NCBI RefSeq assembly: GCF_006345805.1
Contig: NW_021832865.1
Span: forward strand, 1-64,000
Source: Octopus sinensis
Taxonomy: Eukaryota
Direction of reading: 5' to 3'
Length of the DNA: 64,000 nt
The translations under genes and the position numbers were made by a program. Below are positions 1-64,000 of this stretch, piece after piece. Position 1 is the first letter of the stretch. Each line of letters opens with the position of its first letter. Under the pieces are notes generated by a model. That model ran no database searches and had not been told where the DNA came from. It saw only the letters and a program-made list of their open reading frames with translations.

Positions 1-173
1 CAGTCGGGGCGGCGCTGGCATCAGCCACATTCGGATGGTGCTTTTTATGTGCCAGCGGCACAGGTATCACAACTACTATTTCCATTGATATTTATATTTA
101 TTTCGATGTTCATGTTCATGTACTTGACTCAACAGGTCTCCTCAAGCACAGCGAGACGTTCCGGGTTCCAGGG

Positions 174-219
<46 letters not shown>

Positions 220-1929
220 AGTAACAACAATTAAGATTCAAGTGAATTCCAATGAGTTCAAATGAATGCGGTACTTAACTTAGATGCACCAGAAATCTAT
301 ATGGTATTAACCATAAAATAATGTGGGGTGATTATAAACAAGAAAAAAGCAACAAGACTGGATTAGTTGTTCAGTACAATTGTTTCATACGAAGAACAGC
401 TTTATTAAAAGCTGCAAATATTGCAGCAAATACAAGTGTCCTGTATTCATCAGCCAAAACACATATGAGTTTTCCAAACATCCTAGGGGTGAGGCTACAC
501 TCATGAAGTATCGAAGAGAGTTCAATAAAAAGCAAAGTTAGATTGTAAGCAGACTTCACAAGTTCTCTAAAGATGCACAGTTTTATAAAAGGTTTTTAGT
601 TTCACAGAAAAGGTAAATCCATCCATAATAATGCAGGTGTAATTTCCGGAGATATGAGGAGATATTTCATACTCAGAGACGATGAATTTATCCATAATAA
701 TGTAGATGCAATTTCCTGATATATGAGAAGATGCTGATCACACTTCTGTTCATTTCACATACATATATGTAAGGATGTATGTATATGTATATATATATGT
801 AAGTATGTATATGTATGTATATTTTGATATTTGTTTATTGTTTATTTTAATATATTAAGTAATATGTGTATCATGTTTAGTATATTAATATTAATATTAA
901 TATTTTTCAAGTTCATTATAACCTCTGACGAGGCCTATGGTTTTTTAATATATAAGTATTATATTTTTTAAATGCCTACAACTTTAGTATGTTGAAATCT
1001 ATAGGCAATGAAAATTAGATTCACTTTTGACCATAGGTAAAAAGAGCTGTAAGAAGCAGTTTATGGATTTCATTAATTTATACTATGACTTTTAAAATCT
1101 TTATTTGTATTACTATCTTATCTATTGATTTATATAATATTTTTGTATGCTTTTGATGTTCTCATTTGTAAAATGAATAAATAATCCAACATTATAATAT
1201 CCGTAAGTTGATGAACAAACCAAATTGTTTCTCCATTTTCTTATTTGTATTATAAATTTACGGTAAAAATATTTCTCTACCTTCACCCGTTTAATACAAT
1301 AAATGAGTTAATTGCTTTGCAATTAAAAACATTTATGTATTAAGAATTTGGGTACTTTACCAACAGTATATTGGATAAATGATATCCCATAGTGGGTTAC
1401 ACCCATAACCCCTATCTTACTTTGTACTATATATATATGCGTGTGTGTGTGCGCACGCGCGTATCTCCGTCCGTCCCTCGCTATTGCTTGGTGCGTCTTT
1501 ATCCCCGCAACCTAGCGTTCAGCAAAAAGAAAAAAAAAACGAGAGAATAAGTACTAGGCTTACAAAGAATAAGTTCTGGTGTCAATTTCTTCAACTTTAA
1601 AAACCCTTCAAGGCGGTGCTCCAGCATGGCCGCAGTCAAATTACTGAAACAAGTAAAAGAATACATACTGACACATATCGCATATATCTACTAAATGAAC
1701 TTTGAACTGAAAAAAGATATCGTTATGTGTCTCATTGTGTGCTGTTGTGAGCACTCACCTACTTTCTTATTCATATCAATTCTCATATAATCGTCAACTA
1801 CGTCATTTGTAGAAAATTTCTTAAAATATCCATTTTTCTGAAAGTTATGAGGAAACAAACCTGTTGATAGGGTGCACATTTAAGTAGGTAAGACTCTGTG
1901 TATACCCACAGAAGGTTTGTGGGTGGGGG

Positions 1930-2290
1930 GAAACATGCCAATCAGTGGCCACCACTGGGGAAAACCAGGTAAGTTTTACTGAGGTCATTGACAAAAATGA
2001 AAGTGAAATCTTCCCTAACCTACTTTCATTGTGTATTTCCTATTAAAACAATTTATTTCTCTCTTTATCAGCCACTTCCTTTTTTATATTTCGTCTGTTG
2101 CAAATAATAATAAACTGTTATCACAAAGTTCTCATGAAAGCAAATCATGAAAAAGAGGACAAAGGGAAGTGATTTTCTCGGAAAAACATTGATATCATAC
2201 AAAATTGTAAAACCAATCAACGACTTAAAAACCATCAGATAAATATTCAAGTTTCAATTTTGCTCTGAGCTGTTACGAGGTAAGTTTGCG
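1930..2290 (+). promoter_or_regulatory. Candidate promoter / non-coding first exon region of the PARP14-like gene
   Basis: CCAAT at 1938-1942, GGGGAAAACC at 1957-1966, GAAAGTGAAA at 1999-2008 and TTCTCGGAA at 2175-2183. Two consensus donors: CAG|GTAAGT at 1969 and GAG|GTAAGT at 2280. Exon 1 has an acceptor upstream of its ATG, so an upstream exon must exist. The link to this region is inference. Confidence 0.3.
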
Positions 2291-2720
2291 CTTTACAACT
2301 TCCTAATTTAATTTCTGTAAACCCATTTTTCGATTGCTTTACATATTCTTCACAAAGTCACTTTCAATACTTTTCACTACATCATAACCACACAACTTTG
2401 CCCCATGACTTTATTTTCTCATAACTTTGAGAAAAATTAATGTTTTTTCTTTTTTTTTTTTTTTTTCGTGAAATGTTCTGCAAATACCTTTCAGATGCAG
2501 GGTTGTATTTAAACCATAGGGGGCACGAGGCACTTCAAGATCGATGGGCCCCTCATAACAAAATTAAAATCTTAGAAAATTGCCAAATTTAAATCTCAAA
2601 ACCCATCTCCTTCAAATAATTGAATTTGATGATTTAGGAGAGAAAATTTAAACAAATGACCGAAAATGTCGCTTTATAGATACACTTTTTCATGCTGGTC
2701 GCTTTGCGCATCATATAGAG

Positions 2721-3200
2721 TTGAACTTGATACTCAAGAGGAGCTTGGCCCGGGAAAACATCCCATACATCTTAGAACCATCTGGATTGTCCAGATGTGA
2801 CGAGAGGAGATCTGACAGCCTCACTCTATGCCCCTGGTCCGTTGTCTGGGATGTCACAGTTAGCGACTCCTTTGCTTCTTCTCACATCTTGGATGCTGTG
2901 GTCAGGGCGAGATCCACAGCTTCTGCGGCCGATCAGAACAAAATCCTGAAATACTGCGATCTGTCGGCCAACTACATTTTCCATCATGTGGCGTTCAAGA
3001 CGTTTAGTGGAGTCGGGCCACTGCGAGATTCCTGTTTTCACTGGCAACTCACCTGGCAGAGGTAACTGGTCAGGCTCATGAGGGCGCTTGGCTGTTCCAG
3101 CATATCAGCTTCGCCATCATCTGCGGCAACGTTGCAAGCGTACTGGTGTGTCTCAATAACCAGTAGAAAGATTTCCCAGTGCCCTCAACTTTTCAACCCA
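2721..3200 (+). mobile_element. Degenerate 3' end of a CRE-like non-LTR retrotransposon (restriction-like endonuclease)
   Basis: ILKRSLARENIPYILEPSGLSRCDERRSDSLTLCPWSVVWDVTVSD...KYCDLSANYIFHHVAFKTFSGVGP resembles the RLE domain (LEP-G-R-D--RPD...WDVTV-D...KY...F-PVA-ET-G). Confidence 0.7.
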
Positions 3201-4906
3201 AGGTGGTAAATTGTTTTGTTCTTTTGTTTTTTTTCTTTTTTCTCTTTCTTTCTTTTTTCTTTTTTCTCTTTCTTTCTTTTTTCTTTTTTCTTTTTTTCAA
3301 TTGTATTCTCTGTTTTGTCCAGTTTTCTAGTTTAATTTTGTAAAACAGTAAACACTGAGAAGGCAATAAAAATCATAACTTGCAATTTAAAAAACAAACT
3401 TCAAGTTTCGTTTTTCACACATCCACTTGCGGTAGGGAAGAGTGGGGTAAGGTTTTTTCTTTCTTTTAATGTGAGTTACATATGTTTCAGAATGTAGAAG
3501 ATAAAATGACAGAAAATTACGAAAAAGACAGAAATCATTTTTGTTGTTGCTGTTCCAAAGACAGGATGAGAGAGAGAGAGAGAGACAGAGAAAGAGAGAG
3601 AGAGAGACAGACAGACAGACAAAGAGAAAGAGAGGTGGGGTAGAAATACCAGCATTTCAAAGACGTGGATTTAAAAAGTTCTATTTTTAAAACGGCTTCC
3701 CTTCATTGTTTTGTAATGTGTTAAAAAAAAAAAGAAAGAAAGTGGGGCACACCTTGATAAAAACAGGAAAATTCAAACAGCTATTTCCAAAAGTCTGCTT
3801 TTCCAGTTTCCATTAAGAGTAGGTGGGGTACAATGAGTAACATTTACTGCATTTTTGACTTTGAAGTAAATATATTTTTTTTAAATATTCACTACCTTAC
3901 CAAAACTCTATCAACGGAGTAAAGACCTTCTCTAAACTCAGTAAAACCTATGATATATTCAGAATAATATTTCAGAAAATTATCACTGTTTTTTTCGGCA
4001 TATAAAAGACAAATATAGGCGGGGCAAAATGGGTAAGACAAGACTAGGTAAATATGCTTTTCCATTTCCCCAGAATTAAATTTGCCAAAAGAGTCATACA
4101 CATAAACATCCGTCCTTAGACATCAGAAAGATCAGAAATGCAACAAAATCTTAAATATCTTTGTCAAATGAAAGAGGATTTTGGAAAAATAGCACATAAT
4201 ATGAAATTAATGAAACTCAACGAAATCTAAAAACTCAACATAAAATATTCTTTATAGCTTCTTCCTTATAGCTTCTTTGCCAAAGATTATCCACATATTT
4301 TATTTGTTACCTCATTTACAATTGGGTCAAGTTTGAGGAAAAATTCCTTCAAAATAATATCTATTACCTACGTTTCAAACTCTCAGCTACGCAAACCAGG
4401 TGTATTCAACCATTTTTTTTTTTTACCTGAGAACCCCTTTGATTCCTATTTTACTCCTTGGGACCCTCCCCCACACCCACCATACCCATTCGATGTTTAA
4501 AAAAGTCAAATTAGGACTTGTATAAAAGTCGTTAAAATATCTTGTGTACTATGGACCTATAACCAATTTCTTAACAACTAAATTCTACGGAAAATGAATG
4601 TTTCCAAGTAAAATAATATACATGTATATATTTATTTACATAAGGTAGTACTTTAGTGTTAATTTCTTTAATGCAAGTCTGGTGGTTGGTGCTGCTTTGC
4701 TAGTTTTAAATTGTTCTGCTCTTATGTTGTCAATGATAATTGAAGATCACCTTTTTCTACAACGTCGATTCAATTATGAGCTGTTCACAGTAAATTAGCG
4801 ACATGGCTGAAACCAGATTCAACAAGGTAAGATAAAGGAAAAGTAGTAAAGTACAACTGCACTCCCCCACCAGAATAATGGATACTTTGTAGCAGTGTCA
4901 TTTTTT

Positions 4907-5104
4907 TTACCATACATTACGTTCTCCATCTTTAAATCTTGCTTGAAATATTTCATCGTTCTGCAATTCAATGAGATTCTCCTGCAAATAGATATCTACA
5001 TCAGCAACATGAAATGTCACCCAACACGGTATATTTAACTGCAGCAGGTCATTAAACTGACCTTGCATATCATTATGCAAGTTTTTCAAATGTTCAGTAA
5101 ACAT
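4907..5104 (-). mobile_element. hAT (Charlie/Buster-like) transposase C-terminal fragment
   Basis: HLKNLHNDMQGQFNDLLQL...LQENLIELQND resembles the C-terminal region of Charlie/Buster-type transposases. Short, isolated fragment. Confidence 0.5.
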
Positions 5105-7313
5105 GGTCGTCCTTGTGCAGATTACTGTTAATTGATTCCAAACAGGGAAATTCTAATAATACACAGCATACAATATTTATTTCCTAGAGCTGTACTTTCC
5201 CCAGAAAAGCAGCAATCGCTCCTTTGGAGGATATGAGGTCAAAGTCTTCTTGAAGCTGTTTGTCAGATATATTTTATCAAATTTTTCTGATAAATAAAAT
5301 ATATCGCATTTAGCTGCAACCATTCGTGGAGTGAAAGTGCAGTTGTACTTTTAGCTGGAATCATTTGTTGGCTGCGATTGTTGTTAGCCAGGAATGAGAC
5401 AATAATATACCAAAGTACAAAAAAAAATGACGCAGACAGTTTGATAACCATATCATGTTCGTGTGAATTACAAAGCATTCAATTTCTCCATTTTGATTAC
5501 AGAATTCATGAAATATGCAATCTTGTAAATAATATTACAATATTAAGGGGATCGTGCAGATGTGCTCTTGATTGTTTCACAAGTAGGTGTTACTGGTGTT
5601 ATCACACAGTGTATAGAAAATACCATTTATTCAACAGGCAACAAAATCTCTGTATCTGCCAATCATGGGCGGAGCACAGTCATTAGCACAAACTCTCACA
5701 TTTCCCAGGGGAATATTATGTTCCTCGAAATAAGTTAGTGCCTTTGAAAATTTGTTTTGCCTTTAGTATCTGTTTTAAGATGTCTGGTAAAATGAATTTC
5801 CTCTCTGAATTCATTACACCCCACCACCACCACCACCAAAAAAAAAACGATTATATGCCAATACTATAGCTTTACTGTCTCTCAGGGTAGATTCATCAGG
5901 TTGAAGAAGAAATTTCTTTACTTGCAGTTTGGCTACAGGTTGCTTCTCTCCATCTTAGCCATTTCATTGACGCACAGTGACACTGATGAGTTGCTTAAAG
6001 GAATCTTACAAGTAATCTCAGTAGCATTTTGTTTCATAAATGATGACACTATGACAGATACCGCTGGCAAAATTAGTTTCACCAATATTATGGGGTTTCC
6101 CAATCTTTGCTATCATTTTAGAAATTTCATAGGATTCCAGTCAACCATTATGATTTTGTCACTTATTCTCCATTTTCCTTGCTTGGAATTCATTGTGCAG
6201 TTTTCTAAAATATTCTACTGGATTGTTTTAGTTGTCTTTGAACTTGGTCTCTGAAGGAATTCTGAGCTGGCTTGGCTGAGACATTGTTTTCCCTTCATTC
6301 TGTGCTGATAGAATACAGCCACAAGACAGATATTCAATGGAATACGGTCGACATTTCCTCTTAGTCGGAGGAGCAGAATTTTTATTAAAGCACCCCGTAT
6401 AACCCCTCGTAACTTTACTATTTTTTAAAATTTTCAGAAAATTTTTCTTCTACACATGGAAATTCAAAAGATTAGGCAAATAGAATTTTTGTATGGGATT
6501 TAGGCAATTTAGCTGTTGTTTTTAGCACATCACACAGCCACCTGATTTCTTCTTCATTTCTTTGTTACTATAGTGTATTGATATTCTTCAAGAATGGTCC
6601 ACTGCTGGAATTTAAGCAAAACGTTCTGAGTTTCTGTATTTTAAACTCTGATTTTAAAAAAAAAATTGGAAAGAAGTAGGAAATTTTTAGGATTTATGTG
6701 GTTTAAAATAAGAATTATTTTTTTTTCCCTTTTTTTTTTGCAATAAGTATATGAATTCCAGTGCATAGAACACAAATTCACAAAACTTTTCCAAAAAATA
6801 AAAACCACAAGCACCTGCTACCTTCATTTCTACTTTCTGTTGTATTTTCTTTTAAATCGGAATTTTAAAATATAGATAGTCCGAATTTTTGACTCAAATC
6901 CACCCTTGGGTGCATCATCATTCCACTAAACGTGTTTATGGGGAGAAAAATATTGCAAAATATTAATACATGCCAGTGACAAAGAGACAAAGAATGTATC
7001 AGCTAAATCAACCTTAAATCACACACAATTTTTTTCATAATCATTTGAATTCTCATGTGTAGAAGACAAAACATAGAAAGAAGTTATATGCAATATTATA
7101 TTTATCAGTAATGGATTAGAAGTTCCTTTTCTTAGAACGTATGATAAAATACCAGTTATAGAAGATATGGAAAAGTTCTTACCTCTGTCCTAAAAAACTG
7201 ACTAACTCAGAGATCAGTCTTGCGAAAATACGTTGAAATCAACTTGTTGCTAAGAACTGAGATATTATTTCTTTTGTCTGTCTGTCTGTCTGTCTCTCTC
7301 TCTGTCTCTCTCT

Positions 7314-7730
7314 CAGAGCTGGGCATAAGTCCGTTAATCGTTAATTAACAAAGTTAATATTTTGGTTAACGATTTAACTTTTAAGTTAACTTTAAAAATC
7401 ATTACCGAACTAATTAACTTCCGTTACATTTAGCTTCCACTAACCCCAAAATTTCAATAAAACCAGTAAACGTTTCTATTGTTTAATGATTGTCTTATCA
7501 TATTTAATATTGTACGCGTCATTCAGTGAGCAAGTGTTGGTGGACTTGTTTGTCAAGTACAACACATCCGTCCCTTCCAGTGCTGCAGTTGAACGTTTAT
7601 TTTCCATAGACAAAGACATCTTGAGTGTCAAGAGATCATCCTTGTCTGATGAAAATTTTAGTTTGCTAATTTTCAAGAAGGGCAACATTTATATCATCAA
7701 CAAAATAGTGGAGAAGAGGAAAAGTTGAAT
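7314..7730 (+). mobile_element. hAT transposon remnant (left end plus dimerisation-domain fragment)
   Basis: Terminus CAGAGCTGGGCA followed by gttaac-rich subterminal repeats. LFVKYNTSVPSSAAVERLFS...KRSSLSDENF is the hAT C-terminal dimerisation motif. Confidence 0.75.
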
Positions 7731-8964
7731 CATGCATATATCATGTTTTCCAATTTAAAAAAAAAAAATTTATGATCACCTTATCAGTAAACTTCTTTTA
7801 GTTTAATACTAATATTATGTTTCATTTGAGTTTTATTTTTTACCTTTTCTGGCTCTAAAACCCTTTAAAAACCTTAAAAAGGGCCAAAACTATGAAATCA
7901 GCCTTTTTTTAGGCCCTTTGAAATTTAAAACTATAAAATCAGGATTTTTAACTCTTAAGCGAAAAAAACCCCAAAACAAAAAAACTATATAGTTTTTGGG
8001 TTCTAAAGCCCCCAAAAAGGCTGATTTTATAGTTTTGGCACTTTTAACCCTTTAATGTTTAAAATGGCCAAAACCCATTGTATCTGATTCCTCGACGAAA
8101 TCTTTTTAGAAAATAAACAAATCATATTAGTGAATTCTCATAGCTTTGAGATAATGTAAGGGCTTTTCTTCTAGAAAGCAGAGAAGTGGGTGAAAAGCAC
8201 AATTAACTGAGGAGGATGTCAACATAGAAAATATTAACTTCCATAAAGTGGAAAAAATAAATGGAAGGAAAAAGCTGGTAAATATTTCGGTGTCAATGGA
8301 AATAATTGTTATGTGGTAGTAGGGCATGCTAGAAATAACAGCCAAATCTTTTCTGGAAAAAGGAGCCATTTATGCATGATTTCGATGTCAGATTCATTGA
8401 AAGCATGCAAAATAATCTGGAAAAGAAAAAAAGGACTCGTGAAACAAAATTCCCTTTGTGGGAAACTTCAAGGTCTCTACCACCCCTCCCACCTTTCTTT
8501 TCTGGAAAAAAAGTAGCTTGGGGCGAGTTTGGAGTTCAGATACATTGAATGCACCCCAAAATATTATTCCACACTAAGGTATGAAATATTTACTGAAAGA
8601 ATAAAATCTTGTATCAGTTATACCTGTATTTTAATTAATTCAAATTAATGTACCTCATCTTGAAAAGTGGCAAACTTTTTGTTGGTTGCCATCTGGGATA
8701 ATTTTTGTAACAAATCAAACAGATAAGATGCATTAAGAATTTCAATTTTAGTGTTTATCCATAATGTTGTTGCTTTTACACCTGTTAATTAAATTTACAT
8801 ACCCATAAAAGTTAAATTAATCAGCTAAAAAAAGATCAGCTAAAATTACATAACTATCAACCAGTGGTATATAAAGCACCCACTGACACAATTTCAAATC
8901 TGTATGTAAAAAATTTACAAAGCTACAAGCAAATATTGTGGACACCCCTCCTGAGCCTGAATAA

Positions 8965-9330
8965 TCTCTATATATAAAACAAAGGATGTCTGTTTGCGTG
9001 TGTAATATGTATGCATTTCTACAGTTTTCAACCGATTTTCACCAAACTTTACACACACATTACTTATGTGCCAAGGATGGCCACGCACTATAATATTTTG
9101 CTCAGAGCTCTCGCATAAAGCAAGAAATTGGGAAGAAACATGTTTTATGTTTTTTCTCTAAAAACTGCAGTTTTCAACCAATTCTCTCCCTTTTCACATT
9201 CTCTGTTTTTCTTGCTTACCTATATCATCTCTCACTCTCTGTAATAGTTCCTCTCTTTTAGTCTACACTTTTTTCCTTCCTTCTTTCTTTATTTTTTTTC
9301 GTTCTTTCTCCTTCTACATAGGAAACGAAT
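8965..9330 (+). mobile_element. Helitron-like 5' end, non-autonomous fragment
   Basis: A|TCTCTATATATAAAACAAAG start. About 200 bp are clearly homologous to 56040-56260. The 3' boundary is uncertain. Confidence 0.55.
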
Positions 9331-9479
9331 CTGAAAACGAAAATTTTCACATTTATTATATTAAATATGTATATATACATATAAAGTATTGATCCATGAT
9401 AGAAAATTCAACAAAAAAAGTACTCCATCTTGTGAGAGATAAATATTATTTATTTAAAGGTCACAATACATGTATTAAA

Positions 9480-9532
9480 GCGCTACTAGTAGTTTCATAT
9501 GTTGAGAAATCTCAAACATATTCTTCAGACGC
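9480..9532 (-). ncRNA. Minimal type I hammerhead ribozyme motif
   Basis: The minus strand reads gcgt-CTGAAGA-atatgt-t-tgag-attt-ctca-acatat-GAAAC-tacta-GTA-gcgc. All core nucleotides are present, with stem II of 6+4 bp, stem III of 3 bp, stem I of 4 bp and a GUA cleavage triplet. Confidence 0.65.
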
Positions 9533-9539
9533 AAACCAC

Positions 9540-9803
9540 ATATCATAAGGTATGGATTTCTCAACTATTTTCCATTTAATCCCATGCAGTATTTCATTAT
9601 CTTTCAAAGTCCATATGTATCTAGCCAACTTGGTAGCTTTACTTTTGTCCTTATGTCCTATGTGATTGGCATAGAGATTTTTAAATTCTCCTTCTCATAA
9701 TCCAGCATAGGTCTTCTTAACAGTTGCATTATTATTTACGGTTGCAGTAGCTTCTGCCTCATATATGATAGATTTAGTCATACATCGTTGGTCAAGTGGA
9801 CAC
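9540..9803 (-). mobile_element. Penelope-like element GIY-YIG endonuclease remnant
   Basis: Manual translation: SCPLDQRCMTKSIIYEAEATA...TYAGL*EGEFKNLYANH...KATKLARYIWTLKD...IKWKIVEKSIPY. This matches the Penelope-type EN and has one internal stop. Confidence 0.75.
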
Positions 9804-9821
9804 GATATAGGCCAATGTCAC

Positions 9822-9906
9822 GAGCCGGGTGGTGTCTATATCTCAATGTGTTTAATTATAAGAACATTTATATTAAACACATTTAGATTTAGACACCACT
9901 CGGCTC
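9822..9906. repeat. 85-nt imperfect hairpin
   Basis: gagccgggtggtgtcta...aatgtgtttaat pairs with attaaacacatt...tagacaccactcggctc. Confidence 0.8.
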
Positions 9907-10077
9907 TAAATCTAATTTTAATGTGAATGTTTCTGTCTTTAATAATGTGTTACCTTTTAGAGATTCATTAAGAGAGACACAGTGTGTGCGTGTGCGTGTG
10001 TGTGTGTGTCTGTCTGTGTGCATGCACTCCTGTGCTTTAAGCTGGTCTCTAAAGGCAGAAAGTGTATTTATATTATA

Positions 10078-10488
10078 CTAGCAGCTAAGCCCGGTTTCAC
10101 CCAGTCTTTTTGGATGTTGTGACTATGATTGTTTTCGGTTAGGCATAATCTATAACACCATTTCTCAACCTTATCATTTCAGGTCCCCAGTTTCGATTGG
10201 ATCTCCAACTATATGAAAATTTCCTGGCTCATCCTGTCAAAAAACAGCTTCTAAGCAACTGGATGTTTTAATGGCGGAAGAAAGAGGGGAATTCCAATAG
10301 GAAAAGGTTTTTATCGATTTTCTCGGTATGTAGGGAGGCTAGGAAAAAAATACAAACTGCATTCCAATCTATGCACCCATGTGTGCCATTTTTTGCACAA
10401 ATTCATCCTGCCATTTGGTTGTGAACCTCAAGACAAGAAAGAATACAACGATCGCCCATGTCCAATTTATATTATAGATATATATAGA
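10078..10488 (-). mobile_element. Non-autonomous Helitron (411 bp)
   Basis: On the minus strand it starts A|TCTATATATATC (10488) and ends with hairpin ctgggtgaaaccggg plus ctgCTAG|T (10078), i.e. an A|T target with no TSD. Confidence 0.7.
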
Positions 10489-10864
10489 TTGGTAAACCGT
10501 CCTGTTGCTAAGGCAACTCACTCCTTTCTGATTAAATTCAACTTTGAAGATTCTTTATGTAAAGCATTGGTAAGGCATCAAAGAATAACTTGTTGAGAAT
10601 TTGCTGAGCCTTGTTGATTGGCCAGTTGTAATCCAAAAGTTGTACATTAGTCTGTTAAAACACAAAGTGAAAAAAAACAGCAACAGGTTTGGTTTCCTTG
10701 CTTTCCACATTTGAGCAGGAGTCACGGTGACTGGCATTGTGACAGGAGTACCACAACCCCAACGAAGCAATTGACCAATCACAATTGCCGTATTATGTGG
10801 TTCAAAACCAAGGGTTGGACACATAATAATCTACATCATAAGCGGAAAGTGTAACCTCTCGAAA

Positions 10865-11172
10865 GAGCTGTTCTTCACTCCTGCTCCAGAGCATCGGCTG
10901 CGGGGTCATTCCGAAAAGCTCTATCTGCGACGATTTCATCTCAATCGAAGGAGAGGGGCTTTCTCCGTCCGGGTTGCGGATCCATGGAATAAGCTGCCGG
11001 ACGAGATGGTGAGGATGCCGACGATCGCTCGGTTCAAAGTCTCCCTTGACCACAAGTGGCATGAACTCTTTACATGAACACCACCCTGTACCTAACTCCA
11101 TGTCCCCACTACATGGCCTTGCTTTTTGCTTTCTGAGCCAAAAAATTAACTAACTAATTAACTAACTACTTC
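10865..11172 (+). mobile_element. 3' end of a CR1-clade LINE
   Basis: 10865-11077 translates ELFFTPAPEHRLRGHSEKLYLRRFHLNRRRGAFSVRVADPWNKLPDEMVRMPTIARFKVSLD..., the CR1 C-terminal signature. It is followed by a short UTR and a (taac)-like tail. Confidence 0.8.
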
Positions 11173-11183
11173 ATTTTCTTGTA

Positions 11184-12794
11184 TCTTATATATTAAAAGG
11201 CAAGTTGTCTGTCTGTCTGTTGTGTGAACCACTTCTACTCCTACAATTTTCAACTGAATTTCACTAGATTTGACATGTGTACTCTCTTTGACTTAGGACA
11301 CTTTTTCTTATGATTTTTTCCTTGAAATTCCACACCCCCAACATAAATAGACTACTCTCAATTCACCAAGGATTTGAACCCACCACATCTATGCAATGGT
11401 ATGTGTTTGATCTTATATATTAAAAGGCAAGTTGGCTGTCTGTCTCTGTGTGTATGTTGTGTGAACCACTTCTACTCCCACAATTTCCAACCGAATTTCA
11501 CCAAATTTGACATGTGTCCTCTCTTTGACTTGGGACGCTTTTTCGTATAATTTTTTCCTCAAAATTCTGCACTCCCAGCATAAATAGACTACTCTCAATT
11601 TGCCGAGGATTTGGCTTGAGCCAGTGAAAAACGTAACATGCCCAACTGGGAAAAATCAATACTTTACTTTGTCAGCTGTGGCAAGCTCTTATCGACTGCT
11701 TGCACAGTACTGCCAGCAATATTCATTTGCAAGCTATGATTTGCCTCTGTTTACACATGAGTGCTTTTTTCCATATAACTATTCCAACTTAAACTAGCCA
11801 CTTCAAAACTCTTACCCAAAATCAATTCAGTCTGCTTGAAAAACATTTTTACAAACTACATGTTACTATTTTTTGGGTGCTATACATTCACCGCTTTTTC
11901 CTTAGGACTTTTTCTATTGCATAAACTGATAATTTTCCACCATACCTCGACACAAAAGTTCCAATATAGGTGGGCAAACAAATGCTGCAAAGAAAAGTAA
12001 ACGCATGCATGCAAATGAATCTGCTGAAAACGCCGCCAGGAGGAACTCTCTCAATGCACATAGGATGGCTTCAGTGCGAAGAAGGGAAAGTGAGGAGCAG
12101 CGTTGTGAATGGTTAGCACAACGAGCCATCCAGAGCAATGAGCAATGTTCAGCACGCCGAACAAGAAATGCTTCCTCTACTACTGCTGTACGAGCTGCAG
12201 CACAATGTGCAGTTTGGTATACAAGAGATGCTGCAGCAACTGCTGCTGCGTGTGCTACAGACACTACAGGGGAAAGACAACAACGACTGGAGACAACAAC
12301 TCGGCGAAGGGCTGCACAACGTTCCTACTCAAGGCCATGCTCCTCACATTGGTCAATGACAGCATTCAACTACAATCCTACAACTGACCACAGTAATCAC
12401 CCTGATGTTCAAATATGCTGCATGCCCACAATCTGCCAATTTTGCAGAGCTAAACTTTGGCCTGGAGAAACTCCTGGCATGTGATGATCCACCTGTAAGA
12501 TAACAGTACCTCTTCTACAAGATCCTCCACCCCTTTTGACAGGGGCGTCTCATTATTTTCATGACTTTCTCAAGCTGATACATGCCTACAACTGCACATT
12601 CCAAATTACTTCCTTTGGCCCCAACATCATACGAGATGGGCATTTCATGCCTTCCTTTAAAGTGCAGGGGCAGATTTACCCTAGAATTGGTTCCTTGCAG
12701 CTGCATGACGCTGCGTCGCTCTACTTTGTGGGAGACAACGCTGACCAGGCATACTTAACAAACAGCCCTGGGCAACGCTGGATACGCCTGCTAG
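11184..12794 (+). mobile_element. Internally deleted Helitron with Rep/Hel N-terminal coding remnant
   Basis: A|TCTTATATATTAAAAGG 5' ends at 11184 and 11411. The ORFs contain STPR-like repeats, AFNYNPTTDHSNHPDVQI...CQFCRAKLWPGETPGM and YNCTFQITSFG...FMPSFKVQGQIYPRIGSL. The 3' end is cctgggcaacgctgg...ctgCTAG|T at 12791-12794. Confidence 0.88.
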
Positions 12795-14455
12795 TTTCTA
12801 TAAGATTGATGTTTTCTGATTTTTCTGTTTTTGGTTAGTGCCCTGAAAGTTTTTCAATCTCTGCTCTGGTTCGCTATCTTTGTTATAAACAATTTAATTA
12901 AATATTTGAGGTGTCCTGTGTTGTGGTTTGTAAAAAGTGTTTCTGAATTATCGTGAGAGAAAATGTTATGTGTAAAGACAGCATGTTTTAGTGACATAAA
13001 CTTGTTTTTAGGTGATTTCTGTAGTGTTTATGAGGTGGTCAAGTCACAGAGTCAGTAGAGCACCAGATAGGTTGCTTTGTGGCAATCCTTCTGACTCTTT
13101 GCGATGCTCAAATCAATTTTGTCTTTGATCACTTTGGAGTCAATAAACAAAGTACTGGGGTCAATTCTTCTCAGCCTCTCACTTTTTCTTTCTGTTTCTC
13201 TCTCCCTCTTTTTAGAAGAAACCAGTTTTGGTCATTCTTGCAAAAGGATGGCCTTGACATCATCCTCATCATTGTTTAATGTCCTCTTTCCATGATGGCA
13301 TGGGTTGGATTGTTTGTATTGGAGCTGGCCAGGCTCCAGTTGTCTGTTGTGGCATGGTATCTACAGCTGGATGTCCTTCCTAATGTCAACCACTTAACAG
13401 AATGTGCTGGGTGATTTTTACATGCCACTGGCAAGGGTGTATTTTTATGTGGCACCCACCCATGAAAGGACAAGCCTGTATGTATGGAAGGCAGCGATTT
13501 TACTTAGCTTCACATGACTTTTCAAGTACAGCAAATCACCACATCCCCTGGTCCCTCCGGGTCTAAAATTACCCAAGACATGCCATTTCTGACCATAATG
13601 CCCCATACAACCCTATCAAGGAATTGAGGGCCCAACACAAAGCAGTATTTATAAATTAGGTTCACCTGGTTTAGTTTGGTGGGTGAATGGTTGGGGTGTT
13701 CTTTTGTTGAATGTATTCTATATGATGTTGTGGCATTAATCAGGCTTATCAGATTGGTACTTTTGGTTGTTATTGTTGTTGTGGTCATTGTCATTGTTTG
13801 GAAAATGTGGACAAAATGCTCAGTGACATTTCATCCAACTTTATGTTCTGGGTTCAAATTCCACTGAGGTCAATTTTACCTTTCATCTCCTCAGGGTCAA
13901 TAAAGTAAGTACCAGTTATACACTGGGGTTTATCTAATTGATTAACCTCTCCCCCAAAGTTTCAAGCCTTGTGCCTATTGAAGAAAGAATTGTTTGGAAA
14001 ATGTGTATTTAGGTGAAGTTAGTCATACTAAATGGCATCATTTGGTGGCATTTGTTTGGCTGTTTTATTGCAAAACATCTTTTTAAAGATTTTAAAGCTG
14101 AGAAGTGTGACTTTCAGATTTCATGGACATATGTTAGAACTCTGGTTTCTGTGAGTGAAATTAGCATTGTTCAATCAGGAATGCCATAACTTCTTTGCAG
14201 ATATTCTCAAGACAAAACGATTTTAGCAAATGTATTCGTCTATTTTAAAAATGGGAGAACTTTTGAAAAACTTTGGCTGTTATTTGTAGCATATCTGGAC
14301 TGTTTGAAGGCTATATGTATTTCAGGTTTACATCAGGCATGTAAAGTGGATGTTTATGATGTGGATAGCATTATATTGTTACATGGATGGTGAATAACTT
14401 GTATTTATCTAGCATTAAATCTTGGTTTTATTTTGCAGGAATATCTGCCACGAGT

Positions 14456-14636
14456 ATGGAAGGAGAAGATGAGGGCAGAACGATATTGGTGTCAGGAATC
14501 CCAACTGATTTCCGTTTGGAAGCCATTCAGTCTTATTTTGAGAACAAGAGTAGATCAAGTGGAGGACCTATTAAAGGAAAGCCAGAACGGATCCAAGATT
14601 CTGAGGAAGTTATTATCACTTTTGAATCGGAAAAAG
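14456..14636 (+). CDS. PARP14: PARP14-like gene, coding exon 1 (RRM-like); exon starts at 14439, ATG at 14456
   Basis: Acceptor ttttgcag ends at 14438 and GT donor starts at 14637 (phase 1). Translation MEGEDEGRTILVSGIPTDFRLEAIQSYFENKSRSSGGPI... carries the YFEN-x-x-RS-GG motif typical of PARP14/PARP10-type RRMs. The symbol indicates family likeness, not proven orthology. Confidence 0.8.
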
Positions 14637-15323
14637 GTTAGAAGAAATATTCTTTATTTCATGAAATCATTTACAGACATCATCATTGTCATCATTTAAT
14701 ATCTGTTGTCCATGCTTGCATAGGTTGGACAATTTGCACATAATTACTGTGAACACATTAGATTAATATAAAGCAATGTTAAAAATCATCATCATCGTCA
14801 TTTAACATTCATTTTCCATATTTGCTTGCATTGAATAGTTTGACAGGATCTGGTGAGCAGCATTGACCTCTGGGGTCAGCTTTGGCATGGTTTCTATTGC
14901 TCAGTGCCCTTCCTAATGCCAACCACTTTACAGAGTGGACTGGGGACAATTTTCCTGCCATCATTACTAGTGAGGTTGCCAAGTAATGTCCAAGACAGGA
15001 AAAAAAAAAAGGAAAAACACTCCTTCTACTAAATGGAGTGAGGAACCGAAAGGGTTATGTAGGGGTTATGCTAGGTATTGAAAGGCTAAAGTGTGATCAA
15101 GGAGGTACAATAGAGAAACTGTAGAGCAGTGTTCTATTCCAAGTTGTCACACCATTCTGTATCCGCTCATTAAAATTCTTTAGTCATCAACAATCTGGCA
15201 GTCATGGGTAGGCTTTTATAACGAAGAGGTCTCAAAACTGAAACGTGCTTGGAGTTGTCTCTCTGCTGCTAAATTCATTCCTTCACCTTAACCTGAAGGA
15301 ATATCAAATGGCATATATATATA

Positions 15324-15359
<36 letters not shown>

Positions 15360-16184
15360 CTGATCACGTGACCGACCAGGCTATCAGATGCTGCTACAAA
15401 TCGGTGGTCACAATGCGCTTTGCATTGTTTTAGCCTTCAAATGACGCCACCCCGCTGGCTAAGTGAGCAGGCCAATATATATATATATATATATAAATAT
15501 TTTTTTTTATTTATAAAAATTTAAATTTCAAGGTTATGTTCCTCTCGTTTCTTGGCATGGGTCTGTCACGAAGATAATGAGTCTCTCTTTTCATTAAGGG
15601 ACTAATTTTAATTGAAATTTTGCAGTGCACTTCATTAAATGTTTTGACATATTCTGATATTCAAATATTCTACTCTTTATTGGAAAATAGGCTTACATAT
15701 TGGTCTGCTCAGGATAAAGCTTTTTATTGGCAATTGTCTTTGTGAATGACTACTGTTTCCTCTAAGTACTGTATGTGCGTATACACATAAGTGTGTATAT
15801 GTTTATCTGATCACACACACACACATCCTATGATGGCCACAGTTTCTCTCTTCCAAATATCAGTCACAAGGCTCTGGTCATCTTGAGGCTGTGGTAGAAG
15901 ATACTTGCTCAATGTGCTGTTGAACTAGAGCCAGTTAATTGTACAGGGAACCTCATAATCCTTTCAGCTATCGAACAAAGGGGCCTCTAAGTGATGACTT
16001 GATCTGCTAGAAAAGGCAGTTAAATCTTCTTCATGTACCACCTAACATCATAAACAAGGAAGGACACTTGGACATGTTTATGACCAGAAAGTGTCTGACC
16101 TGGTTCTACACCAACACAACCATGCCCTCCACTCATTAATAATGACATTATATTCTCAATTTCTTCTGCTATTTTGATTTTCAG

Positions 16185-16421
16185 ATGCAGAAAATGTTGT
16201 CCAAAGGAAGGTCCATAATGTAAGCAAACATAAACTTCATGTGGACTGGTATAAAAATCTAGTCTGGCAAGAAGATGCAGTGATTGTGTCAAATGGCCCC
16301 AAAGACATGTCGGAAAAAATGTTAATTGATTTTTTGGAAAAGACAGGAAAATTGGATATTGTATATGTTTCCCCTGGAAGAAAAGCTGGAACTTTTCTTG
16401 TGTATTGCCAAAATGAAATTG
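16185..16421 (+). CDS. PARP14: PARP14-like coding exon 2 (RRM1 end/RRM2)
   Basis: tttcag acceptor and GTAAGT donor at 16422. 237 nt, phase 1-1, open: DAENVVQRKVHNVSKHKLHVDWYKNLVWQEDAVIVSNGPKDMSEKMLIDFLEK...YCQNEI. Confidence 0.8.
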
Positions 16422-16735
16422 GTAAGTTTCTTCAAGTTTAATTTGTTTTGAAAAAGATTTCTTGAATTTTGTTTTGTTAATAGGATTGGTATATCTTTTG
16501 TGTTTTAATTGTTTTAGTCTAATGACTCAGGCCATGCTGGGGCACCACCTTGAAGATCTTTTTTAGTTAAATGAATCGACCCTAGTGGTTCTTAATTTTT
16601 AAAACCTAGAAACTTTTATCATTCCATTTTGCTGATCTGTTAAGTTACAGGAACATAAACACATTGACACCAGTCATCAAGCAGTAGCGGGTAACAAATA
16701 GACACAACGACACAAACACACACACACACACATAC

Positions 16736-16899
16736 ATACTGGGCTTCTTTCAGTTTCCATCTACCAAATTCACTCACAATGCCTTGGTTGAACTGAGGCT
16801 ACAGTAGAAGATTCTCACCCAAAGTGCCACACAGTGGGACTGAACCCAGAACCATGTGGTTGGGAAGCAAACTTCTTAGCACACAGCCCTGTCTGCACC
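16736..16899 (-). mobile_element. tRNA-derived SINE (octopus-type), representative copy
   Basis: tRNA-like head with a B box (ggttctgggttcagtccc) and tail ...gatggaaactgaaagaagccc. Related copies at about 15830-15935(-), 20848-21008(-), 27950-28010(+), 46473-46625(+), 51722-51865(+) and 61763-61925(+). Confidence 0.7.
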
Positions 16900-17731
16900 T
16901 ATTTATATCTTTTATTTCTTCCCAGATTTTGCTTTTTGGTTTCTCACATTTATCAGGAAAGGAAGAAATTTGTCAGGAATGATGGTTATCAGGCAGGAAA
17001 TCAGAAATATTAGAGATGATGTTTTATCAGTGAAACTGATTCCAGTATTTGACCGTTCCTTCAGTTTCTAAACATTGGAAAGAGGGAAAGTAAATGGAAT
17101 ATTTTACCATCTTTGTTTGATTGATAGAGGGAACTTGTTACAAATGTAATTTCTATCTAAAACAAAATGGAAAGAAAACTGAGTCTTTACCTTGTAAATG
17201 CATATTACTGAATAATAATACAAATATATAGTTTAATTCTAAAACAAAATATATTTTGTTAGTCTTGGGAGGGTCATTGTGCCAATGATAAACACATGCA
17301 CAGGTCTGCCTGTCTTTTACTTTTAATTATAGTTTCAATATAAAACGAATATGTTGAGTAATGATACTCTCATAATATTGAACACATCAAACTAAAATTT
17401 TCAAATCAATAAAATTCTACAAAGGACTTTCCACACAGGATTATATATTCGGTTGATGTGATTTTTTCTTTTGTCTGTTGTTTCACCTCTCCATTTTATT
17501 TACCTTTTCTCACTACAGACTCTGAAACATTTCTTCTTTCTTCTAGCACTTTCATCTTTATAATTCAGAGCATTCCTTAACTATTTAGCATTCAGATTAA
17601 TCTGTCAAGCTTTCTGCTTATTTATTCACATCATTTCGTATTAATCATGCATTATCTCATAGCTTTGAAATTTTGACGAGGTAATTGTTAATTTTTAGAA
17701 TGATATTGTATGGTTGGTGTAAGAGGCCAGA

Positions 17732-18265
17732 TATCATCATCATCATCATTGTTTAAAGTCCGCTTTCCATGCTGGTATGGGTTGGACGATTTTGACTGAA
17801 GGCTGGCAAACCAGATGGCTGCACCAGGCTCCAATCTTGATCTGGCAGAGTTTCTACAGCTGGATGCCCTTCCTAATGCCAGCCACTCCGATAGTGTAGT
17901 GGGTGCTTTTATGTGCCACCGGCACAGGTGCCAGTTAGGCAGTACTGGCAACCTCGCACAAATTTTTTTATACATGCCACCGGCACAGGTGCCAGTAAGG
18001 TGATGTTGGTAACGATCACGCTCGAATGGTGCCCTTTTACGTGCCACTGGCACAGAAGCCAGTTGGCTGCTCTGGCAACAATCACACTTGGATGGTGCTC
18101 TTGGCACCCTACTAGCACGGGCGCAAGTGCCAGTAAGGTGATGCTGGTAATGATCTGGTAACGATCACACTCGAATGGTGCCTTTTATGTGCCACTGGCA
18201 CGGATGCCGGTTAGCCGCTCTGTCAATGATCACACTCGTATGGTGCTCTTTGCACCCTGCTAGTA
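17732..18265 (-). mobile_element. 5'-truncated RTE 3' UTR copy with (GAT)n tail, representative
   Basis: Same terminal sequence as the coding RTE copies. Further copies at about 14785-14990(-), 19720-20125(+), 20578-20760(-), 29505-29875(-), 32473-32790(-), 51180-51710(+, two), 54070-54520(+) and 54692-55510(-). Confidence 0.75.
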
Positions 18266-18784
18266 GATATGGCCTGTTTAAATGTTCAGGGGTTAAACAT
18301 TCTGCATTCTCATTTCTTTGCATTTCTTAACATCTTCTGGAGTCTTTATATTCTTCATCCTTACCCTGACTCATCTCAGTTCTCTGCACACCTTCTTTCT
18401 ACCTGTGTTTCTATGCTGCTGTGTGTGCATGTGTGTGTTGTCCATTGCCTTACACCCTGTTGATGCTGTTAAAGTATTGTTTTGAACTGATGAACAGGGA
18501 GATGAGGCAAGGATTGCAGAGGACCAGTGTTCAAAGGAGAAAGAATCTGGTATAATTGAGGGGATGGAGTTGGATACAAGAAGGGTGACATGAGATGGAA
18601 CAATGAGTGGATCAAAGAGCCTGAATGGCAATGGTATAAAATCAACCAGAGAGACGAAACAGGGGCCCTCATAGCAGTGATAGAAAAGACAGTAGAATAG
18701 ATCCTGGAGTTTATTTAGAGAGACAGGAGTTTAGTTACTTTATTTGCCATTTGCTTTCAAAGCTCCCTTTGCTAGTTTTGGCTT

Positions 18785-18945
18785 GTTGATGATGATGATG
18801 ATGATGATGACGATGGTGGTGGTGGTGGTGGTGATGGTGATGATGATGATGATGATGGTGGCGATGATGATGACGATGACGATGATGATGATGATGACGA
18901 TGATGATGATCATCATCATCATGATGGTGATGATGATGATATTGT
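18785..18945. repeat. (GAT/GGT)n trinucleotide microsatellite
   Basis: Direct reading of the sequence. It generates spurious poly-Met and poly-Ile ORFs. Confidence 0.95.
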
Positions 18946-21174
18946 TAAAATAGACATTTTGTTGTGATGATGTAGAAGAATGACAAACAGATAAACCATC
19001 AAAATTTGTTGTTGTTTTTTTAAATGGCTCAGTGAAGAAGAAGAGAGGGCAACTGGTCGATATATTGTGAGGTAAAAGGGTCAACAGCCTTGACCTTTTG
19101 AAGGTCAAACTCCTTCATTGATGAGATTGATCTGGTTGTATTAGTCAATGGTCTGCAGGAAAAAGAGGCAAGTTTTGGAGAATTGTCAATCATTGATGTT
19201 TGGATACAGTGGTCATTAGAAAGAGGGGTCAGTATGGGGTGGTGGTGGTGAGGAGATACATTGTAAGGTTTATGAGAAGAGAGGAGACAGCTGTGTTTGT
19301 GTTGAGTATACCTGGTGCTAATATAAGTCATTAAGAACTATAGTGATTGTTGTTGTGACGATGGGATGAGAGGGGAGAACATCTACAAATGAACCATTGC
19401 ATCATGAAGTTGTCTTCTACATGGTGATGGAATCTTCTCTTTAGTTTACAAGAAGATATTCCATGGTAGAGAATGAGAGCAGCAAGTATATTTAACACGC
19501 TGCTTCTTGCTTTTATAACTTTCAATAAATATCGAAATCGAAGAAGGTGGCCAGCTGGTCGAAATGTTAGCATGCTGGACAAAATGCTTAACTGCATTTC
19601 ATCTGTCTTCATGCTTTGTGTGCAAATTCTGCTGAGAATAACTTTGCCTTTCGTCCTTTCAGGGTTCAAAAAAATAAATACCAGCTGATGACTGGGGTCG
19701 ATGCAATCAACTAACCCTTCCCTCCAAATTGCTGGCCTTGTGTCACAATTTGAAATCAAGAGACATTTGGGGATGTGCTGTGCTTGAGAGGATCCGTCAA
19801 GCCAAGTGCACCTGAACTGGTGACACATAAAGAGCATCCTTTGAATGTTGGGCCTCACGGAGGCAAAGTGGCTGAATTCTTTTCGAGTGTTGGGCCTCAC
19901 AGAGGTAATGACCAAGATTTTTGGTATTATGTCATGTTTTGGAAGATCCATCAAGGCATGTAAAGGGACCCATTACATTCTCGGAGTGGTTGGCGTTAGG
20001 AAGGGCATTCAGCCAAAGAAAATCATGCCAAATCAGACTGGAGTCTGATGCAGCCTTCCAGCATGTCAGCCCAGTCAAACCGTCCAACCCATGCCAGCAT
20101 GGACAACAGAACTTAAATGATGATATATCTTTAGAAATGGTTGGGTAGTTATATGTATTTTTAGTGAAATAGTTTGTTTTTGTTTTGTTTTCTTTTTGTC
20201 TAAATAACTTCATCTCTAACTTGTCTCTGATATTGTCATGTCTTTAACCAAAGTACAATATTCTAGAATACAAGAATGAGCCCAGACGAGAAATGTTGAA
20301 ATTCCCATCTCTACCTTAAAACACACACTTTTAATGATCTGAAGACCTTTACACAGTTGCTCAGGCTGATAGAAATAGCAGGAAAGTATCCCTCCCATTA
20401 CACCCTGCCTTCTTCAAAACAGAAGCTACCATTCTAGATATTGGAATGGTCATGGCTGGATTGTCTTTCATCATAAATCTGCTCAGTCAAATTTTGTTTC
20501 TTATGTTTTACACTTTACTTATCCCTAAATAGAAATACCTTTTACATTTAAGGATGAGAAAATATTTACTAAAGGACACATCATCACCATGATCATGATC
20601 ATCATCACTGTTTTAACGTCCACTTTTCCATGCTTGCATGGGTTGGACAAAATTTGATGATGAGTTGGATTTCTGCAGCTGGATGCCCTTCATGTTGCCA
20701 ACCCTCACCTATTTCCAAGTAAGGTAATGTTTCCCAGTGACCAGACATGTTTTAAGGAAGATTGGAAATGAAGGACACTGCTTGTATAACAGGGACACTC
20801 GTTTGCAACAGGCAAGGAAACAGTAACATACAGACGGACAGACAGACAGATGGCTTCTTTCAGTCTTCGTCCACCAAATCCACTCATAAGGCTTTGGTGA
20901 GCCCAAGGCTATAGTAGAATACATTTTATCCAAGTGCTACACAGTGGGACTGAACCCCAAACCATATGGCTGGGAAGCAACCATCTTACCACACAGCCAC
21001 ACCTGTGCCTATATGGAGTTGTTAAATAATTGGAACTGCATTTTAATGCTAAAATCTCCAAATTTGAAGAATTCTCAAAATCATTTCAATCTAAAATGTG
21101 TTAAAACATCAGTAAATTGACTTCAATTTGATTCTTTTACCAAAATGTATTTCCATTCATTGTATTTATTGCAG

Positions 21175-21407
21175 ATTTTGAGTATGTTCAGAGGATGTGC
21201 CAAAACACCCCTTAAAAGGAAATCAACTGAAAGTGGATAGAATTAAGGAAATAAACAGTGTTCAAGTGAAAAACGTTTCTTCAAATGTCAGCTCTGAGAG
21301 TCTTCAAAGATATTTTGGAAACAGTAAAAGAAGTTCTGGTGGAGATATTTCTTCAGTTCAACAACAAACCTCTGATACTTACATTATAAGTTTTAAAGAG
21401 GCATATG
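21175..21407 (+). CDS. PARP14: PARP14-like coding exon 3 (RRM), with an apparent 1-nt deletion at 21202-21205
   Basis: ttgcag acceptor and GTAAGT donor at 21408. Adding one A to caaaacac gives DFEYVQRMCQKHPLKGNQLKVDRIKEINSVQVKNV...YFGNSKRSSGGDI (234 nt, phase 1-1). An AG at 21181-21182 would also restore the frame (225 nt). Confidence 0.78.
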
Positions 21408-21715
21408 GTAAGTAATTTTTTTCTGCTCTCTTTGTCTAGTCTACCTATCAGAGTCAGTTATTAGCATTGTTTTAATTCAGGTTTTGTTGGAACTCCTGGA
21501 GGCTTGCTATCCACAGCCTACGGTACCATGCTATCTCTTCTGTTCAGCCATGTAATATTTTCTTGATGATAATGGCTGTGACAAGGAGGCAGACTTTTGG
21601 TAACAGCTCTACTCGGCGCTCTGTCCTCATTTCCTCTTAATATCTTCTGATACTGTCCCCAGGGCCCCAATAATAATTAGAATTATCTCCATCTTTCACA
21701 GTCAAGCACATTTAA

Positions 21716-22801
21716 CCCTTTCGTTACCAAACCGCCCAAAGCCGCCCGAAAAAAATTTTGGTTTATGAGACCAAACCGCCCAAAGCCGCCCGAATTTATC
21801 TATTCATATTTAAATGAGAATATCAGAGCAAATCTCTTCAGTACATTCGTGAAAACAGGTATTATATTTTGTAAACAGTTCAACTACAGTTTTGTACAAT
21901 AATCGAAGTGTAATTTTAATTCCGTGAATTTTGGGAGATTTTTTTCCGAAATTTGTTCCTATTGTGTTTTCAAAATTTGTAATTCTGACAAAAAATGGAT
22001 ACGAATTTCATTATATCAAGCAGCGAGTCAGAATTCGAAGGATTTTCTACTGAAGACCTTCATAAATCTAACTCTATGACTGAAAAAAAAAAAGCATGTG
22101 GTATTTGATAATGAATCTGATGTTTCATTTTCCGAAAGTGAAAACAGTGAATCTGAGATATCCGATAGCGATAAAGAAAACGAATTGGCACCTGAATGGA
22201 GTGAAAATTTAAAAACTGTTTCTTTCGGTGATTTTTCTGAAGAAACTGGACCAAGCCACAGATTTTCCCAGGAGAGTAAAGCTTTAGACTATTTCTTTTT
22301 ACTTTTCCAATGAGCCTATTTGAAATCATTACGGCGGAAACGAACCGTTACGCTAAATATAAACAAAGCGAAAGAAAGGATAGTTTGTGGTTTCCCACAA
22401 CCTTAAATGAAATTAAGACTATTTTGCCATAAATATTATTATGGGTATCAGAAAGTTACCCAGAATAACAAATTCTATCGTAAAATTTTGTTGTATACCC
22501 AATTGAATATTAGCTAATAACCCATTTTCTATAGCGATGTTTGAACAAAATTTTAATAATTTTATATTTTGTGGAATTTACCTGTATCTACCTGCAATTA
22601 GAGTCACTTTGTGACAAAAATTATATTATAGAATTGGTTGAGAATATTTCATTAAATTATCTTCCAAAAATCAGATTAATATATCGATAAATAAAAAAGT
22701 TATAGTTGTTTAATGAAACCAGACTAAATTTATGATTACGTTAGAAATTAATTGAAACACATAAGGGGTGTAATTTGGTCAGAAATATAGTAACGAAAGG
22801 G
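21716..22801 (+). mobile_element. Internally deleted piggyBac transposon (1086 bp)
   Basis: TTAA TSD at 21712-21715 and 22802-22805, with perfect 12-bp TIRs CCCTTTCGTTAC. The frameshifted transposase N-terminus has an acidic tract, GPSH...ALDYFFLLF, ETNRYA...W-PTT-NEI and MGIRKLP. Confidence 0.92.
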
Positions 22802-23149
22802 TTAAGAGGATTGTCTACTTGTTCACCTAACTAATTGTGGGTCAAATGCGTATGCAACATCAGTTATAGAGCACATGTGGTTCACCTTGTCCACAACGAC
22901 CAGGCCTGGCTTGTTGTACTAAAGCACTTGGCCCTTTCTGCATTGAAAAATCCCACAAGATTTTACAGGTCTCTGACTCTGTGATACTCTGTGGTTTCTG
23001 TTTGTAGCATGTTTTGCTTCTCTCTAACCCCAACTTTCCTCATACTTTCCAATGCAGCACTTTTGTAACCTCATCATGTCACCACAACTCATATTGGTTT
23101 GGGGCAAGTTGAGAGCATTCATTCACAGTAAGGGCAATGGCTTCATCAA

Positions 23150-24250
23150 ATTATTATTATTTTTATTGAGTGAGAGAGTAGTGCATGCCATCAAAGTGAT
23201 ACTGGGGTAAAATATATGAAGCCCAGAATACCCATCATGACTACCCATCTGATAAGGGTACACCAGGCTCATGCATCACAACCATATGTGCGCGACATGG
23301 TGATCTCATATCAAGATAAACAGCGCATAACCTTGCATGTGGAGCCCAGTTAGAATTTTCTTCTGGTCGAGTAAGCCATCCTGCTCAAAAGGTCCCCAAA
23401 TAAGGGTTAAGGATGTTGAACGAAACACCTATGTTTCCAGAGGTGAATTATTCAAACCCCAAAGAATCCCTCTCAACACATGGTTATGATGCTCCCCTAC
23501 TACTTCTTCTTATGATTAGAGATGCACATATCGTCAGCCACTAAGAGACATGCTCAACTGGTTAGGTCAAACAACTGACAAGCAAATCCGTGGTATTGAG
23601 CAGAATATTTGCTGTAACCCATCTTTTATAGCAAGACAAAATAAGGTACATGATATCACTTCCAATCAGTTAAGATCAGAAGCCACAAGAGCCACTGCCT
23701 GGTACTGCATCAGGGCATATTATTATTGTTGTTGTTGTTATTGAAAGAACAGTGCATGCCGTCAAAGTGACACTGATGTAAAATATACAAAGGTACACCA
23801 GGCACATGCATCACAACTATATGTGCACAACATGGTGATCTCATATCAAGATAAACAGGGCATGATCTTGCAGGTGAGGCCTAGTTAGAATTTTCTTCAG
23901 GTCGAGTAGCTCATCCCACTCAAAAGGTCACTGAACAAGGTTTTTATAAGGATGATGAATAAAACACCCATGTTTCCATGTTTCAGAGGTGAATTATCCA
24001 AACCCCAAAGAATTTTTCTCAACACATGGTTATAATGCTCCTCCACTACTTCTGTTCATGAGAGATGCACATATTGTCAGCCATCAAGGGACATGCTCAA
24101 CTGGTTAAGGACAAGCAAATCTGTGGTATTGAGCAGAATATTTGCTGTAGCCCATCTTTTCATACCAAGACAAAACAATGTGGATGATAACACTTCCCAA
24201 TCATTAAGGATCAGATGCCAAGAGAGCAACTTCCTGGTACGGCATCACAT
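23150..24250 (-). mobile_element. Two tandem copies of a ~550-bp (AAT)n-tailed interspersed repeat
   Basis: About 23150-23720 and 23745-24250 are clearly homologous along their length, each with a degenerate (tta/ttg)n tail on the + strand. Confidence 0.7.
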
Positions 24251-24756
24251 TATTATCAGTATCAATAACATTGATACGCTTAGTTTTGTTGGTTTTTGTA
24301 CGTATGTACGCGTGGCGTGTGTCACACTTACTGCAAAGAAGTGAGTGGTAAAGAGAGAGAGAGAATAAGAGAAAGAGAGAGAGAGTGAGAGAGAAAGAGA
24401 GAGAGAGAGTGAGAGGCAGTGATTGGTGTTTGTATTGTGTTTTTAATGTTGATACATACATACACACATTGTTAAATCAAAAGCAGGAGAGAGGAGGGAC
24501 ACAGAGGAAGTGAGAGAGAAAGAGAGAAAGTGATAGAAACAGTAGATACATAGATCCAAAGAAAAGTTGATACATAGACACGTAGTTAAATCAAAGCAAA
24601 TAACTGCAGCAAATATTGGATGTCACTTTCGCTATTCATTACCACACGAGGATAAAATTAACTCGCAAGTGGCTGAGTACTCCACAGTCATGCATATTAT
24701 TAACGTAGTTCTGGGGGCAATTCAGCCTCACACAGCTAGAACTCATTTTGGCCAGC

Positions 24757-24821
24757 GTGGTTAGTGGTTAGGATTCCTGGCTTTCACCCAGGCGGCCCGG
24801 GTTCGATTCCCGGCATGGGAA
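24757..24821 (+). pseudogene. tRNA-Glu(TTC) retrocopy lacking the 5' acceptor strand, fused to an RTE LINE
   Basis: Anticodon arm cctgg-ctTTCac-ccagg (TTC at 24783-24785), T arm ccggg-ttcgatt-cccgg and 3' acceptor strand catggga. The expected 5' strand tcccatg is absent and there is no CCA. Confidence 0.88.
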
Positions 24822-24829
24822 CGCATGTT

Positions 24830-26824
24830 TCATCTGGTGGTCAATGAGGAAACTAGGGATAGATGAATGGCTGGTGAGGGCTGTGCAAGCCATGTACAGA
24901 GATGCCGTAAGTAAGGTTAGAGTTGGCAGCATGTACACAGAAGAATTCAAGGTAGAGGTTGGGGTCCACCAGGGTTCAGTACTCAGCCCCCTCCTATTTA
25001 TCATAGTCCTCCAGGCAATTGTGGAGGAATTCAAGACAGGTTGCCCCTGGGAGCTCCTCTATGCTGACGACCTCGCTCTAATCGCTGAGTCACTATCAGA
25101 ACTGGAGGAGAAGTTCCAGGTGTGGAAGGAGGGTTTAGAATCGAGGGGCCTTAGAGTCAACCTAGCTAAAACCAAAGTACTAATAAGTAGAAAGTTAGAA
25201 AATCCACAAATATCCTCAGGAAGATGGCCCTGCTCGATCTGTGGAAAAGGTGTAGGTAGAAACTCTATAAGATGTACCCAGTGTAAGCTATGGACACATA
25301 AGAGGTGCAGCAATGTCAAAGGTAGGCTAACTGGGAAGATAGTTTTTGTATGTGGCAGATGCTCTGGAGCATTGACCTCCGAAAATCTGCAGAAAACAAC
25401 TTCCGTCACTTTCCGGGGGGAAAAACTAGAAGTAGTTGATAGCTTCCGCTATCTAGGTGACCAAGTCAGTAGTGGGGGTGGGTGCGCTGAAAGTGTAACT
25501 GCTAGAATAAGAATAGCCTGGGCAAAGTTTAGGGAGCTCTTACCTCTGCTGGTGACTAAAGGCCTCTCGCTCAGAGTAAAAGGCAGACTGTATGATGCAT
25601 GTGTACGAACAGCTATGCTACATGGCAGTGAAACATGGGCCGTGACTGCTGAGGACATGCGTAAGCTTGTGAGGAACGAAGCCAGTATGCTCCGATGGAT
25701 GTGTAATGTCAGTGTACTTACTCGACAGAGCGTTAGTACCTTGAGAGAAATGTTGTACCTAAGAAGCATCAGTTGTTGTGTGCAAGAGAGACGATTGCGC
25801 TGGTATGGTCATGTGGCGAGAATGGATGAAGATAGGTGTGTGAGAAAGTGCCAATCCCTAGCAGTTGAGGGAACCCGTGGAAGAGGTAGACCCAGGAAAA
25901 CCTGGGACGAGGTGGTGAAGCACGACCTTCGGACGTTAGGTCTCACCATGGAAATGACTAGAGACCGAGACCTATGGAAGTATGCTGTGCAAGACCCGGC
26001 AAGACTAGTGAAGCCATAACCCGTGGCCCCTACCTGGGACATAGTCAGTCCACCTGTGCATACCTTCCTTCTTGTGACACTTGTGAAGACCTGTTGAGGC
26101 AAGTGAGAATCGAATCGAATCAAATCAAATCAAATCGAACCAAATCAAAATAGATGAACATCAATGGAATTTGTATCCTTGTGGTACCAGTGCCGGTGGC
26201 ACATAAGAAAACCATCCGAACGTGATCGTAGCCAGTACCGCAACGACTGGCCTCCGTGCTGAGGGCACATAACAAACACCATCCGAGCGTGGCCGTCCGC
26301 CAGCCCCGTCTGGCACCTGTGTCGGTGACACATAAGAAAACACCATCCGAGCGTGGCCGTCAGCCAGCCTCGTCTGGCACCTGTGCCGGTGGCACATAAA
26401 AAACACCATCCGAGCGTGGCCGTCTGCCAGCCTCGTCTGGCACCTGTGTCGGTGGCACATAAAATCACCCACTACACTCTCGGAGTGGTTGGCGTTAGGA
26501 AGGGCATCCAGCTGTAGAAACACTGCCAGATCTGACTGGCCTGGTGCAGCCTTCGGGCTTGCCAGACCCCAGTTGAACCGTCCAACCCATGCTAGCATGG
26601 AAAGCGGACGTTAAACAATGATGATGATGATGATGATATAATATGTAAAAAGCACCCACTACACTCTCGGAGTGGTTGGCGTTAGGAAGGGCATCCAGCC
26701 GTAGAAACACTGCCAGATTTGACTGGGCCTGATGAAGCCTTCTGGCTTCACAGACCCCAGTAGAACTGTCCAACCCATGCAAGCATGGAAAACGGATGCT
26801 AAACGATGATGATGATGATGATGA
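24830..26824 (+). mobile_element. 5'-truncated RTE-clade LINE (copy A), open ORF 24844-26019, duplicated 3' tail
   Basis: RT motifs GVHQGSVLSPLLF and LYADD, a C4HC3 finger and RRLRWYGHV. The 3' UTR has ~63-bp repeats. (GAT)n tails occur at about 26620-26637 and 26807-26826. Confidence 0.95.
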
Positions 26825-27204
26825 TGAGTAAACTGGAGGAAGACAGACCTTCAAGTGATTGGAAGAAAACAAATAAAGATCTTATATAGGGGCAGGAAAA
26901 TCATTTTAATCTTTAGGATCAATATGGATGTTAATCCAATCATAACAGTGGCATTTGTGGGCCTCACAGATCAGGAGGCAAAGCCCCCAGATCACAGGCT
27001 GTTGTTATCAAACTGAGTGTGAGTCGAGGGTGAATACACGACGGAATAGCAATAATTTCGTCTCAGCTTTCATTGATAATGCTAAACACGACATTTTTGA
27101 CTTATGATATGGAGCATTTCCTTTTCTTTCACTCTTTTTAAAAAATGGCCCTCCATTAGTTATGATGATGAGGTTCCTGTTTATCTGATCAACGAAACAG
27201 TCTG

Positions 27205-27410
27205 CTCATAAAATTAACGTGCAAGTGGCTGAATACTCCACAGACATGCATACCATAAGTTAGTTCTCAGGGAGATTCAGCCTCACACAGAATGTTACAG
27301 GGATGGCCCCTTTGAATTACAGCGACAACTCACTTTTGCAAGCTGAGTACACTGCAGCAAAGTGAAGTAGAGTACCTTGCTCAAAAACACAGTGCACCGC
27401 AGGGAATCAT
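27205..27410 (+). mobile_element. Uninterrupted copy of the SINE-like repeat that is split at 24756/26825
   Basis: Shares ataaaattaac..gcaagtggctga.tactccacag...attcagcctcacacag...actca.tttt.c.agctgagta.actg.ag with 24650-24756 joined to 26825-26840. Confidence 0.7.
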
Positions 27411-28193
27411 TCTCATGACTTTATGATCATGGGCCGAATGCACCTAAGCACCTTCACTCTCTTAACCGTAGAGAAAAGGATTGAAGTGAGAGAGACAGAG
27501 AAAGGAAAGCCTCAGTCATTTAAAATGACAATTAGACTGGAATACGATCGATCTTTCCTTGCTTCTTTACTCTTAACAATGAAGAAGAGGGAAAGTCTTT
27601 CATTCTGGCAGTTCTAGAACAATCCACTGTTACTTCTCTCTTCTTTCCTCCCACCTCCAGTACTTATTCACCTCCTTTCATAGTTCTTCATGTCTTTTAG
27701 TTGGGGGGAAAGACCACGTTTTTATTTTCAGGCATGTTTAATGTTTTCTCCACAAACTACAATCAAGCCCCACTCTGTTCCTTTTCTTTTCATACAAAAA
27801 CTAATCCAAATTTCGAACAGGGTACAGCTGTAAAAAGAGCCCAGAAAAATGAGTAATACCCCTTACAAAATGGGTGGGGGAGAAAAGTTGCGAACAGGTG
27901 GCTACATGAAGTTCAACTCTATTCCTTAAAGAGTGTCTTCTACGAAAGAGTGTCTACTGACCAAAGCCTCATGAGTGAATTTGGTAGATGGAAACTGAAA
28001 GAAGCCCATCATATATATATTAATGGGGAAAGCTTGGTCTGCAATGTTTGCAGTCGTGTACGCTTGTCAAGAGCATGCCTCGTCACTCACCAATAGAGCC
28101 ACAAATGCAAAATATAAGTTAGTCCTAGAGCATACAATGTTACTGAAGGTCAGCAATGGTCTTCCTTGGTCACGAGTGGACGGCCATCATATA

Positions 28194-28225
<32 letters not shown>

Positions 28226-28318
28226 AAATACATATACAAAATACATATATATACATATATATATAGAAATATTAAAATTTCTAAGTCTCTCTAAAGGAGA
28301 CTACGGCAGCGGTACTGG

Positions 28319-28770
28319 ATATTAATAGTTATCGCCAAGCTAATATGGTAGTCCATAAATATAAGACTAAAGTTGCCATTGATTAGCTCCAAGAGGCCAT
28401 CGCCTCTAGCTAGCTATATGACACACGAACCTGTGTCCATTATAACCTTCAAACAGAGGAGGTCAGCCGCTTCCCCTTGCTGGTCAGACATCTGCAGACA
28501 TGTTTCAGGGTATTTGCCCTTTATCAATGCAGAGTAGCCTGCTGGGTCTGGCTACTCTGCATTGATAAAGGGCAAATACCCTGAAACATGTCTGCAGATG
28601 TCTGACCAGCAAGGGGAAGCAGCTGACCTCCCCTGTTTGAAGGTTATAATGGACACAGGTTCGTGTGTCATATAGCTAGCTAGAGGCGATGGCCTCTTGG
28701 AGCTAATCAATGGCAGCTTTAGTCTTATATTTATGGACTACCATATTAGCTTGGCGATAACTATTAATAT
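28319..28770. repeat. 452-bp near-perfect palindrome (221-bp arms, 10-nt loop)
   Basis: Arms are 28319-28539 and 28550-28770, loop tgctgggtct. I count about three transition mismatches by eye. Confidence 0.95.
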
Positions 28771-29453
28771 ATATATATATTGGAAGGTTTGGAGATGATG
28801 TACAGGTATTATATATTAGAAGAAATGAGGTACTCAGAAAATTGGATGGTTTATATTTACAGATATTTATTTGTATATTACATGTTTTATACATCATATA
28901 ACTTAGATCATGTAATAGTGCTTTCTCCCATTCTAGTGGGGTTTTCAAATCAAACTAAGTTCCTGTGTGAGGAGTTTTGACCATTTTATAGTGGTATTGA
29001 GTTTGTAGTGGTGAGGAGGAATATAAGACAGTACAAGAGGGTGATGGATGAGGAGAAAGTGAGAGAGAGAACATGTGTGTATGTTAGTGTGTGTGTGTTT
29101 TTGTATTTGGGATGAGTGCTAAAGAAAAAGAGAGGAAGGGAGAGGGAAAAAGAAGAAAAGAATTTTTGGGGTCTGTTTTTGGGGAAAAAAGAATTTCAGT
29201 TTTGACCATTTCACAGTGTCACTGAGTGTGTGGTGGTGGGAAGGTAGACCATAAATTATATTTCTTTTTATCATTGTGAGAGAGTGTGTGTGTGTGTTTA
29301 ATGAGGGATGGTCAAATGTTTTTTGGGGTTTAGAGAAGAAGAATTCTTTTTATGATTGCTTTGTGGAAGTGTGTGTGTGTGTGCGTGTGTGTTTGTGGGT
29401 GTCTGTGAGTTTGGAGAAGGGAAGAGAAAAAATTGTGTTGATATTTATACCAC

Positions 29454-29503
<50 letters not shown>

Positions 29504-30044
29504 CACCATCATCATCGTTTAACGTCCGTTCTCCATGCTAGCATGGGCTGGACGGTTTGACCGGGGATCTGGGAAGCCAGAAGGCTGCACCAGGCTCCGG
29601 TCTTATCTGACAATGTTTCTACAACTGGATGCCCTTCCTAACACCAACCACTCTGTAAGTGTAGTGGGTGCTTTTTACGTGCCACCTGCACTGGTGCTAG
29701 GTGAGGCTGGCATCGGCCACGGTCGGATTGGTGCATTTTACGTGCCACCTGCACGGAAGCCAGTTGAGGCGGCACTGGCTTCGGCCACGATTCGGATGGT
29801 GCTTTTTACGTGCCACCGACACGGAAGCCAGTCGATGGCACGTAAAAAGCACCATCCGAATCGTGGCCGAAGCCAGAGGCTTATACATAAAAGATTAGAA
29901 AAAAACCACCTTTTATCAATTCAAAATGAACAATTAAATTACACCATCTAGAAAATTGCATATCAGAAAAGTTAAAATTAAAATTACAATTATAAAGTAA
30001 AGATTAAGTAAATTACAAAAATAATATAAAGTATATAACAGGTA

Positions 30045-30374
30045 ATATATATATACACACACACACATATATATATATACACACACACACACACATATAT
30101 ATATACACACACACATATATACACACACACACATATATATATACACACACACACATATATATATATACACACACACACACATATATATACATACACACAC
30201 ACATATATATATATACACACACACACATATATATACACACACACACATATATATACACACACACACATATATATATACACACACACACATATATACACAC
30301 ACACATATATACACACCACACACACATGTATATACACACACACACATATATATATACACACACACATATATACA

Positions 30375-30445
<71 letters not shown>

Positions 30446-30452
30446 CACACAC
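30045..30452. repeat. Compound (CA)n/(TA)n microsatellite
   Basis: Direct reading of the sequence. It lies in a ~560-bp insertion flanked by atcta on both sides. Confidence 0.95.
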
Positions 30453-30871
30453 AATACTAAATGTTCCACTATATTAAATTGTAAATTGAAAGATTTGTCC
30501 TTCAATCTATGATGAGTAAAATTTCATAAAGTCCATATTTGAAAAAGAGAGACTCTCCTGTATTGAGGTTACAAATGACAGAATACAAACGGACAACTAC
30601 TGAGTCTGTTCTTCAGCTGATTAAGTCTAATATCTCACTGATTGACAGTTAAATAAATATTAAGTTTTATCATGCAGGAGCAACTGGTTCCACAAATTCA
30701 AGTGAAATGGTTTCATTCAAATATTAGGATAGTCTTTGTTCAATGTTGTATTTTCAAAATCCAAAACATGTGTAGAACTCTGTGTGTGTGTGTATGTGTG
30801 TGTGTGTGTTTAATACAGTTTACTTAGAAAGTTTGGTCCTTCATCTGGTACAGCTTATTATAGAGATATTT

Positions 30872-31192
30872 TCAGCCATTTAATTTAGGGAAGAACTTAG
30901 CTATGAAATATTTTTCCATATTCCTCCTGAAAGAGGTGTTGTTCTTCGGACATTTGTAGAAGGGAAACATCTTAAATTTTCCTTCTCCACACGTAGCTAG
31001 GTGTGTACTTAGTAGTACCTTGCGTAGTTCTTCCTGCCGAACATGTTGTCGGTGAATCCTGGCTCGCTGGCACAAAGAATTACCAGTTTCACCTATGCAA
31101 TCCTCCTTGCACGTGGGGCAGATTATGCAGTATATAACGTTCTGTGTCTTGCAGTTCATATCTGCATTTACTTTAAATACGTCAATCAGCAT
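30872..31192 (-). CDS. Penelope-like GIY-YIG endonuclease fragment (CCHH-associated)
   Basis: NCKTQNVIYCIICPTCKEDCIGETGNSLCQRARIHR...STHLATC...NMEKYFIAKFFPKLNG: VIY/CIGET variant of GIY-YIG with a CxxC...H...H motif and terminal LN. Confidence 0.85.
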   Translation of the reverse strand: MLIDVFKVNADMNCKTQNVIYCIICPTCKEDCIGETGNSLCQRARIHRQHVRQEELRKVLLSTHLATCGEGKFKMFPFYKCPKNNTSFRRNMEKYFIAKFFPKLNG

Positions 31193-31719
31193 TTACTTTA
31201 ACTGTCAATCAGTGAGATATTAGACTAAATCAATTGAAGATCAGACAACAGACTCAGTAGTTGTCAATTTGTATTCTATCATTTGTAAATTCAACACAAG
31301 AAAGTCTCTTTTTCAAGTATGGACTGTATTAAACACACACACACACACACACACACAGTTCTACACATGCTTTGATTTTTGGAAAATACAACATTGAACA
31401 ACGGATATTCCAACATTTGAATGAAACCATTTCACTTTGATTAGTGGAACCAGTTGCTCCTGTAGGATAAAACTTAATATCTATTTAATCAGTGAGATTT
31501 AATCAGGATAAAACTTAATATCTATTTAATCAGTTGAAGATCAGACAACAGACTCAGTAGTTGTCCGTTTGTATTCTGTCATTTGTAACCTCAACACAGG
31601 AGAGTCTCTCTTTTTCAAATATGGACTTTATGAAATTTTACTCATCATAGATGGTGTAATTTAATTGTTCATTTTGAATCGATAAAAGGTGTTTTTTTTC
31701 TAATATTTTATGTATAAGC

Positions 31720-31753
<34 letters not shown>

Positions 31754-33410
31754 GTATAAATATCAACACAATTTTTCCCCTTCCTCCTTTTTTCTCTCTT
31801 CCCTTCTCCAAACTCAGACACCCACACAGACACACCTCCACAAAACGATCATAAAAAGTGGAAAGAATTCTTAAACCCAAAAAAGCATTTGACCATTAAA
31901 CACACACACACACACACTCACAATGATAAAAGGAAATATAATTTATAGCCTGCTTCACCGCCACCACACACTCAGTGACACTGTGAAGTGGTCAAAGCTG
32001 AAACTCTTTCTTTTTTTCCCAAGACCTTAGAACCCCCTTGGAGTCAATATTCTGTCCAGCAGACCAAAAAAATTCTTTTCTTCTTCCCTCTCCTTTCCTC
32101 TCTTTTACTTTAGCACTCATGGCAGATACAAAAACACACACACACACATGTTCTCTCTCTCACTTTCTCCTCATCCATCACCCTCTTGTACTGTCTTATA
32201 TTCCTCCCCACCACTACAAACTCAATACCACTATAAAATGGTCAAAACTCCTCACACAGGAACTTAGTTTGATTTGAAAACCCCACTAGAATGGGAGAAA
32301 GCACTAATACATGATCTAAGTTATATGATGTATAAAACATGTAATATACAAATAAATATCTGTAAATATAAACCATCCAATTTTCTGAGTACCTCATTTC
32401 TTCTAATATATAATACCTGTACATCATCTCCAAACCTTCCAATATATATATATATATGTGTGTGTGTGTGTATCATCATCATCATCATCGTTTAACGTCC
32501 ACTTTCCATGCTAGCATGGGTTGGACAATTTTGACTGAGGGCTGACGAACCAGATGGCTGCACCAGGCTCCAATCTTGATTTGGCAGAGTCTCTACAGCA
32601 GGATGCCCTTCCTAATGCCAACCACTACGAGAGTGTAGTGGGTGCTTTTTACGTGCCACCGGCACAGAAGCCAGTTGTCTGCTCTGGCAACGATCACGCT
32701 CGGATGGTGCTCTTGGCACCCTACCAGCACGAGGTTCAAGTGCCAGTAAGGCGACGCCGGTAATATATCACACTTGAATGGTTCCTTATATATATATATA
32801 TATGGACATATGTACATATGTATTTATATATATATGTCAGGTCACTTATGAGGTTCTCATAAGTGCTACTGGTAACATGGAATCCAGTAAAACATGTTGC
32901 ATGGTTGGGCTGTCGGCAACTAAACTGGCACACCCACCAGAATATCCTGGTGAGGACGGTTGCTAGAAACCCAGCAACATTACAAACAAGACCTGCTGAA
33001 AAGTCGGATGAACCTAATGCAATAGACCACGTATGCAGAATTTCTGGGATGGTGTCTGGCGTGCTGACAAACCACTGGGAGTGAGGTGCCCCTCAGCTTC
33101 TATTGAAGCATGTCTCTAGAAGAAGGTCACTTTGATATGAAACCAGATATGCAGGGAACGGCATTGGACATTTTGAGGATATTTGGTTTGTGCTAGAGAT
33201 CATTGCATTCCCACATCCCTAGCCTGTGGTGCATATTGGGATCAGACATATTGCTCCAGCTTGTCTCTGGATAATGTCAATAAAATGGAGAGGGTCTATG
33301 AGGTGTCGTGCAAGCCTTATTAGACCTACAGCTCTGGACAGGCATTGCTGACCTCTGTTCGATGTGTGCTGATTTTTTCCCCCAATATCTATGTGTATAT
33401 ATATATATAT

Positions 33411-36400
33411 ATCATCATCATCATCATCATCGTTTAACGTCCGCTTTCCGCGCTAGCACGGGTTGGACGGTTCGACCGGGTCTGGGAAGCCAGGGGCCGC
33501 TCCAGGCTCCAGTCTGAATCTGGCAGAGTTTCTACGGCTGGATGCCCTTCCTAACGCCAACCACTCCGTGAGTGGATTGGGTGCTTTTTACGTGCCACCT
33601 GCACAGGGGCCGGAGGGTCCGGCATCGTCACGATCGGTTCGAGCATTTTAACGTGTCAGCGGCACGGGGGCAACGAGGTCCGGGGTACTTTGGGGATCGG
33701 GGTACTTTGGGGATCCAGGGTACTTTGGGGATCCGGGGTACTTAGAATGGGTAGGGGGTATGTGGAATTGCTGCAGAAAGCAGCCCGGGTCTTTGTAGTC
33801 ACAGCATATCTCCAGAGATCTCGGTCCTTCGCCATTGCCTCAGTGAGGCCCAATGCTCTGAGGTCATGCTTGACCACCTCATCCCATGTCTTCCTGGGTC
33901 TACCTCTCCCCCTGATACCTTCAACTGTTTGGGAGTGGCACTTCTTCACACATCTCTCTTCATCCATCCGCAGCACATGACCATACCATCGCAAGCGTCG
34001 CTCTTGCACACCACATCTGATGCTTCTTATATCCAGCATTTCTCTCAGGATACTTACACTCTGTTTTGCGTGCACACTGACACTACACATCCAGCGGATC
34101 ATGCTAGCTTCATTTCTTTCAAGTCTACGCATGTCTTCTGCAGTCACAGCCCATGTTTCATTACCGTGAAGCATGGCAGTTCGCACACATGCATCATACA
34201 ATCTACCTTTTGCTCTGAGGAAGAGACCTTTTGTTGCCAGTAGGGGTAGGAGCTTTCTGAACTTTGCCCAGGCTATTCGTATTCTAGTGGTGATACTCTC
34301 TGTGCATCCACCTCCGCTACTAACTTGGTCTCCCAGGTAGCGGAAACTATCAACTACTTCTAGTTTCTCTCCCTGGAGTGTGATGGAATCTGTTTTCTGA
34401 GTGTCTGTTGTGTCTATTGTCCCTGTGCATCTGCCGCACATGAAAGCTATCTTATCTGTTAATTTCCCTTTAATGTTGCTGCACCTCTTATGTGTCCATA
34501 ACTTACATTGGGTGCATCTTATGGAGTTTCTACTGTACCTTTCCTACAGGTTGAGCAGGGCCACCTACCCGAGGGGATGTGTGCTGAGTACCTCTTGCTG
34601 CTTACTAATACTTTGGTCTTTGCTACATTTATTCTAAGGCCCTTTGATTCCAACCCTTGCTTCCACACCCGAAATTTCTCTTCTAGTTCCGGTAGTGATT
34701 CTGCTATGAGAGCTAGGTCATCGGCATAGAGGAGCTCCCAGGGGCATCCCGTTTTGAATTCCTCTGTTATTGCCTGAAGGACTATGATGAATAAAAGGGG
34801 ACTGAGGGCTGAGCCCTGGTGCACACCTACTTCTACCCGGAATTCTTCACTATATTCGTTGCCAATCCTAACCTTGCTGACAGCCTCTCTGTATAGAGCC
34901 TGTACAGCCCTTATTAGCCATTCTTCAATCTCCAGTTTCCGCATCGACCACCAGATAAGGGAATGGGGAACCCTGTCAAAGGCTTTCTCCAAGTCTACAA
35001 AAGCTATGTAGAGGGGTTTATCTTTAGCTAGGTACTTCTCCTGCAGTTGTCGGACCAGGAATATAGCATCAGTGGTGCTTCTACCTGGTACAAAACCGAA
35101 CTGCATTTCATCTAAACAAATTCTCTCCCTAATGAGATTGGTTATGACCTTCTCTGAGACCTTCATCACCTGGTCCAACAGTTTGATACCTCTGTAGTTA
35201 TTTCTATCTAGAGCATCACCCTTACCCTTGTAGCAGTTGACTATGGTGCTGCTGCACCAGTCATTGGGTATGACTCCATTGTGAACTACCTGGTTTACAA
35301 TGCGGGTGACTATGGCATAGCCCACATAGCCAGCTGTTTTAAGCATCTCAGCAGTGATTCCTGATAGGCCAGGGGCTTTGCCTGGTTTCATATCCTTAAT
35401 TGCCTTATCTACAAGGGAGCTATCTATTCGGGTAGCTGGTCCCTCTACTGGGTCAACATTTGGCAGGCTCTCCTCCTCCCATTCATTCTCCTCATTCAGC
35501 AGTCTTTCATAATGGCTTCTCCAAGCCTCTTTCTTTTCACTAGTAGTAAAAGCAAGTGCCCCATCATCCATGCGGACACATTTCTCTCCTATAACATCGC
35601 TATTTTCTCTGACACACTGTCTGGCAATCCGAAATACTTCAGCTCTTTGATCCTCGCGACGCTGGACATTGGCAAACTTCTTCTTTTCTGCTACATCTTT
35701 GGCAATGTATACCAGCCGCCCAGCCTCCCTTTTGGCTATCCGGTACAGTTCCCTGCTGCCCCCATCCTTCCAGGCTTTCCAGGCCCGTCTCTTTTCACAG
35801 ATGGCTTTATCTACTGCACTATTCCACCACCACGTAATTCTAGGTCTGGAAGGGACTTTGCACCATCCACAGACTTGGTCTGTGGCACTCAACAAGCTGT
35901 CCCGTAGGAATTCCCAGCTACCTTCTATGTCTGACGTCTGAAGCTCCTCCTCCCTCTCATCAAATTTCTTGATGAGTATGTCCCTAAATTTCTGACCATG
36001 CGAAGGGTTCTTTAGCCTCCAAATCCTTCTTTTCTGGATTGGTTTGTTTCTTGGAGTCCTTCTGGCCTCAAGCTTAAAGTCACTGATGATTAGTCTATGC
36101 TGAGGGATACATTCTTCACCGGGAGGGTCTTTGTATTCAAGAGCAACCCTGCATCCCGTTGTCTGGTGAGGATGAAGTCTATTTGGCTAGCGGAGTCTCC
36201 TGACTGATAAGTTATAAGGTGGCAGACTGGCTTCTTGAAGTTAGTGTTGCAGATTGAAAGGTTACATGCATCACAGAATTCCAGCAGTCTAGTTCCCTCA
36301 TCATTTCTGGTGCCAATACCATAGCCACCATGTACCCCAGTGAAGATACCCGATTCCCGCCCAACATGCCCATTAAAATCTCCACCTACAAAGATGAGGT

Positions 36401-37746
36401 CCTTGTTACTAGTCTTTGAAGTAGCCTGCAGAAGGGTATCATAAAAGTTGTCCTTCTGATCATTTGGTAGTCCCGCTTGTGGGGCATAGGCTGAGATAAT
36501 CATAGCTGTGCCACTCTGTAGGACCAACCTGAGCTTAAGCACTCTATCACAAACCCTGACAACCTCTATGACCTTATCCACCCATTCCTCCGCAAGGAGA
36601 ATGCCTACACCCCCTACACCTTCCGCGTTACCTTGCCAGTAGAGTTTGTACCTAAGTGCCTTGCCCGTGAGGACCCTAGCCGAAGCATCTCTCCATCTTA
36701 CCTCTTGTATGCAGCATACATCAACCTGTCTTCTCTCTAGCATCTCTACAATCTCACTAGACTTGCCTGTCAATGTACCAACATTGATAGTGCCAACTCT
36801 GAAAACTGGGAAGGAGATGTGGGGGGGGGGACGGGGGGGATTCGGCGCCTGAGAAGAGGAGGGTTGTTGTGGTGGTGATAGTTTTCGTGGTATTTTTCTT
36901 TTGATCTCTCTTCCAACCTGACCACGCCGTGGGCAGGAGCTGGTGTTAGCAGTGGACATTCGTTATCGTCACTGAGTAATGTAATTAGGTAGAGGAAAGA
37001 AATACAGATATTCTAGAGTTGAGTTGGGGAGGGGGGGGTCCAGTTGAGGCGGGTAATATAGGGGAGCAACCAGTGGGGAAGGTTGGGGTAAGGAGGAACG
37101 ATGGCAGGAAGGGTTGGTGTAGGTTCGTAAGAAATAAAAACGTAGGATATTACGAGGTGGGAGGGTACTAAAAGGGATGGTCGGATTGAGGCAGTGTCAG
37201 GAGGAAGCGTAAGATCGGTGGGCAGTTGATGAGCTATGGCGCTAGCAGCTTGTCTTTTCACAGTGAAAGCATATGAGGAGAAGGGGTAGTGGGGGGAGGA
37301 GGAGGGAGTAGGGCGTATCCGGTGTAGATGAGTAGGGCGTATCCGGTGTAGATGGTGAGAACAGGGTATACTGGTATTGGTGGTGGGGGTGAGAACAGTG
37401 TTCACCGGTATTGGTGGTGGCGGTGAGAACAGTGTTCACCGGTATTGGTGGTGGGGGTGAGAACAGTGTTCATCGGTATTGGTGGTGGTGGTGGTGGGGG
37501 GGGGGCACCGCCAATGGCGGAAAGATGGGAAAAGACGGATTACGGCTTGAGGTAGCCTAAGGTTAAATTTCGTAGAGAGAGAGATAGGAAAGATAAATCA
37601 AGTTATGGCGAAGGCTTGAAAGTAGCCTAAAAGGTTAAATTTTCGTAGTGAGTGAGATGGGTAAGACGAATCAAGTTATCAATGTATGAATAAACGTAGT
37701 AACAACGAATAAAAATAGTAAGATAAATTTTTAAGAACTTGCTGCG
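33411..37746 (-). mobile_element. Near full-length RTE-clade LINE (copy B): APE endonuclease + RT + PHD-like finger
   Basis: ORF pieces 36959-36090, 35895-34519 and 34441-33656 join into about 1100 aa by adding one G near 36121 and one near 34532; I checked by hand that both gap regions are then open. (GAT)n tail at 33411. The 5' region has 34-bp and 24-bp tandem repeats. (TA)n lies on both flanks. The 5' boundary is inferred. Confidence 0.93.
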
Positions 37747-38199
37747 ATATATATATATATATATTATACATATATTTATTTATTTATTTTATTTTCAGTA
37801 TATATGTATCTTTATTCTTAGTATATATTATATATGTATTCATTTTCAGTATATTTTTATTTTATTTTTATTCGGAAGTCCAACAGTGAAGGGAAGGTGG
37901 TGAAGCAAGCAGACCTTACAGGTTGGAAGCATGTAGTGAGCGACCTGCACGTAGGTGGCCATGCTGGATATAAAATCGTCTCCTTGCCGCCCAAGACAGT
38001 GGTAAAATTCAGTTGCTGCATGGGTGTCTGAGCAGTTCCATTTGGAGAGGGCACCACTCACCTGGAGGCCGGGGAGGTTGTAGAAAAGGTGAACCAAAAA
38101 TTGCCTGTCTTTCTATATCTGGTCAGATTAGCATGACTGAAACAAGATAAACACAAAATCTATGCTATTTTAGTCCAGAGATTGCTTGTACACGAAATC

Positions 38200-39597
38200 A
38201 AATTGAATGCTGGATCAGGAACAAACCCAACAGAAGGGGATTCTGACAATGAATGAGAGCCAAATGGAATGAGATAGGACTCTTCGAAACAAGTGAGCAA
38301 TTGTTAGCCGACCAGGCAAGAGCAATTAGAGCAAAAAGGTGGTTAACGGACATGGAAATTGAAGAGATAAAAAGAAAAGTAGAAAGGAGAAATAATCCTT
38401 CACCAACAGATAACGTGCCCAGTGAGAACAGAGAAAGAAATAACGGCAGTGAAGATGTAGAACAAAGTGTAAATGTAAATGCATTCTCCACAAATTAAGC
38501 AGAAGTAATAGGAAGAGCTGTATCACAAGAATACGGTGATGACCAACAAGATGTAGAGAGGATATATTTGAGAAGACCAGGATCAAGACCCTTCCCTCCA
38601 TAATCTGAGGTACATTGACCAATGCAAGATCAAGGTTGAAACCATAAAGATAAATTCAGTTCTTGGGCTGTTCCATACGAGAAATATCACTGAAACTCAC
38701 AAGATTATTTGGGGTGCAGCAACTGTTGCTGCAGATAGACTTGGATAGAAAAGGAAAGAACAAACAGAACGTAAAGAACCGTTCTGGTGTAGAGGAATTT
38801 GTAAGGAACAAAGTCATTTAGGACAAGTTGATAGATTGAGAAGAGGGGAATTGCAGAATGAAAGTATAAGAATGATGCTGGAAAGGACAGATGGAATAAG
38901 AGATAAATTGTATGATGAGATATTGGAAGAAATGAAACAAAGAATTGGAGCAATCAAAGCAAAACAGGAAAGATAGAAGAAAATAATTCAAGCAGAACAG
39001 ATTGTTAGAAGCATATGAGAAGTAACTGTTTCAGGAACTGGATGGGCAATTACACATAACAATGATACCAGAAGCAGAGGAAAGTAGGGCATTCTGGAGA
39101 GGGATCTGGGACCAATCTGCAGATGATAATAATGAAGCAGAGTGGCTGCATGAAATCCAAGATAGGTTAAGAAATATAGAAGGCAAAAAAGACATAAAAA
39201 TAACTACAGAAATGATAAAAAAGCAGTTAAGAAAATTCCCAAATGGAAGAGCCAGGACTGGATGGGGTCCCAGATTATTGGATGAAGAAGCTGAGAGGGA
39301 TCCATCAAAGGAGAGTGCAACAGCTAGATGAGTGCTCGCAGGAAGGTGCAGTACCCAGCTGGAAGACAAAGGGAAAGACATTGTTATGTGCCAAGGATCC
39401 TGGAAAGGGAAATGTTGCATCCAACTTTAGAACAATAACATGCTTTCTGCTCACGTGGAAACTAATGTCAGGTAATTTGGCTGCTGAACTGTACAGATGC
39501 TTGGGAAAAAGTGGGCTGCTACCCATTAAACAGAACGGGTACAGTAAAAGGAGCCAGGAAACAAAGGATCAGCTCTTGATTGCTAATCTAATTACCA
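38200..39597 (+). mobile_element. Degraded R4/Dong-clade non-LTR retrotransposon (5' half, up to the start of RT)
   Basis: [61 protein letters not shown] and TKDQLLI, with many stops and frameshifts. Confidence 0.75.
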
Positions 39598-39601
39598 ATT
39601 A

Positions 39602-40740
39602 AATAAGTACCAGTTGTGCACTGGGGTTGATGTAATTGACTTAGCCACTCTCCTGAAATTGCTGGCCTTGTGCCAAAATTTGAAACCAAAATTCCAGTGA
39701 TGTTTATGGTCAATAAAATAAGTACCAGTTGAGCACTGGGGTTGATGTAATTGACTTAGCCACACTCCTGAAATTGCTGGCCTTGTGCCAAAATTTGAAA
39801 GCAAAATTCCAGTGATGTTTATGGTCAATAAAATAAGTACCAGTTGAGCACTGGGGTTGATGTAATTGACTTAGCCACTCTCCTGAAATTGCTGGCCTTG
39901 TGCCAAAATTTGAAACCAAAATTCCAGTGATGTTTATGGTCAATAAAATAAGTACCAGTTGAGCACTGGGGTTGAGGTAATTGACTTAGCCACTCTCCTG
40001 AAATTGCTGGCCTTGTGCCACAATTTGAAACCAAAATTCCAGTGATGTTTATGGTCAATAAAATAAGTACCAGCTGAGCACTGGGGTTGATGTAATTGAC
40101 TTAGCCACTCTCCTGAAATTGCTGATCTTGTGCCAAAATTTGAAACCAAAATTCCAGTGATGTTTATGGTCAATAAAATAAGTACCAGCTGAGCACTGGG
40201 GTTGATGTAATTGACTTAGCCACTCTCCTGAAATTGCTGGCCTTGTGCCAAAATTTGAAACCAAAATTCCAGTGATGTTTATGGTCAATAAAATAAGTAC
40301 CATTTGAGCACTGGGGTTGATGTAATTGACTTAGCCACTCTCCCGAAATTGCTGATCTTGTGCCAAAATTTGAAACCAAAATTCCAGTGATGTTTATGGT
40401 CAATAAAATAAGTACCAGTTGAGCACTAGGGTTGAGGTAATTGACTTAGCCACTCTCCTGAAATTGCTGGCCTTGTGCCAAAATTTGAAACCAAAATTCC
40501 AGTGATGTTTATGGTCAATAAAATAAGTACCAGTTGAGCACTGGGGTTGAGGTAATTGACTTAGCCACTCTCCTGAAATTGCTGGTCTTGTGCCAAAATT
40601 TGAAACCAAAATTCCAGTGATGTTTATGGTCAATAAAATAAGTACCAGTTAAGCACTGGGGTTGATGTAATTGACTTAGCCACTCTCCTGAAATTGCTGG
40701 CCCTGTGCCAAAATTTGATACCAAAATTCCAGTGATGTTT
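39602..40740 (+). repeat. 115-bp tandem array, 10 units, derived from a SINE 3' half
   Basis: Unit starts at 39602, 39717, 39832 ... 40637. The unit matches the SINE core and tail seen at about 13900-13975, 19665-19760 and 49310-49360. Confidence 0.95.
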
Positions 40741-40859
40741 CTTGTATTTATTATAATTAATAGAGATAGTGTTTACTTAGTATGTGTTAAATGTTGGTTA
40801 TATTTTTCTGTTTGCTAATGTATTATACTAATAACATATTAGTATGCTCCTTCACCATC

Positions 40860-43800
40860 CCTACCCCTAGTTTCGACCTAGGTAAGGTAATGATCATACA
40901 GTGCAAAATATGAATGGGTAGTGTTATGCAGGTTGAATTGAAGGCTACTGTATTACTTGCTCATGAATTCTGCCAAATGTGAGCTTTCTTTTCAGGTACA
41001 TGAAGCTACTGTCCACCGACGCAGGGTCTCTAGGGCCCATACTTCCCACACCCTCAGGGTTGGCACCCTCAACGTTGGCACACTGAAAGGTAGGTCTGGC
41101 GAGATAGTTGAGATGCTTGAACGGAGGTGTGTGGATATATGTTGCATGCAAGAAGTAAGGTGGAGAGGAGGTTCTGCTAGGTTCCTCACAGGCAAGGAAC
41201 ACAGGAAAAGATTTTCTGGGCAGGGAACACTGACGGGGTTGGAGGCGTGGGTATACTTATTGCTGAGAAATGGGTAGATAAAGTAATTGAGGTAATCAGA
41301 GTATGCGACAGAATACTTAAGATTAGATTAGCGCTTCATCATAGTTTAGCAACCATTATATCAGCCTATGCTCCTCAGTCGGGGTTACCTGATGGACAGA
41401 AAGGCCGATTCTATGACACTCTACTGCAGACTACCTCGTTGACGAACGACAGAGACCTTCTCTTTGTGGCTGGTGACTTCAATGGTCACGTTGGACGACA
41501 TGCTGGGGGCTTCCATGGCGTACATGGAGGCTATGGCTCTGGTTCCCGCAACGAGGAGGGAACCAGGCTGCTGGAGTTCTGCGATGCAAATAATCTTATG
41601 ATTTGTAACACTAACTTCAGGAAACCTACCAGCCACCTAGTCACCTACCGATCGGGCCAACATACCAGCCAAATTGACTACATCCTTGCCAGGCAAAGGG
41701 AGAGATGGCTACTTATAAATGCCAAAACCTTCCCAGGCGAAGAATGTACCCCACAACATAGACTGGTAGTTAGTGACTTTAGGATCAGGAGTAGGAGGAC
41801 AACCAGAAGACGACCAACATGGAGAAGAAGGATCTGGAAGCTTAAGGATCCTGCGAATGGACAGAGATTTAGAGACATGTTACTTGAAGCCTTTGACGAA
41901 GTAGAAGGGGATAGAGTATCACATGGGGTAGAGGGCAACTGGACGTTTCTAAGGGACAACCTGCTGAGAGCCACAGACCAGATCTGTGGCTGGTGCAAAG
42001 TCCCCTCTCGTCCCAAGGTAACGTGGTGGTGGAACAGTGTTGTAGACAGGGCTATTAGAGAAAAGAGACAGACTTGGAAGCACTGGAAGAATGGGGGTAG
42101 CAGGGAATTGTATCAGACTGCAAAAAGGGAAGCTAGGAGACAGGTCTATCTAGCCAGAGGGGAAGCAGATAAGAAAAAATTTGCCAATGTTCTGCGCCGT
42201 GAGGACCAAAGACTGGAGGTGTTTCGCGTTGCAAGACAGTATGTGAGAGAGAATTGTGATGTGGTAGGAGAGAAGTGTGTTCGCATGGAAGATGGTTCAC
42301 TTGCGCTAAACGAGAATGCAAAGAGAGAGGCTTGGAGACGCCACTATGAAAGGTTACTGAATAAAGAAAATGAATGGGATAAAGAGAGTCTGCTGAACGT
42401 TGACCCAACAGAGGGACCAGCTATCAGGGTTGATAGTTCCATGGTAGCTAAGGCAATTAGAAGCATGAAGACAGGGAAAGCCCCAGCCCATCAGGTATCA
42501 CTGCAGAGATGCTCAAAATATCTGGTAGCGTCGGCTATAGCCTAGTCACCTGTATAGTTAATCAGGTGATACATGAAGGAGTCATACCCAATGACTGGTG
42601 TAGCAGCATAATAGTCAACTGCTACAAAGGTAAAGGTGATGCCCTAGATACAAATAATTACAGAGGTATCAAGCTGTTGGATCAGGTGATGAAGGTTACA
42701 GAGAGGGTCATAAGCCAACTAATTAGAGAGAGAGTTAGTTTAGATGAGATGCAGTTTGGTTCGTGCCAGGGAAAAGTACCACTGATGCTATATTCCTGGT
42801 AAGGCAGCTGCAGGAGAAATACCTAGCCAAAGATAAGCCCCTGTACCTGGCTTTTGTTGACATGGAGAAAGCCTTCGACAGGGTCCCCCGATCCCTCATC
42901 TGGTGGTCAATGAGGAAACTAGGAATAGATGAATGGTTAGTGAGAGCTGTGCAAGCCATGTACAGGGATGCTGCTAGTAAGGTGAGGGTTGGCAATGAGT
43001 ACAGTGAAGAATTCCGGGTAGAGGTAGGGGTCCATCAAGGTTCAGTCCTCAGCCCCCTCCTATTTATCATAGTCCTCCAGGCAATAACGGAGGAATTCAA
43101 GACAGGATGCCCCTGGGAGCTCCTCTATGCTGATGACCTTGCTCTAATTGCTGAGTCATTATCAGAACTGGAGAAGAAGTTTCAGGTGTGGAAGCATGGT
43201 TTAGAATCGAAGGGCCTTAGAGTCAACCTAGCTAAAACCAAAGTCGTAATAAGTAGGAAGGTAGACAAATCACAAACGCCTTCAGGTAGATGGCTCTGCT
43301 CGATCTGTAGAAAAGGTGTAGGTAGAACTCTATAAGATGCACCAAGTGTAAGCTATGGACACATAAGAGGTGCAGCAATGTCATAGGAAGGCTAACTAGG
43401 AAGATGGTTTTTGTATGTGGCAGATGCTCGGGAGCATTAACCTCTGAAAATCTGCAGAAAACAACTTCCGTCACTTTCCAGGGGGAAAAATTAGAAGTAG
43501 TTGATAGCTTCCGTTATCTTGGTGACCAAGTCAGTAGTGGGGGTGGGTGTGCTGAAAGTGTAACGGCTAGAGTAAGAATAGCCTGAGCAAAGTTTAGGGA
43601 GCTCTTACCTCTGTTGGTGACTAAAGGCCTCTCGCTCAGAGTAAAAGGCAGACTGTATGATGCATGTGTACGAACAGCCATGCTACATGGCAGTGAAACA
43701 TGGGCCGTGACTGCTGAGGACATGCGTAAGCTCGCGAGAAATGAAGCTAGTATGCTCCGTTGGATGTGTAATGTCAGTGTTCATAGTCGACAGAGTGTAA

Positions 43801-44788
43801 GTACCTTGAGAGAAAAGTTGGACCTAAGAGGCATCAGATGTTGTGTGCAAGAGAGACGATTGCGCTGGTATGGTCATGTGGCGAGATTGGATGAAGATAG
43901 GTGTGTGAAAAAGTGCCACACCCTGGCAGTTGAGGGGACCTGTGGAAGAGGTAGACCCAGGAAAACCTGGGTCGAGGTGGTGAAGCACGACCTTCGAACT
44001 CTAGGTCTCACCAAGGAAATGACCAGAGACCGAGACCTATGGAAGTATGCTGTGCGTCAGAAGACCCGGCAAGACCAGTGAGAACAATAAAAATCAAATC
44101 ATATATCAGAAAGCAGGGGTTAAGTGACCCATCTGTTCGTGTCCACTGTCAGCCTCGTCTGGCACCCGTGTCGGTGATACGTAAAAGCACCATTCGCTCG
44201 TGGCCGTTTGCCAGCTCTGTCTGGCCCCCGTGTCGGTGGCACGTAAAAGCACCATCCGTTCGTGTTCGTTGCCAGCCTCGCCTGGCCCTGTGCCGGTGAC
44301 ATGTAAAAGCACCGTCCGTTCGTGGCCGTTTGCCAGCTCTGTCTGGCCCCGTGTCGGTGGCACGTAAAAGCACCATCCGTTCGTGTTCGTTGCCAGCCTC
44401 AGCTGGCCCCCGTGCCGGTGACACGTAAAAGCACCGTCCGTTCATGGCCATTTGCCAGCTCTGTCTGGCCCCGTGTCGGTGGCATGTAAAAGCACCATCC
44501 GTTCGTGTCCGTTGCCAGCATTGCCTGGCCCCGTGCCGGTGACACGTAAAAACACCATCCGTTCGTGGCCGTTCGCCAGCTCTGTCTGGCACCTGTGCAG
44601 GTGGCACGTAAAAAACACCCACTACACTCGCGGAGTGGTTGGCGTTAGGAAGGGCATCCAGCCGTAGAAACACTGCCAAATCTGACTGGGCCTGATGAAG
44701 CCCTCCGGCTTCACAGACCCCAGTTAAACCGTCCAACCCATGCTAGCATGGAAAACGGACGCTAAATGATGATGATGATGATGATGAT
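40860..44788 (+). mobile_element. Near full-length RTE-clade LINE (copy C), disrupted
   Basis: APE (RVGTLNVGTL, AYAPQ, GDFNGHVG, SQIDYIL), RT and C4HC3 finger. Four -1 frameshifts (about 41209, 42484, 42760, 43327) and one TGG>TGA at 43584-43586. The 3' UTR has eight ~61-bp repeats and a (GAT)n tail. The 5' boundary is approximate. Confidence 0.93.
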
Positions 44789-44898
44789 ATTACTTTGTCT
44801 TCAAATAATTTCCTGTATTTACCCACTGAACTCCCCAGCTCACCCCTAATCCCTCACCAACGAAATGATTTTATCTTTTTACTTTTTCATAATTTTAG

Positions 44899-46431
44899 TT
44901 GTGCTGGACGTTTGTAGCAGAGATCATATACTGCAAAATGTGGAGTTAGATGTTCAACCGTTCTGGGAACCATGTGAAGAAAATACCATTTCAAGCCAGC
45001 AAGTCCATGACTATTTACTACCTTCCAAGTTCCATCTGACTTTCTTACAGAAACATAAAATCATAGTTAATGACCAATTAATGAGATGGGCTGAAGTAAT
45101 TTGGAAAGATTCCAAGTTTAATAAACTGAAATTAAGTTATTCTGAAGGAAATTTGAAGCAAATTGAACAACGTTTGGAAGAGTTATTAAATTCCATTATT
45201 GTTGAAATTATTGATGTTCCAACCGATATTTTTGAAGAAGTTGCTAGAACATTTAAAAGTGAAGAGGATAAGGTGTATTTTTATTTTGATAACCGAAATT
45301 TCCAAGCTAATATTTTGGGATTTAATAAAAGTAACGTGATTAAAATGAAAAACAGACTTTTGGATACTTTTAGAAGGAAATGTGAGTTTAATTTAAATAT
45401 TCATGAAAGACGTATTCTATCTGGTCACAGATTTTTTGAGCAGGCAGAAAGACAATTTGAAGGTCTACAAGTCAGAATTCATGGTAACAAAGTTGTTTTT
45501 GAATGCCAGTATTCCAAAGTAGCTAATTGTCAAAATAGTATGTATAAAATTCTTCAATCAATGGTTAAATCTGAATTGTGTTTGCCTTAAATACTGGAAT
45601 GATCATAAATAAAAAACCAGTGAAAGAATATCTTGATGACAAACTGAGGAACAAGAATTGTATTGGTTCATGGGAAACGGGTGATGGTGATTCAGTAATA
45701 CTTATGCAAGTGATAAAACACATCTTTCACTTTTGGAAATAATTCTGAAACAAACTTTTGTTGCCAATACATTGAATTTTATTGATAAAATTAAGGATAC
45801 TCCAAATTATGGAAAGTGGCTGACATTTGTTGAAAAACTAAAAGAAGAGTTTCCAGATTTCCATTTTATTGGAGAAAATTCTATTGTTGCTATTGATGCT
45901 GTAGTTAATGCTATAAAAAACAAAATTGCTAACTTTAAGCAATCTTTAACTTATGAATCTTATATATTGATGCCTCTTGAACATTTCCTCTTTCTTAAGA
46001 GTTCAAAGAACAAGAAATCAATGACTTTGGTGCGAAAAATAAAATTAAGAATGTGTGTCTCAAAGATTATAAGTTACACCTGGAAGGAACACAAGAGCAA
46101 ATTAAAAAACTGGAAACATTTATAGAAAATTTAAGAAAGGATACCAGCTCACAAGAAGTGAAATTAGAAATGTTTAGATTTCGAGAATTTCTGCAGAGTG
46201 AAGAAGGAAACACTTTCTTGTGTGAAATGCAGAAGAAATCTGAGAGTATAATATCTTTAAATTCAGATTTAGGAAGTGAAACAGACGGAATACTAAATTT
46301 TGTGTATAAAAACTGTGAAATAGTGTTGAAGGAAGATGACATCACGACTCTGGACACAGATGCTATTGTTAATGCTGCAAATGGTAAATTGGATCATAAG
46401 GGAGGAATTGCGGCAGCCATTGTGCAGAAAG
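44899..46431 (+). CDS. PARP14: PARP14-like large coding exon 4 (RRM end, KH-like region, start of macrodomain 1), with three apparent 1-nt deletions
   Basis: ttttag acceptor and GTGAGT donor at 46432. ORF pieces 44865-45590, 45733-46125 and 46053-46439 join if one base is restored near 45585, 45690-45705 and 45997. The exon ends with IVLKEDDITTLDTDAIVNAANGKLDHKGGIAAAIVQK, a macrodomain signature. Confidence 0.85.
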
Positions 46432-46626
46432 GTGAGTAATACCATTTTTTATAGTTCATGTTTCTTTTAGATCCAAGTGTGGTTGAGAGGCTTGCTTCCT
46501 GACCATGTGGTTTCAAGTTCAATCCTACTCAGCATTTTGGACAAGTGTCTTCTATTATAGGTCAATAGTTGGCCAAAGCCTTGGGAGTGGGTTTCGTTGA
46601 TAGAAACTGAAAGAAGCTCATTGTAT

Positions 46627-46678
<52 letters not shown>

Positions 46679-49134
46679 GGGGGGTAACCAGGTGTAAATG
46701 AACATCACCATCACACATTTTTTACTTATTATATATTGTTCATTCATTTTTATACTTTTTGATATCTAGTTATACGTTTTATAAAAATATATTTGTTATT
46801 TATGTTTTGGTTTATGTCTATCACTGTTTGAGTTGCATAATATTGTGCCATTTCCAGTCTTCCATGAAAAACATGTCTGACCATGGAAAAATATTCCCTC
46901 ATTTGGAAACATGTGGCAATTGGCTACAAGAAGGACATCCAACAATGGACATTAAAATACGGTGGTGGTGAATTGTTTATAGATTTGAGACACTTGATCA
47001 CTGACCAGTCCCCAAAATCTGGATAATTATAAATGATTGCAGCAATGTTACATTCCATTTAAAGAAACTTATGTCTGATGCAATGCTGATCTCTTCTTCT
47101 GTTACACTCCATTCCATACCACTTGTGTCTCTCATGCTTCTATGTAGTTGCTCATCCTACTTTCCCCTCTCTTATCTCCTCTCTATCACTCACGTTCATC
47201 ATTCCTTGCCATGTTACTCTTCCTCTTATCTTTATGTCCTTTTTTCCCCTTCATTCTTAAACTCTCCTACCATTATCAACTGCAAATGTTTGCCAAGTCC
47301 TGAACTGCCCTTAACTACAATTCAAAAAATATTGTCGTTCAGGTTTGGAAAACATCCCCTCCCTCCAAATGTCCCCACCACCTACATGACCTACAAGCCT
47401 GTAGCTCTTTCCCTTCTCGTGTCACTAAACCTGAATTCGCCCTTTGCTCTTCCCTACACTGCCATACATTCCCTTCCTCTCTAGCACCACCATCTTCACT
47501 GGTGCTCACGACTGCTCCTTCCATATCATTGATTCCTTCTCTTGCACCTTCCGTAATCTGATTTACTCCATCCCCTTCACTCTTTGCCATTCCCCATACA
47601 TTGGACCGACTGGTTGCTGCCTGTTTGATGAACACCTTCACATCATCAAGCTCTGTAATGACCCCCTGGTCTTGTGCCATTACTGCTTCATTGCTCATTC
47701 CCTGCAACATCTGTTCATGTTCAGACTGGCTTTGTAACAAATGCCACCCAGACTCCTGTCTCCATATAGAACGGGAAATAATTCTCCTTCTCTGTAGTCA
47801 AGTCTCTTACAGTCTAAATTCTGCATCCCTTTTCATTTCAAACCCTCCTTCACCTACAAACCACCCACTACTTACATTCCCAGTGTCCCCTCAACATCTA
47901 CCCACCCACACACACACCTACTCTACACTGTTGAACTCATTACCCAACACCACATTCAAACAGCATGTACACACATCCACATGCACTCATTCCTTCTCCT
48001 CCTCCTTTGCCCACACTGGCACCCACCCACCCCTCATGCTACCCATCCTCACGCTTATAACAGCAACTATATCATAACACACCTACACTTCCCAACACCT
48101 ACCACTTTCCTCACCCATCTTCCACCAAACACCTCTATCCAGTTTCACACTTAACACATTGAATCGGATGTCTGATAGTTTCATAAATATACACACAAAA
48201 ATAGAAAGCAGGGGCGCACACACATACACACACTCACACAAGATATGCACTCAATAGCTTCATATATACACACACACATCTACACATACACGCATAAACA
48301 CACACTTCTACACATAAACTCACAAACACACACACAGTGTACATGCACACAATAGCTATATATATACATCCTCTTGCTTGCACACACAGTTGCATTGCAT
48401 AAGCCTTATACACACACACATAAACCAAAAGGATGGACTTACATACACACATGCATAGATACTTATACACAGTACTCACACACATGTGTGCTCACATACA
48501 CGTGTCAAGTTCATAGTTGTCTCCCTTGTCACTAGCACTTCAAGTCAGCTCTCATAGATGTCTCCCTAGGTTGCCAGAACCACTCACATCTTCAGCAACC
48601 TCTTCCTCCTCTCATCATTTCAGCTTGTAGTGACACTCTGACACAAGTTTCTCCTCTTCTCTCTCTCTTCTGCTATTCCTTCTGACAAAGAGTAGGCTCA
48701 GAATGTTAGACACTTCCTAATTTCTCTAAGCATAAAGTTGATACACTTCTGCTGTGGAGGTCAGGTCTTCTTGAGCACAGCAAGCCACCAGGTATCTTGG
48801 TCCTTTGTCATCTCATCCAAAAGGTTCACCATTCTAAAGTTGTTCTTCAGTACTTCGTCCTGTTTTCCTGGGTCTCCCTCTTCCACAAGCCCCATCCACT
48901 TTGAATGAACGGCACTTCTTCGTGGAGCTGTCAGCATCCCTCCACATCACATGACCAAACCAGCACTGTCTTCTCTCACACACAGCATCTAATTCTTCTT
49001 ATGCCAAACTTCTCAATACACTAACACTCTGTTGCATATATATACATATACACACTTGTGTGTGTATATATAGAAGTAACGTATTATAGAATTAAAATAT
49101 AATACATATATTGATATAATATATCACAATATCA

Positions 49135-50690
49135 TTATCATCATTGCTTAATGTCCGTTTTCCATGTTGGCATAGGTTGGTCAGTTTGACTGAAAAAGGC
49201 AGCAAGTGGGCAGAAACGTTAGCACGCGAAATGCGTGATGGTATTTCGTCTGCCATTAAGTTCTGAGTTCAAATTCCGCCGAGGTTGACTTTGCCTTTCA
49301 TCCTTTCGGGGTCGATTAAATAAGTACCAGTTATGCACTGGGGTCGATATAATTGACTTAATCCGTGTGTCTGTCCTTGTTTGTCCTCTCTGTGTCTAGC
49401 CCCTTGTGGGCAGTAAAGAAATAGGTTTGACTGAAAACTGGTAAGCCAGGGGATTGCATCAGCTACCAATCTGATTTGGCAAAGATTCTACGGCTTGATG
49501 CCCTTCCTAATGCCACCCACTCTGAGAGTGTAGTGGATGTTTTTTACATGCCACTGGCACGGATGCCATTGGCCTGACACTGGCATTGGCCATGACTACA
49601 GTCTCACTTGTTTTGACAGGTCTGTACAAGCACGGTATCTTACCAAAGGTCTCGGTCACCTGTGACTGCTTCCATGTGACCCAATGCTCAAACGGTGCTT
49701 TTTGTGTGCCACTGGCATCAGCCATGACTATGGTTTGACAGGTCCTCACAAGCTCAGCATATCACCCAACATCTGAAGGGTGCTTTATATGGGCCAGTTA
49801 TGCTACAATGGCATTGGCCATTACTCCAATCTCACTTGGCTTGACAGGTCATCTCAAACATCACATATTGTCAAAGATCTTCGTCACTGCCTCTGTCAGG
49901 TTCAAAGTATGAAGGTCATGCTTCACCACCTCATCCCATTTCTTCCTGGATCTACCTCTTCCACATGTTCCCTCCACTGTTAGGGTGTGACACTTCTTCA
50001 TACAACTGTCCTCATCTACATGCATCACATGACCATACCAGTGCAGTCATCCCTCTTGCACACAACATCTGATGCCTCTTATCCCTAACTTTTCTTTCAA
50101 GATGCTTACACTCTGTCAAACATACACACTGACATTGCACATCCAGTGAAGCATACTGGATTCATTTCTTTCAACCCTACATATGTCCTTGGCTCTCACA
50201 GCCCATGTTTCACTGCTATGTAGCGTAGCTGTTCGCACACAGGCATCATACAATCTTACTTTCACCTTTGGTTGCCAGCAGGGTCAGGAGCTCTCTGAAT
50301 TTTGCCCTGCCATTTTTATTCTCACTGCTACACTCTCAGAGTATCCACCTCCACTGATGATTTGGTCACATAGATAACAGAAGCTATCTACTACCTCTAG
50401 CTTAGACCTCTGGCATTTGATGGAGTCTCTTTTCTGTACATTTCTAGTGTTTATCGTACATGTGCCTACTCCACACACACAAACTTTTTTCCCTGTTAAT
50501 CTTCCTTTGATATTGCTGCACCTTTTATGTGTCCATAGCTTACACCAGGTACATCTTACGGAGTTGCTACCTATGCCTTTTCTTCAGATTGAGCAGGGAT
50601 ATTTGGAGGGATTTGTGATTTGTCTGCCTTACTGCTTTCAGTTTTGCCTGGTTAACTCTAAAGCCCTTCAATTCTAGACCTTCTTTCCAT
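49135..50690 (-). mobile_element. Degraded 3' part of an RTE LINE (copy D), interrupted by a SINE
   Basis: Remnants such as KLEVVDSFCYL-DQIISGGG, the UTR and a (GAT)n tail at about 49135. Confidence 0.8.
49197..49424 (+). mobile_element. SINE with B box and CORE-like domain, 13-bp TSD
   Basis: TSD gtttgactgaaaa at 49184-49196 and 49425-49437. B box gagttcaaattcc and core taagtaccag...cactggggtcgat. Related copies at about 1500-1660, 13810-13990, 16535-16735 and 19640-19765. Confidence 0.8.
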
Positions 50691-50774
50691 ACCTAAATAT
50701 ATTAATTTATGATATATATTAACATATTTTAGCATGTATTAAACAGAAACTTAAGAAAACAAATATCTTTGCAG

Positions 50775-51023
50775 GTGGGTTTGAAATTCAAATTGAATCT
50801 AACAAAATTATGAATCGAAGAAGGAGTGAACTGAAAACTGGAGAAGTAGTGTCAACTAAAGCTGGAAAACTCAAATGCAAGACTATCATTCATGCTGTTG
50901 GACCCGTTTGGAATAATGGACGAACCCATGAAATTTTTTACCTTTCAAGAGCTGTTCAAAATTGTTTGGCATTCCTTGAAGAAAAGTCTTATACATCAAT
51001 TGCAATTCCTGCCATCAGTACAG
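50775..51023 (+). CDS. PARP14: PARP14-like coding exon 5 (macrodomain core)
   Basis: ttgcag acceptor and GTAAGA donor. 249 nt, phase 1-1: GGFEIQIESNKIM...AGKLKCKTIIHAVGPVW...SIAIPAIST, the classic macro-domain motifs. Confidence 0.92.
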
Positions 51024-52427
51024 GTAAGAATTTACCATTTTTATTCTGTTCAAATTATTTGGTATAGAAATAGTAATTACACTATTTAGTGTATAGCAAG
51101 GCAACTATCCTGTCCTTCTCTCATGCTCTAACCTTTCCCCTGGCACCCATCCACTTCCCTTGGTTTCACTCCCCCTCTCAACTAAAAGCCTTTGTCTTGC
51201 AAGTAACTTGGCCATCCCACAGGTGCTTTTTACGTGACACCAGCTCCTGTGACGGTGTCACATAAAAAGCACCCAGTGCATTCTCTAAAGTGGTTGGCAT
51301 TCTGTAAAGGAAGGGCATCCAGCCATAGAACCTATACCAAAAGAGAAAATTGGTGCCTGGGCAGCTCTCTGGCCTTGAAAACAGATGTGAAATGATGATG
51401 ATGATGATAATGACTGGTGTCCGTGTCGGTGAATGCCGCTTGACTGGCGTCCGTGTCCGTGACATGTAAAAGCACAAACTGATCGTGGCCGTTTGCCAGC
51501 CTCCTGTAGCTCCTGTGCTGGTGGCACCTAATAAACACCCACTACACTCACAGAGTGGTTGGCGTTAGGAAGGGCATCCAGCTGTAGAAACACTGCCAAA
51601 CCAGACTGGAGCATGGTGCAGCCTCCATGGCTTACCAGACCCCGGTCGAACCGTCCAACCCATGCCAGTATGGAAAACGGACGTTAATGATGATGGGGAT
51701 GATGATGATATATTATTGTAGGAGATGTGGCAGCATGGTTAAAAAGCTGATGTTCCACATGATTTCTGATTCAGTTCCCTGGCAAGTCTTTTATTATAGA
51801 CATGGGATGGCCAAAACCTTCTCAGTGGATTTGGTAGCCAGGAATTGAAAAGAGGCCTGTTGTGGCACAACTGACATTCTACAAGTACACTATTTGTTGT
51901 TGTTGTGTGAGTGTGTGACAGTCCCGGCACCCAAGCAGACAATTCTTGTCTGCCAACACTAACAATATGAGTGCCTTTATGAACCATATGAGAGGTTCTC
52001 TCACAGTAAATAACATAGCATTTGGTGCTCAAACACAACATCCACATTTAGTTGGATATAAAAATTGCCTGTTGGTATTACTATTGCTTCTGTTGCTGTT
52101 AATTACCTTTTTCATAGGCTTGCTAGCTATTTGCAAAATCAGTGCCTTAACAGATACTGAAATTCTATACATGGTCAATAGATTTGGCTGTTATGTCTCC
52201 ACTAGATGTCTTCTACTGAAGAGTCCAGGCAGGATGAAATCATGTCATCGTAGCAGATGGTTCTCGTCTGTTAAAAATATAAATATGAGTAATTTTATGC
52301 ACCCAAGGCCCTGTGGGAGGTCCTCTTGAGGTAAATAATGCAGTTCTCTCTGTTCTAACATGACCTTTATGTTAAGTTGGATATAAAGATTGCTTTTCAT
52401 ATTAATACTGCTTGAGTCAACAATAAT

Positions 52428-52462
<35 letters not shown>

Positions 52463-52516
52463 ATACGTACATATATATATTTGTACATATATATATATAT
52501 ATATATCTGTATATAC

Positions 52517-52716
52517 AAACATAGAAGAGATACCTGAAGAATAGGATATCTGACTCGCTAGAAAGAGCAGTTAAAAACACCAAGCCACCAATTGTTGTAA
52601 TTCCCAAATTATTTTTCAATCACTTTCGGAATTACAACAATTGGTGGCTTGGAGTTTTTAACTGCTCTTTCTAGCGAGTCAGATATCCTGTTCTTTGGGT
52701 ATCTCTTTTGTGTTTG
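52517..52716. repeat. Inverted repeat, ~88-bp arms with a 23-nt loop
   Basis: 52517-52604 pairs with 52628-52716 with few mismatches. Confidence 0.9.
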
Positions 52717-52837
52717 AATGTACACTGTATTCTTCTCTGAATGATATATAGTCTATTGACTAATTTTTTCTCTCTAGTCCATTGGTAACTAAGAATTTTT
52801 CGATAAATATTCTTGTTACCCTAAGTTTTTAAATATA

Positions 52838-52894
<57 letters not shown>

Positions 52895-53136
52895 ATAATA
52901 TTAGGGAATAAATCCAAACTTACAGGGAAAAATGGGATTTAGGATTAAATCCAATCTTATTGTATAAATATATTATATTATATTATATTATATTAAATTA
53001 AATTAGAGATAAAACCACTATTAGGCAAATCAAACAGTGAAAAACATAAGCCAATACATAAAATTAATTTTAAAATATAAAGTTAAAAATAAAAAATTAT
53101 TTAAATAATTTAAACTTATAAATTATATATATATAT

Positions 53137-53182
<46 letters not shown>

Positions 53183-56100
53183 ATTTTTATATTTATATAT
53201 TATTTTATTTCTTAATTAATTAATTAATTAATTTTTTTTATATATCAAAAGTATTAAAAGTTTAATAGAAGATAAAGAGTAAAACACTACGATCGTTTCA
53301 TGGCTGTACCAATTCGAATAACAATAATTTAAATTCAATTAATAATTCGAGTTATGGTTACAGTCAATCTTCAGGTTAATTGAAATATGTTAAAAATAAT
53401 CAGAAATATTTAAACAATATTTTTAAGATATAAATAATATAATAATTTTACTTATAATAAACTCTATTATCAAACTAGAAACTTAAAACTTAACAATTAT
53501 GATTATATCAAAATCAATTATAATGTTAAATATTAATTTCAATTTATAAGGTAGGAAACACACCAATAATCTAATATCGGTAATAGTCTATATCTAATTA
53601 CATAAATATTAAAAAAAACAAAAAAACTATTATATACAAATTATCAATGAAAATATATAAATGTATATAAATATTATAATTAAGATCTAAAATAATCTCT
53701 ATAAATAAATATATATGTACATATAATAAAAACCTAATAAATTAATTTTTCATATTTAAAGATGAAATAGCTAATTTTAAAAATACAAACAAACAAACTT
53801 AAACGAACTTTCAGAAATCTTATGTAAAATACTTATAGAAATAATCAATTCGTAGTTATATAGTATCGAATAAATACTATAAATATAATTATCAATGGGA
53901 ATAACTAGCGAATATCAATTTTAAAAGACAATAACTAAGTTATGCTATTAAGTTAGACAGGGCCTGGACCAATCTTTAGTCGAAACATATCTAAGTTTAT
54001 CAAAGTTTATCTAATTTTAATTATAAAAAATTTAAAACTACAATTAATACTATTAATACATGTATATACAAAAGCCTAACTTTAGATACCTCCACTTGCA
54101 AAGACCTGTTGAAGTAAGTGAAATCATTGTTGTGGCTGATGACAGAACCGCCTAATTGGTACCTGTGCCGGTGGAACGTTAAAAGCACCATTCGAGTGTG
54201 ATCGTTGCCAGTGCTGCCTAACTGCTTCCTGTGCTGCTGGCACGTAAAAAGCACAATTCAAGCATGGTCATTGCCAGCGTCGCCTGACTGGCTCCTGTGC
54301 AGTTGGCATGTAAAAAGCACAACTTGAACATGGTCAATGCCAGTACCGCCTGACTGGCCCTTGTGCCGGTGGCATGTTAATGCATGCACTACACTCTCGG
54401 AGTGGCTGGTGTTAGAAAGGGCATCCAGCTATAGAAACTTTGCCAGATCAGATTGGAGCTTGGTGCCAGCCAACAGTCATACCGTCCAACCCATGCCAGC
54501 ATGGAAAGCAGACATTAAACCTTCATTGCACTGTCCTAACTGGCCCAAACTTCGAAGTCACTGTCAGTAATATTCCTGCCCAAATGTAATGAATTTGTTC
54601 TCTACAAAAGGAGAGAGTAAACTATCCGATTAGTATGAAATTGTTCCTATTATAACTGAACATAGAAGCAAACATTAACTACATATAAATATCATCATCA
54701 TCATTTAATGTTCGTTGTCCATGCTGGCATGGGTTGGATGATTCGACTGGGTTGGCATGCTGGAAGGCTGCACCAGGCTCCAGTCTGATTTGGCATATTT
54801 CTCTACAGCTAGATGCCTTTCCTAATGCCAACCACTCTGAGAGCGTAATAGGTGCTTTTACGTGCCACAGGCACAGGTGCCATTTGTATGATACTGGTAT
54901 CTGCCATGACTGCAATTTTGCTAGGCATAATGGGTCTTCATCTCATAATGCCCAAGGTCTTGGTCATTGCCTCCATGAGGCCCAAGACTCGGAAGGAGCT
55001 TGGCCACTTTGCCTCCATGAGGTCCAGCACTCGAAAGGAACTCAAACATCTCACCTCCGTGAGGCCCAACATTCAAATGGAACTCAGCTTCTTTGCCTCC
55101 ATCAGATCCAATGCTTGAAAGGAACTAGTCACTATGCCTCCATGATGCCCAAGGTTTGAAAGGTACTCAGGTATTTTTGCCACTGAGAGGTCTAATGCTC
55201 GAAAGGTACTCAGCCACTTTGCCTCCATGAGGCCCAACATTCAAAAGATGTTCTTTAGGTGCCACCAGCATAGTTTCACTTGGCTTAATAGGTCCTCTTA
55301 AGCAGAACACATCGCCAAAGGTCTCGGTCACTTGTCTGCCTCTGTGAGGTTCAAAGTTCAAAGGTCATGCTTCACCACCTCATCCCATTTCTTCCTGGGC
55401 CTACTGCTATCACAGGTGCCATCCACAGTTAGAGATCAGCACATCTTTACATAGCTGTCCTCATCCATATGCATCACATGACCATACCAGCATAGGTGTC
55501 TCTCTTGAACACCACTTCTAACACTTTATACATATGTGTGTGTAATCAAATGATAGTTATAAACAAGGATCACCATCTTACAAGCATTTCTGATCTTCAA
55601 TGAAAACATGTCTGGCCATGGGGCAATATTAGCTTCCTTGGTAAGGGCTTGTGATAGGAATGTCAGCTACACATAGAAAATTTGCCTCAACCAATTCCAC
55701 CTGAAGCATGGAAAAGGAGACATTAAAGTTATTATTATTATCATTATTATTATTGTTATTTCTATTATTATTATTATTATTATTGTTATTATTATTTAAC
55801 TGTACAAACAACGAAGAAAAGAAACGTGTTCAAGAAGAGAGAGAGACAAACTTAGATCTTATTAAATACCGTCGTATATTAATGAGTGTAAAGACCCCCC
55901 ACCCCCGGTCATGAATGGCCATGATATTGCACCTAGAAAGTTCTCCTCTGTCTATTAAAGAATCTTCTTGTAAATGATGGAATTGTGTTGTTTCTTGGTA
56001 TTGCAGCTGATAAATTACTGAAATTATATCATATGTTAATCTATATGTATAAAACAAAGTATGTCTGTGTTTGTAATATGTATGTATTTCTACAGTTTTC

Positions 56101-57197
56101 AACTGATTTTCACCAAACTTTACACACACATTACTTATGTGCCATGGATGTTTATGCACTATAACATTTTGTCCAGAGCTCCCACGCAATGTGACAAACT
56201 GACCATAAAAAAGTTCTTTACATGGCTTTTTCTCTAAAAACTGCAGTTTTTAACTGATTCTCTCTCTCTATTAATCTCTTTTCCTTTTTCCCACTTTCAC
56301 ATATACAAATATTCATTTCTTTCTTTCTCTCTCTCTATTTCTCACTCTCACTCTATTTCTCACGCTCTCTCTAACTCACTCTCTCTCTATTTCTCACTCC
56401 CTCTCTCTCTATTTCTCACTCACTTTCTCTCTCTTTCTCACTCTCTCTCTCTTTATTTCTCACTCTCTCTTTATTTCTTACTCTCTCTCTCTATTTTTCA
56501 CTATATCTCTCTATTTCTCACTCTCTATTTCTCCCTCTCTCTATATTTCTCACTCTCTCACTCTCTATTTCTCCCTCTGTCTCTCTCTCTCTATTTCTCA
56601 CTCTCTCCCTCTCTATTTCTCTCTCTATGAAAATTGGCTTCAGTGTGTTTCAGTTTTGTCGTGCGTATATATATATATATATATATATCGTTGTCTTCAT
56701 GCTATCTGAATGTTCTCCCCACAACATTACTTTGCTTATTTTAAGTTTCCTGCACTCTCTCTATTTAAATGCACCATTTACATTTCTCCCTCTATCGGAA
56801 ACCATTGTGTAATATTGTTTCCCTTTCATTCTTTCACTTTTGTGTGTGTGTTTGTGCATTCAATAAGGATGAAAATAGTACAGGACATTTCAAACCTTGA
56901 CAATGATGATGTCACTTATACAAGTGTGTATGTATCTCTGAGTGTATGTGTGTGTGGGTGTACGAGTGTGTGTGTGTCTCTCTGACTGTGTGTGGGTTTT
57001 CACACTAGGTACATTATTAAACACATGCACATCTACACATATGCATACACATGTGATGACTGATATGCGTGAATGTATGTCTGCATGTGTCTCTCTTATT
57101 ATATGTATATGTCTGTTTGTGAGAGTGTATGTGTGCGTATCGTCGCATGTGTATGTGTCTGTGAGTGCGTGTGTGTTTGCGTGCCCACTACCTACAT

Positions 57198-57416
57198 CAG
57201 TGCTTTTCAAACTTTTTGCTGGAGCAGAACCCCAAGGAAACATTCCACTGGCTCGAGGAACCCCTGTGCAATAATTTAATAGTCTTATGCACACATATCT
57301 GCACAAGAGACTTAAAAATTACTGCCAATTTTAGCAGTTTTGTAACTTTTTGCGGAACCCCTGGACTGTACTGGTGGAACCCTAAGGATCCGTGGAACCC
57401 TGGTTGAAAACCACTG
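57198..57416. mobile_element. hAT (Charlie-like) MITE, 219 bp
   Basis: TIRs cagtgcttttcaaac / ggttgaaaaccactg and a perfect 8-bp TSD acctacat at 57190-57197 and 57417-57424. Confidence 0.92.
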
Positions 57417-58277
57417 ACCTACATTATTAAACAAGCTATCATCTACACAACCTCTTGACAAAAAACAATTATGTGGAAGGTCCAAATTATATAAAAATAC
57501 ATATCTACCATTCCATTAACAGTTCATAATTATTGCAGCAGTTACAAGGTTGCAGGGTATTTGCAAATTGCTTATATTTGGTTAATTTATACAGTATACA
57601 AAAATATAGACATACTACATGCTTTCAAAAATAGAGATTAATGTATATTTTTTCTATGTTTATAATTTTTTGTTTAGAATATTGAAAAAAATTATGCCAC
57701 CAAAGGAAAAACATAATCTTTCCAGAAACATCTATAAGGCAAGGAGGAGTGCAGAAAACTGAAGGCGAGAGTCTCAAGAGATAATGGACGTAAGACTTTG
57801 TCAACATCAGTAAAAGCATACTGTTGTTGTTAAGCAACAAGATGGGTAAAGGTGATTAGGTGATGGTCACGGGCTTAGGGGCGGGAGACCCCAGACCTTG
57901 GGAAAAAAAAAAAAATCTTTGGTCGTCTTGTAGTTGCGGGCTCTTCGTTGACACACGACATCACTGGGAGGTGGCCCTCGAAGTCGCTGGAAATGGAGAT
58001 CTCCAGGTCCAAATTCTTGAACGGCGTAAAAGCATGCTGCAGCATGTCAGATGTAGTCTCAATACAGAAGGGGCATGACACTTTCCAAAGAACAAACGCA
58101 TGCTGCAACACATCAAATGGAGTCTGAAGACAGAAGATGAGACTTTCTGAACATCAGCAATGGCATGCTGCAGTACATCAGATGGAGTCTCAAGAGGGAA
58201 GAAGGGACATGACACTTTCCAAAGATCACCAAACACATGCTGCAACACATCATATAGGACCTCAAGAGAGAAGGGAG

Positions 58278-61061
58278 ATGAGACTTTCTGAAGATCAACA
58301 AAGGCATTCTGCTGGACATCAGATGGAGTCTCAAGACAGAAAGGAGATGAGACTTTCTGAAGATCAGCAAAGGCATTCTGCTGGACATCAGATGGAGTCT
58401 CAAGACAGAAAGGAGATGAGACTTTCTGAAGATCAGCAAAGGCATTCTGCTGGACATCAGATGGAGTCTCAAGACAGAAAGGAGATGAGACTTTCTGAAG
58501 ATCAGCAAAGGCATTCTGCTGGACATCAGATGGAGTCTCAAGACAGAAAGGAGATGAGACTTTCTGAAGATCAGCAAAGGCATTCTGCTGGACATCAGAT
58601 GGAGTCTCAAGACAGAAGGAGATGAGACTTTCTGAAGATCAGCAAAGGCATTCTGCTGGACATCAGATGGAGTCTCAAGACAGAAAGGAGATGAGACTTT
58701 CTGAAGATCAGCAAAGGCATTCTGCTGGACATCAGATGGAGTCTCAAGACAGAAAGGAGATGAGACTTTCTGAAGATCAGCAAAGGCATTCTGCTGGACA
58801 TCAGATGGAGTCTCAAGACAGAAAGGAGATGAGACTTTCTGAAGATCAGCAAAGGCATTCTGCTGGACATCAGATGGAGTCTCAAGACAGAAAGGAGATG
58901 AGACTTTCTGAAGATCAGCAAAGGCATTCTGCTGGACATCAGATGGAGTCTCAAGACAGAAAGGAGATGAGACTTTCTGAAGATCAGCAAAGGCATTCTG
59001 CTGGACATCAGATGGAGTCTCAAGACAGAAAGGAGATGAGACTTTCTGAAGATCAGCAAAGGCATTCTGCTGGACATCAGATGGAGTCTCAAGACAGAAA
59101 GGAGATGAGACTTTCTGAAGATCAACAAAGGCATTCTGCTGGACATCAGATAGAGTCTCAAGACAGAAAGGAGATGAGACTTTCTGAAGATCAGCAAAGG
59201 CATTCTGCTGGACATCAGATGGAGTCTCAAGACAGAAGGAGATGAGACTTTCTGAAGATCAGCAAAGGCATTCTGCTGGACATCAGATGGAGTCTCAAGA
59301 CAGAAAGGAGATGAGACTTTCCCAAGATCAACAAAGGCATTCTGCTGGACATCAGATGGAGTCTCAAGACAGAAAGGAGATGAGACTTTCTGAAGATCAG
59401 CAAAGGCATTCTGCTGGACATCAGATGGAGTCTCAAGACAGAAAGGAGATGAGACTTTCTGAAGATCAGCAAAGGCATTCTGCTGGACATCAGATGGAGT
59501 CTCAAGACAGAAAGGAGATGAGACTTTCTGAAGATCAGCAAAGGCATTCTGCTGGACATCAGATGGAGTCTCAAGACAGAAAGGAGATGAGACTTTCTGA
59601 AGATCAGCAAAGGCATTCTGCTGGACATCAGATGGAGTCTCAAGACAGAAAGGAGATGAGACTTTCTGAAGATCAGCAAAGGCATTCTGCTGGACATCAG
59701 ATGGAGTCTCAAGACAGAAAGGAGATGAGACTTTCTGAAGATCAGCAAAGGCATTCTGCTGGACATCAGATGGAGTCTCAAGACAGAAAGGAGATGAGAC
59801 TTTCTGAAGATCAGCAAAGGCATTCTGCTGGACATCAGATGGAGTCTCAAGACAGAAAGGAGATGAGACTTTCTGAAGATCAGCAAAGGCATTCTGCTGG
59901 ACATCAGATGGAGTCTCAAGACAGAAACGAGATGAGACTTTCTGAAGATCAGCAAAGGCATTCTGCTGGACATCAGATGGAGTCTCAAGACAGAAAGGAG
60001 ATGAGACTTTCTGAAGATCAGCAAAGGCATTCTGCTGGACATCAGATGGAGTCTCAAGACAGAAAGGAGATGAGACTTTCTGAAGATCAGCAAAGGCATT
60101 CTGCTGGACATCAGATGGAGTCTCAAGACAGAAAGGAGATGAGACTTTCTGAAGATCAGCAAAGGCATTCTGCTGGACATCAGATGGAGTCTCAAGACAG
60201 AAAGGAGATGAGACTTTCTGAAGATCAGCAAAGGCATTCTGCTGGACATCAGATGGAGTCTCAAGACAGAAAGGAGATGAGACTTTCTGAAGATCAGCAA
60301 AGGCATTCTGCTGGACATCAGATGGAGTCTCAAGACAGAAAGGAGATGAGACTTTCTGAAGATCAGCAAAGGCATTCTGCTGGACATCAGATGGAGTCTC
60401 AAGACAGAAAGGAGATGAGACTTTCTGAAGATCAGCAAAGGCATTCTGCTGGACATCAGATGGAGTCTCAAGACAGAAAGGAGATGAGACTTTCTGAAGA
60501 TCAGCAAAGGCATTCTGCTGGACATCAGATGGAGTCTCAAGACAGAAAGGAGATGAGACTTTCTGAAGATCAGCAAAGGCATTCTGCTGGACATCAGATG
60601 GAGTCTCAAGACAGAAAGGAGATGAAACTTTCTGAAGATCAGCGAAGGCATTCTGCTGGACATCAGATGGAGTCTCAAGACAGAAAGGAGATGAGACTTT
60701 CTGAAGATCAGCGAAGGCATTCTGCTGGACATCAGATGGAGTCTCAAGACAGAAGGAGATGAGACTTTCCCAAGATCAACAAAGGCATTCTGCTGGACAT
60801 CAGATGGAGTCTCAAGACAGAAAGGAGATGAGACTTTCCCAAGATCAACAAAGGCATTCTGCTGGACATCAGATGGAGTCTCAAGACAGAAAGGAGATGA
60901 GACTTTCTGAAGATCAGCAAAGGCATTCTGCTGGACATCAGATGGAGTCTCAAGACAGAAAGGAGATGAGACTTTCTGAAGATCAGCAAAGGCATTCTGC
61001 TGGACATCAGATGGAGTCTCAAGACAGAAAGGAGATGAGACTTTCTGAAGATCAGCAAAGG
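58278..61061 (+). repeat. 69-bp tandem array, 40 units plus a partial unit, encoding MRLSEDQQRHSAGHQMESQDRKE
   Basis: First ATG at 58278 and last at 61035: 2757 nt plus three 1-nt deletions equals 40 x 69. Older diverged units lie upstream at about 58030-58277. Confidence 0.97.
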
Positions 61062-61473
61062 CATGCAGCTGCAGCACTTAATGCTGAATCATTAAAACGT
61101 TTAGCTCACCAGATTACACAGAGGTTCAATAGAATAGCTCTCAGAATCAGGTCACATACAAATTCGTTCTTCACAACACCTGGAGCTTCTTTCAGATATG
61201 ATCCATCGCATTCTTATAAAAATGATAATTCTGTTCAAATCGGTGACCTTTCTTGTCATCTGTGCATATATTCTTGTCATTTGTGCAAAGCTTTTACATT
61301 AACTCCACAAATGTTTTGTCATCAATGCAGCACTTTCATGTATCACCTGTTTCATATATATACAAACTATGCCCTTTTAATCCCGAGCAACACCGGGTAT
61401 CTCTGCTAGTTATATATATTTTGAGTAAGAACATTTGTTGGATTAAATGTGTTGTATATTTTATTTATTACAG

Positions 61474-61653
61474 GTATTTATGGTATACCCATAGAAGAAG
61501 GAACCAAATGTACAGTAAAGACGATAAAGAATTATCTTGATACTCACACAAATTCTAAAATAAAACATATTTGTTTAATTGATGTACGGAAGGAAGTAAT
61601 CAGAGCTTTTAAGCTTCATCTAGAAATGGTGTTTGGAATCAGTAAAAGCAGAG
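61474..61653 (+). CDS. PARP14: PARP14-like coding exon 6 (macrodomain C-terminus); gene continues beyond the window
   Basis: ttacag acceptor and GTAGGA donor. 180 nt. Splices to exon 5 to give AIPAIST-GIYGIP...KHICLIDVRKEVIRAF, completing the macro fold. Confidence 0.88.
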
Positions 61654-62479
61654 GTAGGACTTGTTATTTGTTTGATATTTTAGTGAAAACTTAAATGATT
61701 TATTTCAGGTGTTAATTAAGATTTTTCCTCCTTCAGTCAACTTTTATCTGATTCCTATTATTGGTTTATGGGCACAGCCATGGATTTGTGGTTAAAAAGA
61801 TTCATTTCTAACCATGTTAATTCCCAATGTAAGGCAACTCAAGAAAATATCTTCTAATATGGCCCTGAGCTGACCAAAGTCTTGTCAACTGGTTTAGAAG
61901 TTAGAAACTGATACAAGGGCTCCTCATATATGTACTGTGTGTGTTTGTACTCTTGTCTTGACATCATGTGATGGCTGTAAACGAGCATCCCCAGCATACA
62001 GGTGAGGTTGTTTGTTTCCTGTCTTCTGTGGAAACCATGTCTGGCCAGGGGGAAATATTACCTTGCTTGGAAACAGGTGAGGGTCAGCATCAGGAAGAGC
62101 ATCCAGCTATAGAAAGTCTGCCTCAATAAACTAATCTGACCCATGCAAGCAGGGAACAATGGATGTGAAAACAAGGATGATGATGTTTAATTTATTGCAG
62201 TTGATAAAATACTCTTGTCTCACTCTGTGAATCCTGTCTTGTATAAATAACGAAGGATAATTATAATTATTTATCTGATACATTGTAAACATGAGTATTG
62301 CTTGTAATTACTATGAAGTTATAGATTCCCCCCCCCCCACCTCAAAAGAAAAGGGCTTTTTCAATAAGTGAATGACTTCTCAGTTTCTCTGACTAAAAAT
62401 TAAAATTTAGTGCAATTTTTTTAATGACTTCTTTCTTTTTTGATTTGTTATTATCATCTGCAGCAGTGGTGGGGGTGGG

Positions 62480-64000
62480 GTCTTTTAGCAGGGATGCAGT
62501 CAGTAAGGTGAGGGTGGACAATGAGTATAGCGATTAATCTAAGGTACAGGTAGAGGTTCACTAAGGATTGGTCCTCAGTCCCCTCTTGTTTATCATAGTC
62601 CACTAGACAATAACAGGGCAATTTAAGATATGCTGCCCCTGGGAGCTCCTCTATGCTGATGAACTTGTTCTCATAGTTGAATCACTTCCAGAACTAAAAA
62701 AGAAATTTCAGGTGTGGAAGCAAGGTTTAGAATCAAAGGGCCTTAGAGTTAACCTGGCAAAGACCAAAGTTTTAGTAAGTAGGAAGGCAGACAAATTACA
62801 AACCCCTTTGGGTAGATGGCCCTGCTTGTTCTGTTGAAAATGCATTGGCAGAAGCTCCATGTGATGTATCTAGTGCAAGCGATGGATACATAAGAGGTAC
62901 AGCAATATCAGAGGAAGGTTAACTGGGAAAATAGTTTTGTGTTTGGAAGGGGCACAGGTACAATAAATACTAAAAATGTACAGAAAATAGATTCCATTAA
63001 TTGCTAGTGGGGTAAGCTAGATAGCTTCTGTTATGTAGGTGACCAAGTCAGTAGCAAATTGGATGCTCTGAGAGTGTAGCTCTGAGAATAAGATTAGGTT
63101 AGGTGAAAGTTCAGAAAGCTCCTAACTCTGCTGGCAACAAAAGGCCTCTCCTTCAGAGTGAAAGGCAGATTGTAGGATGCCTGTGGGCAAACAGCCATGT
63201 TCCATGACAGAGAAATGTGGGCTGTGATCATAGAGGACATGTGAAAGATATGAAGCTAGAAGATAGAAATAATTACAGAGGTAACAAATTGTTGGTTCAG
63301 GTGATGAAGGTTACAGAGAGAGTCATAACCCAACTAATTAGGGAGAAACTTAGTCTAGATGAGATGCAGTTTGGGTTTGTGCCAGGGAGAAGCACCACTG
63401 GTGCTATGTTTCTGGTAAGGTAACTGTAGGAGAAATGCCAAGCCAAATCTTGTCTTTTGTTGACTTTTGACAGCGTCCGCTCATCCCATATCTGGTGGTC
63501 AATGTGGAAACTAGGGATAGACGAGTGGTTGGTGAGATCTGTACAACCCTTGTACAGGAACGCTACCAGTAAGGTGAGGGTGGGCAACAGGTATAGTGAA
63601 GAATTTGGAGTACAAGTAGGGATTCAGCAAGGAATGGGTGCTCAACCCCCTTTTGTTCATCATAGTTCTCCAGGCAATAACAGAGGAATTCAAGACAAGC
63701 TGCCCCTGGGAGCTCCTATACCCTGATGACCTTGTTCTTATAGCTGAATCACTACCTGAGCTAGAGAAGTTCAAGGTATGGAAACAAGATCTAGAATCAA
63801 AAGGCCTTAGAGTTAACCTAGCAAAAACCAAAGTCATTGTAAGTAGGAAGGCAGACAGATCACAAATCCTCTCAGGCAGATGGCCCTGCTCAGTCTGTAG
63901 AAAAGGTGTAGGTAGAAACTCCATAAGCTGCACCCATTGTAATCTTTGGACACAAAGGAAGGTTAACAGAGAAATTAACTTTTGTATGTGGAAGGTGCAC
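62480..64000 (+). mobile_element. Two consecutive degraded RTE fragments covering the same RT region
   Basis: About 62480-63240 runs from the RT C-terminus to the thumb. At about 63262 the sequence restarts at NNYRG-KLL-QVMKVTERVI and runs through LYADD again. Many stops. Confidence 0.8.

What the first reader, a model, noticed from the sequence alone, without database searches (positions are those of the whole stretch)
24757..26824. tRNA-Glu / RTE-LINE chimeric retrocopy, possibly primed on a pre-tRNA
Seen in sequence: a tRNA-Glu(TTC) missing only its 5' acceptor strand is followed by acgcatgttt and then joins directly to a 5'-truncated RTE at catctggtgg (the full copy reads ccctcatctggtgg near 42895). 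The cassette splits an older repeat: the left flank actcattttggccagc and right flank tgagtaaactggag rejoin to match the intact copy at 27328-27358. There is no CCA; the short trailer ends in TTT. Established: U6/L1-type chimeras arise by template switching, and tRNA-head/LINE-tail fusions are the accepted origin of SINEs. Inference: the RT jumped onto the oligo-U 3' end of an unprocessed Pol III transcript, so this is a proto-SINE birth event that still has an open 391-aa RT C-terminal ORF.
Basis: partly seen in the sequence, partly recalled or inferred. Interest (0 to 1): 0.8.

Follow-up and report, generated by a model that had tools for sequence, protein, structure and literature searches.

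The report
Pre-tRNA-Glu fused to truncated RTE retrocopy
An octopus genome carries a young 2,068-bp retrotransposed insert, absent from the same site in Octopus vulgaris, in which a nearly complete, unprocessed tRNA-Glu copy is fused head-to-tail to a 5'-truncated RTE LINE: a clean single-locus example of how SINE-like chimeras form, but not a working SINE.

Summary
Window 24757-24821 is positions 7-73 of an animal nuclear tRNA-Glu(TTC). It has no CCA. A 9-nt trailer, CGCATGTTT, follows, and it joins with 0-1 nt of overlap to an RTE LINE truncated inside its RT domain (24831 onward; 91% identical to the long copy from 42896).

New evidence: the orthologous Octopus vulgaris site (OX597814.1) reads GGCCAGC|TGAGT with nothing in between. 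The whole block 24757-24824 is therefore a precise, lineage-specific insertion with no target-site duplication.

The best explanation is an RNA-level chimera integrated by RTE target-primed reverse transcription. Most likely the RT jumped from the broken 5' end of an RTE RNA onto the 3' end of a pre-tRNA-Glu whose 3' trailer had not been removed. Ligation of the two RNAs, or read-through from an unseen source locus, cannot be excluded.

- The cassette carries two RTE 3' tails of different subfamilies. That means a second jump, a nested insertion or a 3' transduction.
- The D arm lacks one base.
- The 391-aa ORF lacks the first catalytic Asp, so it cannot encode an active RT.
- A T5 run at 25343 would stop Pol III long before the tail.

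"Proto-SINE birth" is therefore an analogy, not a demonstrated property. This is a new member of a known kind, of moderate interest.

The parts
24652..24756 (+). Left half of the older interspersed repeat that was the target; it ends ...AACTCATTTTGGCCAGC.
   Evidence: 84.5% identical to the paralogous copy at 27208-27290. Continuous with the right flank both in the paralog and in O. vulgaris L065 ~430-551.
24757..24821 (+). tRNA-Glu(TTC)-derived segment, positions 7-73 including discriminator A. Anticodon loop 24781-24787. B box GGTTCGATTCC at 24800-24810 is intact. The A-box region TGGTTAGTGG at 24758-24767 lacks one base.
   Evidence: ARAGORN; Rfam RF00005 at 32.7 bits; 63/66 columns identical to real tRNA-Glu genes, with 1 gap.
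24822..24830 (+). 3' trailer CGCATGTTT with no CCA. The last T is shared with the RTE sequence (cccTCATCTGG), giving 0-1 nt of junction overlap.
   Evidence: Direct reading. Real tRNA-Glu genes show 0-7 nt followed by T4-T11.
24831..26637 (+). 5'-truncated RTE LINE. ORF 24844-26019 (391 aa: C-terminal half of the RT plus a PHD-like zinc finger). (AATCA)n at 26108-26149. 63-bp tandem repeats at ~26182-26464. 3' tail 1 at 26461-26619 plus (GAT)6 at 26620-26637.
   Evidence: 91.3% to 42896-44081 and 82% to 44348-44790. Pfam RVT_1 profile positions 101-193 of 205 only, PHD at E=2e-4. TRF. Tail alignment.
25343..25347 (+). TTTTT, the only T>=4 run on the sense strand of the insert; a Pol III terminator signal upstream of the RTE tail.
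   Evidence: The same T5 is present in the long copy at ~43409.
26638..26642 (+). ATAAT spacer between the two RTE tails.
   Evidence: Most other tails in the window are likewise followed by AT-rich sequence or (TA)n.
26643..26824 (+). Second RTE 3' end (tail 2). It starts at ATGTAAAAAGCACCC and ends in (GAT)n GA. It belongs to a different subfamily from tail 1.
   Evidence: Tail 2 is 92.9% identical to the long copy's tail and 90.3% to tail 1. It shares the diagnostic blocks GATGAAG and TTCACAG with the long copy, where tail 1 has GGTGCAG and TTGCCAG.
26825..26841 (+). Right half of the split target, TGAGTAAACTGGAGGAA. Its TGA continues the GAT periodicity of the tail (3-nt microhomology). 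No target-site duplication.
40950..44790 (+). Long RTE copy used as the comparator. It has an APE-type endonuclease plus RT in broken frames, 61-bp tandem repeats at 44129-44613, and a tail ending in (GAT)n. It reads through the junction point at 42893-42906.

Best explanation

Proposed sequence of events:
1. The RTE reverse transcriptase primed on the nicked target, where the TGA of ...CCAGC|TGAGT pairs with the (GAU)n tail.
2. It copied RTE RNA until the template ended inside the RT coding region, at CAUCUGGUGG.
3. It then continued on the 3' end of a nascent or partly processed pre-tRNA-Glu(UUC) that still carried its Pol III trailer (CGCAUG plus U's) and had no CCA.
4. It copied that RNA to position 7. 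The cDNA was then joined to the upstream target end with no duplication or loss of target bases.

Shown: the anatomy, the precise lineage-specific insertion, and the precursor nature of the tRNA partner. Inferred: that the join was a template jump, and that it happened in one event.

The second RTE tail of another subfamily at the 3' end means one of three things, which I cannot separate: (a) an earlier jump in the same event, giving a tripartite chimera; (b) a short RTE tail fragment already at the site, with the chimera landing at its AT-rich 5' edge; or (c) a 3' transduction from the source locus.

The product is a dead copy. It has no endonuclease and no RT motif A, its tRNA promoter region is damaged, and an internal T5 lies before the tail.
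For: - tRNA identity and extent.
- No CCA, and a 6-nt spacer plus T run typical of real tRNA-Glu gene trailers.
- Seamless sense-to-sense junction at the 3' end of the small RNA and a 5'-truncated LINE.
- Other RTE copies (36802-33785 on the minus strand, 63261-63954 on the plus strand, and the long copy) read straight through the junction point, so it is not a family boundary.
- Orthologous O. vulgaris site empty and exact, with unique flank 26825-28020 at 96.9% identity. The paralogous repeat copy gives the same join.
- RTE was active in this lineage. A second RTE (33413-37746, minus strand) is also absent from O. vulgaris and sits inside a (TA)n tract.
- A Pol III read-through origin is disfavoured by the T5 at 25343, which is also present in the long copy.
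- Literature. Non-LTR RTs jump end-to-end onto the 3' ends of acceptor RNAs after adding mainly non-templated A (PMC8857657). Bipartite and tripartite LINE chimeras are documented (PMC2104539). tRNA/L1 chimeras are reported (bioRxiv 10.1101/2025.02.02.635956). SINE heads acquired by template switching are proposed (PMC5729268). RTE plus tRNA composites occur among SINEs (PMC5786205). RTE is active in octopus (PMC9115989, PMC13282606).
Against: - With no target-site duplication, one event cannot be proven from the site alone. The empty site shows only that everything between 24757 and 24824 is lineage-specific.
- I could not search the source genome. A source locus (a tRNA-Glu gene followed directly by this RTE fragment), or further copies with the same junction, may exist.
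- No real tRNA-Glu gene with the trailer CGCATGTTTT was found, but the only comparators available came from other animals.
- The three Ts could be RT-added rather than templated.
- For the best-studied case, U6/L1, experiments favour RNA ligation before reverse transcription (PMC6789731).
- No read-level validation of the assembly was possible.
Confidence: 0.6

Rival explanations
1. Read-through or 5' transduction from a source locus. A 5'-truncated RTE happened to insert into the T-run terminator of a tRNA-Glu gene. A transcript starting at or near the tRNA ran into the RTE and was retrotransposed via the RTE tail.
For: It would reproduce the same junction. Splitting the T run to TTT would weaken the terminator. 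The near-complete tRNA at the 5' end fits a Pol III start. With hundreds of thousands of RTE insertions and hundreds of tRNA genes, such a locus is not impossible (my estimate, not computed).
Against: A Pol III transcript would meet T5 at 25343, about 1.5 kb before the tail. That T5 is ancestral to the family. A Pol II read-through would put the 5' end within 6 nt of the tRNA start only by coincidence. No such locus appears in the 105 kb available.
Confidence: 0.15
2. RNA-RNA ligation before reverse transcription, as shown for U6/L1. A tRNA-ligase-type enzyme (RtcB) joined the 3' end of the pre-tRNA to a cleaved RTE RNA carrying a 5'-OH. The chimeric RNA was then copied in one pass.
For: PMC6789731 shows that U6/L1 chimeric RNAs form independently of retrotransposition. 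The junction here is clean, with 0-1 nt of overlap. RtcB acts naturally on tRNA precursors.
Against: RtcB needs a 2',3'-cyclic phosphate or a 3'-phosphate. A Pol III-terminated pre-tRNA ends in UUU-OH, and U6 gets its cyclic phosphate from a dedicated enzyme. Sequence alone cannot separate this model from a template jump.
Confidence: 0.12
3. Separate events or DNA-level capture. An RTE insertion and a tRNA(-gene) fragment arrived independently at the same spot, for example as filler DNA during 5'-end repair or as an independent tRNA retropseudogene.
For: There is no target-site duplication to tie the parts together. The 3' end of the cassette may itself record two events (two tails).
Against: The tRNA piece ends where a Pol III transcript would end, not at a random DNA breakpoint. 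Its orientation and position (small-RNA 3' end against LINE 5' end) are those expected for cDNA continuation. A pre-tRNA has no RTE tail with which to integrate on its own. No target bases were lost.
Confidence: 0.06
4. One reading: this copy is a nascent SINE able to be transcribed by Pol III and mobilised by RTE.
For: The B box is intact and the A box is nearly intact. The RTE tail with its conserved predicted hairpins is present twice. The copy is young.
Against: It is 2,068 bp long. T5 lies about 590 nt in, so Pol III products would lack the tail. The first 6 nt of the tRNA and one A-box base are missing. It is the only copy in the sequence I could search.
Confidence: 0.04
5. Assembly artefact: a chimeric read or a mis-join created the tRNA/RTE junction.
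For: The locus is dense with repeats. The young long RTE copy has several frame breaks that could be long-read indel errors.
Against: Both outer boundaries are exact to the base against an independent species assembly. A mis-join would not give a clean insertion with contiguous flanks.
Confidence: 0.03

Closest known systems
LINE-mediated chimeric retrocopies (U6/L1, 5S/L1 and tRNA/L1 in mammals; WEIRD/MGL bi- and tripartite chimeras in Magnaporthe)
   Same: A small Pol III RNA copy is fused, in sense, by its 3' end to a variably 5'-truncated LINE that keeps its 3' tail. The whole is inserted as one block at a new site. A possible double jump here parallels the tripartite chimeras (PMC2104539; bioRxiv 10.1101/2025.02.02.635956; PMC6789731).
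   Different: The LINE is an RTE-type element of a cephalopod, not L1 or MGL. There is no target-site duplication. The tRNA is nearly full length, in sense, and carries its 3' trailer, whereas the 21 reported tRNA/L1 chimeras are mostly tRNA halves in antisense orientation.
tRNA-headed SINEs mobilised by RTE (SINE2/tRNA-RTE types such as SINE2_Gav, CoeSINE4, SINE2-1_EC with a tRNA-Glu head; Ceph-SINEs)
   Same: A tRNA head is followed by RTE-derived sequence and the RTE 3' tail (PMC5786205).
   Different: Those are short (about 160-610 bp in the tables read) multi-copy families, and their RTE parts come from the UTRs. This is a single 2,068-bp copy joined inside the RT coding region, with a Pol III stop before the tail.
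PittSINE/TguSINE1 model of SINE head acquisition by template switching
   Same: The same proposed step: a LINE RT switches from a LINE-tailed RNA onto a tRNA during TPRT (PMC5729268).
   Different: That model is inferred from an amplified family long after the event. Here the primary product is seen with its empty orthologous site, but without amplification.
Octopus RTE elements (RTE-2_OV and relatives)
   Same: Single-ORF endonuclease plus RT plus zinc-finger architecture, a microsatellite-rich 3' UTR and evidence of recent activity in Octopus (PMC9115989, PMC13282606).
   Different: I did not compare against the RTE-2_OV sequence, so subfamily identity is unknown.

Membership tests
LINE-mediated chimeric retrocopy (template-switch type) | Copies of two unrelated transcripts are fused directly, in the same orientation | tested here: met
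   tRNA-Glu 24757-24821 plus trailer, joined to the RTE at 24831, both on the + strand, with 0-1 nt of overlap.
LINE-mediated chimeric retrocopy (template-switch type) | The 3' partner is a 5'-truncated LINE that keeps its own 3' end | tested here: met
   The RTE is truncated inside the RT domain, and the tail ends in (GAT)n.
LINE-mediated chimeric retrocopy (template-switch type) | The 5' partner ends at the 3' terminus of its RNA at the fusion point | tested here: met
   Full 3' acceptor strand, discriminator, and a trailer ending in a T run. Trailers of real genes are 0-7 nt plus T4 or longer.
LINE-mediated chimeric retrocopy (template-switch type) | The whole was inserted as a unit (target-site duplication or empty site) | tested here: inconclusive
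   An exact empty site in O. vulgaris shows the block is lineage-specific. There is no target-site duplication, and the two tails leave one event versus two events open.
LINE-mediated chimeric retrocopy (template-switch type) | No contiguous genomic source locus has the same junction | not testable with these tools
   The source genome is not searchable here. There is none in the window, L065 or L066.
tRNA-derived SINE (SINE2, RTE-mobilised) | tRNA-related head with usable A and B boxes | tested here: inconclusive
   The B box is intact (24800-24810). The A-box region has a 1-nt deletion, and positions 1-6 are missing.
tRNA-derived SINE (SINE2, RTE-mobilised) | A short non-coding element whose Pol III transcript reaches the LINE-derived tail | tested here: not met
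   The block is 2,068 bp, and T5 at 25343-25347 lies before the tail.
tRNA-derived SINE (SINE2, RTE-mobilised) | An amplified family of copies | tested here: inconclusive
   There is one copy in the window and none in 41 kb of O. vulgaris. A genome-wide count was not possible.
RTE clade of non-LTR retrotransposons | A single ORF with an APE-type endonuclease followed by an RT, with no ORF1 | tested here: met
   In the long copy, Exo_endo_phos_2 then RVT_1 lie within about 3.1 kb of coding space.
RTE clade of non-LTR retrotransposons | A 3' end with a short-repeat tail and a conserved 3' UTR shared with short non-autonomous copies | tested here: met
   A ~160-nt tail plus (GAT)n is shared by 11 copies in the window, with predicted hairpins and few compensatory changes.
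RTE clade of non-LTR retrotransposons | Phylogenetic placement of the RT within the RTE clade | not tested
   Only name-level support: the nearest named proteins are unclassified Octopus RT proteins, and the architecture matches the published RTE-2_OV.
Functional nuclear tRNA-Glu gene | A complete cloverleaf with a 5' acceptor strand, conserved at the orthologous locus | tested here: not met
   Positions 1-6 are absent and the D stem lacks one base. The piece is absent from the O. vulgaris ortholog.

The most novel reading that the evidence does not exclude
The cassette is a tripartite product of two consecutive end-to-end template jumps by an octopus RTE reverse transcriptase: from an RTE tail fragment onto the 3' end of a second RTE RNA, then onto the 3' end of a nascent pre-tRNA-Glu. 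It would show at base resolution that SINE heads are captured from 3'-unprocessed Pol III precursors. A genome-wide survey would then find a class of such pre-tRNA/RTE chimeras, some of which seeded the very abundant and largely unclassified octopus SINEs.
Probability: 0.2. Interest if true: 0.7.

Novelty: new member of a known kind. Interest (0 to 1): 0.45.

Why it matters
SINE heads are widely thought to be acquired when a LINE reverse transcriptase switches onto a small Pol III RNA. That step is usually inferred from old, amplified families. Here the primary product is preserved with its empty orthologous site, and the tRNA partner still carries a 3' trailer and no CCA. This points to a nuclear precursor, not a mature tRNA, as the captured RNA. 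It also extends sense-oriented, near-full-length tRNA/LINE chimeras from mammalian L1 to an RTE element in a mollusc with very high SINE and LINE content. The value is as a documented example and as a search template (tRNA 3' end + trailer + LINE interior) for genome-wide surveys. This single copy has no demonstrable function.

Tried and rejected
- Exact look-up of the 391-aa ORF in public assemblies found nothing on record. The nearest protein clusters are 85% or less identical. The junction could therefore not be checked in other assemblies. A protein search cannot see it anyway, because a TAG at 24769 precedes the ORF.
- A search for other tRNA heads on the roughly ten other RTE tails in the window, using Rfam at E<=10, found none.
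- A metagenome scan with the tRNA 3' half gave 75 real tRNA-Glu genes, useful as comparators. None has the trailer CGCATGTTT. All are from other organisms, so this says nothing about the octopus source gene.
- A Pfam scan of other long ORFs, looking for a host-gene anchor near the site, found nothing. The anchor came instead from ORF 44865-45590, which led to O. vulgaris P0121.
- Locus L066 (O. vulgaris P0076) is a paralogous RTE copy and not syntenic. The table mixed L065 and L066 coordinates because both sit in one file. One search is the corrected table.
- I considered the open ORF as a sign of selection and rejected it. A copy younger than the ~3% species divergence is expected to stay open about as often as not (my rough estimate, not computed).
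- I considered a precise deletion in O. vulgaris in place of an insertion here and rejected it. The paralogous repeat copy shows the same uninterrupted join, and there is no target-site duplication to mediate excision.
- The third protein-database search was not spent on species identification or on an O. bimaculoides ortholog. The expected information gain was low.
Full report
**What is there**

The window is octopus DNA. The best named protein matches of its RT ORF are from Octopus bimaculoides (85%) and O. vulgaris (79%). A 20-kb O. vulgaris segment is collinear with it.

ARAGORN finds one tRNA in the 64 kb, tRNA-Glu(ttc) at 24752-24820. Rfam's tRNA model gives its only hit there, at 32.7 bits against a gathering score of 29, and finds no other tRNA even at E<=10.

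[quoted passage not shown] This recovered 75 animal-type tRNA-Glu(TTC) genes. Against these, 24757-24821 is positions 7-73 with 63 of 66 columns identical. The two substitutions lie at positions that vary among real genes. The third difference is a 1-nt deletion in the D stem (GGTCTAG becomes GGT-TAG). The first six bases (TCCCAT) are absent.

After the discriminator A there is no CCA. Instead CGCATGTTT follows (24822-24830), and then CATCTGGTGG..., which is the interior of an RTE-type LINE. Homology to the long copy in the same window runs 24830-26011 = 42896-44081 at 91.3%. Three other RTE copies read straight through that point, so it is a truncation and not a family boundary.

**The LINE part**

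The long copy (about 40950-44790) has an APE-type endonuclease and an RT in one, now broken, reading frame. It has 61-bp tandem repeats in the 3' UTR and a tail of about 160 nt ending in (GAT)n. This architecture matches the published octopus RTE-2_OV.

In the chimera the ORF 24844-26019 is open for 391 codons. It covers only RVT_1 profile positions 101-193 of 205, plus a PHD-like finger. The junction falls just after FVDMEKAFDRVPRSL in the long copy. The first catalytic Asp and the whole endonuclease are therefore missing, and the ORF cannot encode a working RT.

**The insertion is real, precise and young**

It scores best with the right flank starting at 26825.

Stronger evidence came from the ORF at 44865-45590. 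It hit one O. vulgaris protein, whose locus L065 (GCA_951406725.2, OX597814.1:216482287-216502694) is collinear with the window. There the site reads ...AATTCATTTTGGCCAGC|TGAGTGAACTGGAGCAAGACAGACC..., with nothing between the two halves.

The block 24757-24824 (2,068 bp) is therefore absent from O. vulgaris. It has no target-site duplication and no target bases were lost. The TGA at the right edge continues the GAT periodicity of the tail, which is microhomology for priming.

The unique flank 26825-28020 is 96.9% identical between the two genomes. With the rate used in PMC13282606 (JC 0.09 for about 25 My), that is a split of roughly 4 My. This estimate is my inference and is rough. The insertion is younger than that split.

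In the one related species I could reach, the orthologous locus carries neither the tRNA piece nor the LINE.

The cassette ends in two RTE 3' ends: tail 1 (26461-26637) and tail 2 (26643-26824), separated by ATAAT. They are 90.3% identical to each other. Tail 2 shares diagnostic blocks with the long copy's tail (92.9%), while tail 1 groups with other copies. The two tails therefore come from different source elements.

Three readings fit:
- An earlier template jump in the same event, from the 5' end of a short RTE RNA onto the 3' end of a second RTE RNA. This would be a tripartite chimera like those in PMC2104539.
- A short tail fragment inserted first, with the chimera landing at its AT-rich 5' edge. 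RTE tails in this window are usually followed by AT or (TA)n, and a second lineage-specific RTE sits inside a (TA)n tract.
- A read-through from the source locus (3' transduction).

O. vulgaris lacks both tails, so it does not decide between them.

**Mechanism**

The tRNA partner was a precursor. It has no CCA, and it has a 6-nt spacer plus a T run. The real genes have 0-7 nt before T4-T11.

The geometry is the one expected when cDNA synthesis continues from the end of a broken LINE RNA onto the 3' end of another RNA: small-RNA 3' end against LINE 5' end, same strand, 0-1 nt overlap. Non-LTR RTs do this end-to-end after adding mostly non-templated A, which would pair with terminal U (PMC8857657). 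By the same token, some of the three Ts may be RT-added rather than templated. The 6-nt non-tRNA spacer is the firmer evidence for a precursor.

Rival models:
- Pol III read-through from a source locus. This is disfavoured because the only T>=4 run in the sense strand, T5 at 25343-25347, lies about 1.5 kb before the tail and is ancestral to the family.
- Pol II read-through. This would place the 5' end within 6 nt of the tRNA start only by chance.
- RNA ligation before reverse transcription, as shown for U6/L1. This needs a cyclic-phosphate end that a Pol III-terminated pre-tRNA does not normally have (PMC6789731). Sequence alone cannot exclude it.

I put about 0.85 on 'an RNA-level chimera integrated by RTE machinery' and about 0.6 on the template jump specifically.

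**Is it a proto-SINE?**

Only by analogy. The B box is intact. The A-box region lacks a base, positions 1-6 are gone, the block is 2 kb long, and Pol III would stop at T5 without reaching the tail. The junction is unique in the window and absent from the 41 kb of O. vulgaris sequence fetched. A genome-wide count was not possible with these tools.

The tail itself is conserved across 11 copies and has predicted hairpins. One of these is CCATG-CTAG-CATGG, with a single compensatory change. That is weak evidence that the tail is the RT recognition element. Both tails keep it.

**Comparison with what is known**

This belongs with LINE-mediated chimeric retrocopies. It differs from the 21 tRNA/L1 chimeras recently reported, which are mostly antisense tRNA halves, in being sense-oriented, nearly full length and trailer-bearing, and in involving an RTE element of a cephalopod. 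tRNA + RTE composites are common among established SINEs, including one with a tRNA-Glu head (PMC5786205). Head capture by template switching has been proposed for bird SINEs (PMC5729268). I file it as a new member of a known kind.

**Limits**

There were no reads, no access to the source genome or to other octopus genomes by DNA search, and only one outgroup site.

Noticed in passing
window 33413-37746 (- strand): A second RTE copy is absent from the collinear O. vulgaris segment (L065 7915/7920). Its (ATC)n tail abuts a (TA)n microsatellite that is uninterrupted in O. vulgaris. RTE therefore inserted at least twice within 10 kb in this lineage. About 940 bp at its 5' end (36803-37746) has no match to the long copy.
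   Followed up: partly
window ~40746-45387: The 3.84-kb long RTE copy, plus 590 bp that includes the first 172 codons of ORF 44865-45590, has no counterpart in O. vulgaris (breakpoint about L065 10005). Whether this is an insertion here or a deletion in O. vulgaris is unresolved. The RTE has several frame breaks despite being apparently young.
   Followed up: partly
window 58047-61071: A tandem array of 69 bp (23 codons) in 44 copies, with 96% matches, is open on both strands (ORFs of 616 and 506 aa). Window 56050-61407 has no counterpart in the O. vulgaris segment.
   Followed up: partly
window 39596-40740: A 115-bp tandem array has 10 copies here and about 2 at the orthologous O. vulgaris position.
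   Followed up: partly
window 28767-32455: A large inverted repeat: 28767-29482 against 32455-31723 (84.5%), with inner arms 30505-30819 against 31652-31323. O. vulgaris L065 6019-6431 matches both outer arms.
   Followed up: no
window 24700-24735 vs L065 481-530: The older target repeat differs between the species by a 32-bp segment present in O. vulgaris and in the paralogous copy but missing in the window, and by 17 bp present only in the window.
   Followed up: no
window 12005-12838: ORFs with a Helitron-like look (cysteine-rich CQFCRAKLWPGE motif). There was no Pfam hit, and the attribution rests on memory only.
   Followed up: no
L065 10724-20408 (O. vulgaris); window >46 kb: The neighbouring O. 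vulgaris gene encodes a 1,759-aa Macro-domain protein. The right third of the window probably carries its exons.
   Followed up: no
L065 12652-12990: O. vulgaris has an RTE 3' end that is 95.9% identical to the tandem-repeat plus tail-1 region of the chimera (26291-26631). The subfamily that supplied the chimera's RTE part therefore predates the species split.
   Followed up: no
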